Shown here: in pieces, positions 1 to 64,000 of the stretch
Position numbering within the stretch: the first letter of the stretch is position 1
How the letters are laid out: the number at the start of each line of letters is the position of its first letter
Assembly: GCA_977020255.1 (NCBI GenBank)
Contig: CDROCS010002069.1
Coordinates: 62,001 to 126,000, forward strand
Direction of reading: 5' to 3'
DNA: 64,000 nt
Source: Obrimoposthia wandeli
Taxonomy: Eukaryota
Translations under genes and position numbers: made by a program
The notes under the pieces: generated by a model
What the model was told of the DNA's origin: nothing
The model's database searches: none
What the model saw: the letters and a program-made list of their open reading frames with translations, nothing else

Positions 1-3000
1 ACTTTCATCTTTAAATTTTTCTATCGCTGTATTAAGCGTCGTATAAAGCGGATGGGTTTTTGGAAATTTCGAGGTATCCAACAGTCCATCAGCAATCATA
101 GCAGGTAACAGTGATTCTTGAACATTTACATTATTACACTTCAAGAAAAAGCTATCAGTGTCACCTGCTATAATTCTAATGTCGCAGTTAAATTGAACTC
201 GATATTTCTCCAACTGCTCATATTGTAGCTCATACATACGAAGTTTGCTTAAATCTAATACCGCCTGGCCCATGTAACTAGGACGATCCAAAACAATATT
301 TTCCTTATCCAGTAAAACTGCAATAAGGACCGTATCGATTTCGATTGTCCTACGAAAGTGGGCTTTACTGCAATAGGTAACCAGCTTCTGTGGAGTATTA
401 CAAATCCGGAGGTTAATTCTTTTCATCAGATTCTCAATGAGTTTTCCAAATAAAGAATTCACCTTCAGTTTACAATAATCCCGCTCGAAATCTGTTGTAG
501 CCGCAGCTCTTTTGAGAGAATTATCCTCAATATATTTTGAAAAAACATTAGTTTGTTCAAACCGTATTGCTCTGTATACAAAATCTACCTTAGCACCAAG
601 TCTAACGTACATTTGTAGCAATCTAGAATGCACAACATAATGTTTCTTAGGGTAATGTGTTAATAACAATTTTTCAGTCTTACACCCTGGTGGACGCTGT
701 TTAATTGGAGCAAGGGGAAGATCGTCGAATTTATTATGAAGCTCAAAGGGAATGGATAAATCTATTTCCAATAAATGAGCGAAGCGACTACAGGATAAAT
801 CTACTGATTTTAACCTGGAGATAATATTCCCCAACTCTAACCGATCAGTCACCCAGGAAAAGTTACCACAAGGTAAAAACTGGGACATAGCTCACCCGTA
901 CAAATTGTTTACATCAATGTACAAAAGTTCTGTACCATTGATGGCGTCCACGCAGTGTTCATTAACAAATGTCATACCCCCGCAAATCCCAGACCGGAAG
1001 AGTCGGTACATTTCTGGATCCTGTATTAGCTCGACTCGCACAACGGGAGCAGAAGAAGAAGCCGGACGAAGCAGGGATTTGAAAGCACTTGCGAAAGTCA
1101 GTCCTGGAAATAAAAACATTTATTAAAATCATTGTGAAAATCATTACTTTGAAAATCATCTATCTAACAAAGACAGTCACGCATCTATATTGCAAATACT
1201 TGCATCTTTATGTAATCAATAGTAACATTTATTCTTATACATGTATATATATATATATGTGAGTATCTAACAAAGACAGTCACGTACTGCATCTATATTG
1301 CAAATACTTGCATCTTTATGCAATCAATAGTAAGAAGTACTACATTTATTCTTATACATGTATATATATATGTGTTAGTGTCTAAAATTAGAAAAAATTA
1401 GAAAAATACAAACCAGGGATGGAGAAGAAATTGAGTGGCTCCAATCCATCGTCAGCAATGGCCTTGGTCCGGAATGTTGTAAACACGTCTGCTAGAAGGT
1501 AGACGTCCATCTTCATATAGACCAGCATATAATCCCAGAGCGATGAGCAGCCGCTCTGAGTCCAGACCATCTTCGCCATCTCATATTGTACTGGCTTGAT
1601 CTTTTCATCCCACTTCGGCGGTAAGCTGGTGATTGATCGAAGAGCAGTCTTTGATACTGCCATATCGTATGGGAAGATTCCCTTGGCGCTCACCAGATGT
1701 TGCGGGAAGACCGAATGTGTAAGAGGAGTCACACCCAGGTTTTCCACAAGTTTTTCTAAGCTGCTGTTCAAAAATTGAAGGGAATCGATGAAACGTATAC
1801 AGACTCCTCCAATATACACCATCATAGCCTGGAATTTCTCTGTTGATTGAGGTATAACAGATACATTCCAGTCGGGAAACTTGCATAGTGCGTGCTTCAA
1901 TATGTGGTGCATGTCATAACCCATAAGATTGTGAAAAATGACGGGAAAAGATCGATTGATTCTCCTTGATAAGTTGCATTTCGTATGCGCTGCTCCCAGG
2001 TATTCGCCAGTCATGTGATCGTGATCTCGTACCTTGTTTGCGAGTTTCTTCTTACACAGATAACAGATTCTTGCTGCATTGAAACTCGATACCTGTTCCT
2101 GTGTGAGTTGTCGCATCACCTCGATCGCATGCTTCTTGTACCATGGGAGTACAACCTCTTTCGACAAGTCCTCTTATTTCTGCAAAAAGGATACCACACA
2201 AGATTCCCCGGTAAAGACCGAGTAATCATGTGTATACCCTCTCGTGGCTGCAACGGGAGACATGAGCATACCGGCCGAGATTGGAAGCTGAATCTGATGG
2301 TGGATTCCATGCGGCGGTAGCACAGCCTCAGAAGTCCGCGTAAACAGCAAAAGGCGGAGAAATCGTTTTTGAAAAGTCCTTAAACTCAATATGCTTCTCT
2401 GTAGGCATTAAATAAAGCGTTGTATGATCTAAATTCATCCTACAGAGCGGAACGTGTTTGGCGTAACTTATCGGACTACGGAATCCATGAAGACACTTAT
2501 GGCACCAAGTACACCGAATGCAATTAGATACACCTTTGTTCCTATAATTAAGCAGCCTATTGAGTTTAGGAATACCGACATAATGAAAATTATCATTATT
2601 TTCTAAAAGGAGAAGATTGATTGGCTTAGCGTCTGGGTTTGTGGTTCTGTAAATGACATCCACATAGGGATTTTTGAAGATATCTCCATCTGTGTGCACA
2701 TTAGAGAACCTATTGAATGTAAATACGTTGATTGAGAGAGATGGATTCTTTCTCTCAAATCGCGGTATATTACATAAACGCATCGGCATCTCATTCTCAT
2801 CAAAAACTAATTGACTCAAAAAGGCATCATATTGATTAACCCGATGAGGATTAGAGCGAAATACTTCGCGGAAAAGTAAAGATAAGATACTGTAAAGGAA
2901 GCAAAAAGCGTTTGAGTTCTTCACATTGATAACGCAATGTGAGAGTGCTAACTCAGATGGATTAGGTATATAACTACTTCCCTGGAGATAGTTCATTATT

Positions 3001-3879
3001 GTTGTTTTAGTCACAACAAACGAAATCTCCAGGAAGCGGTTCACTACCCAATTACTGCTACTTTGAGAATAATTCTCAATCTTCTTGTTGATTCCATATA
3101 CTCCCGCATCTATAAACCCCTCATCTATGGGGAGCCCTCTATTGGAAAAATTTCAAGCGCGTGTTTCTTCAATATTGGAAAATTCAACACGCACCCCGAA
3201 TTGAACCTTGCAAGTCGCAAACTTGCTGACTGTGTCCCTTAAGCTAGTCAAAAAGGGATACAGGAACTTGTAAATCGATTAGATTGTCATTAGAAACATC
3301 TAATGACAATGTCTCAATCGTGCCCCGAAGACTAGTCTTACGCTTAACAGCATCAACCCTGGAAAACTTCGCAACAGAGCTACCTGAAGTGGGCATAACA
3401 CTTCTCTTGCGGGTAGATGCTGGTAACGGCGCGGGGATCATACCAACTGGAGGAGGCATAACTGGAACCATTGGTGCAGCAGATGGTGGCGAAGCAACTG
3501 GACTAGTAACTGGAACAGCAGCAATTGGGGTAGATACTGGGACAGCAACAATTGGGGCAGCAATTGGCGAAGCAGCAACAACTGGACCAGCAACCCGAGA
3601 AATAGTAGCAGATCTATTCTGAAAGATGGCCTTCTTGCCACGTTGCTGGAAATGACGAAGATGGACACAATGACGCGCCACAAACTCCGGCCAATCAATC
3701 TCCTCCGCGGAGAGACATACTGGACATACGTAGAATTGTTGTCCGTTGAACTTCTGTCAAAAGTAGCTCTTCATTTTTCCGTCACATTCCTTGTGACTCT
3801 CCTCAAAGCATAATTCTTTGTTCATATTGCAATTCTAGAAAGAAATAAATTAGCAGAAAAATAACAATAAACTTACCAT
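1..3879 (-). pseudogene. polB: Protein-primed family B DNA polymerase, copy A. Predicted exons 3877-3879, 1414-3834 and <1-1103
   Basis: Motifs YADF, DHDHMTG..CN, IFHNLMGYD, FIDSLQFL, KGIFPYD and IDVNNLYG*AMS. The C-terminus matches 58853-60064 (KLKVNSLFGK, IAGDTDS). Stops at 3757-3759, 3153-3155, 2174-2176 and 892-894. Frameshifts near 3250 and 2330. Confidence 0.93.
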
Positions 3880-4010
3880 TTTCAATTTCGTTTATAATAG
3901 GGGATTATTTGTTGATTGATGCTTGCTTATATACTATTTTCGAGCTAGTATTAAGCCAATCAGATTCATTCATTATTTAAACCAACCAGATTAATTTAAA
4001 ACAGAATAGT

Positions 4011-4520
4011 TTACTGACAGATGTGAGTAGTTGAATTTTCATTAATATTTAAATAATCCAAACTAGCTGCAAAGCATTTCTTGTATGCACAATGCTCGCC
4101 ATGTTTAATATATGAACAATTGATATTTGATGAATTTAATTGTTTTAATGTTTTCGAGTAATTTATCACTCTAAATTCAGGAAAATATTTATTGATTGTC
4201 TTTATTTTAGCTCCATTATTTTCATCCAAAACATAGAAAATTGATTTGGATACATCACAACCACGTTTTATTTCCTCAGTTATTTCTTGTATCTTGAAAT
4301 AACTATTACCATCAACTAGTTTTAGTCGATGGTAATGCTTAATGAGATATCTATTTATTTTTCTTGATTTTCTATTCATCATGTCCCATATGGGTTGCAT
4401 TTTAAAAACATAATGTTTAGGATAGAAGATTGCATTCACATCCATTAAACATAGTTCTTTTATTACATATTCAGTATTATTATCAATAAAATCTTCAAAA
4501 TCAATAAAATAAACAGCCAT
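4011..4520 (-). CDS. DEDD/DnaQ-like exonuclease-fold protein with C-terminal Cys/His cluster
   Basis: N-terminal YFIDFEDF..YVIKEL resembles ExoI, and the C-terminus has C..H..HCA..C. Intact 169-aa ORF. Family assignment is by motif only. Confidence 0.55.
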   Translation of the reverse strand: MAVYFIDFEDFIDNNTEYVIKELCLMDVNAIFYPKHYVFKMQPIWDMMNRKSRKINRYLIKHYHRLKLVDGNSYFKIQEITEEIKRGCDVSKSIFYVLDENNGAKIKTINKYFPEFRVINYSKTLKQLNSSNINCSYIKHGEHCAYKKCFAASLDYLNINENSTTHICQ

Positions 4521-4556
4521 TTTTATAGCAGTAATTTTATTTGATATTGTTTATAT

Positions 4557-4934
4557 CTATTGTTTATGCTTTAACCAAAGCAGACAGAGTTGTCCACATG
4601 ACTGTGTTAAAATATTTAGATAATGTTTCTTACTAAAATGTACTTTCTTTCCAGAGTCAAGTACTGTAGATACTAATTTAGAAGGGTAATATATCCCAAA
4701 GGGGTCAAAAACAAAGATTTCATTTTCTTTAACATGTATTGCAATCCAATGTTCACCACGCAAATTAGATGAATGTGTATTGATTACATATCCACCTAAA
4801 CGAGTCAAAGAGGGGATATGATCAAGACTGTAGACTCCATTGAAACGCGAACCGAGTAGTTTTCTTCCGCTTTTTGTTATCTCGTCCGAACTAAAATATA
4901 TATTAATTAATAAATTCAAACTGACTTACTTCAT
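4557..4934 (-). CDS. Adenain-like cysteine protease. Predicted exons 4930-4934 and 4557-4890
   Basis: Catalytic H (GEHW), D (FDPFG) and Q..C (TQSCG). ATGAA|gtaagt...ttttag|TTCG gives MNSDEIT. Confidence 0.92.
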
Positions 4935-4963
4935 TTATATCTTCTTTATTGTTTTCATTCTGT

Positions 4964-6193
4964 TTATACTAGTACTGTTCCTCCCTTGGTAATTTGAACC
5001 TCAGAATCGAATACTCCATAGATTATAATATTAGTAGGATGTTCAAGTGCTTTTAAAAACTTGATTTCTACTTTCAAATTTCCCTGTTTAGGGATTTGAG
5101 CTTGATTAATATCGAAATCAGGAGAGAGAACAAATGTGAACAGTGTATACTTGTCCTTGAAATCAGTCATTGAAATTCCAATATTAGCATCCTTATCCAA
5201 ATGACCAAGATTTCTAATTAAAGATTGCACATAAGAAAACACATAATCATTATTTTCAAAGTTATTCGTATAAGATTCTTGATAATCAATATTTCATGCA
5301 AGTTTAATTGAACTCACATTCATGTGTCCAAATTGAGAAACCTCATTTTTAGACTCACCTCCATAGGTAGACGTGTTTTGGAAAGCAATTAAAACAAAGT
5401 TTGGAAGTTGCATATCACCAAAAATCTGATTCTTGTAATAAGATAGTGCCCCCGTAGGGATAGCGTGAGAAACAAGATTAGTTTTTCTAATAGGATAACA
5501 TGCATTTTGCTTCTCCAACCCTATTCAATGTGCAACAAGTACAGATGGTTCCACCTTTACTCTACGAACCAGCAGTTTTGCTTCCGTAATCTCAATTGCG
5601 GTTTTAATAGTATCGTCGCAAACAACACTAAAACCTACTGGATTTCTCTTCATTCGAATATGTGCACTTACACCGGGTAAAAGATACTTTGGTTGCTTAA
5701 AGAAATCCAAATGGAGACTCCCATAAAGTGACAATACTTTAGATTTCGCAATCGAAGCTGTTCTTCTTTTTTCATCATTGTCAAACCCAATTGCATCAAG
5801 ATTAATCAATTTCGTATCATTACCGTAATTCAACAATGTTTCAATCATTGCTTTATGACTGTAACTAGTATTATTTCCCTCAACTTTCACATTATTGAGA
5901 CTGAGAATCACATCCTTGAAAAGAGTATGCAACATGTAATTAGCTGATTTGATATCCATATCATCATCCAAATCACATCCACCTTCCTTTGTAACTTTCA
6001 ATTTAACGAGAAATAAACTATCATTCAAATCAAGATATTGAGTATTGGATCCATTAATATTGAATTCTAAATCCGGAGAAGATGTCCCGTTAACCGTATT
6101 TGTCGGAAATATTTCTTCAAAACTAGCACTATCAACCACAACCTGAGGTATAGGTTTATCGAATATACACAATTCAGTTTTAGCACAACTCAT
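4964..6193 (-). pseudogene. Major capsid protein (double jelly-roll), about 409 codons with two in-frame TGA
   Basis: ORFs 5525-6193, 5294-5518 and 4964-5242 lie in one frame separated only by TGA at 5525-5527 and 5294-5296. Polinton MCP-like motifs ELCIFDKP, YLDLNDS, FFKQPKYLLPGV and YTLFTFVLSPD. Confidence 0.9.
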
Positions 6194-6555
6194 TACTTAA
6201 AAATTGTTCCACCTAGTTTCAAACGTTTGTTTATACCCGATGCTTTAGATGTTTTCTTACGTTTATAACCACTTCCCTTTTGAGTTTTCTTTTTCAAAAA
6301 TTCAGCTAGACTTGGTGAAATTTCATTCACCTGATCCAAGGCTGCATCCTTTAGTGTGGGAAGAAATTTCTCATCACTAGACAAGTATTTTGATCCAACA
6401 TTAGCAATAAATTTCCCGAGTAGCTTGAGTAGTGGGAAAGCAAAGCGACCAAAAACCTTCATCCATCCTGATCCATACTGTTTTCCGGTAAAATAAGGCA
6501 AATCACCTCCTTGCATCGGTTTACTATATGCATCGATTATACTTGAATCAATCAT
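6193..6555 (-). CDS. Small basic putative virion core protein
   Basis: MQGGDLPYFTGKQYGSGW and QKGSG motifs, Lys-rich tail, position between penton and MCP. A diverged homolog lies at about 25760-27095. Confidence 0.75.
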   Translation of the reverse strand: MIDSSIIDAYSKPMQGGDLPYFTGKQYGSGWMKVFGRFAFPLLKLLGKFIANVGSKYLSSDEKFLPTLKDAALDQVNEISPSLAEFLKKKTQKGSGYKRKKTSKASGINKRLKLGGTIFK

Positions 6556-7574
6556 AATTTACGAAAATGAACCGTTAAACTTGTTTTAGCTCCGTAAGCA
6601 AATGTAATTAATCTTCCAGAATCATTACGTATATTAACTTCAATATTGTTTATAGAAGAAGAACTCACGGGAATATACATTGGATTTTCAATTGGAATAT
6701 GTATAACATCACCATACTTGTGCTTTTCCTGTTGAACCCAAATTGCTTTAATTAAGGGAAGTTTCCTTCTTCCTACGAATATTGGTTCGGTAATACTCGT
6801 GTAGATATAAATCTGATTATATGCATTAGTCATTTTAGGAATAATCTTTGCTTTGAAAACCTCATTTTTATTTTCAAATTCATTTTCATCAAAACCGATA
6901 ATTGAGGCTAATGATTTATCCAAGATGATTTTATCAATATTGGATTTCAATTTGAAATGAATCAATTTATTAACTAGTTTAAAGTTTTCAAATACATTTG
7001 GTAACACTGTTTTAAAATGTTTACACATACTTTTGCTATCAGCAAAAAGAAAATCATTGGGAACTGAATATATTTTCCTCTCGCGTTTAACGAATCTGTT
7101 TTTTATCTTGAATGTAATTATCGGATACTTGACATGATTATCCATAATTTGTGAAACTGCATGCTTACCTATTTCAACTTTAGGCGGAAATCCATATTGT
7201 TCTGCAACAATTTCATCATTAAAAACTATTTCAAAATTATCCCCTTTTCCCATAATTTGAATTCGATTCTCTTTATTTAAAAAGATTGTGAAATCATCGC
7301 CAGCCTTAATACGAGCCAAATCCATTTGACCCTTATCAAATAGTAAAGTCACATCAGTTACTTTATCAGCTTCACGTTGAGTAATATATTCAATCTCAGT
7401 TTCACTTTGAATAGATAGAGAAGAGTAATTGAAAGAAAATTCCGTAAGAGCAGCTTCCCAACCACCAGGTAAATTGATTGAGCTTTGATAATCAATACTA
7501 AAACTATTAGCAGTATTATTCGGTTGAGTTAATGGCGAACCATTACTTGGTAATACAACATACATAGAGTTCAT
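6552..7574 (-). CDS. Minor capsid protein (penton)
   Basis: N-terminal YVVLPSN..PNNTANSF..WEAALTEF and C-terminal IEVNIRNDSG..TVHFR. The ATG at 7574 overlaps the integrase stop (ATGA). Confidence 0.88.
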   Translation of the reverse strand: MNSMYVVLPSNGSPLTQPNNTANSFSIDYQSSINLPGGWEAALTEFSFNYSSLSIQSETEIEYITQREADKVTDVTLLFDKGQMDLARIKAGDDFTIFLNKENRIQIMGKGDNFEIVFNDEIVAEQYGFPPKVEIGKHAVSQIMDNHVKYPIITFKIKNRFVKRERKIYSVPNDFLFADSKSMCKHFKTVLPNVFENFKLVNKLIHFKLKSNIDKIILDKSLASIIGFDENEFENKNEVFKAKIIPKMTNAYNQIYIYTSITEPIFVGRRKLPLIKAIWVQQEKHKYGDVIHIPIENPMYIPVSSSSINNIEVNIRNDSGRLITFAYGAKTSLTVHFRKL

Positions 7575-8583
7575 TCTATTTGAGAAGCTAATATCCAACT
7601 AGGTTCAGTATATCCATGCCACTTAACATGATATTGTTTATGCTTTCCTCTACTTTTTGTCTCTAAAATTTCTTGGATTCTATATACATTTGGTTTCTCA
7701 GGCAAGACTTGTAATTCCTCATGATAAAATTTACCCGTGATTACATTATTGGTTTCATCCTCAATGAAATACATTACCGGCATACGTTTATTATCCATTT
7801 TAGTTATACGAAATACTTCATCGCTCCAATTCTCTTTGAAATTCTTTATAAAAGGAGTAGTACTAATTTGAGAAATACGTACATAATCACCAACTTTATA
7901 CTTGGGTTTCCGCGCAACTTGACTTTGGTTACGGCGTTGCCAAATTTCCATAGCATTCTCATCTGTAACATCAACGGGTCTCTTTCGGTCTAATGATTGT
8001 ATGCATGTATTATTTGAGGTAAAACAGTAACCCAGGACTTATTTCCCTGCTTTGTGAAATACCTTTTCAAACGATCTCTCAATGTTCGATTAAAACGTTC
8101 AACTAAAGCGGCTTTATATTGGGAAAATACTGAGTAATGATTAATATTATGTTTTTTCAATAGTGTTTCAACATGTTTATTATAAAACTCCTTTCCACTA
8201 TCCGTTTGGAAATTTCTTGGTTTTATTTCTTTAATCAAAAGCTTCATTGCGGCTAAAACATCGGTACCAGACTTAGACTTTAATGGAATAGCTCGTGCGA
8301 ATCTGCTAAAGACATCAACACAAGTTGAAATATATCGATATCCGTTGTTAATACTCGCATACGGAATCATTTCCATCAAATCTGCTTGCCATAAATCATT
8401 CGGGCCGCTCGTTTTGTATGATCTCGTTGGGAACCGACGTCTCATTGGTTTGTTTAAGCTGTAAGCTAATTGATTTCTCAACCACGCCTGAGTTTCCTGC
8501 TTTGTCTTCTTTGACTCTTTTGCTAATTTTGAAACCCCTGTGTAACCAACGGGATGACTTGGATCGAACCATATTTTCTCCAT
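7571..8583 (-). pseudogene. int: Retroviral-like DDE integrase with C-terminal chromodomain, frameshifted near 7990
   Basis: WQADL, FQTDSGKEF and VERFNRTL catalytic motifs. The frame jumps from YNH to DRKRPVDV, consistent with a small deletion. Chromodomain-like YHVKWHGY..PSWI. Confidence 0.93.
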
Positions 8584-8680
8584 TGCAGCAAGACGATTTG
8601 ATTTTTAAATTGAATTTAGGAATAGATGGAAATGATCCCATATATAAATTCATATTATTGATTCGAATTTATGTTTATAA

Positions 8681-9103
8681 TCATCGGTTCATTAGTCTAC
8701 TAGCAAGTGCACCAACTATTGAGCTAATAATTGGTACGAGAAATCCTAAAAATCCACCACTTTGCTTATAAAGCAACTTACGTTTACCGATTCGTTGTTT
8801 GGCATGAAACAAAGCAAGTAGAGGTTTCTTATGCCGATTCAGGTTAGCCTTGACAATTATTTTACCAGAAACTATTTTCTGTATCATATTAAGTAAATCA
8901 TCAATTACAAAAGTAGGGAATGATTTAAGAATAGCTGGGCGGCGAATAGCAGGTGCACGCATGAGAGAATTGAAATAGGCAATATTCCTAGATTTCTTAA
9001 CAACAGTTCTTTTCGATTTTTGAGCAACCATTTTCCTTGCACTTAAAACTGATTTAATCAATTTTTTAACTTCGGGTTTAACAGTTTCCTTTTTAAAATT
9101 CAT
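8681..9103 (-). CDS. Basic Polinton structural protein ending in a QSGG-FLGFLVP amphipathic segment
   Basis: Lys/Arg-rich 140-aa ORF. The QxGG motif followed by a hydrophobic helix resembles conserved Polinton structural ORFs. Confidence 0.7.
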   Translation of the reverse strand: MNFKKETVKPEVKKLIKSVLSARKMVAQKSKRTVVKKSRNIAYFNSLMRAPAIRRPAILKSFPTFVIDDLLNMIQKIVSGKIIVKANLNRHKKPLLALFHAKQRIGKRKLLYKQSGGFLGFLVPIISSIVGALASRLMNR

Positions 9104-9750
9104 CTTCTCAAAACTGGTTTCTTTGTTTGTTTATAGACGGTTATTCCCGATGGATTGAATACATCAGTTCTAACTCTAAAGTCATCGGGACAATCTTGAG
9201 TAAAATCAATAAAAATGTATCCATGAGGAATAGTAGTTGCATCTTGAAATGAATCAATTAAAAACTTTCTATTATTCGGGTAAGCTTGTCTTGAAACAAA
9301 ATCAACAACCGTCTGATCACGTGGATTCTTTAAGAGAACAAGGTAATGTACATTCAAATTACGAGTTCTATGGTTCCCTCCTTGATGAAATAGATTTTGT
9401 GTGATGAAAATAACAGTTACTTCCCGATGTCGTGCTATTTTAGTGAATAAATTATTGAAATCACTCTCTTTATTTGCTTCTTGATATAAATCATCAATAA
9501 CAATAACATCATGTCGTTGTAATCGCTCAGACCAATTATCATCGAATCCATTAATGACTTTTATATTTTTGATTTTCTTAAACTCTTTACTGGTTAAACC
9601 AGCTTCTCCATCTCCTCCCTGATGCCAGTATATTTTATTAAACTTAAAACTAAAGTATTTATTATTTTGCAGTAATTTACATACAAAATGTGTTTTCCCA
9701 CTACCACTAGGACCTACAATCTGAAAAACTGAATTATTTTTTAAGTTCAT
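9100..9750 (-). CDS. FtsK/A32-like genome packaging ATPase
   Basis: Walker A GPSGSGKT, Walker B VIVIDD, then ARH and ITQN motifs. Intact ORF. Confidence 0.95.
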   Translation of the reverse strand: MNLKNNSVFQIVGPSGSGKTHFVCKLLQNNKYFSFKFNKIYWHQGGDGEAGLTSKEFKKIKNIKVINGFDDNWSERLQRHDVIVIDDLYQEANKESDFNNLFTKIARHREVTVIFITQNLFHQGGNHRTRNLNVHYLVLLKNPRDQTVVDFVSRQAYPNNRKFLIDSFQDATTIPHGYIFIDFTQDCPDDFRVRTDVFNPSGITVYKQTKKPVLRR

Positions 9751-9810
9751 ATTAAAAATATTAGATTATCGGGATAATGTTTATAAAATAAAACTATTTA
9801 AAATATTTTA

Positions 9811-10077
9811 TTACGAAACATCCAGCAACAAACAATAAAAAAAACTCTTCTCGTAGAAAAAGCTCCTTTTCTCTTCTTTGTTTGCGAGTTTCTTCTGATT
9901 GTATCCCTGAATGAGAAGATTGACTGCCTTGTCGTGCACCATTCTTCTTACGTGCTCCTCCAGGGGTAGATTTGAGACATCAATGAGTTGCAGGACATCT
10001 GGTTCTATGACATTCTTCGAGATGAAGCTCTTCACCGCCTTGTCAACATCTTGCTTGAAATAGTTTGGAGTAGACAT
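9811..10077 (-). CDS. Hypothetical 88-aa protein
   Basis: ATG at 10077 is preceded by the GTATATAAGC box (10107-10116) also seen upstream of polB. Confidence 0.55.
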   Translation of the reverse strand: MSTPNYFKQDVDKAVKSFISKNVIEPDVLQLIDVSNLPLEEHVRRMVHDKAVNLLIQGYNQKKLANKEEKRSFFYEKSFFYCLLLDVS

Positions 10078-10144
10078 AATGATGATGAAGAAGTAAAAAG
10101 TAATCTGCTTATATACTATACATCTGAAATCTGATTGGTTAATA

Positions 10145-10250
10145 AATACACTGACTAATAAAGACACTAAAGACACTAACTAATAAAGACACTGACTAAT
10201 AAAGACACTGACTAATAAAGACACTGATTAATAAAAACACTGATTAAAGA
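10145..10250. repeat. Tandem repeat of about 16 bp (ACTAATAAAGACACTG), about 6 imperfect copies
   Basis: Directly visible. It lies between the phosphatase-like gene end and the next promoter. Confidence 0.85.
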
Positions 10251-10266
10251 TAAAGACGAATAAAAT

Positions 10267-11266
10267 TTACACATGATAACGATTAAAAATACGTATTTGA
10301 TGAAGCATAGCTTCATTAGGAGCAGCAATAGTCCGTTTAGCTTTAACAAGATTCGAAGCAGCAGTAACACCAATCGAATGAGATAAAAATGCAATAACAA
10401 TGCAAGCAGCATGTTAACTACCATAATGACCACATACTAAAATCTTACCACCATTTTCGATAGTTTCTTTAATTATATTATTAGTCTGTTTATAATACTT
10501 CATTATTGTTTCTCCTAATTTTGAGTTTACAAAGACAGAAGTATATTTTAATTTCTTATAAGATATTTTATCCAGTATAGATGTATTGATTACATGAGTG
10601 AAATTGGAGTTCAAAAGATTAGTTTCATCAAACCCATCTCGATAATTACCAATATATGATTGATTTACTAAAATCTCACTCATCGCTGTTTTGTTTAACT
10701 TTTCTACATTAAGTTGAGTAAATCTAGCACTAAACAAACAATCAAAAAGATGGGTCATGTGGTTCATTTCCATACTCGAAGCATGAGCTATTATGGGTTC
10801 CATAAAAGCCAAAGCATTTAAAAAATCTATCCGTCTCTTATCTTCAATAATTGGATCTATAATAATTTCTTCTTCTATCGTCACTTCATCAATAGTTTCT
10901 TCTCTTCTTATAACTGTTGTTGTTGTTGCTGGTGGTGATGATGTTGCTGGCGATGATGTTGCTTCTGGTGCTGAATTGATTTTCTCCAATTTATCAATTC
11001 CGAGTCAATTTAGTCTTATATATTAAACAAGGTTTGATTTCATTGGATCATCAGTTTCATCATATGATTTGATTGGAGTATTATTCAACCTTTCCATTGT
11101 ACTTAACATCTCATGTAAATGTAGTTGATGACGTAACCTAAACAGTTAAATAAACTACATATAAATATTACTCATGATTATTTTTCCTTATTAAAGCATT
11201 GAGAATAACTGAAGCAAGATCTTTTAATGCATCCTGAACCTCTTTACATTCAATAATTTCATCCAT
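10267..11266 (-). pseudogene. Dual-specificity-phosphatase-fold gene with a degenerate active site. Predicted exons 11172-11266 and 10267-11137, three in-frame stops
   Basis: Reading through the stops gives SEIL..SYIGNY..FTHVIN..GGKILVCGHYGS*HAACIVIAFL..VKAKR..APN..LHQI, matching the DSP pattern. A phase-2 intron at 11138-11171 joins the frames. Confidence 0.8.
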
Positions 11267-11307
11267 TTTATGATAAAGCAAATCAAATATTGTTTATAAC
11301 CCATGGA

Positions 11308-11379
11308 AAATCTATTTTAGACCACATTACAACTATTTGCAACTATTTGCAAGTAATGACATGTGATGTCTTTGTCTTT
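11308..11379. promoter_or_regulatory. Block of about 72 bp duplicated at 13047-13119, containing the TGCAA-N4-TTGCA palindrome
   Basis: Near-identical direct repeat. Each copy sits just upstream of a gene start. Regulatory function is inferred. Confidence 0.6.
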
Positions 11380-11937
11380 AAGATAAATCTATTTTTAGCA
11401 ACATTACGACTATTTGGTTGTTTAGGAAATAAATAACACAAGTGTGAAGATCTATATTAAACAAAATACATTCAATCAGATATTCATAATTTAAAGATTT
11501 AACACCGAGTATCATAATTTTCCCGCTAGCAAAAATGTTCACGCATAGGGGATTGTATTTGACGTATCGAAGTCCCGGGAAGATTTCTGGCTCGTAAACA
11601 GCTTCCAATCCCATACTCTTGCTCATCTTGTTTAGGTTTATTGATGTTTCTAGATTGCTGCTGAGACTGATTGATTGGATTCTTTCTATTTTTATATCAA
11701 AAGGAAGACTGCTTTCATCCAGCACTGTTTTGCAACCCATTATTCTGCATGTACCTAAATTATAATTATATATAAATGTAAAAATAAATTACCAGATTTG
11801 AAAATGATAATAGTGTAACCATCACACTTGAGTCGATACTGATGAGGCTTCGAAGTTCGAAATGGTAAGTGTTGAATGTTACTTACAACCATTCCGTTGT
11901 AATTAATATTCACTAATTTGATATTGTGAAGTAGCAT
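11378..11937 (-). CDS. Divergent TATA-binding-protein-fold protein, 173 aa. Predicted exons 11793-11937 and 11378-11754
   Basis: Removing the 38-nt GT-AG intron gives IIIFKSGTCRIMGCK (repeat 1) and YEPEIFPGLRY..VNIFASGKIMILGVKS (repeat 2) in one open frame. Confidence 0.85.
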
Positions 11938-12000
11938 TTATGATTATTATAAACTGATTTCTTCTATTTATACAATTTGAACATCTATTTTTAGATTTGC

Positions 12001-13002
12001 TTAATTGCCTATGCTATGAAATCTAATATTTCTTACTTGTCTAATAATAATTGTCTTGCAATATGGACATGTAATAAAACGATCTGAACATTTAATACAC
12101 GTGTTTAAGTGACCGCATGGTAAAAATGCCACGGAAATCGCATCGCTCATGCAAACAACACACTCGGGATTTGGTAAGAGGTACTCGAGATAATTTATAC
12201 GATGTTTTGGTTCAGATTTTATTTCTAAAAATCTTAAATCCGTTATAAACTCATATATAGAATCATATTTGTTACCGAATGTTTTAAACCTATTAACTAA
12301 AACGGCTTTGATTCTATCATGGCTATAATCACGTTTCAGCAAAACTATTTGACGAGTTTCCATCTGAGCATCAATTTCATCATTACTAATATGATATTCA
12401 ACAATACATCCGTTCTTGATTCCCATACTAGATGCTTTACAATCTCGAGTATGAAAGATTCTTTCGGGCATAGTATCAATAAGGTCAAGTCGGGGTACTG
12501 CTTTCCGACAGAAACAACATCGATAAGAATCATTCCAAATATATACATTATCGAAAATCGATAATGTAGGTATTTCAATATCATTAGAATAATTATTGCG
12601 CACAATAGCTACTTTATCCATTGGAGTTGTATCAAAATCAATTTGGGTGGTGTTGGAATCAATTATTGGTACGTTTGAAACATTCATTTTCAAAACAAAC
12701 GGGCATCTTGGGAAAAATAGCTGATGTCGCTTCATTGGTTTCAGATAGTACTCCCATCCCGATATTCCTCCCTGACAGTAAATACACTTTACATTATCTT
12801 TCGAATCATCGTGCTTGTAAAATCCTGCTTTTGCTAAAGCTTTCTTATCGGCTAAACCAGTAAACTTTGCTTGTAACGATTCTAATCTTCTTTCTTCATA
12901 TATCATATTTTCATTTATTCTTGAAATATTATCAAAACGCCGTCGTCTAATAGTGAGTTCTCCGTTTTCTGAAACATAATGTGCAATAAATTTAGTAGTC
13001 AT
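12001..13002 (-). CDS. iap: Inhibitor of apoptosis protein: BIR, degenerate BIR-like, UBA-like and C-terminal RING
   Basis: RLESL..AKAGFY..VKCIYC..GW..H..FPRCPF (BIR) and CVVC..FLPCGH..CIKC..CPYC (RING). Intact 333-aa ORF. Confidence 0.93.
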   Translation of the reverse strand: MTTKFIAHYVSENGELTIRRRRFDNISRINENMIYEERRLESLQAKFTGLADKKALAKAGFYKHDDSKDNVKCIYCQGGISGWEYYLKPMKRHQLFFPRCPFVLKMNVSNVPIIDSNTTQIDFDTTPMDKVAIVRNNYSNDIEIPTLSIFDNVYIWNDSYRCCFCRKAVPRLDLIDTMPERIFHTRDCKASSMGIKNGCIVEYHISNDEIDAQMETRQIVLLKRDYSHDRIKAVLVNRFKTFGNKYDSIYEFITDLRFLEIKSEPKHRINYLEYLLPNPECVVCMSDAISVAFLPCGHLNTCIKCSDRFITCPYCKTIIIRQVRNIRFHSIGN

Positions 13003-13046
13003 AACAAAATTGAATGATGAAATTGTCTAGCTTATATAGTAAGTGA

Positions 13047-13119
13047 AAATCTATTTGTAGACCACATTACAACTATTTGCAACTATTCGCAAGTAATGAC
13101 ATGTGATGTCTTTGTCTTA
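13047..13119. promoter_or_regulatory. Second copy of the 72-bp block, between divergently oriented iap and the + strand gene
   Basis: Matches 11308-11379. Flanked by TATA-like boxes at 13030-13039 (minus) and near 13120 (plus). Confidence 0.55.
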
Positions 13120-13154
13120 GTATAAACAATATTTTGATAATGATTTTATTGAAA

Positions 13155-13859
13155 ATGGATAATCAAAATAATCAAAATAATGAAAGTAGAGCTAGTACAT
13201 ACATAGGTTCTGGTAGTAATTTATATTCTAATATGAATTATAATAGAAATAATCAGAGAGAAAATATTAATCCATCAAGTCAAACAATAACAAGTCCTAC
13301 GCGCGTAACCGAAGAACGTGAGACCTTTAAGGATATGACAAATACTAGACGATAAACAAGAATGTTAACCAATTGAGACTAATCGATTTTCATAAACAAG
13401 AATATCGACCAATTAGAATCGAGCTTTGGAGGATAAACAATTGAATATTTCAATTTATAATTGTCAATATGAATTTCGAAAAGCTATATCAACCTATGCA
13501 TACATATTATGGATATGAGATGCACTTTTTGAAGAAAGCTCATAACTATAATTTTATTTTTCTTGTCAACATCGAGCCGCTAAAAATTTGATTTTGAAAT
13601 ATCAAATTTGACTTCTGTGGATAAAGAGAGAATCAATATTCTCTTGACTCAATTCGGAATCAACTATGCGCTTCAGGAAAACAAATTCGTAATCAAAGGA
13701 TCAACTGCCACTTTCATGCATGAGAATGGAACAATATACGAAGCACCTCCTCCTAAGCTAGAATGGATTATCTCAATCAGAATTCAAGGATGCAAGATCG
13801 GGCCCAGTGGATTGGAAACACCGATATGGAAAATAATTGATGCTGTTAGAGTTGACTAA
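13155..13859 (+). pseudogene. Frameshifted gene or genes of unknown function
   Basis: Asn/Gln-rich ORF followed by coding-like broken frames that end in the 83-aa ORF 13608-13859. Confidence 0.45.
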
Positions 13860-13980
13860 TAAATTTTTGTGTCTTTATTTGTATTATTTTATATATATAA
13901 ACAATAGTGATACTTTAATATTTATTATGAAAATGACTAAAAAACCTACTAAATAATTAAAGACTAAGGTTAAAAAGACT

Positions 13981-14292
13981 ATGAGTAAAAATACTATGAG
14001 TAAAAAGAAAATCATGGAGGGTTTGGGTATTCATATGATGGCGGCAAATCTTTTAGGTAGATGGTTTGGCGGAGTTGATAAAAAAGCTATAAAGCACAAA
14101 AAGAATGTGGATTATTTGAGAGGTATACAAAATCAGAAACGAGTGCAAAAAGGAGATGGTATACAAAAAGGGGATGGTATGCTTGATATTTTTGTAAAAT
14201 TAGATAAACTTACAAAAGCATTTGAAAAGGATCCTAGTGCCTATCTTGGTCCAAAACTAAACTTTTTAGCAAACCAACCAAAAACTTTGTAA
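13981..14292 (+). CDS. Lys-rich protein with two QKGDG motifs, putative core protein
   Basis: 103-aa ORF. An upstream in-frame ATG at about 13928 is cut off by one TAA. The motif resembles QKGSG and QSGG in the structural ORFs. Confidence 0.6.
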   Translation: MSKNTMSKKKIMEGLGIHMMAANLLGRWFGGVDKKAIKHKKNVDYLRGIQNQKRVQKGDGIQKGDGMLDIFVKLDKLTKAFEKDPSAYLGPKLNFLANQPKTL

Positions 14293-14304
14293 TTACATTG
14301 CAGT

Positions 14305-15108
14305 ACGTCTTTGTTAGACACTCACACACATATATATATATATATATATGTATAAGAATAAATGTTACTATTGATTACATAAAGATATATATACTTGTAA
14401 TACTTGTTACATAAAGATGCAAGTATTTGCAATATAGATGCGTGACTGTCTTTGTTAAATATAGGAACGTTTAAACATTATTATCAAATTATATAATACT
14501 TTATTTTATAAGTAGATAATTTAAATAAATAATAAAACACACACACGATATGTATTTTGTTGAATTGGTGTTAATACAGTCTTTAGATAAAAAGATATAT
14601 AGATTTAAAGTATGTTACTAAAAATAGAATATTTTTGACCTCACCATGACCTTAAGTTGTCCTCATAACGTCATGACCTTAACTTGACCTTAACTTGCCT
14701 TGACCTCATGAGGTCATGACCTTAACTTGACCTTAACTTGCCTTGACCTCATGAGGTCATGACCTACATCTTGTCCTCATCGTGACCTTAAGTTGTCCTC
14801 ATGAATTTAAATAAAAAATCATGTGTACTCGGGAGAAATTTGACCTACATCTGTCATAAAAAATTTGAGTTCAAAAATTTTCGCGCTAATTTCAAAAATT
14901 TTGCGCAAATTTCAAAATTTTCATGGAAATTTCAAACATTTTTAAAAAATTTCGCGCAAATTTCAAAAATTTTGACCTATATTTCAAATTTTTCGCGGAA
15001 ATTTCAAAATTTGACCTAAATTTTTTGTCCTCATCAAAAAATTTGACGTACATTTTTGACTTGTCCTCAGGGGGGGGCTTTGTTCCAGAAGTGCCACATC
15101 TACCTACT
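14305..15108. repeat. Right terminal inverted repeat region of copy A
   Basis: The outer ~48 bp and about 14305-14805 are reverse complements of copy B 57743-57790 and about 57998-58620. The intervening part is unique and AT-rich. Confidence 0.9.
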
Positions 15109-15960
15109 GTGTGTAAAATACTTTGGGATGAAGGAGTGGATGTTGATTGTCCATCTCAATTTTGTGTTTGGCAAACAGCGATAAGAAAACAGGATGAAAT
15201 TTAAAAAAAACATAAAAGAAATAATTAATAGTGGTGAACAAATTTGCTTACACTTCGATAGAAAAAGATTAAATAAAGAATTGTTGGATTTTTGTTTAGT
15301 TAGTTTCTCAAAAACCATACGATTATGAGATTTTTTATATTACAAAATTGTAAGGTTGATGCAATCACAATTGCTATTGGTAAACTGATATGTGTGTTTT
15401 ATACGGGAATGTCGATAAATATAATCATTTGTGACACGACTAATATTAATTAATATATGTTAACATTCTTGATCACGTATTAAGATTAATTGTGAACATT
15501 TTAATAGCAACAGCTTCTGTATCAACAAATAGGAATAATCCCTTTGAAGAAGAACTGCTAAAAATTATGATAGCTTGGTACAAAATTATATTACCAATTC
15601 AAATCAATCACATATTAATAATCCTGGCTAATGTGCTGGTATGAAATAATTATATTGGTTGTGTTCAGCTTTATGATATCAAAAAAAAATTGCCCAAATA
15701 TGAATCAAGAAAATTTTCCATAACTACATCAAGCCACATGGTATTCTAGGGCAATATGTGCAATACTTGTCTACTTTTAAATGAAAGTCTAAAACTTTGT
15801 AAAGTTTGTAAGACAATATCTAGCGAATTGACAAGCATATGGTTTAGTAATCAAAATTTTGTTGAAGTGGTTGAAAATTCATTGATAAGTGTCATAAATC
15901 ATTACCAAAAAACAATGATTTAAAATAAATTACAAGTATATATAAGACCAAATCAACTTG
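15109..15960 (+). mobile_element. Decayed DNA-transposase-like remnant into which copy A is inserted
   Basis: Broken frames CPSQFCVW..ICLHFDRKR and HQATWYSRAICAIL resemble the LHxDGK and ARWxSRA motifs of an invertebrate transposase family. Confidence 0.45.
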
Positions 15961-16694
15961 CAAAACTCCTAACAAATATATCTAAAACAAATTATCTAAG
16001 ACATACATATGGTGGAAGCTACTTACAAATTATGCATGTTGGTTTATAGAATTTTATAACATAAGTGTAATTAGGCGTGCATAGACCTCTATACACATAA
16101 ACGTATTTACGTGTGTATTTACACTCATTTGACTCAAATGCTTTCATACTATAATTTGATTAATTTTTAACAAATAAAAATTGAACTTGTTGTTTCATAG
16201 AACTCGGTACTATAGATTTACATATCATGATATTGACTATGTTAGATAAAAGAAACATAAATATTAAATAGTTGCAATTATTGCTCTGCGATAACGTTGG
16301 ATATCTAACTCGCTCGAGGACATAGCAACATTAAATTATGTAGTTAAAAATGCAATAAACATTCGTTTTTTTTAAATATTGTCAAAAACGGTCTAAATAT
16401 TTCTTAAATTACTCACAAAATCATTAAACAATGTAAAAATTAGTTAAAAAGTAGTTAAAATTATTCTAATACAAAATTACAGGAACAATCTATTCAAAAT
16501 TCTACTAGTAAATATACATAAAACAAATTACAAATCATTGGTAAATATTACTAAGATTATCTACTAGCAAAAACATTTCAAATATATAAAAATGTACTTT
16601 CAAAATCATTTCAAAACATTTTTACATGATTAAACTCGTAATATGTTGACAAATACAACCATGTACTTAAAACCATGAAATTCCAACTTTTTTT

Positions 16695-16950
16695 AACCCT
16701 TCATCTATGGACGACCATACCTTGATGGATGAATTCACCTTCTAAAAATGATTCCAACCATGTACTAAAACCTTGATGTTTTAAACTTGATTTTGTTTTA
16801 GCCGACCCCTTGATTTATGGACGACCACAACCCTTTAGATGTGATGGCCAACCATAGTAGACCTCAATTATACCTTCAAACCTTCAAGTCAAAACTGAGC
16901 CCAACCCTTTCATCTATGGACGACCACAACACCTTGGGTATGTTGGCCGA
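16695..16950. repeat. Three imperfect repeats of about 105 bp with core ATGGACGACCA
   Basis: The core occurs near 16707, 16817 and 16916. Probably subterminal repeats of a transposon. Confidence 0.6.
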
Positions 16951-17336
16951 CCATTAGAAGGATGAAGACTAGATCACTTGACCGCCTCCCCTATGATGAG
17001 ACGACTCAAAACTGAATTTGACCCTTTTCCATCCTTCTCCCTACTTATACTGTCTGCTGACTGTCCTTGCGGCTTCTGGTCTTTTTCTTTTCGTGGCGAT
17101 TTTCAATTTTCTCTATTATTAAAATGGCTTATTTTATGGAATTTTCAAATCCACTTGTGTTGTGGTGTCTCACGTGACTCTATTAGTAGTAGATTTACAG
17201 GTAACCTGAAGTTAATTGATTTCTCCATTTTGATTATGGAGTTAATTAAGTTTCCTTTTTTTCTTTTAATTTCTCTCTTTCATTTAATTTTAAGTCCTTG
17301 GCCAGAATTATAAATATAGCAAATAATTTTTTTTAT

Positions 17337-18906
17337 TGTTAAGATTAGAAATTTATAAAATTAAAATAAAAATTAACTATTTATTAAAAAAGTACACCTT
17401 AAATTAAAAATTAAATAAAATTTAGATAAGATTAAGAATAATTTCACAGTAAAAAATTAATTAAAAATAATAAAATCAAAATAATTTAGGACTTCGAAGA
17501 TGTGATGTGAGATGCGATATATGTAAGGATGATTTTAATAGAAAGTGCGAAAAATTAAGAGATCCCCAAGAAAGAAAGAAAAAGTTGATATTATCTCAGT
17601 AAAAAAGGAATTGAGGGAAAATAATTTGAAAAATTATTGTGGGAAACGGCATCTGTTCCCAGCCGCGAGAATCCGGCATCTGCGAGCCGGACTTGACTGG
17701 AGAGAAAGCACTTATCGGAAGTGCTTATAAGCAACTCTCGCTGGGAACCAACTGCTGTCAGACTCCTATCGAGGTAAGTGCACTTAATTTAAGTGGTTTG
17801 AATGATTGAGAGTTTTTCCCTTTTCAGAGAAGATTTTCGAGAGTAGAATCCACTATATAAGAAAAGACTATTCAGTGGCCGCACACATTTTTTAACGAGA
17901 TTTAATTAAAAGTGGAAAAAAGGAATAGGGAGGCAGACGAAAATTGGGAGTTTATTTGAAGAAAGAAGGAAATAAAAAACGAGCCAAGAATAACGGAGCA
18001 AGTCGAAAGTAAAAATACAGAATACGAATTAAAGTTAAAAAAAATGACATCAGAATCAGAAACTAATCAGGCAAAGATTGTGCAGATAACCGAAGGACCT
18101 AACAGCACTCGAAGGACGAATCGACAGCACGAGGTCAGACATAACATATGATCTTAGGACGCTCGGATATCGACAGAGAGCAGCAGCCCAACTCCGTGGA
18201 CTCATCAGTTATTTCGAAACCAAATGTGAAAAGTATTGAATTGTAATTTGACGAATATTGAATTATAATTTGAAAGACATTGTATCGTAATTCGAAAAGT
18301 AAAGGAACTATAATTTGAGACAATATTTGTATTGAACTCTGAAAGTATTGAATTGTGTAATTTGACAAATATTGAATTATAATCTGAAAGACATTGTATC
18401 GTAATTCTAAAAGTAATTGAACTATAATATGTAACTATTAGTAAAAAAATTGAACGTCAAATTTGCTAGGTAAGAAGAATTAAAATCAATACGTTAGGCT
18501 AGGGTCATCCTTGTTTACCCCGCGTGGAAACGAGCGTGGAAACGAGCGTGGAAACGAGCGTAATAGAACAAGTTATTGTCGTCTGTAGCACCCTTTTAGT
18601 TAAGTGTGAATTAATATATTATTTCCTACACATCGAGTAGAGTTAATTCGATCGACCCCACATAGGACTAGAGAGATACAAATTTCCCTATACACCACCT
18701 TACACTAACGGAAAACTATTCGGTGTACTACGAACATCACTATCTACGCAACTGCAAAACAAACACGAAAAAGAGGCTCTTCAGAACTGAGACTAAGTGA
18801 AATAAAACCAAAACGATAGGCCACATACATCTGTAAGCCCTATTGCTACAGAACTCACGTTGGGGGCCTCCATACGAGGAACTAGTTTTAAATAGAAACC
18901 CCAACA
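17337..18906 (+). mobile_element. Solo LTR A
   Basis: TGTT...AACA termini with TTAT TSD on both sides. The 3' end GAACTCACGTTGGGG..ATAGAAACCCCAACA is shared with LTRs B and C. Internal 93-bp and 12-bp tandem repeats. Confidence 0.85.
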
Positions 18907-19782
18907 TTATTAAATTCGTCCGTTTCTGGACTTCGACATAGTTTTAAAAAATTGTAGTTAATATGAATTTGTGGTAAATTTTATTGTATTTTCGTATAAG
19001 TTGAAATCCAAAAAAAACTTTTTAAACTCCAAGTTCATAATTAAGTTTTCATTTTAATAAAATTAAGTATTTTTTATAAAAAACATTATAATTTTTCAAT
19101 AAATGCAATCAAAAACATACTAGTTAATTTTCAATTGAAATAACAATGCTAAAAATTTATTTTCATAAATATTAAGTTAGTAAGTTTTTCAAAATTGTGC
19201 CTTACTATTGATTTTCATTGGGGTTTCTTTGTGTTCATACGTGTAAATTTGTGGTATTTTATTTTTTCTTATAATTTAACATTCTAAATTATTTTTTAAT
19301 CTACTATCTAGGCCAGAAATGACGCAATATCATATTAGCGATAGGATCTCTAATCAACTATCAAATCAACTACATATATATTAATTTTGTTAATTTTTCA
19401 TTTTAACTTATTAATGTACAAGAGGTGTACGATAAACTTTACATCTACGAATGATACTTTATGAATTTAAAAATGAATGCACTACAAAACAATAGAATAG
19501 CTTCAAAAATATCTGAACCCACAACTGTTCCAGATGCATGAAAAAACGATATTCTATATGAATACAATTAAAGCAATTTTCTTTGAAAGTAGCTAATAAA
19601 AATGTCATTTTAGAATCAAAATATATAATAGCTAATAGTCTTGACCTAAAATTTGACCCAATACTTTCTCGCTATATTTATAGATAATCAGTGAAAAGTA
19701 TCATTAAAATAATGTGACTGGTCAATTAGTTTTAAAATTTTTGTGAGTGTTCTAGTACATCTTTATTCAATACTAGGGAGAA

Positions 19783-20360
19783 ATGGTGAAAAAAGGTTTA
19801 TTTATTTTATTTGCTTGTATGTAAGTATATATATGTCTTTAAGTTTTTATAGCTCTTACTAAAAATTTGACACAAATTCATGTATTAATTTGGTTCTAAG
19901 AAAAACATTTATCGAAGGTGATCTTAATTACGCATTTAAATTTAATGAAAAAATATTTGTTAAATATAAAATAGGGACCTTAAATTTGTACTATCTATCA
20001 ATTAGGTGAACGACTCAATAGAATGATTAAAAGCAGATATGAAATGATCATTAAAGCATGGAACAATATCACAATATTCTATGGTTTGGTAAATTTTCTG
20101 GCTTTTTAATAAAATATTACAGCTAGGAAACATTCATAAGTGCTCCAAATATTGAATAGAATATCCCAATGTGCCATGAGACGGCATAAATTGGCACAAC
20201 CAAACTAAAGAAGGATCATTCTGTAAAACAAGTATTAATGCCATTATAATCGGAGTTTTATTGGTTAAGCACACTATTTCATTGAACCGTCTTTATAACG
20301 TTCTACTGTCAAATTTAGTACGAGAAAATATGATATTTTCAAAAATGAATGCTCATATCT
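19783..20360 (+). pseudogene. Possible secreted-protein gene fragment, NRF-6-like N-terminal domain, with in-frame TGAs
   Basis: Signal-peptide-like MVKKGLFILFAC, tiny GT-AG introns, and spliced KAWNNITIFYGL|LGNIHKCSKY*..GSFCK. Resemblance is weak. Confidence 0.28.
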
Positions 20361-21799
20361 TTTTGTAGGAATAACTTATCAAGAATCGGTTATTTCATAA
20401 AAATCCAAAGTTTCTCTCTAAACTTATATATCTTCATCGTTTTTCAAAACTTCCTATTTAAATTAGAAATATCCAAAGATAAGACACTATTTCTAAAATG
20501 TACTCAATATATTTCTAACTTTAAAATCATAATAATAGTTGATAAATAGCTAATTTACATCAATTAAATTTAAAATTAAGTTAATGAATAAGAAATGTGT
20601 TGAAAGAATGATGTACTTTGCATACAATAATATCACTAATCCAGATAATTAGCATTCTAGTAATAATGTTATAAAATAAAACTAAATAATAATATTTTAA
20701 TAAAGTTTTATGTTGAAGAAAAACTGAAGATTTATATCACAATAAAACTTTCACAACTTAATTCAATAACCTTTATTAAATAAATCACTTTGAATTTCAA
20801 CTTCATATGAATGTAAAACGAAAAATATAAATAGAGCTTCATTTATTAAGAAAAAACTAAAACAAAATTTATTCATCTCATATTGTCAGCAAATTATCCG
20901 ATATAACGATTCTCCCAGTTATAAAAACAAATATCCAAGCTACAATAACTAAACCTAGACATAATATATTAAATATCAGGTTTTCGATTTTCCAAGATCG
21001 TATGTACATGATAAAACTTTAAAACAAAATTTTAATAATCCTGTAAAGGTTCTACTTAAAAAAACTATTAAACAACATATTTTAAACTTTTAAAATATAT
21101 TTTATGTTTCACAACTTAATCAAATTTTATTTTAAAAAAAATTATAATAAGCCATATTTAATATGTTTATTTAAAAAATTATTTCATGCCTTTTTATAAA
21201 TTTATTAAAGATAACATTATATACTATATAATCATTAAAAATATTAGTCAATACATATATAGATTTAATTCTTTATATATTTAAAATAATTTTTAAAACC
21301 ATTTCGAAGTCAAAAACAACAGCTATATTTATTAAATTTAAAATATTTTTATTTACAAAAGTATACTTAAAATTAGTTGAAATTTTCACAATTAATAATA
21401 GGTATTGAATACACAAATATGTTAATTCAAATGTTTTAAATATAGTATTTTTCCTATCACTATTAGTGATAATAGCTATAATTATTTAAACAAACTTTAT
21501 TTAAATTTTTTTGTTTTGTAAATATTATATTTTACTATTAATAATAACATATATTCAATATATTTATATATTTTACAAGAGAAAAATATAAAATGTAATT
21601 ATCATTTAACTGCAAAGTATTTTTGTGGGTTTTTTTATTTTATTCTGTTAAACAACACGTTTTGTTTATTTTAAAGTTTTATTTGTATTTTTGTTATTTA
21701 AAACTATATTAATTACATTACAAAAAAGCAACATATATAGAATGACTTTTGTTACAGGTATGTAGGTAGCCTTTATCAAAGAATTGAAATAGTTCTGAA

Positions 21800-22135
21800 T
21801 AATTACATATGCATATAACACAGCTTGAAGTCATGAAGAGTAGATAACGTTCATTGCAAGGATAGGCACAAAGTGGAACATCACATTCTCGGAATTTTCA
21901 TTTAGTGGAAAACAGCGACCGCTAGAGAGGTTACTGTTGCTGGGCAGGAAAAATCTTTGTGGTCAAAATTGACACTTTTATATAGCCACCTTTCCGACGA
22001 GCCTGGCAAGGCGAAACGGGGTTTTTAACCCGTCGGAGGCTGATAAAGAATACCTCCCTGGTTGTGGGCATAACAGTAAAATGTCAATTTAAATTGACTT
22101 ACTTAATTTTGAAATGAATTTTAAATTCCAACAAA
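21800..22135 (+). mobile_element. Penelope-like element 3' fragment with a degenerate hammerhead at about 21985-22040
   Basis: CCGACGA-GCCT GGCA AGGC-GAAAC-GGGG..CCCGTC-GGAGGC. The downstream sequence matches 35403-35500. Upstream residues VAGQEKSLWSKL resemble a GIY-YIG C-terminus. Confidence 0.6.
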
Positions 22136-23410
22136 TATGTTATAATAAAGGTGCTCATGGGCAATAAAAAGTTAATGGATGTAGGTGTAGATTCAAACAT
22201 TGAACATATTTTAAAATCAAAAGTGTCTCAATGCAGGTAGACTAATTTTGTGCAAAAGTGCAGTTTAAAAAAAGTCAACAAATAAACTAAAAGTTAGTTA
22301 ATTCAACATATGGCTTTACTGTTTAACAATAACTTTGTAACTGAGATTGGTAAAGATTGCTAATTATATTGAGTTAAATAAATGGATTGGCTCTAGTTAG
22401 AATAACGATGTTAGATTTGTTTTAATCTAGATTTATCTTTCGTGGCGCGCATACATTCTTTCACATAGATCTCTTCAACTCTCACATTCCATTGTTAACA
22501 TACAAAACAGTGATAACATTTGCTTCTTGTATAGCGTGTTGACCATCCTAAAAAGAAATATAATTACTCTGTACAGAGAACGTTCAAGTAAACACACCCC
22601 TTTTCAAACGATTTGTGGCAGCATGGAATATATTTCCCCGTTAAAGTAACTGCGATATCTAGTTTTGAACACATGAATAATTTGTGTATTAATGTATTCA
22701 GATTTATTATCGATATCCGAGAAAATGTAACAGAATAGCCAAAATAACGGGACTGCGGTCAATTTAATTTTGCTTGAGCAAACAATAAATTCCACTATGC
22801 TGCAATTCCCAATTTATATGATTTCTAAATTTAGATAATGGAGCCTTACCGGTCATGAAAAGGTGTAAGTGGTGTTACAGATGTGTTAGGTTTGAGAATT
22901 AAGAAATTTAAATATTTTAGTCGATTAAATACTAAAATAAAAATCCTTGAAAGCAAGGTTGAAAATTAAATTAAATATTAATTTTAGTTTTAGAATTGAA
23001 ATTAGTGGAATTTAGGGTAAAAATTAGGAGGACCACGAAGGTCGTGTATAATGTGAAATGTATAAAAGTTAAATTAATTAACCCAAAAGGCGAACATTAA
23101 GCATTAATTAAGAAAAGGAAGTTAATTAGTAACGTCAATCAAGAGACGTCAATCAGGAAAGGTAAGCACATTTTAAGTGCAATAAGGCTAATCAATTTCA
23201 GATTATTCCAGAAGAATTCCAGTTCGCCTATTTTTCAGCTGTCGATTGATTGACAGACTGGACACTATATAAGTCAGACCAGAACGCACATAACACAGAC
23301 TAGAAAAAGAAAAGGGAACGAAGGAAATCGATATCTCCGACCGACAATCCACCACGAATCGGTAAGTAGTGATCGAAAGTAGATTAAAATTAATTTAGAT
23401 TTTTAGTCCT

Positions 23411-23790
23411 CCGTTCGAAGTAAAAGTTATTGAAGTAATCCGTTCGAAGTAAAAGTTATTGAAGTAATCCGTTCGAAGTAAAAGTTATTGAAGTAATCCG
23501 TTCAAAGCAAAAGTTATTGAAGTAATCCGTTCGAAACAAAAGTTATTGAAGTAATCCGTTCGAAGTAAAAGTTAGTTATTGAAGTAATCCGTTCGAAGTA
23601 AAGGTTATTGAAGTAATCCGTTCGAAGTAAAAGTTATTAAAGTAATCCGTTCGAAGTAAAAGTTATTGAAGTAATCCGTTCAAAGCAAAAGTTATTGAAG
23701 TAATCCGTTCGAAGTAAAAGTTATTGAAGTAATCCGTTCAAAGCAAAAGTTATTGAAGTAATCCGTTCAAAGCAAAAGTTATTGAAGTAA
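23411..23790. repeat. 29-bp tandem repeat, about 13 copies, inside LTR B
   Basis: Unit CCGTTCGAAGTAAAAGTTATTGAAGTAAT is directly visible. Confidence 0.92.
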
Positions 23791-23909
23791 TTGAAGTGAA
23801 AATCTCCGTACAAATCAATTTATTCGAAGACAATTCCGAAAAGACCCTACGGACCCTGCATCGGACATCCCACTAGTCGCAGTAATTGGTAAGCCGATCG
23901 ACTAGAGCA

Positions 23910-24345
23910 TTCATTGCCCCTAGTTGGCAATTAGGACACCTTCATTACCCCTTGTTGGTAATTCTAAATTTTGACCTAGTAAACAAATTCATTGTCCCTA
24001 GCTGGCAATTAGGATTTCCGACTCTTTAACTAAATCATTGCCCCTAGTTGGTAATTAAGATCAGCTATTTATTCATTGTCCCCAGCGACAATTAGGAATC
24101 ATACCAGACTTTTTGCCTGTAAGAATCATTGTCCCTAGCTGACAATTCGGTTCATTCATTGTCCCTAGTTGACAATTCGGACAAATACTCATTGTCCCTA
24201 GTTGACAATTCGGTAAGACTCATTGTCCCTAGCTGACAATTCGGCTCGTTCATTGTCCATAGTTGACAATTAGGAGTAAGTTTTTCATTGTCATCTTGAC
24301 AATTAGGTTTTTAGGAGACCCATTGTTCACAGTGGACAATTCGGG
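23910..24345. repeat. About 12 interspaced palindromic repeats (CATTGTCCCTAGTTGACAATT) inside LTR B
   Basis: The conserved ATTGTC-N7-GACAAT unit is separated by unique spacers of about 8-35 bp. Confidence 0.85.
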
Positions 24346-25901
24346 GTCAAACACACAGCAGTTAAGGAATCAAGAAACTTTATCTAGAGATAAGAAGTAG
24401 GAGCGAAGAAATTTAAGAGAGTTGCGTTATAGATTAACCAACCTAAGTAAGAAGAATAAACCTAAAAGCTTAATCACCTGAACGTAAAATCGATACGTGG
24501 TTCATCCCCACTTCTTGTAGAGACTTACAGAAGTCCTTTAGGAATTTTATCATACTTTTTAGAAATACGTACATAAACGTATTGTTGTGTTAGTTACGTG
24601 AATTACAAATAAACAATTTCCTACATTAGAACAAGTTGTTTTTGCACCCTTCAGACTAAGAGACATCTAATCAAATACCTTCAGATAGTACAAGAGATTA
24701 GGCAACCATAACACTAAGTAGGCCACGACCAACTTTAAGACCTGCTTCTAATCGAACTTACGTTGGGGCCCTCCGCACATTAAGAGGATCTGTACCAAGT
24801 TTCGTATAGAAACTCCAACAGATGTTTGCATGGATTAAGATCTGAGCTCTCTTATAGCAAACGCTTGATATTATGTAAACTGAATCTTGATGACAATACG
24901 CTGTACTGCATGTCAAAGGATAATTATATTTAATTCAGGGACTTGGCAAAATGCATACACGTTGAATTCAGGATGTATGCTGATTTTGAATCAATTTTAG
25001 CTTTACACGACCAGTATGAGAAGATTCACCTACCAGCATCGACAGGACTATTATTCTTAGGCCCCATTAAAACCCAGTTCATACATTTTCCGATACAAAT
25101 TGTATTTTAAATTTATGATTATAACTGGAATAGACTGGGTTAAATTTAATTTTAGTTTATGTTGTTATTTGTGCAGTCCACAGTCTAAGTTAGTCAGAGA
25201 TCATGATCTTAGGACAAACAGTTTTGTATCCAAAATAGCAGCGGGAATTAAAAATTTAGGTTGTTTAAATAAATTTAGTTTTATTGACCCACACATTTCG
25301 AAAGGAATAGAATGTGCAACCCATTCTTTGCGAGTTGCAGCCGTTTAATCTAAATCAATTGCAGACAAATTAGTAATAATAATAAATAATTCAATAGACT
25401 TTCAATCAAAGCTTTATCAGCATAGGAAGAATTTCCACCTTCAATTTAACATTATTTATCTTATCATTAAATAAAGAATTAAAGAAGTAATTAACAGATG
25501 TTACATCAGCATTTTCGCTAAATTAGTACCATCTATATTAATACTTTTATTTGAACATAAAGCAAAGTATCATTCAAATCTAAATACTCACTATTGAAAT
25601 CATTAATATTAAATTTTAAATCGGTTAAAGTGGTTCCTGAAACTGAGTTAACTAGAAATATATTTTCAAAGTAAGCTTTATCTACAACATGTGGAATTAA
25701 TTTATCAAATATACACAATTCAGTTTCGACAAAAACTCATTTTTCTAATATTGTTCCTGCAATTTCTTATGTTTGTTTATACCAATATTTTGCTTCTGTT
25801 TACATTAAAATCCTCTATCTACTTAACTTTTACTTGATGTACTTATCTAATTAAATTAGCAACGTCTGGTTCATCAAGTTAATTATGTGCATGCTTCTTA
25901 A

Positions 25902-26880
25902 CCCGAGAATCGTGCAATTTTGAAAATAAACTTTATTTACGTAAAAATATACTTACATGTAATAGATTCCTGGACTAAACGAAAAATATTCCGTTTTCAA
26001 AAAGAAGAAAAATCGTTTTTAAGTTTTGATAAAACAAATGAATTTCTGGACAATAAACATTAGAATGAATATCATTCAAATTACAAAAATGGTCATGTGA
26101 TATTTTTTAAGAATTAAAAAACAATTTTTTGGTGAATATAAAAAGTATAATGAGAAAAATTATTAAAATATATAATAATGCTCAACAACAGTATATATTT
26201 TTTAGGTTTGGGACAATATGCAATTAATTGAATATAGCTTCTATTAAAAACATGGATACATGTTTTCTCCTTTCTTCGTTGCCAAAAATTTTAGATACCC
26301 TTTCCTATTCGTAGCCATAGTTCCGATGCAATGTACTTTTTGATGCAATAATTGCATCGCAATTTGCACGGAAGTAAAGAATCTTATATCTGAAACCATG
26401 TAAATTTTGATTACGTACTTTCCAGGTTTATTTTTATTGTAAATCTTCATGTTGCATTTTCTTGCAGTAAAATCTATTTTTTATACTTTTTTAATTTTTA
26501 ATATTGTAATTTATTTTGTATATATGTCAATTATAATAACAATAATACAAATTTATAGAGTGCTCAATATTTACAAAACGTAATATACCTAAATTTGAAA
26601 ATATTGTCATATGATTTTTAACTAACAGTTTTTGAAATACCTAACCTTTTTTAGAGATCAAACATGACCTTGCAAAAAATAGCGTCTTTAATGAACTTTT
26701 TCGTGCGAAACTTTGAAAATAAATTCAACTTAATATATCTTAGGAATTACTCAACTCCAGAAAGCGGGAGTTCGGATGCCAGCTTCCATTTTTGAGACTT
26801 TCCTATTTATGAAAAAAATGACTCAAAATTCGGCCTATTTCTTATGATATTTCACCCGTCGTGTTTTTGATGTTCTCGGG
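25902..26880 (-). mobile_element. Internally deleted piggyBac element
   Basis: TTAA TSDs at 25898-25901 and 26881-26884, CCCGAGAA terminal inverted repeats, and remnant NKPGKYVIKIY..FFTSV..CIGTMATNRKG. Confidence 0.88.
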
Positions 26881-28097
26881 TTAAAAGTTGATATTAGTTT
26901 ATTATACTTATATTAAAGGTAGTTCTTTCCTAATTTTGATATAAATCGTCCTAGTCTCTTCAAAAGAGGAAAGGCAAATCTACCTAATATTCTACGCCAA
27001 CCGGATTCATATTGTTTACCAACAAAATATGGTAATTCTCCACCTCGTTGGCTTTTACTATAATCTTCAATTATTGCCGGATTCACCATTTTGTTTACTT
27101 AAATGTATTGTTAAACTTGTCTTGGCTCCGTACGTGAAATCTATTAGTTGTCCGGAATCATCTCTAATATTTACTTTAATATTGACTATAGATAAGAAAG
27201 CAGTTGGAAGATGCATTGGTTGATCTATTCGAATACCGATAACTTCATCAATTTTAGTTTGAATTTCAGATATCCATATAAGTTTTGTCTGATTACTAGC
27301 TTTTATGGATTTTAAACTGTAAGGGTTTCAAAATTTATTTCCCCTAAAATCATGATTTATAGCGAGTTTATTGTTTCTGTTGTTACTAAAGACAGAAATT
27401 TTTACTAATGTATTAGTTGGAAATAATAATCCAATTAAAAATATAACAAATATGTAATATTTCAATACGGCTTAATGGATATTATGCTGATGGCGATGAA
27501 AATAAAATACAACCTCTTTGAATAAAGCTAATAAGGTGTTTTATATGTCATTGTTAATAAATTTAATGAAATAAAATCTTGTTTTGTATTTTGATTTTTC
27601 TCCTAAAATTATATAAATCTGACTTACATATTTTTGTCCCTGTAACAGACATTAAAATGTAGTCATTTTTTCATACAGAATTATCATCTAAAATCTCATA
27701 TTTGACAAGTTGATAATGATGGAATCAATATGGATTCATTTGGTATTATATATTCACTTTTAAGTACTTAAGTACAAGTTTCGTTTTCAATGGGTTAAAT
27801 AATCAATTAATTTTAAATAATATAAACTTCAAATTATACTTTTAATAATGTTTATTACTTATATTCTCTTTTAAAGAATGTATTTAGCAAAAAATAAGCA
27901 CATATTCGACGTCAATTTAATATTATTAATACATATTATAAAAATTATTAAGATTGAAGGACGCTACTTGATATTATTCTCTTGTTAGAAGAAAGGAAAA
28001 TATATAATTGGAAAGAAAATAACACATACTTTTCATTAGTTAATATTTGTGAAAATTTACAGCCAAAGAGTACAAAGAAAATAGGCATCAAACATTT

Positions 28098-30164
28098 CTA
28101 TCTTTTGCGTCTATAATATCTAACTAGCCACCAACCAAACAGTACGATCCCAACGACAAATGAAGTCTTGAGCAAAATATTGGAGCAAATAATCAAACTC
28201 TTCTCAGAATTGAGTTCTGTTGAAAACTGTGCAGCATCTTTCGTCGAAATCCGGTAACCATTTAGAGCACTATTTGAGTTATCGTCTCGAGAGATTAGAT
28301 ATAGACCAGTCGATGTCCTCGACAACCATCCCTGGGGGAAGAAACAAGCATCATGTAGACTTTGATTAAGATGTACTTTATAAATTACAATTCTAGAGAA
28401 ATTTTATTCTGATTCCAAATGTGTCACTCCGTTTTATAAAACACTAAGATTTTGATAATTTGAACAAGCTTGGAGTTCATTCGGCCATATTTCCCAGCCC
28501 ACATTCCCACTCATTGATACTCTCACACTATAAATATAAATATCTATCGACCCGGTACCTCAGAAAAAGATGTAATACCAACAAAAAGGCTATCTAACTG
28601 AAAGAAAAGAAATCTAACCCTATTATAAATAGAAACAATCACTCAAGTCGTGCAACTTCAAGTAAATTAAGAAAAATTTATATTTTAATCATTACACTTA
28701 AAGGCCGAATTTTGTATTCTGATGAGGGTTGATTCCATTTGGACGGCGACATCAGCATATGTCACTGCCGGATTTAGTCTGCAAGCAAGCCCAACCAATT
28801 TGTTTAACAAAAAAACACGTCATCCTCAAAAACTTCGTACTGTTGCAATCATTCCTTTTTAATCAAACAATTAATAGAACAAATTATCTTCGATTCCGAG
28901 AAGGAAATTGTCACAAACAACTTTTTACACGATGTCGCACCTGCATATTATGCTACCATTGTTCGAGCCTATCTGTATAATGTTTCCGCGAGTTTCCTTG
29001 TGATTATTGGTCTAGGGTCTCCTAACAATAACAATAATATACCTGATATAGCACTAATATCTGATAAATGCATGATTTATTTTTCAAAAGCGCTTCCTCT
29101 TTTACAATATTCTTCGTAATTTTCGTAATATTCTTGATTCGGAAATGCATGTCCTTTACTAAAATCGATTTCTCACAAACGTTTATAGGTTAAAATATAA
29201 ATAAAATCTCCAACCAAATATCAATTCCCTTGGAAATATTTCCCTTCATGTCAACTAACACCGCATATTATTTTTTGTATATACTTGGAGGTCGATGAGA
29301 ATCGATAATTCCATGAAGTGGTTGATGGTCTTCAAAGTTTGGCACCTACTCTAATAAAAATACTTTTCTTTTTATGTCAATTACATTTTAAAATCAAGTC
29401 ACTATGTTCTATTTAAATTAATGACAAATTAGAAGGAGAAAAATATGGATTAATTTGAACTACAGAGAAATATGAGTAAAAGGAAATTCATGTTTCCTGT
29501 TTCATGATTTACGTAAACTTGTGATTTTTGCTACACTTTTACATAATCGGTAACATACCATAACTATCATAAATCACTCGTCCTATTAAATTTTTTAAAA
29601 GAAAATATCTCAGGTTCATTGTAAATGTACAAAATCAAGTCACTCAATGATTAACAATTCGTTATGAACTATCAAAATCAAATAAATTTGTCCTACCTGA
29701 ATGGAGACGTCGGTACCAGAAAACAGCATTTTATCAATCGTTCTCAGTCCACCAAATCCTTCACGTTTCACGAAATTGTCAGAAATGGTCTCACAAACCG
29801 CATCTAGTCCATCTAATTCCGCAATATTTGACACAATCACTTCTTCGTATCGTGGCCAAAAAACCCAACTCCAGTAATTTCGCTGAAGTGCTACACCGGG
29901 ACTTGATTTCACAAAATGAGAAACCGGATTCAGGATCATTTCTGATTTACTGTTCGGCTTTTCAAGTAACATTTGAATCCATATTACAACATCATCATAA
30001 ATTTTGTTCTGTGTATCATTATGGGAGACAATTTTCCCCGATGCAATGAGATTACATCCAAGTTCATTTACCACTAGCTCATCATTCACTAATTTGGATT
30101 CTTTCACAACATTATTAGCATAAAAAGTTGATATTGATTGGTAGTCAGTCAAAAAATTGACATT
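28098..30164 (-). CDS. Host gene 3' exons (29697-30164 and 28098-28331) encoding a C-terminally anchored membrane protein; 5' exons not resolved
   Basis: Phase-0 compatible junction SIQ|GWL with canonical cag and gt sites. The C-terminus is SFVVGIVLFGWWLVRYYRRKR. Confidence 0.65.
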
Positions 30165-32029
30165 CTGATATTATAATAAATGTGTATTATTATTTTAAGT
30201 AAGCAACATACCGACAAATATTTACACTTTAAAATATAGATCCCTGTCCCAATTACTACATCAATCCCTAACCCAATCAATAAATTATCCATAAATTGGT
30301 TATTAATAATTGAATTTATAATATAAAAATTCAGTACATAACTTAATTGTTTACCTTCAAGTTTAAAATCTTAAAGAAAACATGTGACTAGAATTATATA
30401 CTCTTGATAAACAAAGGTAATCAGTGTAATTTTATAGTTTCAAGAAGATAGATATAGATATAGATAAAGAACTACAGTTTAAAAATTATTGATTTTTTAT
30501 TTTTTAATTTAGTCCATACGTGAGCATAATCTACTTTAAAAAAAAAAAATTATTAAAAAAATATAAAAGGTGGTATGAAATGTAGATAAACAAGTTTTTT
30601 ATTAACAAGCTTTTTGGATTAACTGTAGATCTTTATCTTTTCTATAATATTGTGTTTCTTTACAAAAACTTTTTAAAATATTTTTTTGGATCTTCAAAGC
30701 TCAAAAGTATATCAATAAAGATAAAACACATAAACTATGATATTTTACGAATGCATTCAAGTAGAAATCAAACTGATACACTATTATTGATAATATAGGT
30801 GCATCTCACAAATACTTTTCAAGGGATAAAATGTAGATTATTAGAAGGGCTTAGGATTAATTAAAATGGTACGTTAATTCTGCAATTTATTTATGTGTGT
30901 CAAATAAAAAATAATCTTTAAATTTATTATCCGACGTTATGATCATTTGTTAGGCTTCATATATAAAAAAATAACAAACTTATGTTAAAAATAACTTTAT
31001 TGGTAAAATTCCAACAATTTATAAAAGGACTACTGAAAATAATAATGACTGTTTCAAAATAAAATTAATAAAGTATCTTGATTACAATGAATAGAAAACT
31101 AAAAATCTTCTGTTAATGGATCATTTATGTCAGTTGTCTCTCAACACGAGATGGCGTGAGCAAGAAGTAGAAATTTGAAGGTTTAAATCTAGGCTTTTTA
31201 TAGTTTTATAGGGGTGGCACTTGGGTTTAAATATCGTGTTTTTTAAAAGGAGATTAGAAAATCTAAAATAAGTTTTGTTAATGTAATTAATTGCCCCTTT
31301 CGGATTTATTCGAAAATCTATGGTGGTATGTGCGTACTTGTTAACATTGTAAAGTTTTATGTAGTTCTAATAATATAGAATGTTTTTAACCAAAAGTTTG
31401 AATTTGCAAAAATATGCATTTTTGAATTGGTATTAATTTATTTTGAAGAATGATCTTTGGTTCAAAAATGAACGATTTTCATTAATACGGGATTCATCAA
31501 TAAATTTTATTTTGTTAACATGTGAATTAACAAAACAGCCATATATGAATTATAATCACCTAATTTAAAGAACTTTCAATCTAAAATAATGATATTAGTA
31601 TTTAATTATGCATTTTGGTATAGTTCTTATTCTCAAAAAAACATGATACTAACATGAAAACATCATTAACAAAAAAGGAATTGTAAACAAAATTAAATAA
31701 TTTTCTTCAACTATCAGTCTTTTTAAGTAGATTACTGCACAACATTTTTGTTGATTTTTAAAGAATAGAATGATAATTATAAATTTTTCCCTATTTTAGT
31801 TCTCAAACTCATTTTTTGTTTTATTCTTCTCTGATAATTTTTATGAATTTTATAGTATTGTAAGTATTTTATATTCGGAATTTTAAATAATATAATATTC
31901 CACTTCTGTAATATTCTCCCTGGAAATTTTACAACGAAAAAATCAATTGATAAAAAATCTATTTTTAAAAATAGTAGAAGTTATCAACAAATTCAAGTAA
32001 GAAAAATTGTGAATTGTAAAATTTTGTCT

Positions 32030-32420
32030 ATAGCTATTTATTGTAACTTTTCTCTTCGTTCGCTTATCAAAAATTCGGATAGAGGACGACCACTCTGCAC
32101 ATCGGCGGAAAATGCCAGACTTCTGGCTGTATGTTCACGCAATTGATGGCCGATAACGAGATGAATTCTCGACCGAGAATTGCGTGGTCCGGCAGTTAGC
32201 ATCAGCTGCCCGATGCACGCTGCAATCTGAGCGACTTCCTCCAAAAAAGTAAGTTTTATTTTTGACAAATCTTATCTAATATTTCGCGGTAAATATTTAT
32301 TGCGAAATAGAAGATAAGACCTATTTGACCACCTGATGATTCCATAAGGACGAAACTAGCCGCTCAATCGTGGGCATTTTCAAATAATTAAAATTCTAAT
32401 TAGCTAATTAATATTAATCG
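32030..32420 (+). mobile_element. Penelope-like 3' fragment with a degenerate hammerhead at 32329-32373
   Basis: GIY-YIG-like RIEDDH..HAID..F.TEN, a hairpin at 32281-32308, then CCAC-CTGATGA-TTCC ATAA GGAC-GAAAC..ATC-GTGG. Confidence 0.55.
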
Positions 32421-34001
32421 AATTTTTATAGCAATTTTAATTTTTTTTAAACTAAAATTTAAACATTCACATTAACCTCTCGAGCTCGATGTAACGAGTA
32501 CTACATATCATTCCCAACAGTATGATAAAAGAAAGTAAAATTTAAAAAATCGACATTTTTTTATTATGTTAATTAATAAAGATTTATAGTCTAAATAATT
32601 AACACAAATAATTGTACTTTATCCACAAACATATGGTACATCAAATACAAAATATTTAATTTCTTGTTTGGAAATATTAATTAGGCTAAATATTTTTAGT
32701 CAATTTTATGTTTAGTTAATTATATTAGTTAATTATTTTAAATTTAATATTTTATTTTATTTAATAATTTTAGATGCGTTTATAAACATACATTTTTTGA
32801 AATACTTAACCTTACTTAGAGGTTAAACGTAAACTTGCAACAACAAATAATAGATTATTTGTACTTTTTAGAACGAAATTTTAAATATAACTTAAACCTG
32901 AAACATCTGAGGAAATACTCAATTTCTAGTTATAAAAAAATATACTCAAAATTCAGCCTTTTTCTACCGTTGAGTTTTGTTGTCTCGGCAATTCTTTGAA
33001 TAGGGTCATATGTCTAGAAAAAATCAGTCAGAGTATTTAGAATGTCATATGATATAGTCTGTAATTCACAAGGACTTCAGTAAAACAGAAATAAGGCAAA
33101 TAGGTTCACACTAAATTTCGTGCAAAGGTCCTTGATGAATCTGAAATAACAATGATTATGTTGTGGCTACAAAACTAAGGCAATGGACCAGTATACAAAA
33201 TCTTTTTGCATATCAACAATTGTCTTATACATTAGTAAGTTAAAATATAATAAATAACATTATAAAATAAAAAAGAATTTTAATTCATTTTGAAGAGGAT
33301 TTCGTACCGATTGTTGCCATGACTCTGGAAAAACTGAGAGAATAGTAATAGTAAGACACATGGTTTATTAATTTTATTGATAAGTACAATTTTGTATTTA
33401 TTGATTCAGCAGGTTTAACGGTTATTCTTATTGAGAGGAAGGCACCTTTGAAATTGACCCTATACTTAATTTAACAAATAAAACCCTAAATGCTGCAAAG
33501 AGTTCTGTAATTTACGGATATTTGTGCTACCATATTTTCTGGACCATAGCCTGCTACATAACATGTTACAAAAATAGGAAGACAACAAATTAATGTACCA
33601 AGCTTTAAAATGGGGAAACTAAAATTATCTTTTCAGAGAATTCTCTTTATTATTAATCTATTTTATTTGAATTCTTATACGTCTAGTGCCGTACATTATT
33701 ACAATAGTTGTATTTGTAGTTGGATACAGTTTTTTGTCACTGCTTTCTGTTTTTTGTTATAAACAGATTACAAAATAAAAATATAAAATATTTTAGAAAA
33801 TATGTATTTTAAATATGTATTTTGACAATTACAGTATTAGTCATGAATGCATTATAAATGTAATAGTGTTAGGATTACAATTTTTAAAAAATAAAAATAC
33901 AATTTAAAAATTTTAATTATTTCTTAATTAAGAAATAACGAGAGAAAATTTCCTTAATTAGGGAAATGTTTTAGGGTATTATAATCAGTTTTATTAGTTC
34001 A

Positions 34002-34046
34002 GTCCCCGACCGGCTTAACCGGTTTCGTCGGGCTCGTCAGGGGGAC
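34002..34046 (-). ncRNA. Type I hammerhead ribozyme with minimal stem II
   Basis: Minus strand GTCCCC-CTGACGA-GCCCGAC-GAA-ACCGG TTAAG CCGGT-C-GGGGAC. Perfect stems I and III, GUC cleavage site at 34008. Confidence 0.75.
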
Positions 34047-35350
34047 GGCAGATTTATCTCTGACTTCGCGGTGGGCAAAATGCCCGCGAAGTCAGAGATA
34101 AATAAGGAGAAAATAAACAAAGGACAATCACCTGCACAAAGTCATCCAGGTTGTGCAGCGCCGCCCTCCACTATCCTGATGACTGGCACCATGGATTATG
34201 CAGTTGTTCTGACTGCGAAAGCAGAATAGCAGCAGTCGGCCACTACAAAGATGACTGGATTCTCTCCTTATCTCCCTCATCAACCAGCAGCCGTCGTCTC
34301 TCTCCTTAGCCTTCCCTCTCGATAATGCTACTGCGTGGGTTTGGATTCGGAGATTAGACTACCCCAAGTTTCATACTAACTGACGACGTTGTTGTGTATG
34401 TGCAAGTGTGTTTTTACTTGGAATGTATTGATCCAATGTCTCTACACCACAACTCTATCTCTCTCTCTCATTGGTGTGGACGGTTATTGATTTTGGTTTT
34501 TGCCTGTCCCTATTAAATACTGCAGACTTGCAGCGGATTTGACACAAAAAACAATCGTACAATTGTTAATATTGTTCGAATAATAAGAAACAACAACGAA
34601 TTCAATCCTGGATAATATATTATTCCATTTTTTGTTTGTATTTTGTTCAGTTAAAATTGTTATAATTTATCTACTGTTAAACAGATTTGTCTTCTAATGG
34701 ATTCTTCTTCTATAAATCAAAAATAGCAAAATTGGAGAATTTTTATAATCTGGTAACACACTCTGAAAATTGATTCCCATGTTTTGCTATTTATAGCGTG
34801 ATCGGCCACGGATCGACGATCTGAACCAGCACACACACACCCGAACCACATGAATACACTAGTCAATTTCCACAGAAGGAAGGGAGATACAACATATAAA
34901 GAGAGAGAGTGTTGTGTCAAATAAACTGTAGTTACAGCAGAAAAGTACACATTGTTGCTGCGGTAAGGGAGAATACTAGACAGTATGTGTGGGGGGAGAT
35001 GGCTCTTTTAGAGTGGTAGGCTGATATCAGGTGACCAATTAACACTGATGTTGCCGTCGAGATTGACCAAATCTGCTGAGAGATGTTTTGTAGAAGGCAG
35101 AAGATGTGGCAGATCGGACCAGTGGTATGGCGAATTGGACCAACTCGATCTATTATTCTGGCCCCACTTTGATTGACGGGAGTGGCTCGTTGTTGTTGAT
35201 TCTGCTGCAATAGTACGCAGTCTGCAGGAAATATCGATTGCCACCCGCCTGTAGCAGTCTGACTTGTTTGTGTCGAGAAGGATAGGTCGCTGCTACTGGG
35301 CGGTAATTTCCAGTTAAAAGCACTTCCTTATCTTTTGCATTTTTTCTGCC

Positions 35351-35403
35351 GCCTCCCTGATGAGCCCGGCAGGGTGAAACGGGGTTTTTACCCCGTCGGA
35401 GGC
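35351..35403 (+). ncRNA. Canonical type I hammerhead ribozyme
   Basis: GCCTCC-CTGATGA-GCCC GGCA GGGT-GAA-ACGGGG TTTTTA CCCCGT-C-GGAGGC. All core residues and three stems present, cleavage after C35397. Confidence 0.9.
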
Positions 35404-36007
35404 TAAAATGGAATTCCTCCCTAATTGTGGGCACTTTAGATTAATTTAAAATGTCAATTTAAATTGACGAAAAATTAATTATTTTCTTAATTAATATCCC
35501 AACACAATTTATCCATAATTTGTTTTCGAAATTAAATCAAGAGTGAATTATTGCAGTTTTGTTATATATTTATTTGGGAAAAAGAAACTTTGCGAATCAA
35601 AATTACTAATAATAGTGCTGAAAAATCCCAAATATTAAAAATACGTATGTCTTCTTGTTCTGTAAGTCACTGAATTTTACCGATTCTTTTGTCGACCCCA
35701 TCAAATACATTTTTTGTGCTTCAGGGTTTTCGTGCTGCTATGTTGATACATTTGTAATTGTATGGTTGACATTGCTAAAACTGTCTGTTTTTTTCTAGCA
35801 TGTTTTGAGAATGTTTTCAAGAGAGTTTTTATGAGTAGTATTTGTTAGAAATAATTTAAAAACTTTAATAAAAACAAATTATAATTCATTGAAAAAGAAA
35901 ATAAATAGAATTCATTTCATTAGTAAAATTTTGTTTGAAATTTCCTTAATTAGGGAAATATTTTTTAATTAACAATGCACTTTGGCATATTTGTTATCTC
36001 CTTGTCA

Positions 36008-36057
36008 GTCCCTGACCGACTTAACCAGTTTCGCCCTGCCGGGGTCATCAGGGAGAC
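36008..36057 (-). ncRNA. Type I hammerhead ribozyme, mutated paralog of 34002-34046
   Basis: Minus strand GTCTCC-CTGATGA-CCCC GGCA GGGC-GAA-ACTGG TTAAG TCGGT-C-AGGGAC. The first pair of stem II is mismatched. Confidence 0.7.
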
Positions 36058-37186
36058 GGAAAAGTTATCTCTGGCTTCACAGTGGGCAAAATGCCCGCAA
36101 AGTCAGAGATAAGGAGAAAAAGAATCAGAAGGCGCATATTTGGCTGGGATACAGAAGTTGATCAACTTTTTCCAGCATAGTCAGAGCCGGCTGTCCGATT
36201 GACTGACTTTGGATCCATTATTCTCATCCATCGTCCACACTCTCATCTACATTATTATTTGTTAATATTTGCAAATAATTTGTTGTTGTTCTTTACAAAA
36301 ACTTGAATTTTACATTTGACTTAATTTCATCTGTTAAATGTTATTTTCAGAGAAAAAAAATTAAATAACATCAGTATATATCATATTTTATCTAGATTCT
36401 CAGATTTTTTTGACAGGGTTTATGCTTTTAATTATTTTATTAAACGTAATTATTTTGTAAATCTTTAATATATAACTTTAACTCACTTTTTGATGCATAT
36501 GGATATTTTATTGATATTTTTGAAAATAATTGTTGTTTTAATAAATATTAAAACTGCATTTTATACCAATATAATACTTTTAAAATGAATTATAGTCAAA
36601 TTTAAGAAACATTTTAGCAATAATGTATAACTTTTAACTATTTCGAATGTTATATTTGGTAGTCATTCTAATTGCATATTATTTATAACGCTCTATGACA
36701 CACTATGAAGCAGTTAACCATCTCGATAAAAATATTTTAATAACAAAAACTATAAAACAATGATTCATAGTGATTTCGACCCAGTATCTTTGGATAAAGT
36801 ATTCTCATTTTAATTGTATAATTCTTACTATAGCTTTTTTTATTAAACTATCCAAAAGTTAATTTAAAGTTACGTAAACTTTTAAATATTTACAATTTTA
36901 AAGTAAAACAACACAAAATATTAAAAGCTGCACATGTTTAAGTTTTTTTATATTTAGATTTTTTTAATATGAATTTTAAATTAATATTTGTAAAATTTAT
37001 GACAATGTAAAAGTTGAGAATTTTTTAAAATTTGTAATTCTATAAAAGTTATTTTAATATACACATGAAATAAAACTAATTTGAATTTTCGTAATAAAAA
37101 TATGTAGGTCATATATTGTAAATTTGTTTGAAAATTGTTTCTTTTTTAAATACTGTAATTTTTAAATACTGTTATTTTTTTTGAAA

Positions 37187-40100
37187 ATGGCTCGGTCAAA
37201 GTCGAGATCACCAAATAAAAAGGATAAGTCATATAAACATAAAAGTCGCAGAAGTAGATCCAAGGATAAACATAGAACTAGACGAAGTCCCAAACATGAT
37301 TCTAGAAGCAAAAAGTAAGCCATTGTAATTTCTGTTAATTTAGCAAACCTCAAGTGAAACGATATATTAATAATTATAAAAATGAAATGTATAATCATGA
37401 AATTGTATATTTCAGTGCGTAATCTATTCAAATATTATGTTAATTTTTAGTTTGCCTACCAATTATATTTTTTAAATCTTTATTTATTTTACAATGTTTT
37501 ACAGGACTGATTAATTTTCAAAATATATCCATCAATGAACATAAATCCTCTGAAAACTTAACAAGATATTCTTTCCAAATTTGATTTTAAAAATTGTCCA
37601 TTTTTACATAAAATATCATTCAAATTTCATTTTAGCTTTCACGATTCTTTTTAATTTTTTTGTCTCAAATTTGTGTGTTTCTTACTAAAGTATATTACAT
37701 ATTTCTATTCAATTACCATTTAAAACTCAAGATATAATAATTTAGAAAAAAATAAAAAATTGATGACAAAAAAAAGCATATCTGAAACTTTTATAAAAAT
37801 GGTTATTAAAATATAATAATTTGATACTAGTATACTATTATTTAAGCAGATCGATAGAAAAAAATTCTCGCAAAAAATCAAACAAACGATCTCAATTGAA
37901 GGAGTTCGAAAAAAGAATTGAAGAAACTCGACGTAGGGAAGAAACAGAGAAAAGGTTAGCTATATTCAATTGACTATACATTTAAGACCCATTGTTATTA
38001 TTCATACTTTGTATATTTAGTACTCAATAAAACTGTAGGAAGTCAACTACAGAATCAATATAACATAGTTTATTCAAGTAAAAAAGTGAGAAATCTTTGT
38101 GTGTTTCAATAATTGTGATAAAAAGCTCCTCACACTGTTAAAATATCACTAATCTCTATCTGCAAAGGGTTTCTAAGTGGAATGTTCATACACTTTGAAA
38201 GCTTCACTAAAGTTGGCTCTTTAATCTGAATATATCTTGCATAAGCATCATGTTCATTTTCACTGTTTTCGCATTGTAATATCTTTTTTGTATTCTTCAT
38301 TGTCGGACATTTTATATTTTTCGAATTGTTAGCTCTATCTTACGACTTAATTTTCACAAAGAAACTTCCATATTGACATTGCATTTGCTATAGTATATTG
38401 CCTTTCAATAAATAAGACAATTGAATTGTAAAAATGTTTACTCCATTCCATAAACTACTAATATATATTTGAGTAGATATTAAAATCCTGTTACCTTATC
38501 GAGTAATCACACTAGACTACTATTTACCGGAAAAATTCTGTCAGGTTTCTCTAAATTTGCTGTTTTAGCTAGTACCAATTTAGCTATTTTAGCAAACTTT
38601 TCATTTTTGCTGTGGCAATATTTCAAATTTATTTAAACTATCAATTAAATCATGTGCTTTCATTTCGAACATTCGATGAACATCCACTGGCTGTTACCTA
38701 TTCCACACAATAATCTATCATTTTTGAGCCAGTTATTGTTTTCTTTCAACAATTCTTCCAGCGTCAGATAAGGTTTTCTGATGAACATTAATTCTCTTTT
38801 TTATTGCATTTTCTATTCCAATTTTTCATATTGCTTGCTTGTGTTTTAAATGGTGAGATAAATATCCAGTATTTTTTCCCTGAAATAAATGTTTTTTTCT
38901 CGCATATTTGGCATTTACTTATTTTTTCCTATTACAAAACGCTGTTAAATGCTTCTACTTTCTTTCATATGCAGTTTTTCTTCCCATTTCTGTGGGATTT
39001 TTTTCTGTAAATAAATGATAAATTTTAAACTACTCAAAATTAATTTGTTTACTTACTTAAAACTGCAAATTTAAAACCAATTTATAAAAAAACTGAAATA
39101 TATGTTTACCACCAGCAATTAATTTGAAATTTACGACACTAGTAAGAGTGCTAATTTTACCTCCAAAAATTGAAATGAATTAACATTTAGCAAAATATAT
39201 TTTATACCGTTTTTTTGCGTTTTTGTTCTTGTAACATAATTTAAATTTGATGCATTATGTAACGTAATTTTACAAATAAAGTTTTACATCACTGCTTTTA
39301 ATATATATTAAATTTCATGTTTTAAAGAAATTTTTATTAAAAAACATTAAATTAAAAAAAATCTTGAAATTTGAGAAATATTTCATCCCATATTCCAATG
39401 TCCTGTTCTCAAAAATATTTTGTTTTTTAACGTATTCACAGGTGTTATATTAAAAAAAAAGGCGTAACACCGAAGTTGCTGAAATTTAAAAAAATGTTAA
39501 AAGCGTAAAATTTGGCACATCCAGTCAATTTATGTTATGTTTAAAATATATTCATTTTTCTGTCAACGTAAGTCTATAAAGATCGTGCTGCTTTGTTAGA
39601 GGAACCTCTTCAAGACATTGTACAAATACTCATTTGACGTAGCTTACTGTCAAAATATATATATTTAACTGACATTCAACCTTAATCTTTGACGAATTAA
39701 CATTCTGTCAAAGCTGCACACTGCCTTTTATTGTTTATTATTTAGTTTTTCCTAGATTTATCTCAAGGCTCATTTTTACTTGAAAATATATTTAATGGTT
39801 GATTAAGACCAGGGGTGGCCAACCCAAAACGCTTCGCAGGCCACTATAGCCAAGCAAAGCCACAAACGCGGGTCGCATGTACATTCTGAACATAGAAATC
39901 AAAACAAACTATTGATTAAGCATTTCTTGTTTTACTTGAAAAGATTCGGTAATTTCACGAATAAATATTACAAGTTGAGACGTGTCTGATAAATCTATGC
40001 TTTATCAAATGCCAAAGAATAATTTTTAAAATCTTTTATCTGATCACGCAAAGTCATCAGTATTTCATTTGAAATGTCATTGATTCGGCGACACATAGTT

Positions 40101-43100
40101 TGACGTGACAAGCTGATGTTTGAAAACATTCTACTTTTATCAGGTAAAACATCTTTTATCACAGCATCCAAACACTCTTTTACAAATTCTCCGTCTGTAA
40201 ATGGTTTCATTTTCCTAGCAATTATAGATGCAACAGAATAACTGGATTTAACAATAACATATGACCGTTGTAACGATGAATCAAAGATTTTTTGTTGATA
40301 TTTCAGTTCCGATTTAAACGCTACCAGTTTCGTTATTTTCAATTCTTTCTTGTACTAAATTTCTTGTATTCGCATTGTTTTGTTTCATGATGTCTTTTTA
40401 CATTGTACTCTTTCAAAACTGCTACATTCTCTCTGCAAATTAGACATGCCAGTTTAGAGTTTTGCATTATGAAAAAGTAATCTTCTTCCCAACGATCGAT
40501 GAATTGTCTATTTTCCTCTGAAATTCTCCTTTTCTTCATACTTATTTTGAATATTTTGAATATTAAAACACAAGTAAGTTTGAAACTTCATAAATATTTT
40601 TTGGTAGTTAAATTTAATTTATTAATATTTACTATTATAAATTGATAGGGAAGTTAAATATTTTTATGTGTACAAGCTTTGTTTAATATATATAAAAATA
40701 TAATAAAATTAATATTCTTTAAATTTAGAGATAAAAATATTATTACGTGATTTCATGTGAAGCATCTCCATATTCATCACTAGTCACTCAAGAGCAAACC
40801 CTACTTACTCTGCGTGACAATTTTGCTCGCCGTTCTATAGCTTAAATACTACTTACATAATTTCTCACGCGGGCCGCACCAAATGCTGTCTTGGGCCGCA
40901 TGCAGCCCGTGGGCATCGGGTTGGCCACCCCTGATTTAGACGGTCACTACGAAAACACTGGAAATTTGAATAAACGAATGATTTTGATTTATTTTCTCTA
41001 ACATAATTTTAGAAATTCATTACTATAAGCCATGACTAATATTTAATTAATGTTAAATTAAACTTAAGTTTTGATTTTTAATTAATTTTTTTTTAAAATA
41101 TATCAAATACTTTATATATTTTTTTTTTTCATGTGTCAAACATAATGTTTGAATATATAAAAAAATTCTATAAAAACTAATTAATATTTACTTTTTTTAT
41201 CAAAATTTAGTTATTACAACAAAAATGAATACTGTAAATACTTTAAATTCATATATTTCTAAAATTTAACATATAAAATTTGTGTAATAAAAATTGCTTA
41301 CCTAAAATTTAACATATAAAATTTGTGAATAAAATGGCTATTTAGCCTATTTATACTAGGCAGCCATTTGTTCATCATGCATCCATTTTTATTTATTTTT
41401 GATGCGATAAAATAAATTTAAACTATAAAGCGCAATTCTAATTGCAACATACCCCCCTCCTTGATTAAACATTAATCAATAACACAACCAGAGGTATGTC
41501 ACAATTTATTGCTGATTAACTAGCTAAAATACAGCTACAGAGAACCAAAAAAGAATAAATTTATATCTCATAATACCCGACACAAATTTCTTAGCGACTT
41601 CGTCTTTTCCTTACCTTCCACCATCAATCTAACTACTCCTACTAATCCATCTTGTCCTTTTATCAACTCTATTATTCTAGCTAACGGCCATTTGCCTCGC
41701 TCATTTTTCTTCTCTAATACCAACACAACATCATCTATTTTTAACGGTTCTTTTGCCTCCCACCACTTCTGTCTAACAGCCCACGTCGGCACTATCTCTT
41801 CCATCCATCTCTTCCATAATTGATTTACCAGATTTTGCAACAACTTCCATCTCATTAAATTACATTTCAACTTATAATATTTTATATTTATTTGCCCCAA
41901 TATAGTTTTTATGGTTGATGGCAGAAGCCTATATAGAAAATGTCGCAGATAAATAGGAACACTAAATACAATTTATTTGAACCAAAGTTAAAGAATGTTA
42001 ATACGTTGTGTTCTTTTCTATATATACAGAAAATATATTGTGCGTTGAATTCATAAACTTCTGAATGTCTAAATTGATAATTTATTATACTCTTTGTTTA
42101 TTGATTTCTTTAGCTCTTTGTTTGTTCTGTATTGTTTGTTTTCACAATAAACATGCTCGACAAGAAACACCCTATATTAACTATCGCGTTGGGATCTGAT
42201 GATTTACTTCAATAATATCTAGTATCTAAGCTATAATTTCGTTTTCTATAATCTTTGTTTGAATTAATATTTTCATCATATAGAATTTGCATATTCTTTA
42301 TACTTTTTAAATATATAATATCATAGTTAAAATATTTAATATTCTTACGAATAACGTTTTTTCTAATCTTGTTCTTTTTCTAATCTTTCAATTTCAATAT
42401 ATATATATATATGAGATAATCCAAATTGAAATATATAAATAATAAGTAAAATAACATTAAAACATAAAATGTTTCTATTTATATAAGACACTTGAGACAA
42501 ATTGTAAAAAACTCATTATGAGGGAGCCAGTCACCCAACAGTGCTTCTGTCCTAATTCAGACTGTTTGCATGTCGATGATTGGTCTGTTACTTATTCCAC
42601 AGAATAATTTTTGAGGCTGTTATTGGTGTTATCGTTTTCTTTCAACAATTCCTCCAGCTTCATATAAGGTTTCTTAATAATAATAAGATAATAAAACTAT
42701 TGCTTGCTTGCGTTTTAAATAGTTAGATAAATATCCAGTATGTATTCCTCTCGTATATTTTGAATATACTTATCCATTTTTTTCTGTAAATAAATGATAC
42801 ATTTTAAATAACTCACAAAATTAATTTGTTTACTTAAGACTACAAAATTGAAACAAATTTATAAAAAAACTAAAATATATGTTTACCACCAGCAATCAAT
42901 TTGAAATTTACGACACTAGCCATGTAAGAGGGCTAATTTTACCCAATAAAATTGAAATGAATTAATATTTAGCAAAATATATTTTCTATAATGAAAAGTG
43001 AAGTAAAATTAGCAATATAACAGTAAATCATATAAAGAAAAGTGAAGCAAAATTTGCAATAAATAATCAATGAAAATAAATGTTTTATAAATAAAATAAA

Positions 43101-46100
43101 GAAAAACCTGTTTTGTGCTCTTGATCTAGCTCACCAAAATGTTAAGTTTATCTGGTGGTAAAAACAAAACATAATTAGTTAAAATTGTTTTTGTAGAGTT
43201 GAATCCTTTCGAGAACCAGTTAAAATTGTTTTTGTAGAGTTGAATCCTTTCGAGTACCAATAAAAATTGCTTCTGTATATCAAATAACGTTCAAAATAAA
43301 TTGATAATTATATTGTAGCCCAACAAAATATTGTCAGAAAATCTATTTTTAGTATCTTAGAATAACATTGAAGATATACAGTAAGACTGCAGTTTATATA
43401 GAGGAGAGATATAAGTTTGTATACAATACGTCTTTTGTTCAGTTCCAATTCAATAAATCAGACGAAGGGCTAATGGCTGCACGTTTGACTGTAGGCTCGG
43501 CAATGTTGTTGCTGCTGTCTCCGCTTACCGAGAGAAGAGAACTTTCATCAATCTCGACGACTGTTCCAGAACCTCCGGATGCTCTAAGAAATGTTCTGCA
43601 CATATATCTCTGCAGTAATTTTGCCAGTTGACAACAGCTTCTGTTGCCAAACCACATTCAAACATCAGAACTTTCGTAGTAGGACATTTCATATACCCAA
43701 TAGTACATCAAGTCTACAACCTGCGTCAGACTTAATTTTCCAGAAAAGTATCTGTTCTCGTTCTTGCGACATGGTCTTTTGGTGCATCTCCATATGTGTG
43801 GATCTTTGGGGTGTAAGTCCTTAGTAAATTTCATGATTTCACCAGTCAGGACAAGTTCTTGGAGTATATAATAATCCATAGTTTTGTAAAAAAACAATAA
43901 CATTCTCAGGAGTTGATGTTAACCGCTCTAACTCACGTTTATTTACATTTGAAACACTCGGTGAGACACAAGAAAAACTCAAAAATGAAAATTACTTAGC
44001 TTGTTATTTAAACAAATAATATAATTATTTAAATTTTTTATTATGGGGCCCGGAAACGAAAAAGTGCCGCATTTTCAGCACTCACTCACCCAGTCACGGA
44101 CTGTTTGCATGTCGATGATTGGTCTGACCAGAACTCGGTGTGAAATTCCAGATATCTCTAAATTAAGCAATATTTAATGTGGCCCGAAATCATTGAATAC
44201 TAAATAAATTAAATCTACTTTAGATTAATTAATATCGCCCTAGATTGGATAATATGCATGTCCCTCCAGTACTTAAGTAATAAACAATGAATAATTATAT
44301 TTTAAAAATATTTACTTTTTATGATAATTTAAAATATAATTTCATCTGACATTTATTAATTTACAAAAGTAGCTTCACGTTTAACCGACTGTACAACATA
44401 ATTACATAACAAATATATATAATTTCATGCAAATCAATATATCGGTCATTTGATGCCATCAAAACTCTTATCGTCGTCTTGACTTCATTAAAATCCATTT
44501 GAGTTTTGAGTTAAAATTATATCCGTGTATTTCCTTCTTTCGTCACAACATTGAGATCTATATTCTTGAAAAGTTTCCAGGTGACATTAGCAGTGTGACT
44601 TGATTTTTAAAATGTTTTTTTACTGATGGAAGGCTTATTCTCCATTTTACACTCCTTTGATAATATTATTTGTCAACTCATAGTAAAAGGGATGTAAGTT
44701 TTAAAATGTTACGAGGGGATATCGCAATCTACATCATAAGCTTTAGCTCAAATCTCTTTGTTTGAGATGTACTATGTTCAAGTTATATTATTCTAGAATG
44801 AGTTATTTGATATTTAGTCGCTCTCTAGAGTAAAATATGCATCGTCTAGAATTACACCAGGGCAGCTATTATCCAGCATCAATCGACAGATATTTTCATC
44901 CTGTTCCATATAAACTCCTTTCTACTTCTCTGTGACAAAGATAACCTTTTGTTGAGCGTAATCCTCTTTCTAAAAGAATGAATTAGATATATTGATGACC
45001 TTTTTCAAACTTTGAAGCAGCTCGAGGCTGTGATTTATTCTGATTAATTACAAAATCACATATCACACTCTGTTTTCGTAACGATTTAAAATATCATATA
45101 TGGTGTGACGTGCTATTCCGAATTTTTGAGGTACACATAAACTTGGATTTTGAATGAATTTTTGTGAAAAAGTTAAAATTCACTATTCATGTGACCATAA
45201 ATTAAAACATATTAAAGAAAAATTGTTAAAACAAATAGTTTTATTATACGAAATTTTTATATAACATCTTATTTTTAATATTTCATTAATAGTTGTAATG
45301 TATGGATTTTCATTTGCCACTCATTTATACAATCGTGTTCAGATTTAGTAAACAATGGTAGGTATTTTGAAATTGTTTACAAAATCTGTATATTTATCAC
45401 TTTGTTTTTGTTGTTGAAATAGTTTAAAACAAAAGGATCAGATGTTTCTTACTACCGGATTGATATGAATTAACGTAATTTAAAATAAAACATATGGTTT
45501 AAAGACAAATCGCAAATTTTAAAAGGTTAGATTACTGTTATAGAAGTCTTGTTATGAATGGCTAATTCAAATTAATTGCTGATTAGCAAATTTGTTTATT
45601 CGGCAATATTAATCTACATTTACCCCATAATCAGACCTAATCATCAACCTAAACAACACAAACCAAGGCCAAATCCACACAAACTCTCAACTAAGTGAAA
45701 AAAACAAATGTCTAACTCTGGGCACTCCTGTACCACTTCCAAACTACAAGAAAACAATTCATCTACCACGTTAACCTACCCAGTGACATATTGGTCTTTC
45801 TTTCCACAAACACTTTTCGTCTAAACTTAACTTTTTTAAAGGCTTCAATACGGTAGTTTTTTTCCAATTTAGACAAATTTGCATTTTCAACAATTAAAAA
45901 TTTCGATGGATTTGAGATATTAATAAATCGCAATGAAAGTCTATAATATTTAATAACTGCTAATCTTTAACCTCCTAAAAGTAGTTGGTCTAAGATTTAT
46001 AAAGGTCTTCAGAATTCTTGTGTTTTTTTCACCAATTTTCATCAATAGCTCCAACAATGTTGGATGAAGTACGTGATTTGTATCACCACTATTACATCTC

Positions 46101-49100
46101 CAGTACAATTATTGTGCATTTTTCTCTTTCGACTGGTTTTCTGCTTCATTTTGCTTACGCATTCATTTATAATATTTTTTTATCCAATATAACAAATAGG
46201 GTAAATTTCGGAAAGCGGTTTAAATTCAAAATGTATCCCTTAATCGTTACTGAATTTTATTTATTCAACAAGACTGAAATATACAGGGTTTAAGAAGGTT
46301 ACTTAAACAAGGTTGTTTACTTAAAACAACTGTACAATTATTTCCTTTGATTTAATGACTTAACCAACATTCAAAATTGATAATTTTGACTCAAATAAAA
46401 TTAATATCAAATAAGATTATAAAAATAGATATATTAACACTTATTACACTTAAAACTCTTTTATATGGTTGTTGTAATACATATTATTGTCAAATGTCAC
46501 TGTCCTGATATTCTTAAAATGGTTTTTAAAAACACTCATTCTATCTGTCATTGTTATGGGAAGTAGAAGTAACTCTTGGCATAGTCTTTTTCCAACTGTA
46601 TTAATGAAATTTCGTCATGTGATATTTCAACCAAAAGCTAAATTGAATAATATGTGAGAATTCGAGACAGTCTTATCAAGCATATCATAAAAAGACATAA
46701 AGATATGTTGTAGATTTTGTTGAATATAATCGTAAGATATTGTCCAGAATATCCACTCCCATTTTATTATGATTATAAAATGTAATTCTTTGTGGTTTTC
46801 CCTTTGACTGTTTCAATTAGACTTGCATTATATTAGTGAAAACTCATTAAATTTTTTTCAACAAAATCCATGTTAAATGTCCACCTTTTTGTTTGATAAA
46901 TTTCTGCAGTGCAACACTTATGCAAACATTTTGTCAATTCCATGTCTCGTTGCCAAATGTTCTACTAGAATTTCTTGAAGATTTGCGGTTTCTAGGCATT
47001 TATAAAATCTTCATTGATAATATTTTGGTTACCAAGTTAAAAAAAATCATTTTCAATTATTCTGAATTTGGTCACTTTAAAAAGAAGATTAATGGGAAGT
47101 AAAGTTAATTGACGTATTGAATCTTACTTGCCTTTATCGCCGACATTGCTTCGCAAATAATTACTAGATTCATTGAATTTAGTTTAAAATGGTTATGATC
47201 TCGTATTTTATTTAACAATAAAGGGCATCATAATTACATTCATTTAGATAACTACATAGGAGATTAAATATTTGGTAAAATACATAGGATCAACTGTATA
47301 TTTCAAATGAATTTGTTAAAAAATAATCAATAAATCGTCTTATATATTGTATATTATATATACAATGAAATATATTAAGAAAATATTAATTGGTTTTTAT
47401 CGATATTCTCCACTTGAGCTCCCATCTACACATTTGAATTAGTACTGATCACTAGTTTGCACACCCAATCCAATATATATTGGTATTACTTTCTTGATTT
47501 CATAACTGTATAATTATTATTCCGTACCTTTTTGTCACACCCAATCATCAATTAAAAGAAACAATAACATAAATTAATTAACTTCTCTCATCTTTCTAAT
47601 ACATTGCACAATATATTAACCGCATCACTAAATAAAACTCGAACACTTTATCTTTCATTGCTATTCATATTGTCGATTAACATTTTAATTGATCTCTTCG
47701 TAAATTTGATCTGAAATCATTTAAAAATGTAAATTAGGAGATCGAGATGGCCAACTACGGGTTTTAACGTTTGATGACCGAAAATTATTTACTATAAATG
47801 CAGTGGGAACTGAGCATTGCCTGTCGATAATTTATGTCGTTTAGTCATTTGATCACGCTGAGATGGTAATTAAGTTGACTTAATGACTCATCGCTGTATC
47901 ATTGTGTATAAACGTGTCATTTGTGACTTGCAGTCATCCCAACTGTCTGTCGAGCTAAGTCGCTGATATCCCTTGTAGTAAAAAACTATTAAAAAATATC
48001 TCAATTAGTATTTCAAAAATATTCTAGTCTGGTGTTGTGACCGAAATATATTGTAAAACACTACAGTGAAAATTCGTTTTAATCTATCAATATAAAGTTG
48101 TAAATAGTCTATCCAAAACCATGACAGATTTATTAAAATTAGGTCTCAGAATCGAAAATTTACCGACACAAATTTTTCTTTACGGTTTCTATTTTAATTT
48201 AAATTAGCATTTTTTTAAAACAAGTTAAAATTTTGTTCTTATTTAGTAATATTTACTTCTTAATTCTTTCACATAGAAAATCCAGTTTCTCAAATGTACA
48301 AGGCATCACACTCATTATTATAAAGTTGATAAATTAGATTAGCTTGTATACAGTTTGATGTCTTCAGTTTTTTGGGAAAATGTGTACATTTTTTGTGACC
48401 ATTAAAACTATTTTAACTCTACAGTTTTTCCCAAACCACTATTTTTCCAATAAAATTATGATTTTTGTCTTGTTGAACTTTAGATGACTTTTCCGGTTCA
48501 ACATCCTTGGTTAACAAAACATACCTTTTCAAAATGACTTTAAACGGCTATATGGTCAGTTAACTCACAATTAACTATAATAATAACTATATTTATGCAA
48601 CTTGTAGTATTTTCCCAAATATATTCATTTAATTAAACAACTTTCTGAATAATCCTGTTATTATCTTGACAGTACAATTTAATTCGAATCCTAATTTAGT
48701 CATACATTAGTTTCCCTATGTAATTGAAAAACTTTATACTTTAATAGGCCAATGAATGTATGACTTTTTATAAATTTATTCGAGTTTCTATAATTTTATA
48801 CAGACCGGATACTTTCTTTATTTACTTGGTGTAGTGCAATAACACCGTGCTGTGATTTAAATGTCCAATTATTTTTTTGATGCTGAGATAGCCGTTTGAA
48901 GTCACCATTCCCATATCATAATACACCATTGATTTAACACAGTGAAATTCTCTGTTGCATACGTAAACCTAAACATGATTAGATTGAGAAATCTTATTAA
49001 AATTACCAGTTATCTGGTTCATCAAGCATGAATCTCTTCTCAGTAAAAATGGCATTATTCCAATTAAAATTCTGAGAAAACCAATCAGTTATACATTCCA

Positions 49101-52100
49101 CTCATTTCACCTTTTGTTCCTTATATAAAGTTTTCTTTTGTGGATACTTTTTATATTGTTTACGCTTTTTCCACTTGTTCATGCCCCTTCTAGATATGAC
49201 TAAACCAAATTCGTCAATTATCGATCTTGATGTTACTTTCTTGTGGTTTTTATGACATTTATAAATATATATTACAATTCTTGTTGCCATTCGTTTACTT
49301 ATTATTGATTTTGAACCACGTTTCTTCGGATTTATCTTTAAATTATTATGTTGTATACCGATCCAATAGAAATATTTTACTGGAAAGGTTTTTTCTGAAT
49401 TTATAGATGATGCAATCAGAGATTATGGGTTAAAAAGGGATAATTTTCGTCTATTGCTTACTGATTCTGTTAATTATATGAAGAATTGCGGCGATTGAAT
49501 GAAAGTAATTTACTCAAATATGAAACACATCAATTGCTTTATACACATTCTCCACAATTGTGTGTTAAAAATTAAGTCTAAATACACCAAACTTGATGGT
49601 CTGATTGGAGCAATGAAAATGTTAGTCCATAAAAATCCAACTAGAAAGCAAATGTTTTCCTCAATAGGAACAATTCCACAGCCAATAATCACGAGATTTG
49701 GCACCTGGTTGCTGGCTGCTCTGTTTTATGCTGAAAATTTTGAAGACATCAAGGAGGTGGTAGAAGAGATGATAGGCGATGGTGTACTGTTTACCAACGC
49801 ACAAAGGTCAATTGCCGTAGAGGGTTTAAGAGAAGAACTTATAGAAGTTCATCGAAAATATGGACATCTAGCATCATTGATATACGATACCATTTCAGCA
49901 ACATTTTCAATCAATGATGCCAAAAGACTTGCATCAGATATTCAGTTCTCTGAAGATGATTTGAATTTGAAAAAATATATTCTGACTAAAATGAATCGTT
50001 TTGATTATAATTACATCAATGAAGACAAAAATTTAAACATCAGTATCGCATCAGAACTTCTGTCAGCCCCCTCAACAACAATAGCAGTTGAAAGATCCTT
50101 CTCTATTCTTTGAAAAATTATTACAAAGGATAGGAGATTTTCAGCCAGTTCGGTTAAACAGTACATGATGCTGTACTACAATACATCATTAAACTAGTGT
50201 TGAATGGCTTATTTTTGTATAGATTTTTATTTTGTATAGTTTATTTAAATAACATCATAACTTTTTTGCAAAGATATACAGAAAAGTGTGTATATTTCGC
50301 ATAAAAATGCATATTTTTCTGCATATTTTTGGAAAAAAATGTGCATATTTCGCATAAAAATATGCGCATAATATTGGTTGCCCTACTTATCATACATAAT
50401 AAATATCAAAATAAAATTAATATTTCAAAAATTGTTCTAACCTTTAAATTTGAAATAACAAAAAATCAAATATATTATTTAAACAAATGAGTTTCTTAAT
50501 AAAATAATATTAATCGAAATGAGATTCATATATTAATGTTAAATTATGCACATTTTTGAGATGTTACTTCTATAATTAATTTTTTTGAAAATTAAGAATT
50601 TTCTAAAAATTAGTTCCACCGCTATTGTTGTTTTGACACTTTAATTTTTCTGCACATAAGATTTTCTTTTTGATTACCATTGTAGAGTCTACCCAAATAT
50701 GGTATTGTTGGGGTTTCTATATGAAACTTTTCTAATATAGATCCTCAGGCGGAGGGCCCCAACGTGAGTTCTATAGAAGCAGGACTTGTATATGTTTGTT
50801 GCCTACTTAAGTTATGCTTGCTTATCTCAATTTGTATCTGAAGGTTTATTATGGTTAGGTGAAATGTGTGAAGAGCTGTATATATGGCTATTGCAAAATT
50901 CCCTTAGTGTGGTGTTGTATGTAGGGTAGTTAACAACTACTTGCTAGTAAGGGTAGGGTTCGATATAACACAGTTTAATGTAGGAAATCTTTATTTCTAA
51001 GCACACGACTTACGTTTTAACACGTTCTAAAACAGCAATACTAATTCTAGTTACTTTGCACAAATCTCTAACAATTGGGGGTGATCCACGTATTAATTTT
51101 ATTTAAGGGTTGTTTGGTTACTAGAGTCCTTGCTCTAAAATAAGGGCTGATTTTAGAGAGCTGCTTGCTCTAAAAATAGGGAATTGATTTTAGTGAGCTG
51201 GTTGTTCTAAAATTAGGGGATTGATTTTAGAGAGCTGTTTGCTCTAAAAATAGGGAATTGATTTAGGGAGCTGTTTGCTCTAAAATAGGGAATTGATTCT
51301 GTCTTTTTTGACAATAACAATATAAATATTATAAGATACTTTATGTCCTTTGAGACAATAACAAAATCGATGTTATGAGACAACTTATGTCTGTTAAAAT
51401 TATTGAACATTTAATTAATTACTAAATTTAATTTTAAAGTAGAATATCTATAATTTATGATGTTGAAATAACAGTACTTAACAAATTAGTTAGAATTTAT
51501 AATTTAAATATAATTTCACAAACAAGATATTTATATTTTTCATTTATCAGAGTAATATGAATTGATTTCAAGAATTAATATAATCCTATCATATCTAAAA
51601 AAGGAAATTTTAAGCATAGGAAATATTTATAATGAAATATATAATTTAAGTTTATATATTTATACGTGTACCAAAGGTTTTTGATACATAGTACATTGTG
51701 TCTTCAGTAATATTTAGTTTTGGTACGAAAATGGCGGAACAAATCATATTCCCCAAGGCGCTCTTTATTCTACCATTCCCATCTCAACACTCTATTCGAC
51801 AACAAATTCCTCGAAAACACATAAAATCAGTCAAAATAAGAAGAATAGTTGAGGGTAAGAATACTATTAAAATGATTAAAATGACAACGTGGCAATTTAA
51901 TAGTTGGCTCTTATTCGGTTAACTCACCTTCTGTTGTCGACGCTATTCTGGAGTCGACTGGAATCTTGCTTCAGTCGTCTCCGTTCGTTCCTCAATTTAA
52001 CACGAATTCCTCTTCTTAATTTCTCTTCTTACTTTGATTCTTCTTCAAATTTCTGTCGTTGTTTATTCACTACTGAATCCTTGTCTCCAATCAGCCGCCT

Positions 52101-55100
52101 TTTATTCAATTTTGTGTACTTAAAATTGTCAGTTGAAAGCACTCTAACTAAAAGCACTTACGTCCCCAGTCCTGACAGCTGGATAGTTCCCAGCGGCTCC
52201 TTCAACTTCGGTCGATTTCTTGAGACTAGACGGCTTCGCGCTAATGGCGTTAATCCACTTGTCTGAGTACACGTTTTCTTGAATCTGCTTCCTTCTCAGT
52301 TTAATTAATTCTGAGATTCTTCTTTTAATTAACTTCTCTCTTTTCGGGGCCCTTTTCAGTAGCTTTAATATCTATATATACCGCACTCGTTTACACATGA
52401 CCTTCGTGGTTCTAATATTTTCCCGATGATTTTATTTCACTTTCAATTTTAATTTCAATTTAAAATTAATTTTATTCTATATTTAACCTTGCTTTCAAGG
52501 ATTTTTATTTTAGTATAAAACAATTAATTATTTTAAATTAATCAAAACCTAATCCTAACAGTATCATTGAATAAATATACTTGATTCATTTTCTACTATT
52601 AACCAAAACTTGAAACCATGCTTAGCAGGTTTATTTGGTATGTATGTTACAAATCGACATCTAGATTTTAGAGGCATCAATTGTTCATTCATTACAAGTG
52701 AAAATCGAGGGTCATATTTTTTGACAGTTTTTCAAAAACTCATTATGAATATACTTTATATGAATAAATGGATCACCGGCTAAACATGACTTTTTATTAG
52801 TCTTATCATCAAAACGTAAAATTCATTTAATGGTGCTAAATTTTGACTTAGTTATTGTTTCTGAAAATATTTTTATGCCATACATCGGATTCCAAATAAA
52901 TTTAATACAATTATTCTTTCTATAAATTCCTCTAGCATATTGAAAGCTTCTAACTCATCTAATTTCAAACTTTCGCCGTTTCTACAATATTTATCCGATT
53001 GCTATCCGCAACATGCCTTGTCAATAAATAATTCTCAGGCGTCATATAGACTAATAATTTTGTTTCTATACATAGTTTTCACATCTAAATACACTTAAAA
53101 TAAATAAAATATTAAATACCTGACTTTTCTCGAAATACATTCTTTGATTCACATCTTCTCAATGATTCATTTGATCTATTTTCTAATTGAAATCTGTGTT
53201 ATTTTCATCATTCTCATCTTCACTATCTGTACTTATTGCACCATCTGATATGACTATTATTGGTGAAATGTTATGGTCATCAGCACCATCTTCAGAATCC
53301 AAAATAATAATTTTATTAATATCCATTCTTAATTTTTTATTTTACCGCCTATTTTACAATATTTAATAGAGTAGAGTTAATATACTGTTCAAATTTGACC
53401 AATTGTTGCTTTAAGGGGTATTTAAGAAAATTAAGTTATATCTTGAATATTATGTGAGAAAAAATTATAACGATTAAAGTATTTTCAACAAAGTCATTAA
53501 ATTCTAATTAAAACGGTCTGTGAAATTTAAAAATATAAATGTTTAAAAATTAATTTGGTCAAATGTTTCTGCTTCTGCATATCTATTTGTTGAACTTCAA
53601 GGGCCACATATCTCAGGAAAGCAACCGGCGTTTATAGATTTACATTTGTATTCAAAATAACAATCATAAAACATAATTTCAAATTTTTTTAAATTTTTTT
53701 CTAGAGAACAAAAACAAATCGAAGACAGGGCACGGGAAGAGGAAAATGAAGCAAGAATTGAGACAAGAATCCAGGAAGAACTATCAAACATGATCAAGGA
53801 GAAAGAAGATGAAATAGAAACAGAGGTAGAGAAAAGATATTTAGATGAAATTGATCAGAAGGCTGCTCAGAAATTGGAAGAGATGGAAGAAAACTACCAG
53901 CGACAACTCCAAGAACAGTTGAAAAGAGAGGTATTTCAAAGATTTACTTGTTTCGAGAAATATTGAAAAATATTTTGAGTCTACACTAAATATTAAAAAT
54001 TAATTATTGGACTTTTTATATTTAATTTTTAGGAGGACGAAAGAAGGCATCAAGAAGAACTGGATAACATTATTCAGGAGAACAATCGGAAACTTCAAGA
54101 AGCCAGGAAAAAGCAGGTGTGTAAATTTTCTTTTATTTAATAAAATGTTAATATTTGGGTAGAACTTTGACTTTTTTAAAAATACCGATTAATTGTTGGG
54201 TCATATGCTTAAAGGCTTGGAAACACTAATTTAGAATACGATTGATGCTCAAAAACTATGAATACTATTTACTTTAAATAGAGTTTAGCTAACTTATTTC
54301 AAAAATTCCTACTTGTAACAACCCATGCAAACCTACTGGCAAATTCAATGAAAGTAAATACCATGAGAAATATATCGCATATTTGTGCATCTAATTAATC
54401 GATTAGGTACAATTAGGTGCAATAAACATAATACTGAACTCATCGAGGAATGAAGCATATTTAACATTTTGAGACTGAAAATAAAATTAGAATTGTATAT
54501 CAGATTTTACACCGATATAATAATATCAATAAATAGAGTGAAATAAATACAAATAAAGTGAAATCATTTCTAAAAAAATTTGTATGGATGTTATTTTATT
54601 TTGCTCTAACAATAACCTAAACAGTATTAAGGGAGAAGGAAGTTTCATACATAAATATTCGTTGTGTCCTAAATTAAATCACTTTTAAAAATGTAAACAA
54701 AACCCCAAGAATTATATTCAAATTCAAGAAAAGTGATGAAGGGGAAATGAAGCTGCATTAGCTCACCAATCAATGCCGGAATTTAATTCATGATCCTACC
54801 TTTTTCAAAAAATTATTCTCACAAACACCCAGATATTTATATGATCTTCTCGAGACGAAACCTGCAGATTGGTGAAATATGCTCAAAAAAACTGAGTGAA
54901 GGAATGTTTAAAATTTATAATCTGATGAATATAAGAAACTGAAACAATATTGAAAAATCCGACTAGACTACTATTCAGAAAATATTACGAAAGATTATTT
55001 ATCTTATATGTTAATAGAAATTATATGTAAAATAGTATTTTAATGTCGAACTTGTTTTTCAGCAAGAGCAATTGCAGCTGGAACAAAACGGCACTGCTCT

Positions 55101-55134
55101 ACTTGGAGGACTGGTGACCAACATTTCTGTCTGA
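37187..55134 (+). CDS. ARGLU1: ARGLU1-like protein of about 204 aa. Exons 37187-37314, 37850-37954, 53705-53930, 54033-54116 and 55063-55134
   Basis: RS-rich N-terminus followed by a Glu/Arg-rich coiled coil. EELDNIIQENNRKLQEA parallels ARGLU1 EELERILEENNRKIAEA. All four introns are GT-AG with consistent phases (2,2,0,0). Confidence 0.85.
38690..39170. repeat. Dispersed repeat with a second copy at about 42600-42985; possible gag-like remnant on the minus strand
   Basis: Shared blocks such as TTTTTTCTGTAAATAAATGATA and GTTTACCACCAGCAAT..GAAATTTACGACACTAG. Confidence 0.55.
39810..40933 (-). mobile_element. Internally deleted hAT (Charlie/SPIN, GTF2IRD2-like) transposon
   Basis: TIRs CAGGGGTGGCCAACC, 8-bp TSD ATTAAGAC/ATTTAGAC, and ORFs with WEEDYFF..CLICRE..KRHHETK and KPFTDGEFVKEC. 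Confidence 0.92.
41440..41930 (-). mobile_element. BEL/Pao LTR retrotransposon 3' fragment
   Basis: Integrase tail RWKLLQ..WKRW..QKW..WPLARI (DUF5641-like), then a polypurine tract GGAGGGGGG adjoining TGTTGCAA. Confidence 0.85.
43439..43903 (-). mobile_element. Merlin (IS1595-like) transposase remnant
   Basis: IWRCTKRPC zinc-ribbon-like segment and GGSGTVVEIDES motif in broken frames. Confidence 0.75.
44440..45130 (-). mobile_element. Tc1/mariner-type transposase remnant
   Basis: RHTIYDILNRY, VILDDAYFTL and KLMM*IAIS segments in broken frames. Confidence 0.5.
45968..47050 (-). mobile_element. piggyBac transposase remnant
   Basis: KPQRITFYNHNKMGVDILDNILRLYS motif, C-terminal RKRKC, and a TTAA-CC end near 45968. 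Confidence 0.65.
48650..49345 (-). mobile_element. Tc1-like transposase remnant
   Basis: KKRGSKS..TSRSI..GLVIS helix-turn-helix-like segment, MGMVTSNG and HWPIKS. Confidence 0.5.
49350..50385 (+). mobile_element. hAT transposon 3' part (CGGBP1-related transposase), pseudogenised
   Basis: LTDSVNYM, HINCFIHILHN, PIITRFGTWL and AVERSFSIL*K. The right end ...GTTGCCCTA is hAT-like. Confidence 0.8.
50706..52560 (-). mobile_element. Solo LTR C
   Basis: TGTT...AACA termini with GTAT TSD. Shares CTAAAATAAAAATCCTTGAAAGCAAGGTT and the 3' end with LTR B. A repeat of about 33 bp occurs about 5 times at 51130-51300. Confidence 0.88.
52600..53325 (-). mobile_element. piggyBac transposase 5' remnant
   Basis: Acidic N-terminus, then WELF, ELEAF and IFSETI..ILRFDDK in broken frames. 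Confidence 0.65.
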
Positions 55135-57069
55135 CCTCGCCCTACCGAGCCGTTGCAATAATTATGTGCTTTCGATATATATATATAACTTTTAGTCCCT
55201 GGAGTGTTTTGTAAATATATTTTGTCGAACACGTTGTATGTAATTTTCTACAACTTTATACAAAATGATATAAATTCTTGATGATATAGATAAACAAAGT
55301 ATAGAAAAAAACTGTTTTAAATATAAAATAACTTTGGTGTCGTTGCTGGAACGAAGGATCAAATATGTGCTATTTTCCCGTCATTCCCTGAATAACAATT
55401 TATAATATTAATATAATCCTAAAGTAATCCGTTATTTTAACAGTGTCAAAAGTTATTTTATATTTAAACAGGTTTCTTATCTTATCTACTATAAATTCTC
55501 AAAAACACAAAAATTACTCAAATAAATCAGTGTATCTTGAAAACATCGAGATCATGCATACTGTAAATCTTACTATGATGAAAGTGAACAAAATATTAAA
55601 ACCCTAGCTTCAAAAAGTTCTGGAGAAAAAAAATATTGTTTTAAAATATCTTCACCAATTTAATAAGCAGACCGGATAAAATATTTAACGTGCTTTTAGT
55701 CATGAAAAATATAATCTGAAAGTAAATTTATAGATTATATGTAACACAATTCAATAAATTTAGTTAAATAATCGAATTAAAACTATATATTAAATCGGAT
55801 TCAGAAACAAATTGTATTATTTTATACAAATGCATGAGCATGTTAGTATAATAATATTATATAAAGTATATCATCAAATATATAATCAGATAATAAATCT
55901 AAATATTAATTATATTTTATTTACACCATATTATAAATTTACTGATTAAATTTGCTATTTACAATTAATGATCGCCAATTTAACTGTAATGACCAAAATC
56001 TATACTTATTCTTACTAATCCATCTCCTTTTATAAAAACATTTTAAAGTAACTTGAGATGTAAAAATTGTAAGAGGCTGGTTAACTGATGCAAAATGTGA
56101 CTAGTTAACACTAATAATTTCTTCAATTTCCTAACAATTCAAATAATTTTGATGTCTGAAAATAGATTGTTTTATAGAAATTCCTTTAGTTTTTGAGCAA
56201 GTAGCATTTTGATTTTAATAAAACCTTATCATAATCATCTTGAAATGTTCCAGCTGTAAGATTTTCTGAATACAAGAGACGTGTTTCAGGATAATTACTT
56301 GTATCTAAATACCCGTCCTTAATCGTTTCTATACGAAATGTATTTTTATTGATATTTACTCTCTAAAGGAAAAAAGAATCTGTATATATAGCTTCAATTC
56401 GAATAACACAATTAAACTGAAATGTATTACATAATGTTTTCTATCATTGCGTGTTCAAAGTAATTTAGGAATTTTTGAGTTTGATGGACACATCTTATGT
56501 GGTCCAATAGGTAAATCATCAACTTTATTATATGCACGATCCGGAATATGTATATCTATGTATATGTTTAAAAGTTACATAAGGTTCTAAAATACTTCCA
56601 AAATTATTTATATCTATATAGACCTCTATCGAACTTCCATTAATGTATATTAACAAAAGTCATACATACTCTAATATGGGACTCAAAACGACTATACATT
56701 ATACGACATGATTTCTGAGGGTCAAATTCATAAGTAGATCATTATGTGTTATAGTACGTCTGTCTTAGACCGATTTTGGTTAAATGTATGTGTTTGTTTA
56801 AACGCATTAATTTTTATCCACGCAAATTTGTTATATTGCACGAGATTTAAAAGTCAAAGTCCCATTTTAATTACTTTTTAAAATGTTGTTTTGTTTTACT
56901 GCATCAATTTCAGTGAGCGGGAATTCAAAAATATGTGTGTATGTTCTGATATAAGTGTACTATAATAGAATTGATTTAAAACCTACTATACTATATAAAA
57001 TATGAGTTCTGTTTTAATACATCAAAGTAATTTAAAAACTAATAGCGCATAATATGAAAATGTTTTAAA

Positions 57070-57430
57070 ATAATAGGCTGTATTCGATAGTTTTCCACAA
57101 TGAATTTTAATTTTTTTAAATAGAAAATAAATGAAATAGGTCACATATTTTATTAATTTAATATTTAATAATATGCAATTAAATTGTTTATTGTAAATTG
57201 TATTGTTAAATATTGTTTAAATTGTAAGCATTAATTATAATAACAGCATAAATTTAAAATATAATTAAAATAAATGGCAGTATTCGATAGTTTTCCACAA
57301 TGCATTTTAATTTTTTAAAATAGAAAAAAAAAGAAATAGGTCACCTATTTTATTAATTTAATATTTAATAATTTGAAATTAAATTTTTTATTGTAAATTG
57401 TATTGTAATTATAATAACGGCATAAATTTA
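57070..57430. repeat. Tandem duplication of about 200 bp
   Basis: GTATTCGATAGTTTTCCACAATG..GAAATAGGTCAC occurs near 57079 and 57281. Confidence 0.8.
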
Positions 57431-57525
57431 AAATAAATATATATATTTAATATAAATTTCTATATTTAAAGATAACGCATAAAGATAGTATTAATATTTT
57501 ATTAGAAACATATAAATTTTATACA

Positions 57526-57693
57526 TCATTGCAAGCCGAAGCAGTCCACGCATTCGACGGCCGATTGCATAAAAGTTAGAAGTAAATCTTCAAGTGGTGT
57601 ACTTTTATGTTTCATTTTCCATATTTTAGACCATAAATAATCCATGGTGTATTTTCTTCTGATACCACCACGATTAATATCAGTTTTATAATG
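57526..57693 (-). CDS. Possible terminal exon of an unidentified gene (55 aa)
   Basis: A pyrimidine tract and ttttcag acceptor are followed by an open phase-0 frame HYKTDINRGG..CFGLQ*. It lies 49 bp from the copy B terminus. Confidence 0.35.
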   Translation of the reverse strand, partial: HYKTDINRGGIRRKYTMDYLWSKIWKMKHKSTPLEDLLLTFMQSAVECVDCFGLQ

Positions 57694-57742
57694 CTGAAAA
57701 TTAAAATTAAAGAAAGAAAGATTAAATAATACTTTCCACGTG

Positions 57743-58464
57743 AGTAGGTAGATGTAGCACTTCTGGAACAAAGCCCCCCCTGAGGACAAGTTCAGGTCAA
57801 GTTGAGGACAAAATTTTTTAAGGTCAAGTTGAGGTCACGGTGAGGTCAAAATGTAGGTCATGACCTCATGAGGTCATGGGAAAACCTAGGTCATGACCTC
57901 ATGAGGTCATGACCCCCCTATGCTCAGGACAAAGACATTTTGAGCATACCCCCGCCCCCTTGAGCACAGTTTAAGATCACGATGAGGACATGACCTCATG
58001 AGGACAACTGAAGGTCACGATGAGGACAACATGTAGGTCATGATCTCATGAGGTCAAGTCAAGTTAAGGTCAATGTACTTTAAGGTCAACTTAAGGTCAT
58101 GACGTCATGAGGACAATGTACTTTAAGGTCAACTTAAGGTCATGACGTCATGAGGACAATGTACTTTAAGGTCACGGTGAGGTCAAAAAGATTCTATTTT
58201 TAGTAACATTCTTTAAATCTATATATCTTTTTATCTAAAGGTGGTATTAACACCAATTCACCAAAAGACATCTCGTGTGTGTGTGTGTGTTTTATAATTT
58301 ATTTAAATTAAATTATCTTCTTATAAAATAAAGTATTATATAATTTGATAATCATGTTTAAACGTTCCTCTATCTATCTAACAAAGACAGTCACGTACTG
58401 CATCTATATTGCAAATACTTGCATCTTTATGTAATCAATAGTAATAAGTACTACATTTATTCTT

Positions 58465-58511
<47 letters not shown>

Positions 58512-58720
58512 AGTGTCTAACAAAGACAGTCACGTACTACATCTATATTGCAAATACTTGCATCTTATGTAATCAATAGTAACAAGTACTACATTTATTC
58601 TTATACATGTATATATATATATATATATATGTGAGTGTCTAACAAAGACAATTATCAATACCTACAAAGACAGTCACGTGTGTCTAACAAAGACAATCAT
58701 CAATACCTATAAAGACTGCT
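57743..58720. repeat. Left terminal inverted repeat region of copy B, with AGGTCA array and subrepeats of about 125 bp
   Basis: About 18 exact AGGTCA hexamers in 57790-58190, followed by CTAACAAAGACAGTCACG units. Confidence 0.9.
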
Positions 58721-58852
58721 GCACCTATATTGCAAAAACCTGCAAATTTATGTAAATACCAATAATTTTAAAATAAAGACAAGTATTTCTAACACATATA
58801 TTCCTTAAAATTACAAAGGAGAATAAAAATATGTACAACACATATAAAAAGT

Positions 58853-61800
58853 TTATACAACCTCGTCCGGGTATAAAAAGTGACCATAGGCGACTGAACA
58901 GTTTTTCTCCACCCACTTGCGCTTATCATCACTACTGCTTAAGGCAATTTTACTTAACCTTACAGTAAAAAGTTTATGATTTAGCGAGCTTATACGTTGT
59001 TGTTGTACACGCTCGCTAACGCCACTCTCATATACGGCTAAGTAATTAGAGTGCCTAATACTCGTCTGTCGGAGACTAATACCTTTCGCTCTCATCTGAG
59101 ATTCACCTTCTGTAGTCTCTAGGCTATATGATTTTGGTCGTAGAAAAATCCCTTGCCTATAACTAAATAATCCCTTACTCTCATCTTTAAATTTTTCTAT
59201 CGCTGTATTAAGCGTCGTATAAAGCGGATGGGTTTTTGGAAATTTCGAGGTATCCAACAGTCCATCAGCAATCATAGCAGGTAACAGTGATTCTTGAACA
59301 TTTACATTATTACACTTCAAGAAAAAGCTATCAGTGTCACCTGCTATAATTCTAATGTCGCAGTTAAATTGAACTCGATATTTCTCCAACTGCTCATATT
59401 GTAGCTCATACATACGAAGTTTGCTTAAATCTAATACCGCCTGGCCCATATAACTAGGACGATCCAAAACAATATTTTCCTTATCCAGTAAAACTGCAAT
59501 AAGGACCGTATCGATTTCGATTGTCCTACGAAAGTGGGCTTTACTGCAATAGGTAACCAGCTTCTGTGGAGTATTACAAATCCGGAGGTTAATTCTTTTC
59601 ATCAGATTCTCAATGAGTTTTCCAAATAAAGAATTCACCTTCAGTTTATAATAATCCCGCTCGAAATCTGTTGTAGCCGCAGCTCTTTTGAGAGAATTAT
59701 CCTCAATATATTTTGAAAAAACATTAGTTTGTTCAAACCGTATTGCTCTGTATACAAAATCTACCTTAGCACCAAGTCTAACGTACATTTGTAGCAATCT
59801 AGAATGCACAACATAATGTTTCTTAGGGTAATGTGTTAATAACAATTTTTCAGTCTTACACCCTGGTGGACGCTGTTTAATTGGAGCAAGGGGAAGATCG
59901 TCGAATTTATTATGAAGCTCAAAGGGAATGGATAAATCTATTTCCAATAAATGAGCGAAGCGACTACAGGATAAATCTACTGATTTTAACCTGGAGATAA
60001 TATTCCCCAACTCTAACCGATCAGTCACCCAGGAAATGTTACCACAAGGTAAAAACTGGGACATAGCTCACCCGTACAAATTGTTTACATCAATGTACAA
60101 AAGTTCTGTACCATTGATGGCGTCCACGCAGTGTTCATTAACAAATGTCATACCCCCGCAAATCCCAGACCGGAAGAGTCGGTACATTTCTGGATCCTGT
60201 ATTAGCTCGACTCGCACAACGGGAGCAGAAGAAGAAGCCGGACGAAGCAGGGATTTGAAGCACTCGCGAAAGTCAGTCCTGGAAATAAAATCATTAATTA
60301 AAATAATTGTGAAAATCATTGTGAAAATCATTACTTTGAAAATCATCTATCTAACAAAGACAGTCACGTACTGCATCTATATTGCAAATAATTGCATCTT
60401 TATGTAATCAATAGTAACAAGTACTACATTTATTCTTATATATGTATATATATATATGTGTGTTAGTGTCTAAAATTAGAAAAAATAGTAAAATACAAAC
60501 CAGGGATGGAGAAGAAATTGAGTGGCTCCAATCCATCGTCAGCAATGGCCTTGGTTCGGAATGCTGTAAACACGTCTGCTAGAAGGTAGACGTCCATCTT
60601 CATATAGACCAGCATATAGTCCCAGAGCGTTGAGCAGCCGCTCTGAGTCCAGACTATCTTCGCCATCTCATATTGTGCTGGTTTGATCTTTTCATCCCAC
60701 TTTGGCGGTAAGCTGGTGATTGCACGAAGAGCAGTCTCTGATACTACCATATCGTATGGGAAGATTCCCTTGGCGCTCACCAGATGTTGCAGGAAGACCG
60801 AATGTGTAAGAGGAGTCACACCCAGGTTTTCCACAAGTTTTTCTAAGCTGCTGTTCAAAAATTGAAGGGAATCGATGAAACGTATACAGACTCCTTCAAT
60901 ATACACCATCATAGCCTGGAATTTCTCTGTTGATTGAGGTATAACAGATACATTCCAGTCAGGAAACTTGCATAGTGAGTGCTTCAATATGTGATGCATG
61001 TCATAACCCATCAGATTATGAAAAATGACGGGAAAAGATCGATTAATTCTCCTTGATAAGTTGCATTTTGCATGTGCAGCTCCCAGGTATTCGCCAGTCA
61101 TGTGATCGTGATCTCGAACTTTGTTTGTGAGTTTCTTCTTACACAGGTAACAGATTCTCCAATATTGGAAAATTCAACACGCACCCCGAATTGAACTTTA
61201 CAAGTCGCAAACTTGCTGACTGTGTCCCTTAAGCTAGTCAAAAGTGATACAGGAACTTGTAAATCGATGAGATTGTCATTAGAAACATCTAATGACAATG
61301 TTTCAATCGTGCCCCGAAGACTAGTCTTACGCTTAACAGCATTAACCCTGGACAACTTCGCAACAGAGCTACCTGAAGTGGGCTTAACACTTCTCTTGTG
61401 GGTAGATGCTGGTAACGGCGCGAGGATCATACCAACTGGAGGAGGCATAACCATTGTAATTGGTGCAGCAGATGATGGTGAAGCAACTGGAGGAGGCATA
61501 ACTGGAAGCATTGTAATTGGTGCAGCAGATGGTGCAGCAACTGGAACAGCAGCAGCAATTGGAGTAGATACTGGAACAGCAGAAATTGGGGCAGCAATTG
61601 GCGAAGCAACAACAACTGGACCAGCAACCCGATCTTGAGAAATAGTAGCAGATCTATTCTGAAAGATGGCCTTCTTGCCACGTTGCTGGAAATGGCGAAG
61701 ATGGACACGATGACGCGTCACAAACTCTACCCAATCAATCTCCTCCGCGGAGAGACATACTGGACATACGTAGAATTGTTGTCCGTTGAACTTCTGTCCA

Positions 61801-61916
61801 AAGTAGCTCTTCATTTTCCAGTCACATTCCTTGTGACTCTCCTCGAAGCATAGTCGTTTATTCATATTGTAATTCTAGAAAAATAATAAATATAGAAATA
61901 ACAAGAAACTTACCAT
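58853..61916 (-). pseudogene. polB: pPolB copy B. Predicted exons 61914-61916, 60501-61874 and 58853-60278
   Basis: Same intron positions as copy A. Lesions are a deletion of about 1.1 kb at about 61158, a 1-bp deletion near 60259, and TGA at 60068-60070. Polymerase motifs B and C are intact. Confidence 0.93.
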
Positions 61917-62071
61917 TTTCAATTTCGTTTATAATAGAGTTATTTGTTGATTGATGCTTGCTTATATACTTTTTTCAAGCTAGTATTAAGCCAATCAGAT
62001 TCATTCATTATTTAAACTAATCAGATTCATTTAAAACAAATCAGAATAGTTTACTGAAAGATGTGAGTAGT

Positions 62072-62560
62072 TTATTTTTCATTAATATTTAAATAATCCA
62101 AACTAGCTGCAAAGCATTTCTTGTATGCACAATGCTCTCCATGTTTAATATATGGACAATTGATATTTGATGGATTTAATTGTTTTAATGTTTTCGAGTA
62201 ATTTATCACTCTAAATTCAGGAAAATATTTATTGATTGTCTTTATTTTAGCTCCATTATTTTCATCCAAAACATAGAAAATTGATTTGGATACATCACAA
62301 CAACGTTTTATTTCCTCAGTTATTTCTTGTATCTTGAAATAACTATTACCATCAACTAGTTTTAGTCGATGGTAATGCTTAATGAGATATCTATTTATTT
62401 TTCTTGATTTTCTATTCATCATGTCCCATATGGGTTGCATTTTAAAAACATAATGTTAAGGATAAAAGATTGCATCCACATCCATTATACATAGTTCTTT
62501 TATTACAAATTCAGTATTATTATCAATAAAGGCTTCAAAATCAATAAAATAAACAGACAT
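62072..62560 (-). pseudogene. Exonuclease-like gene, copy B, with premature TAA
   Basis: Collinear with 4011-4520. YPK has become YP*. Confidence 0.6.
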
Positions 62561-62597
62561 TTTTTATAGCAGTAATTTTATTTGATATTGTTTATAT

Positions 62598-62975
62598 CTA
62601 TTGTTTATGCTTTAACCAAAGCAGACAGAGTTGTCCACATGACTGTGTTAAAATATTTAGATAATGTTTCTTACTAAAATGTACTTTCTTTCCAGAGTCA
62701 AGTACTGTAGATACTAATTTAGAAGGGTAATATATCCCAAAGGGGTCAAAAACAAAGATTTCATTTTCTTTAACATGTATTGCAATCCAATGTTCACCAC
62801 GCAAATTAGATGAATGTGTATTGATTACATATCCACCTAAACGAGTCAAAGAGGGGATATGATCAAGACTGTAGACTCCATTGAAACGCGAACCGAGTAG
62901 TTTTCTTCCGCTTTTTGTTATCTCGTCCGAACTAAAATATATATTAATTAATAAATTCAAACTGACTTACTTCAT
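62598..62975 (-). CDS. Adenain-like protease, copy B. Exons 62971-62975 and 62598-62931
   Basis: Translation is identical to copy A, with the same 39-nt intron. Confidence 0.92.
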
Positions 62976-63004
62976 TTATATCTTCTTTATTGTTTTCATT
63001 CTGT

Positions 63005-64000
63005 TTATACTAGTACTGTTCCTCCCTTGGTAATTTGAACCTCAGAATCGAATACTCCATAGATTATAATATTAGTAGGATGTTCAAGTGCTTTTAAAAA
63101 CTTGATTTCTACTTTCAAATTTCCCTGTTTAGGGATTTGAGCTTGATTAATATCGAAATCAGGAGAGAGAACAAATGTGAACAGTGTATACTTGTCCTTG
63201 AAATCAGTCATTGAAATTCCAATATTAGCATCCTTATCCAAATGACCAAGATTTCTAATTAAAGATTGCACATAAGAAAACACATAATCATTATTTTCAA
63301 AGTTATTCGTATAAGATTCTTGATAATCAATATTTCATGCAAGTTTAATTGAACTCACATTCATGTGTCCAAATTGAGAAACCTCATTTTTAGACTCACC
63401 TCCATAGGTAGACGTGTTTTGGAAAGCAATTAAAACAAAGTTTGGAAGTTGCATATCACCAAAAATCTGATTCTTGTAATAAGATAGTGCCCCCGTAGGG
63501 ATAGCGTGAGAAACAAGATTAGTTTTTCTAATAGGATAACATGCATTTTGCTTCTCCAACCCTATTCAATGTGCAACAAGTACAGATGGTTCCACCTTTA
63601 CTCTACGAACCAGCAGTTTTGCTTCCGTAATCTCAATTGCGGTTTTAATAGTATCGTCGCAAACAACACTAAAACCTACTGGATTTCTCTTCATTCGAAT
63701 ATGTGCACTTACACCGGGTAAAAGATACTTTGGTTGCTTAAAGAAATCCAAATGGAGACTCCCATAAAGTGACAATACTTTAGATTTCGCAATCGAAGCT
63801 GTTCTTCTTTTTTCATCATTGTCAAACCCAATTGCATCAAGATTAATCAATTTCGTATCATTACCGTAATTCAGTAATGTTTCAATCATTGCTTTATGGG
63901 TGTAACTAGTATTATTTCCCTCAACTTTCACATTATTGAGACTGAGAATCACATCCTTGAAAAGAGTATGCAACATGTAATTAGCTGATTTGATATCCAT
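63005..64000 (-). pseudogene. Major capsid protein, copy B (5' part outside the window), with the same two TGA
   Basis: TGA at 63566-63568 and 63335-63337 correspond to those in copy A. Confidence 0.9.

Follow-up and report, generated by a model that had tools for sequence, protein, structure and literature searches.

Probable splicing of polymerase, protease and TBP-like genes by a likely flatworm host in a Polinton family of high copy number

In a Polinton family with a high copy number, GT-AG segments interrupt polB, the protease gene and the TBP-like gene, and they are very probably removed by the spliceosome of the host, which is likely to be a flatworm. The probability of this reading is estimated at roughly 0.87. 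Host splicing of these genes is considered very likely because related families keep, lack or enlarge the segments at the same sites. The placement of the host as a flatworm comes from one long-branch gene. The window is the whole 64,000-nt stretch of DNA that was analysed. Its features are listed in Table 1.

Results

Element A is a complete but decayed member of the family. It starts 1,186 nt before the window and has a total length of ~16.3 kb, with terminal inverted repeats (TIRs; match of ~770 nt) and a 6-bp TSD. Several of its genes contain stops and frameshifts. Its Polinton membership is indicated by the protein-primed family B polymerase (PF03175 on three exon pieces), the integrase, the TIRs with the TSD, the ATPase and the adenain-like protease. 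The genes which we take to be capsid genes, based on their position, have no match in Pfam, NCBIfam or PDB, and a single-sequence structure model of the capsid protein had a pLDDT of 29.5. The search of viral contigs returned two weak partial matches only. Polymerase-less derivatives of the elements are also present.

Table 1. Positions of the Polinton features in the window.
Feature	Position	Strand	Remarks
Polinton element A	1..15108	.	AGTAG termini, GTGTGT target duplication on both sides, TIR match, ORFs
polB exon 3 (polymerase domain)	1..1103	-	PF03175; extends past window start
polB intron 2	1104..1413	-	310 nt, phase 1; within Gly codon of SIPG motif
Two tandem ~115-nt units inside polB intron 2	1161..1385	-	Match repeat at TIR inner edge
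polB exon 2 (N-terminal region and exonuclease part)	1414..3834	-	PF03175 E=1e-11 on 1391-2173; broken here
polB intron 1	3835..3876	-	42 nt, phase 0; GTAAGT donor, CTAAT branch-like motif, TAG acceptor
polB exon 1, consisting of just the start codon	3877..3879	-	~50 nt below TATA-like box
Protease exon 2 (adenain-like C5 protease)	4557..4890	-	PF00770 E=0.0027, below cut-off
Protease intron	4891..4929	-	39 nt, phase 2; retention gives Met-Lys-stop
Protease exon 1 (ATGAA)	4930..4934	-	Identical pentamer ahead of donor in five families
Putative minor capsid, small ORF and major capsid genes	4964..7598	-	By position; kept in all families
Retroviral-type integrase with chromodomain	7574..8604	-	PF00665 E=2.5e-14, PF00385 E=0.0016
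Packaging ATPase	9100..9765	-	PF04665 E=4.3e-6, above cut-off
Dual-specificity-phosphatase-like gene	10267..10989	-	PF00782 E=8.8e-6; broken in this copy
Small ORF exon 2	11023..11137	-	Ends in stop, then TATA-like box; dN/dS 0.23
Candidate intron of small ORF	11138..11171	-	34 nt; 30/30 close copies
Small ORF exon 1	11172..11266	-	dN/dS ~1 on 31 codons
TBP-like exon 2	11378..11754	-	PF00352 E=1.6e-12
TBP-like intron	11755..11792	-	38 nt, phase 1; in families A, A3, D and E, not in B and C
TBP-like exon 1 (approximate start)	11793..11937	-	41-55% identity to TBP-like N-terminus of other families
IAP-like gene (BIR and RING)	12001..13026	-	Single ORF; PF00653, PF13920
Right TIR of element A	14406..15108	.
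Polinton copy B, same family as A	57743..64000	.	CACGTG target duplication; runs beyond window end
Introns of copy B	60279-60500 (222 nt), 61875-61913, 62932-62970		polB and protease introns

Five minus-strand segments of element A begin with GT and end with AG. They are 42, 310, 39, 34 and 38 nt long, with a GC content of 8-25%. The earlier note had read them as five introns in four genes. All five boundaries were confirmed at its coordinates, and four segments, two in polB and one each in the protease and TBP-like genes, are well supported as introns by sequence comparison; the 34-nt segment belongs instead to a separate small ORF. Copy B retains the polB and protease introns, as the note had claimed. 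The traits of U2 introns (GT donor, AG acceptor and T-rich 3' end) are present, while a branch-like motif is seen only in some. The intron lengths cover all three phases.

Both dinucleotides are kept in the best-matching genome copies (polB start intron, 30/30; 310-nt polB intron, 28/30; 34-nt segment, 30/30; TBP-like intron, 30/30) and in 38/38 copies for the protease intron. These copies are mutually 94-98% identical, so the count is weak on its own. The strong evidence is the comparison between families. At two sites, intronless relatives set the positions of GT and AG, and the chance of finding both at fixed positions is ~0.003 per register on this strand. After removal of the segments, the genes are colinear with intronless homologues exactly at the polB motif and in the TBP-like gene, and approximately at the polB start. 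The flanking exons show dN/dS of 0.05-0.22. Between two intron-bearing families, dN/dS is 0.05 and 0.17 on the two sides of the polB intron; on those of the TBP-like intron it is 0.09 and 0.07, and protease exon 2 has 0.22. AT-rich GT-AG stretches also arise by chance, since a composition filter found two further minus-strand candidate sites within apparently intact reading frames.

In the sample of 54 estimated host introns, the minimum is 39 nt, 15 are 39-53 nt long, and the short host introns span 39-63 nt. The short segments lie at or just below this short end, in line with the earlier claim that they are sized like the smallest host introns.

The long polB intron lies in the SIPG motif. 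Exactly one residue (G) stands between the exon ends in 39 of 60 homologues; the motif is unbroken in 17 more, and 4 are unanchored. Spliced polB is thus colinear with its homologues to one residue, although the homologue search preferred long single ORFs and the outgroup is therefore biased towards intronless genes. Exon 2 shows up to 56% identity with homologues. The frame of exon 3 is open for 474 codons in 9/29 copies. Long open frames on both sides of the intron are found in 6/29 copies, with introns of 299-330 nt in all three phases. Nine shared indels are seen in the 310-nt intron vs none in 2,290 nt of flanking exon, and private indels per 100 nt are 10 vs 0.8-1.6.

The length of this intron is 296-330 nt in the copies, 222 nt in copy B, and 41, 128, 139 and 202 nt in related families. 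Its tandem units match 14307-14461, 58372-58620 (blastn) and the left arm. A sister subfamily, whose intron is 128 nt long, lacks them. Elements with the intron form one clade (SH 1.0), whose sister is an intronless family. It is likely from these comparisons that the intron was gained once, probably in the stem lineage of family group A, and that it then lengthened from ~41 to 310 nt, partly by incorporating the subterminal repeat of the element itself. The same genome also contains many copies of a family with an intronless polB. Related metagenomic polB genes have short intron-like segments at other sites.

For the TBP-like gene, families A, A3, D and E have an intron at the compared site, and families B and C are precisely without it. 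The tree has no host TBP row, and the polarity of this intron is unrooted. One change of state would suffice. The earlier suggestion that this lineage gained introns fits the polB motif intron; for the TBP-like intron, a precise loss in two families is at least as good an explanation. Inheritance from a host gene is not supported, as the host TBP genes L196, L198, L199 and L200 are uninterrupted at the corresponding motif.

All five families that were compared (53-80% protein identity) have the protease intron at the same site, with a length of 37-42 nt. The ATGAA-GT..AG pattern is observed in 69/76 protease loci, and a contiguous intronless start in 0/76. Between families, the intron interiors are on average no more alike than shuffles. 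These comparisons suggest that the intron is old in this clade. No intronless protease homologue was found that would set the junction directly. Exon 2 shows weak matches to adenovirus protease in PDB (E=0.8), and the homologue P0123 carries PF00770. Gene callers truncate these genes, and proteases P0121-P0123 of the database have their start within or beyond the corresponding region, consistent with the earlier claim that plain ORF calling misses them. The claim that a Polinton has spliceosomal introns in its core genes for replication and maturation is likewise supported by the comparison.

The polB start intron is 42 or 43 nt long in 30/30 copies. An intron within the first three polB codons is also found in families A1, A3 and D, but not in family B, and its position shifts by 1-2 codons between families. 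In element A, this intron is not strictly needed for an open frame, because an in-frame Met lies three codons downstream; family A has this Met.

The 34-nt segment had been assigned to the phosphatase-like gene. This was rejected: the frame stops at 11023-11025, ahead of that gene, so that a separate 69-codon ORF is formed, and the phosphatase-like gene has its own start codon in 29/30 copies, with no intron seen. In diverged copies found by anchor, GT is kept in 23/25 and AG in 23/25, and the stop of the small ORF is at the same place in 22/25. The segment is shorter than any sampled host intron, exon 1 shows no codon-level selection, and no intronless homologue of the small ORF was found. 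It is thus a candidate intron with weaker support than the other four. Exon 2 had no usable match in Atlas and none in Pfam or NCBIfam. Active dual-specificity phosphatases have the catalytic motif HCx5R. The phosphatase-like gene shows V[CY][GS]HYG instead, in the six matching loci of seven scanned.

Discussion

The elements are probably transcribed in the nucleus by host Pol II from compact TATA promoters. In hosts that splice AT-rich introns of ~40-50 nt, long residence would allow minimal introns to arise at (C/A)NG|G sites. Such introns may then have been fixed in replicating master elements and afterwards behaved as neutral but indispensable. For the start-codon introns, the most likely reason for their persistence would be a benefit to expression or a low rate of loss.

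The start-codon introns could also be a gate, whose removal is decided by the type or state of the host cell. Cell-dependent splicing has a precedent in the third intron of the Drosophila P element. From retained RNA, the protease would read Met-Lys-stop and polB would yield a peptide of 9 codons, as the unspliced readings end immediately. Both proteins would be truncated, and particle maturation or replication would thereby be limited to permissive cells. All five families have the protease intron fixed at codon 2, whereas the other introns appear and disappear, and an inner AG ~32 nt into the long polB intron, seen in 28/29 copies, could be a second acceptor. However, the stop is an automatic outcome of a GTAA donor in phase 2, the intron interiors share no conserved motif between families, and the family with an intronless polB has many copies in this genome. 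Gating is considered unlikely.

Another use of the polB site is less probable again. The acceptor after the start codon might double as a trans-splice site, at which a flatworm spliced leader ending in ATG would supply an in-frame Met. Reported flatworm spliced leaders end in ATG (PMC12582326), and all four polB start introns are phase 0, three of them with ATG directly ahead of the donor. The four sites may, however, be one inherited intron. The TATA box, the ATG and a consensus donor are all retained, which matches the needs of cis-splicing. At the protease, where the intron is phase 2, an ATG from the leader would not be in frame.

An intron-generating transposon (introner) as the source is improbable to a somewhat greater degree. 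The precedent is in dinoflagellate eupolintoviruses (PMC12166617), and similar intron sizes at many sites would agree with it. However, none of the 132 between-site intron pairs exceeds z=3 against shuffles, and the short introns have no terminal repeats by eye. A recent introner origin is rejected, as no sequence-similar introns were found at unrelated sites; traces of an old one would be erased.

It is very improbable that the segments are disabling insertions and that family A is non-autonomous, spreading with proteins of intronless relatives: despite the decayed window copy, the intronless polB family and the polymerase-less derivatives, both flanks are under purifying selection between intron-bearing families, GT and AG are retained while interiors and lengths diverge, and the 76 loci without an intronless protease leave no evident protease helper.

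Host splicing of the polB, protease and TBP-like genes would place these elements beside other nuclear DNA elements that depend on it, such as adenoviruses with their spliced genes and the P element. Adenoviruses have a capsid gene followed by the protease, an order that the putative capsid genes here would share. Unlike adenoviruses, which use long leaders and alternative acceptors, this family has single host-sized mini-introns inside the coding sequence.

Intact vertebrate Polintons/Mavericks (eupolintoviruses, adintoviruses) are described as having intronless ORFs in PMC8097293 ("No introns were observed"). They share TIRs, the 6-bp TSD, pPolB, a retroviral integrase, an ATPase and an adenain-like protease with the present family, whereas the present family has a split polB and protease and also encodes TBP-like, IAP and phosphatase-like proteins. 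Nematode Mavericks are likewise animal elements with intron-containing genes, but the report on them (bioRxiv 10.1101/2022.07.12.499685) places the introns in captured cargo and calls the core intronless; here they are in the core. Dinoflagellate eupolintoviral elements also contain spliceosomal introns, ~25% of them in coding regions; according to PMC12166617, these are recent introner copies, mostly inserted after integration. In contrast, the introns here are unrelated in sequence and inherited by whole families, with exons under selection. No report of inherited introns in animal Polinton core genes was found in the literature searched; Repbase, subscription papers and supplements were outside the search and could include such cases. 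Introns in Polinton-like elements are thus known, and inherited introns in core polB and protease would depart from the "intronless" descriptions.

This departure matters for surveys. In three studies, prokaryotic gene callers were used on endogenous Polinton-like viruses because of their stated lack of introns (PMC10120064), introns were ignored in another large survey (bioRxiv 10.1101/2025.04.19.649669), and aligner gaps flagged as introns were scored as decay (PMC8097293). With such practice, spliced families would be truncated, missed or scored dead.

The introns imply that the polymerase and the protease are expressed in the nucleus and depend on host Pol II. One genome offers many families and thousands of candidate copies, so that the gain, loss, sliding and resizing of introns could be mapped on a tree, and the question of how new introns originate therefore becomes testable in a compact system. 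A broader picture is doubtful, if slightly less so than the gate taken alone: a spliced, nuclear, virus-like Polinton clade in which the ancient codon-2 protease intron acts as a host-splicing gate and mini-introns of the polymerase are acquired, lost and enlarged, even by capture of the element's terminal repeat. If this is true, thousands of copies in one genome would record, as a natural time series, how introns are born, grow and disappear.

Five Predicted Introns in a Polinton

The five segments that the earlier note had proposed as GT-AG introns of Polinton element A are all AT-rich, lie on the minus strand, and start with GT and end with AG at the positions in the table below. The observation stood as a whole, except that the segment at 11138-11171 had been placed within the phosphatase-like gene. 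After this 34-nt segment, the frame runs for 37 codons to a stop that 22 of 25 diverged copies retain and that has a TATA-like box after it. In 29 of 30 copies, the phosphatase-like gene begins at a start codon of its own. The predicted 34-nt intron thus belongs to a separate ORF of 69 codons.

Features in the window and conservation of splice-site dinucleotides, counted over the 30 best loci per region (38 for the protease)
Feature	Position	GT and AG both intact
polB long (motif) intron, predicted	1104-1413	28/30
Two tandem ~115-nt units	1161-1385
Inner AG of the long polB intron	1382-1413
polB start intron, predicted	3835-3876	30/30
Protease intron, predicted	4891-4929	38/38
Phosphatase-like gene	10267-10989
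Stop codon of 69-codon ORF	11023-11025
34-nt segment of 69-codon ORF	11138-11171	30/30
TBP-like gene	11378-11937
TBP-like intron, predicted	11755-11792	30/30
Plus-strand ORF pair, right arm	13100-13860
TIR inner-edge repeat	14307-14461; 58372-58620
End of Polinton A	15108

Polinton A begins 1,186 nt upstream of the window and has TIRs of ~770 nt and the target duplication GTGTGT. Its Pfam matches are pPolB, integrase, packaging ATPase, TBP, the phosphatase-like domain, IAP and, weakly, the C5 protease. The capsid genes are putative, presumed from their position and from the usual gene content. The right arm also holds a pair of plus-strand ORFs, of which one has no start codon and overlaps an upstream frame; the pair is possibly another split gene.

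Predicted Introns of polB

The long polB intron (296-330 nt in the copies) splits the Gly codon of the motif SIPG. Exactly one Gly lies between the exon ends in 39 of the best 60 of 243 homologues found (120 listed); 17 were mis-anchored with the motif visibly unbroken, and 4 had no anchor. Downstream, 474 codons are open in 9 of 29 parsed copies. Six of these nine are also open over 460 codons upstream, and their long introns cover all three phases. The flanking exons (2,290 nt) show no shared indels, this intron nine; in the low-complexity N-terminal part of polB, seven shared indels were called with the decayed window copy as reference.

For comparison, 13 loci of 20-40 kb representing several families were taken from the same genome. 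The motif intron is found in five lineages, at 41, 128, 139, 202 and ~310 nt. These lineages group together as a clade (SH 1.0) whose sister is the intronless family B (SH 0.96), and the distribution fits a single gain. The tandem units in the long intron match the TIR inner-edge repeat, and a sister subfamily whose downstream protein is 97% identical has a 128-nt intron without them. It is likely that a template switch or ectopic conversion inside the element enlarged the intron; such uptake would be tolerated because splicing would remove the insert. The inserted repeat also supplies an inner AG ~32 nt past the donor in 28 of 29 copies, which could be a second acceptor.

A phase-0 intron inside the first three polB codons is predicted in A, A1, A3 and D and is absent from B. 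Several homologues have Cys at residue 3-5, matching the predicted spliced start. In family A, an in-frame Met lies three codons downstream, so this intron is not needed for the frame. Leader trans-splicing at its acceptor is a rival explanation, and flatworm spliced leaders end in ATG, according to PMC12582326. Family D polB has two further candidate introns in the N-terminal region.

In metagenomic data, the ten closest polB loci inspected include four (L096, L097, L099 and L101) with AT-rich GT-AG segments of 40-55 nt at other sites and five (L093, L094, L095, L098 and L102) that are single ORFs. L096 and L099 have two sites in common, with the homologue alignment resuming within a few residues. 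The N-terminal segments are candidate introns only. In L097 (80-470) and the host locus L317 (C988:399228-399756), short N-terminal polB exons seem to have been duplicated in tandem, intron included; such duplication could add further introns.

Predicted Introns of the Protease, TBP-like Gene and Small ORF

The protease intron lies directly after ATGAA in all five families examined, at 37-42 nt. The pattern fits 69 of 76 loci, the other seven being damaged, offset or mis-indexed, and no intronless start was found among the 76. Its retention would give Met-Lys-stop, and a splicing gate is a rival reading of this site.

The compact TBP-like gene (~150 aa) is present in every Polinton family inspected (A-E). 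Families A, A3, D and E have its intron; exactly this segment is missing from B and C, a single clade (SH 0.998). In a tree without outgroup, midpoint rooting suggests loss in B and C. No intron was found at the matching motif of host TBP genes. The intronless site of family C and the polB motif both read (C/A)NG|G, like a proto-splice site. No paper on TBP in Polintons was among those listed by a literature search. Elsewhere in the genome, two TBP genes stand side by side in divergent orientation (C238:871991-875236), and two other loci hold intronless two-repeat TBP-like genes, one beside Polinton remains.

The case for the 34-nt segment as an intron is weaker. No intronless relative of the 69-codon ORF was found, and its dN/dS is ~1 in exon 1 and 0.23 in exon 2. 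The segment is shorter than all 54 estimated host introns (minimum 39 nt; 15 of 54 at 39-53 nt), estimates that are heuristic, with 2 of 56 gaps unresolved and some mis-called. The adjacent phosphatase-like protein is likely a pseudophosphatase, because the catalytic Cys motif is missing in all six matching loci.

Polintons in the Host Genome

The genome is 1.35 Gb. First-look candidates, which are not copy numbers, amount to thousands for the family of Polinton A and ~20,000-26,000 for polB, TBP-like and protease queries (TBP ~19,800). On contigs C868, C1612, C1928 and C988, Polintons of different families are densely nested or adjacent, several per 20-40 kb, in loci picked for holding one. 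Young, near-identical derivatives on C3154, C1346, C1323, C1312 and C2062 carry an inverted duplicate of the IAP/TBP-like/small-ORF/phosphatase-like arm at the opposite end. In the single derivative inspected, polB was not found; integrase, ATPase, capsid-like genes and protease are retained. A host CCT4 exon, a single gene on a long branch, clusters with parasitic flatworms, which makes a flatworm host likely. Many scattered intronless chaperonin (CCT-like) ORFs of ~550 aa (L181-L194) accompany the usual intron-bearing subunits.

Probable Origin and Maintenance of the Introns

In the passages available, vertebrate Mavericks are intronless (PMC8097293), nematode Mavericks have intron-bearing cargo and core genes without introns (bioRxiv 10.1101/2022.07.12.499685), EMALEs have no introns (PMC8547959), cryptophyte PLVs have group I introns only (PMC12220804), and PMC10120064 states 'do not contain introns'. 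Orthopolintovirales insertions in flatworms were noted with introns left out of consideration in the part seen of bioRxiv 10.1101/2025.04.19.649669. The portions seen of PMC8502044, PMC6431247, PMC10175614, a nematode pPolB preprint and a 2026 mosaicism preprint contain no relevant mention. Searches of openly accessible papers on Polintons gave no account of inherited introns in the core genes of animal elements. The closest published case is introners in dinoflagellate elements (PMC12166617). Introns from different sites show no excess likeness here: none of 132 pairs has z>3 when compared with shuffles, which speaks against a recent introner origin.

Over the five exon pieces tested, dN/dS between A and A3 is 0.05-0.22, indicating that the split genes continued to make protein once they had the introns. 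The data show sequence, distribution and selection, and host-spliced mini-introns are the best reading. Long-resident elements transcribed in the nucleus would have acquired mini-introns, presumably spliced by the host, and the introns would then be retained since the exons must be joined, with any benefit to the element being conjectural.

Follow-up and report, generated by a model that had tools for sequence, protein, structure and literature searches.

A conserved miniature TATA-binding protein of a Polinton lineage is a candidate late-promoter factor

Most large DNA viruses with TBP-like proteins bring their own RNA polymerase. In beta- and gammaherpesviruses, a viral protein with the TBP fold (vTBP) is paired with a TATT box before late structural genes and works with the RNA polymerase II (Pol II) of the host, as outlined in the relevant part of PMC4893493. 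The sections on ORF24 in a preprint (bioRxiv 2025.08.25.672222) describe a vTBP that lacks the acidic TFIIB stirrup residues and is predicted to clash with TFIIB, and that carries extra domains and functions in a six-protein viral complex. TATA-binding proteins are also mentioned, in an excerpt of PMC10675990, in mirusvirus-like elements. For Polintons, the legend to Fig. 5 of Starrett et al. 2021 (PMC8502044) names a TBP-like gene in a virus with an adintovirus-like PolB; in the portions of that article covered here this is a legend label with no accompanying analysis, membership of the family described below cannot be read from the label, and the characteristic peptide words of that family were not found in the portion covered of one accompanying supplement file. 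The covered text of PMC10748475, PMC11071308 and PMC12220804 contains no TBP passage on Polintons, and the openly available Polinton, Maverick and adintovirus literature searched for TBP, TATA, late promoter and intron, with subscription papers and Repbase reports outside its scope, yielded no analysis of the family. The gene described here bears on the way in which virion genes are expressed in Polintons and on the possible need of these elements for a helper virus.

The gene encodes a small TBP-family protein, here called mini-TBP, and lies in a Polinton of Obrimoposthia wandeli. The window, by which we mean the whole stretch of DNA analysed, comprises 64,000 nt of contig CDROCS010002069.1. 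As an earlier preliminary description of this DNA had proposed, the carrier is a 16-kb Polinton: the element measures 16,294 bp, within the 15–20 kb typical of Polintons, runs on the minus strand through positions 1..15108, its left end lying 1,186 nt ahead of position 1, and has terminal inverted repeats flanked by a 6-bp target duplication. Its genes comprise polB, protease, capsids, integrase, ATPase, phosphatase, mini-TBP, iap and SSB. The defining Polinton pair of pPolB (PF03175, E 9e-12) and a retroviral-like integrase (PF00665, E 2e-14) was identified with Pfam, as were the A32-type ATPase, IAP and the phosphatase; the labels of the capsid, protease and core genes are ones that we assume from position and homology. 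The copy is decayed, with premature stops in polB and the major capsid gene, and the word 'intact', applied initially to the TBP-like gene, holds for that gene alone. A 74-bp direct repeat of 97% identity (11306..11378 and 13045–13118) flanks a cassette of mini-TBP and iap.

Several other features of this DNA were recorded. A second, internally deleted copy of the element, with 95–97% identity, occupies 57743–64000, and the window stops short of its TBP region. Candidate GT-AG introns of 42 nt (3835–3876) and 39 nt (4891–4929), located by eye on the minus strand, stand immediately behind the start codon in polB and in the protease gene, and homologue matches start just past them. A segment of ~290 nt in polB (~1117–1408, minus strand), with GT and AG at its edges, is composed of repeats that also occur in the subterminal region; it is also found in the second element copy and is absent from relatives such as L061. 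Outside the element, a 29-nt tandem array with related repeats lies at 23347–24345.

The mini-TBP gene consists of two open frames on the minus strand (11937–11755 and 11740–11378). Thirty-eight candidate GT-AG pairs would join them in frame, and the shortest join (11792–11755, 38 nt) gives exactly 173 aa, in agreement with the spliced 173-aa TBP-family gene originally postulated. Exon 1 (11793..11937, minus strand, 145 nt) would encode strands S1–S4 of a remodelled repeat 1, with Pro31 at the position of the first Phe and Phe46 kept. The putative intron (11755..11792, minus strand, 38 nt) is AT-rich, has GT-AG ends and interrupts in phase 1 the Gly codon of IFKSG. Exon 2 (11378..11754, minus strand) would encode S5, a short non-helical linker in place of helix H2, the complete repeat 2 with the YEPE stirrup, Phe107, Arg111, Cys119, Asn121 and Phe123, and a variable tail. 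The motifs YEPEIFPGL and IFASG of repeat 2 and IFKSG of repeat 1 are all present, as first reported. Exon 1 shows 39–94% identity to relatives; exon 2 matches the Pfam TBP family with an E-value of 1.5e-12 and 47.6 bits (cut-off 22.9) and is matched by 35 PDB TBP sequences. The variable tail comprises the C-terminal ~18 residues and runs into a worn copy of the 74-bp repeat, and the window protein has 41 residues after the last strand versus a median of 23 in 113 proteins.

Relatives of mini-TBP are numerous. Among the profile-search matches listed, 120 proteins of 131–192 aa show 38–61% identity, and a full HMM search returned 57 clusters (50% identity) with E <= 1e-30. The survey of Polintons suggested at the outset found homologues in many of them: all six own-genome regions around divergent copies contain Polinton core genes, and module genes such as ATPase, integrase or capsid were seen in 11 of 24 metagenome loci, the other loci being contigs of 1–5 kb. 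Searches of viral contigs with the mini-TBP alignment, the ATPase, an ATPase alignment or host TBP gave no match, and phage records held no match. Identity to host TBP and its paralogues is 20–30%. In a tree of 23 rows (15 mini-TBPs, host TBP, a second host TBP, host TRF and five other cellular sequences, with archaeal and viral TBPs and one fragmented host TRF2-like gene, L033/L036, outside its scope), a long 100/100 branch separates the 15 mini-TBPs from the 8 cellular sequences, and the mini-TBPs are not nested among host paralogues. Judged by these comparisons, mini-TBP belongs to a widespread clade of ~150-aa proteins far from host TBP and the TRFs and is not a recent capture from this host. 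The host's own TBP family numbers at least four genes (loci L031/L032, L033/L036 and L034/L035), which are TBP and a head-to-head paralogue, one TRF2-like gene and, present twice, an intronless divergent TRF; several TFIIB-family loci occur as well. A more divergent mini-TBP (35% identity) at L067:1589–1834 adjoins iap in yet another family.

To describe the fold, a model was computed with AF2 and 121 sequences for L044, a natural intronless relative that is 49% identical to the window protein. The L044 model (pLDDT 95) contains ten strands and two helices, both in repeat 2, and matches cellular TBPs with TM scores of 0.67–0.76; the structure match has a Z-score of 13.9 and an rmsd of 2.4 with 144/144 residues aligned, and matches to viral TBPs are weaker. 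The TBP fold expected from the motifs is thereby predicted for the mini-TBP family, as a two-repeat, ten-strand saddle modelled on this relative rather than on the window protein. Canonical TBPs have four helices, with a basic H2 on the convex face. In the model the repeat-1 helices H1 and H2 are absent, with a short coil in place of H2, and the linker from S5 to the next strand is 19 residues long in mini-TBP versus 32 in host TBP. The loss of these helices is larger than that of the single Phe to which attention had been drawn, although the Phe is indeed missing: where canonical TBPs have four intercalating Phe, mini-TBPs keep three (F39 in 121, F98 in 120 and F114 in 121 of the 121 sequences), and the first is Pro in 121/121.

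Other residues on the functional surfaces are similarly constant. The stirrup acids E94 and E96 occur in 117 and 121 of the 121 sequences and each in 51 of 55 further strong matches, so the family retains an acidic TFIIB stirrup. The polar residues R102, C110 and N112 (120, 121 and 121 sequences) align with yeast I194, V203 and L205, a mapping made by alignment for which we assumed the F190 and F207 numbering. Changes at I194, V203 and L205 let the yeast variant TBPm3 bind TGTA, according to part of PMC1636458. The pertinent sections of PMC10005294 identify the second stirrup Glu as the main TFIIB contact and report that loss of kinking Phe in TRF2 accompanies loss of TATA binding. The overall residue pattern is kept in 47–49 of the 55 further strong matches and fades in weak ones. 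From residue conservation in these 121 + 55 sequences, repeat 1, which had been called eroded, is better described as remodelled and conserved across the family, and the DNA face of mini-TBP looks re-tuned rather than dead.

Aligning upstream regions across families brought out a DNA word, (T)ATAAACA. In the virion-gene blocks of 10 elements its core, ATAAACA, ranks first among 7-mers, with 78 sense and 2 antisense occurrences versus 14.1 expected, an excess whose p-value is inflated by the shared ancestry of the 10 elements. In the polB regions of the same elements ATAAACA occurs 5 times versus 4.1 expected, and the canonical ATAAATA is not enriched in the virion-gene blocks (20 versus 23 expected). 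Among the 72 ATAAACA sites with a downstream ORF, 23 lie 30–40 nt before the ATG and 8 more at 40–50 nt. Within 70 nt upstream, the word precedes 12/12 ATPase, 6/8 pVII-like, 6/9 minor capsid, 5/7 major capsid and 4/5 orf4011 genes, and 0/7 integrase, 0/8 chromodomain, 1/7 orf6193 and 0/19 mini-TBP genes. In L083 and L094 the ATPase gene points away from its neighbour, so that ATAAACA in these loci is not a 3' signal of an upstream gene.

The Polinton in the window carries ATAAACA on the minus strand at several places. The copy at 9778..9784, 34 nt before the ATG of the packaging ATPase, is a candidate late promoter. The next, at 9128..9134, falls within the ATPase's conserved YKQ end and precedes the pVII-like gene by 31 nt, and a further one (8672..8678) lies ahead of the integrase region. 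One copy stands 67 nt before the minor capsid gene (7635..7641) and another in the 3' end of this gene, 98 nt before orf6193 (6647..6653). The remaining copies precede the major capsid gene by 41 nt (6228..6234), the protease gene (4961..4967) and, as a pair at 4548..4567, orf4011 by 47 and 34 nt. Sites that overlap the end of the preceding gene retain the word in varying reading frames (YKQ, INK, HKQ). Of the Ile-Asn pairs no more than 150 nt from a stop, 23 of 36 are written ATA AAC, versus 6 of 64 elsewhere, and the one family that lost ATAAACA in the minor capsid gene carries it in the following gap. Within coding sequence, too, the word is thus conserved as DNA.

A second Polinton group from the same genome, found by its capsid and represented by seven non-independent stretches of one family in none of which a complete element is shown, has 20 copies of ATAAACA versus 31 expected, and mini-TBP was found in 0/7 of its 20-kb stretches. 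Pox_A32 and polB family searches for Polintons lacking mini-TBP led to mini-TBP-bearing elements or to a fragment. In this second group (L146–L159, with a PF21738-type capsid), a T-rich run plus AAAAA stands directly before many ATGs. Poxvirus late promoters resemble such a run before the ATG. By analogy, this hints that the host harbours Polintons with another mode of transcription, one that perhaps depends on a helper.

We consider it probable that mini-TBP is the Polinton's own late-promoter factor, which would read (T)ATAAACA and bring in host TFIIB and Pol II. The course of events that we infer would begin early, with host TBP reading canonical boxes before polB, iap and mini-TBP. The host would then, in all likelihood, splice the mini-TBP transcript, and the protein would bind the non-canonical (T)ATAAACA before the packaging, capsid and protease genes, where its conserved acidic stirrup would likely recruit host TFIIB and Pol II. 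The H2 surface of cellular TBP is the contact for TFIIA, TAF1, Mot1/BTAF1 and Brf1; loss of H2 would take this surface away, and mini-TBP would act outside TFIID and be free of the usual brakes. On this account the idea that a Polinton TBP redirects Pol II to viral promoters is retained, with ATAAACA in place of the target first suggested. Counting against this reading are the missing kinking Phe, the integrase, chromodomain and most orf6193 starts that ATAAACA does not precede, and the mini-TBP genes that have no canonical TATA nearby. A more specific version, a one-protein early-to-late switch across this 16-kb Polinton lineage in which a TFIID-free ~150-aa TBP tuned at the TBPm3 positions would alone steer TFIIB and Pol II to ATAAACA, is put forward tentatively, with the balance tipping slightly against it.

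The word could instead be read by a host factor, either host TBP acting weakly or a Forkhead-type protein, with mini-TBP doing another transcription job, for instance at host promoters. ATAAACA fits a Forkhead-type site, and the T that precedes 55 of the 78 sites turns them into TATAAACA. In a plant assay described in part of PMC10005294, TATAAACG kept 27% activity; a TATAAAC box can therefore still serve host TBP, though less strongly, and ATAAACA does not require a viral factor. A weak host reader does not, however, account for the specific requirement for C at position 7, given that ATAAATA is not enriched, nor for the lack of motif enrichment in the same-host Polinton group in which no mini-TBP was detected. 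We regard a host reader as unlikely, though worth keeping in mind.

Another alternative is that mini-TBP is a decoy, which would tie up TFIIB or host TATA boxes and damp host (antiviral or apoptotic) transcription alongside IAP. Such a role would suit a protein that retains the stirrup and has lost H2, and it would give meaning to the repeat-bounded cassette with iap seen here and to the adjoining iap in L055. Nevertheless, TFIIB sequestration, which had been offered as an alternative, is the less likely part of the original proposal, given that conservation is as high among the DNA-facing residues as in the stirrup. These residues are invariant and unlike those of host TBP, neither of which a decoy for host sites would need, and iap is present in just 4 of the 29 loci clustered. 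A decoy is a somewhat weaker candidate again than a host reader.

It is quite improbable that mini-TBP binds the TATATAAGC box, the target proposed in the preliminary description. The box is found at all three places reported, on the minus strand before polB (3925..3933, with a reversed CCAAT box upstream), before orf9811 (10107..10115, with a CCAAT box ~20 nt upstream) and before iap (13030..13038), and a fourth copy lies at 61960 in the second, partial element copy. Four copies compare with 1.0 expected, a count reached in 1 of 100 shuffles, and the three copies in the element, all on the sense strand, speak for the proposal. Even so, TATATAAGC fits the ordinary TATA consensus, TATAWAWR, as given in the promoter section of PMC10005294; it is missing from the region upstream of polB in each of 4 further stretches (the start being uncertain for L079) and precedes early-type genes, and for these reasons it is an unlikely target. 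Furthermore, TATATAAG precedes just 1 of 19 mini-TBP genes and 0 virion genes, the specificity positions of mini-TBP are non-canonical, and the lineage-wide word is ATAAACA. The mini-TBP gene itself has a canonical TATA box, TATAAATA, at 11965..11972 on the minus strand, ~30 nt before its ATG, which is likely its early promoter; TATAWAWR within 70 nt precedes 8 of 19 mini-TBP genes, and for the other 11 no canonical TATA lies within that distance. Five 16-nt tandem-like repeats (10143–10247), a possible enhancer array, immediately precede the CCAAT and TATA boxes of orf9811.

The TBP fold might also have been reused outside transcription, for example in bending DNA termini during replication or packaging, since mini-TBP is often found beside the SSB gene and polB. 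There would then be no reason for the TFIIB stirrup to stay invariant, and ATAAACA follows gene starts rather than termini; we hold this to be very improbable. The SSB-type gene (13466–13856, plus strand) is small and frameshifted in the window, with another example at L102:9282–9665. It is present in 18 of the 29 loci clustered, often adjoins mini-TBP and sometimes occurs in two copies. Its product is predicted as a T7 gp2.5/Enc34-type OB-fold (pLDDT 92; middling Z-scores of 7.8 and 7.2) with many giant-virus matches, and it was rejected as a transcription partner of mini-TBP on account of this SSB fold.

The gene for the late-promoter factor proposed here would have to be spliced, and comparison with relatives points to the 38-nt segment as an intron. 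In the same genome, nine loci from a different family (the L044 group) are intronless, as are three database proteins, with one continuous frame that reads IFKT/S, 6 nt and then CR-MGC, which is the register predicted by the 38-nt splice. At the same Gly codon, unrelated AT-rich GT-AG segments are found in L055 (39 nt) and in the metagenome contig L097 (40 nt), and a different one of ~40 nt in the L043/L046/L049/L051/L054 group, all in lineages with ~50% protein identity; among these same-site introns AG is lost in two copies and GT in one. The segment thus combines GT-AG ends, a restored frame and a common position with diverged sequence. The genome contains at least 150 copies of the gene at 93–100% identity, and a DNA search spanning the intron found at least 21 places. 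Of 30 copies fetched from the same genome and picked by exon-2 score, 29 conserve GT-AG and 16 satisfy the test applied for an intact gene. Intron-bearing lineages form an open fork among intronless ones in a repeat-2 tree, which fits one gain or parallel gains. Four runs of one sample, unlabelled as to RNA or DNA, contained no joint over the segment among 15/17 joints and carry no weight either way. A same-site intron would imply passage through the host nucleus and spliceosome. Among 150 listed database proteins, 14 (P0155, P0159, P0163 and 11 others) start exactly at the Met just past the intron site, as would be expected from an intron-blind gene caller, which hints at a widespread intron.

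Purifying selection acts on both exons. Variants in sequencing contigs comprise 22 synonymous and 14 non-synonymous changes over both exons (ratio 0.17, p 1.5e-7), and the intron has 1 variant and 0 at its ends in the same contigs. We prefer this ratio to a per-copy pN/pS of 0.15 against the window because the latter counts window-private changes 29 times and uses copies chosen by exon-2 similarity. That the 38-nt segment is a disabling insertion and the window family makes no full protein is scarcely credible, since the missing segment-skipping joint comes from runs of unlabelled kind and is set against selection on both exons, the GT-AG ends in 29/30 copies, the unrelated 39–40-nt GT-AG segments that L055, L097 and the L046/L051 group have at this codon, and a host TBP intron of just 47 nt (by eye).

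The proposed pairing of a promoter factor with a late box of the same element can be tested with a small protein and short oligonucleotides (TATAAACA, TATATAAG and TATAAAAG). Mini-TBP is also a natural experiment in which some TBP surfaces (H1, H2 and one Phe) can be spared and three residues may tune specificity, and an orthogonal TBP–promoter pair could serve as a tool for eukaryotic gene control. If the one-protein switch is true, it would be the smallest natural pair of this kind and a strong sign of a virus-like productive nuclear cycle without a helper virus.

Mini-TBP can be placed among known systems as follows. Cellular TBP and TRF2/TBPL1 (PF00352; 7egb_P, 1ytb, 1mp9, 2z8u) are alike in the saddle, two repeats per chain, the YEPE stirrup and three of the Phe. 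Unlike them, mini-TBP is ~150 aa long, shares 20–30% identity, lacks H1 and H2 of repeat 1, has Pro for the first Phe and carries Arg, Cys and Asn at the TBPm3 positions, and it forms a separate 100/100 clade. Other Polintons/Mavericks (adintoviruses) have in common with this lineage pPolB, integrase, ATPase, protease, two capsid genes, terminal inverted repeats and the 6-bp duplication, and the additions of the mini-TBP lineage are mini-TBP itself, an SSB of the gp2.5 type, short introns and the two promoter words. A TBP fold is also encoded by large DNA viruses (Heterosigma akashiwo virus, Aureococcus virus and those with homologues of ASFV B263R); 26 BFVD matches with E <= 0.001 are 186–990 aa long and 8–21% identical to mini-TBP, and the Polinton, in contrast to most of these viruses, lacks an RNA polymerase of its own. 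With the vTBPs of beta- and gammaherpesviruses (EBV BcRF1, KSHV ORF24, HCMV UL87), mini-TBP shares a non-canonical TATA word before structural genes, here ATAAACA, and BcRF1 is a weak fold match to the mini-TBP model (E 2e-3). Compared with ORF24, mini-TBP keeps the stirrup and is a bare ~150-aa domain for which no partner gene was found. The best reading, drawn by analogy, is that mini-TBP is a late-promoter factor like the herpesvirus vTBP, yet not a member of that system.

Follow-up and report, generated by a model that had tools for sequence, protein, structure and literature searches.

Arrays of nuclear-receptor-type half-sites in the terminal repeats of a greatly expanded Polinton family in Obrimoposthia wandeli

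The left terminal inverted repeat (TIR) of a Polinton in the O. wandeli genome contains a dense, shuffling array of AGGTCA half-sites whose forward hexamer, by a statistical comparison of copies, appears to be held by purifying selection. We lean towards the view that host nuclear receptors use the array as an enhancer, through which Pol II would be made to transcribe the element or to leave it silent. The window, the 64-kb stretch of DNA that was analysed, represents positions 62001-126000 of contig C2069 in a 1.35-Gb genome (G000).

The array and the elements that carry it

An earlier note on this DNA had drawn attention to about 18 AGGTCA hexamers in about 400 bp. Positions 57780-58190 contain exactly 18 (57794 to 58180), together with eight AGGACA and three TGACCT, and the steps between adjacent half-sites are chiefly 11 or 16 bp. 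Every pair of hexamers named earlier at a spacing of 11 bp is present, as are the IR0 palindrome AGGTCATGACCT at 57855 and 57888 and the CRE-type TGACGTCA at 58100 and 58143, the latter occurring nowhere else in the window. The enrichment over shuffled sequence that the note proposed to examine is large: AGGTCA and TGACCT together are observed 21 times, compared with 0.63 on average, and never more than 4, in 2000 dinucleotide shuffles of 57780-58190, and TGACGTCA, observed twice, has a mean of 0.013 and a maximum of 1, a significance that is overstated because the array grows by unit duplication with a 43-bp period. Consequently, it is the comparison of copies that carries weight. The array is no assembly artefact, since the stretch is found at very high depth in public contigs from the same organism. 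The features of the array, and of the two Polinton copies (A and B) that extend into the window, are as follows (position, strand, description).

1-13026, minus: gene body of copy A
14636-14799, minus: array of half-sites within copy A's right TIR, the run of minus-strand genes lying downstream of it
14870-15010, no strand: alternative outer block at the right end of copy A, with TTTCGCGC-like motifs
15061-15108, minus: right terminus of copy A, its first 48 bp equal to the left terminus
15109-15114, plus: 6-bp target-site duplication of copy A
57737-57742, plus: 6-bp target-site duplication of copy B, repeated after 73376
57743-57782, plus: terminus of copy B, beginning AGTAGGTAGATGT, with flanks that vary between copies
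57743-58476, plus: imperfect left TIR of copy B, 76% identical to the right TIR
57783-57931, plus: outer block of AGG(T/A)CA half-sites, reading inward, at spacings of 11, 16, 12 and 17
57855-57909, no strand: two IR0 (57855, 57888) overlapping two ER4 (57861, 57894), varying between copies, the reverse half-site not spared
57974-58185, plus: inner half-site block with 11- and 16-bp steps and a local 43-bp period
58100-58107, no strand: CRE-type TGACGTCA, a one-base allele of the TGACCTCA unit
58143-58150, no strand: second TGACGTCA
58853-61173, minus: protein-primed PolB of copy B in pieces (PF03175), 3' end toward the array, with an in-frame TGA at 60068-60070
60279-60500, minus: GT-AG intron-like insert in PolB of copy B
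62598-64000, minus: pieces of the adenain-like protease and major capsid genes of copy B, recognized through matching frames of copy A, with TGA at 63335 and 63566

The earlier placement of the array in Polinton terminal repeats is correct, the repeat in question being the left TIR of copy B. This copy extends from 57743 to 73376 (15,634 bp), with its right end beyond the window, and is bounded by a perfect 6-bp target duplication, CACGTG. Copy A occupies window coordinates -1185 to 15108 (16,294 bp) and has the perfect 6-bp duplication GTGTGT. Taking the window with its neighbouring stretches, both copies are complete and in the same orientation, and the 43 kb separating 15108 and 57743 is host DNA. 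An "inverted equivalent" had been noted at 14635-14805. An array does exist there, with ten TGACCT, three TGTCCT, two AGGTCA, two IR0 and zero TGACGTCA at 14636-14799, but it belongs to the right end of copy A and is not the partner end of the element at 57743. The two arrays as the ends of one element are ruled out, the partner of 57743 lying at 73376.

In copy B the TIRs align over 734 bp at 76% identity, and an extra matching stretch reaches approximately 58679; in copy A the first 48 bp are identical and an inner 332 bp match at 87%. The block at 14870-15010 in copy A is AT-rich, and repeated TTTCGCGC-like words, which we take to be E2F-type, occupy the place of the outer receptor block. 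The outer module may therefore differ between the left and right TIR of one element.

The element is a Polinton. Matches to PF03175 (PolB), PF00665 (integrase) and Pox_A32 (ATPase) are over the cut-off, and Peptidase_C5 is below it (E=0.0027). The capsid frames have no Pfam match; an atlas feature search gave clusters at 0.98, and in some of them 11% of members carry PF21738, which we treat as a lead. The 6-bp target duplication is perfect in 16 of 20 elements having both ends. Copy A encodes PolB, the protease, pieces of the major capsid protein, a putative minor capsid protein, an rve-chromo integrase, the ATPase, a DSP phosphatase, a TBP-like protein and an IAP. The accessory genes among these are all on the minus strand: the dual-specificity phosphatase at 10414-11004, the TBP-like gene at 11378-11788 and the BIR-RING IAP at 12001-13026. 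A TBP-like protein is also found in families 2 and 4 (see below), where it is 44-53% identical.

PolB is interrupted by a GT-AG intron at a conserved place in copy A (1104-1413, 310 bp), copy B (60279-60500, 222 bp) and two diverged copies (L344 and L147; 93 and 139 bp), which suggests that the element is transcribed by host Pol II. In copies A and B the intron holds a copy of the inner-TIR repeat unit. Copies A and B also have in common three in-frame TGA stops in PolB and the major capsid gene (892-894, 5294-5296 and 5525-5527 in A; 60068-60070, 63335-63337 and 63566-63568 in B). Other copies keep sense codons at these positions (13 of 13, 2 of 2 and 4 of 4, respectively), so that A and B represent a defective sublineage. 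This sublineage has nonetheless spread.

Variation among copies of the array

The copy comparison included 68 termini from 56 elements. Four are those of A and B, and 36 came from 60 stretches fetched by integrase position, after 14 without a terminus and 10 without an inner anchor were left out. The remaining 28 are other TIR matches (29, less one near-duplicate) and were thus picked by likeness to the copy B TIR. The number of half-sites per terminus ranges from 2 to 33 (median 23), and steps of 11 bp (534) and 16 bp (450) make up most of the 1421 spacings. DR5 is present in 67 of the 68 termini, CRE in 60, IR0 in 55, ER4 in 54, E2F-like motifs in 19, DR4 in two and DR1 in none. The comparison shows the block to be a shuffling array of units that is built and varied by unit duplication.

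Singleton variants, confined to one element, were read as post-insertion decay, and variants in at least three elements as marks of multiplying lineages. Leaving aside the T/A position, forward half-sites have 47 singletons and one shared variant, compared with 36 and 16 in the spacers and 49 and 21 at the remaining TIR positions. In all 60 subsamples, each of 40 elements, the ratio of shared to singleton variants was lower for the forward half-site than for the spacer. The p-values, 1e-4 (Fisher) for forward half-site against spacer and 0.001-0.18 for a pooled-hexamer test in 18 settings, some of them on termini not chosen for TIR likeness, are optimistic, since the contexts depend on one another and some spacer variants counted as shared distinguish types of unit. 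The hexamer comes in just two types, versus 27 upstream and 29 downstream pentamer types. Statistically, this sparing of the forward hexamer (1 versus 16 shared variants) is the mark of purifying selection in copies still multiplying.

A neutral minisatellite, produced by slippage and fold-back in TIR replication, would be consistent with the wide variation in copy number and unit order, the 43-bp period and the palindromic TCATGA words that are plentiful in the array. We consider it very unlikely, given that hexamer and spacer have equal singleton rates yet differ in shared variants as 1 to 16, and that two hexamer types stand against 27-29 spacer types.

The reverse half-site, with seven singletons and four shared variants (p=0.73 versus spacer), varies as the spacer does, and IR0/ER4 was rejected as the selected unit. 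IR0 is lacking in 13 of the 68 termini, which weakens the earlier emphasis on this palindrome. The role proposed for the CRE is likewise weakened: TGACGTCA and TGACCTCA are alleles of a single-base polymorphism, one carried by 46 and the other by 49 elements, and TGACGTCA is missing from 8 of the 68 termini. The spacer-like reverse half-site and the one-base CRE polymorphism together identify the forward hexamer, rather than the palindromes, as the selected unit. DR5 is nearly universal in the termini, but it is not the sole spacing; 16 bp is nearly as common, and family 4 has DR0 and DR4. Spacings of 11 and 16 bp exclude uniform phasing on one face of the helix, and with 727 same-face and 588 opposite-face spacings of 1421 the alternative of a helically phased array fails.

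This absence of one-face phasing also bears on the possibility that the array serves an element-encoded protein (integrase, terminal, zinc-finger or TBP-like) in pairing, packaging or autoregulation, its likeness to AGGTCA arising by chance. DNA transposons often have subterminal arrays that their own proteins bind, several element ORFs are without a family, and selection on the hexamer is silent on the binder. No nuclear-receptor-type domain was found in the element ORFs scanned, however, the family 4 array is one-ended, and several neighbouring modules separately match host-factor sites. We judge this explanation unlikely.

Polinton expansion and sister families

The terminus of family 1, represented by copies A and B, has 5,223 exact occurrences genome-wide (control 0), and a wider Polinton end pattern has 49,732 (control 7,301). 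The genome has undergone an extreme Polinton expansion. Approximately 42,000 Polinton-type ends lie above control, in at least three autonomous families, and short derivatives that are not autonomous, ~170-200 bp and 1.6-2.7 kb in length, are numerous (e.g. L311, L325/L326 and G000:C8:71719-74387). Perfect DR5 (AGGTCA-N5-AGGTCA) occurs 26,459 times genome-wide versus 209 for a reversed control. As 5,223 termini with a mean of 4.4 DR5 would supply ~23,000 of these, family 1 ends probably account for most genomic perfect DR5. Family 1 also has many open integrases, with 118 scored matches at 95-100% identity. The integrase search revealed no relatives outside family 1, every match being from the same family; sister families were located through Pfam and terminus patterns.

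Family 4 elements are ~17 kb long, with an integrase 60-67% identical and a PolB C-part 54-57% identical to those of family 1. Their array contains 9-10 AGGTCA half-sites at spacings of 11, 16, 14, 6, 10 and 23, DR0 and DR4 included, and begins 260-540 bp inside one end, pointing outward. The terminus was seen in 26 of 30 loci, three of them tandem duplicates, and both ends with matching target duplications in six of seven elements examined. At the far end AGGTCA is absent from 1 kb in six of six elements. The array end lies upstream of the terminal ORF and PolB module, and between array and genes are what we take to be CCAAT-like repeats and a TATA-like stretch. Nine other family-4-type termini are without the array. 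In some copies TGACTCA and TTTCGCGC-like arrays adjoin it. This one-ended, reversed array upstream of replication genes, beside AP-1/E2F-like motifs, points to an enhancer rather than an origin.

The contrary proposal is an auxiliary origin, in which array-bound host factors would assist the terminal-protein/PolB complex in initiating replication, much as NFI and Oct-1 act at the ITRs of adenovirus. The adenovirus ITR belongs to a protein-primed linear genome and contains host-factor sites for NFI, NFIII, Sp1 and ATF (PMC5717082), and baculovirus hrs are enhancers as well as origins (PMC13513840). At either end of family 1 elements the array reads inward, with its first half-site ~40 bp from the terminus, and its presence at both ends is what would be expected of an origin element. 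A fixed place and orientation at both termini is, however, found only loosely and only in family 1, where the array may hold anything between 2 and 33 half-sites and its outer block is replaceable, while the family 4 array is one-ended (6/6), reversed and variably placed 260-540 bp from the terminus. Adenovirus ITR sites, unlike those described here, are single, fixed and beside the core origin, and nuclear-receptor sites are not named among them in the available part of PMC5717082. By this placement test the array is not an adenovirus-type origin; the origin-enhancer idea of the earlier note fits poorly, and an auxiliary role in replication seems improbable.

Modules neighbouring the half-site arrays comprise TGACTCA, TGACGTCA, TTACGTAA/TGACGTAA and TTTCGCGC-like arrays. 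Four to five TGACTCA (AP-1-type) words are joined to a receptor array in two terminus types (the L024 array end; G000:C10:70484-70680; L325). The presence of the TGACTCA module on both family-1-type and family-4 termini shows module exchange. Family 1 and family 4 arrays also have 14-15-bp words in common, and because of these words and the AP-1 module, the agreement between the two families may reflect module exchange and not independent conservation.

Family 2 elements are ~12.3 kb, with a PolB C-part 53% identical and long open PolB frames, up to ~1,250 aa, and their arrays are of a different kind. AGG(T/A)CA is absent from five of six elements. Instead, GGGTCA occurs within GGGTCAAGTG, 3-7 per end versus shuffle means of 0.5-1.0, although GGGTCAAGTG can also be read as another factor's site, and the ends carry TGACGTAA/TTACGTAA words. 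The AGGTCA motif is therefore not universal in co-resident Polintons, and conservation in related TIRs, a check named in the earlier note, gave a divided result, with recurrence in family 4 and absence from most of family 2.

Likeness to some factor site is not rare, given that 22 of 220 background tandem arrays match one of 34 factor-site motifs. At least three NR, AP-1, CRE, PAR or E2F motifs occur in only 2 of 220 other tandem arrays, and both of these proved to be family-2 Polinton ends. Among 80 metagenomic integrase loci, mostly fragments without ends, none has at least four RGGWCA per 400 bp. In viral contigs, a 22-base pattern had 0 matches, and none of 12 PolB candidates was confirmed.

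Host receptors and the enhancer reading

The host genome has 57 zf-C4 matches, of which 30 loci were read. The best PDB matches are TR for L041, RXR for L047 and, weakly, ER/ERR for the half-domain L059; others are presumably COUP-TF-, HNF4-, NR4A-, NR5A- and two-DBD-like, as judged by sequence motifs. The proposed link to nuclear receptors is upheld in that the host encodes receptors with AGGTCA-type P-boxes. TG or TA precedes 619 of 788 half-sites (T-R-AGGTCA), and most of the remainder follow an AT-rich run and T, which we assume to resemble ROR/Rev-erb sites. The extended word TRAGGTCACGS is found in 55 of the 68 termini and is the core of the TRANSFAC T3R consensus (PMC9145723). AGGTCA itself is a consensus element in vertebrates and invertebrates (PMC12856210), and the TRalpha and RXR1 of schistosomes accept the half-site, DR0-DR5 and Pal0 in gel shifts, with no rigid demand on spacing (PMC2045677). 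What appears to be a host gene with two tandem nuclear-receptor DBDs was also seen (L053/L057, G000:C609), and a receptor of this kind is a sign that the host is a protostome (PMC1810520). A two-DBD receptor is disfavoured as the binder; the schistosome protein bound no AGGTCA repeats in the gel shifts of PMC1810520.

In the enhancer reading that we prefer, unit duplication and shuffling build and vary the array, and changes to the forward hexamer arise as often as spacer changes but are seldom shared, as purifying selection would leave them. The binder would be a host receptor with an EGCKG/EGCKS-type P-box that probably reads 5'-extended single half-sites or tolerant direct repeats, not one strict spacing, and TR-, RXR-, COUP-TF- and NR4A-like proteins are candidates. 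Receptors could be joined by bZIP and E2F-type factors at the neighbouring modules, and their occupancy would decide in which cells or stages Pol II transcribes the element. In family 1, the block is copied to both ends within the TIR, and the copy at 57780-58190, downstream of PolB, would act at a distance.

A more specific proposal, from the earlier note, is a ligand- or cAMP-responsive switch timing excision and replication to host development. In its favour are the nearly universal DR5 (67 of 68 termini), the common CRE (60 of 68) and the TR- and RXR-like DBDs of the host. Most invertebrate receptors, however, are orphans; no clear RAR-like DBD was recognized in the 30 of 57 zf-C4 loci, spacing is unspecific (11 and 16 bp, with DR0 and DR4 in family 4), IR0 is not spared, and a link between array and excision is absent from the data in hand. 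A precedent exists in the HCMV major immediate-early enhancer, which combines two DR5 with five CREs and is inducible by retinoic acid (PMC7690695). We nevertheless regard such a switch as unlikely. From the earlier interpretation as a whole there remain the TIRs, the spared hexamer with its recurrence in family 4, and the host receptors; IR0, the CRE, DR5 as the only spacing and the origin are weakened, and phasing fails.

The selected array can be likened to the viral enhancer design known from CMV and baculoviruses. The HCMV enhancer, which controls a latent DNA virus, resembles it in having short repeated units, AGGTCA direct repeats (two DR5 and one DR1), CREs and AP-1 sites (PMC7690695). 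It differs from the array described here, which has a median of 23 half-sites and is located in integrated invertebrate Polinton termini. Baculovirus hrs, which belong to a DNA virus of invertebrates, are likewise repeat arrays of variable copy number that contain CRE and TRE motifs, but they are interspersed palindromes, served by viral IE1, with no receptor half-site basis in the available text of PMC13513840. The Alu-borne DR2 expansion (PMC1785376) is a parallel case, in which most of a genome's perfect response elements with a given spacing come from a mobile element; the Alu DR2s, however, arose post-insertion via CpG deamination, whereas the Polinton sites are kept in a multiplying element.

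The element agrees with the animal Polinton/Maverick (PMC8097293) in its length of ~16 kb, TIRs of several hundred bp, 6-bp duplication and AG-type end, and in a gene set of pPolB, integrase, ATPase, protease and capsid-like genes. It departs from that account in its imperfect modular TIRs packed with receptor half-sites, the PolB intron, the extra TBP-like, IAP and DSP genes and the thousands of copies; no motif arrays of this kind are described in the available part of PMC8097293. A search of titles and abstracts, with supplements and most subscription papers outside its scope, found no published report of receptor arrays in Polinton ends, and PMC11414722, in its available part, has just putative factor sites in repeats, including a C. 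elegans Polinton TIR.

Particles of animal Polintons have not been seen (PMC8097293). On the question of how these elements are switched on, a selected host-receptor array supplies a definite control element that is open to experiment, together with candidate host factors. A bolder proposal, which we consider doubtful, is that animal Polintons carry exchangeable nuclear-receptor/bZIP/E2F enhancer modules, which in this host would form a receptor-gated, possibly ligand-gated switch deciding when the integrated element is expressed, and that the ~26,000 perfect DR5 spread by the expansion could titrate or rewire the host receptor network. If true, this would be a first handle on the activation of endogenous Polintoviruses.

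Several further arrangements were observed in the genome and the window. Three family-4 ends at G000:C3:34994, 68665 and 102346 have a 33.7-kb period and identical flanks, representing a tandem duplication or an assembly repeat. Host-side tandem arrays at 23410-23791, 24119-24308 and 51129-51298 (29-, 30/94- and 37-bp periods) are unrelated to the half-site array, and 56600-56860 looks by eye like the inner part of another small AGTAG-ended element (L008). At G000:C1435:303831-322666, a family-2 element is nested in another terminal-repeat element, the ends of which have AGGTCA/GGGTCA-rich 99-bp repeats.
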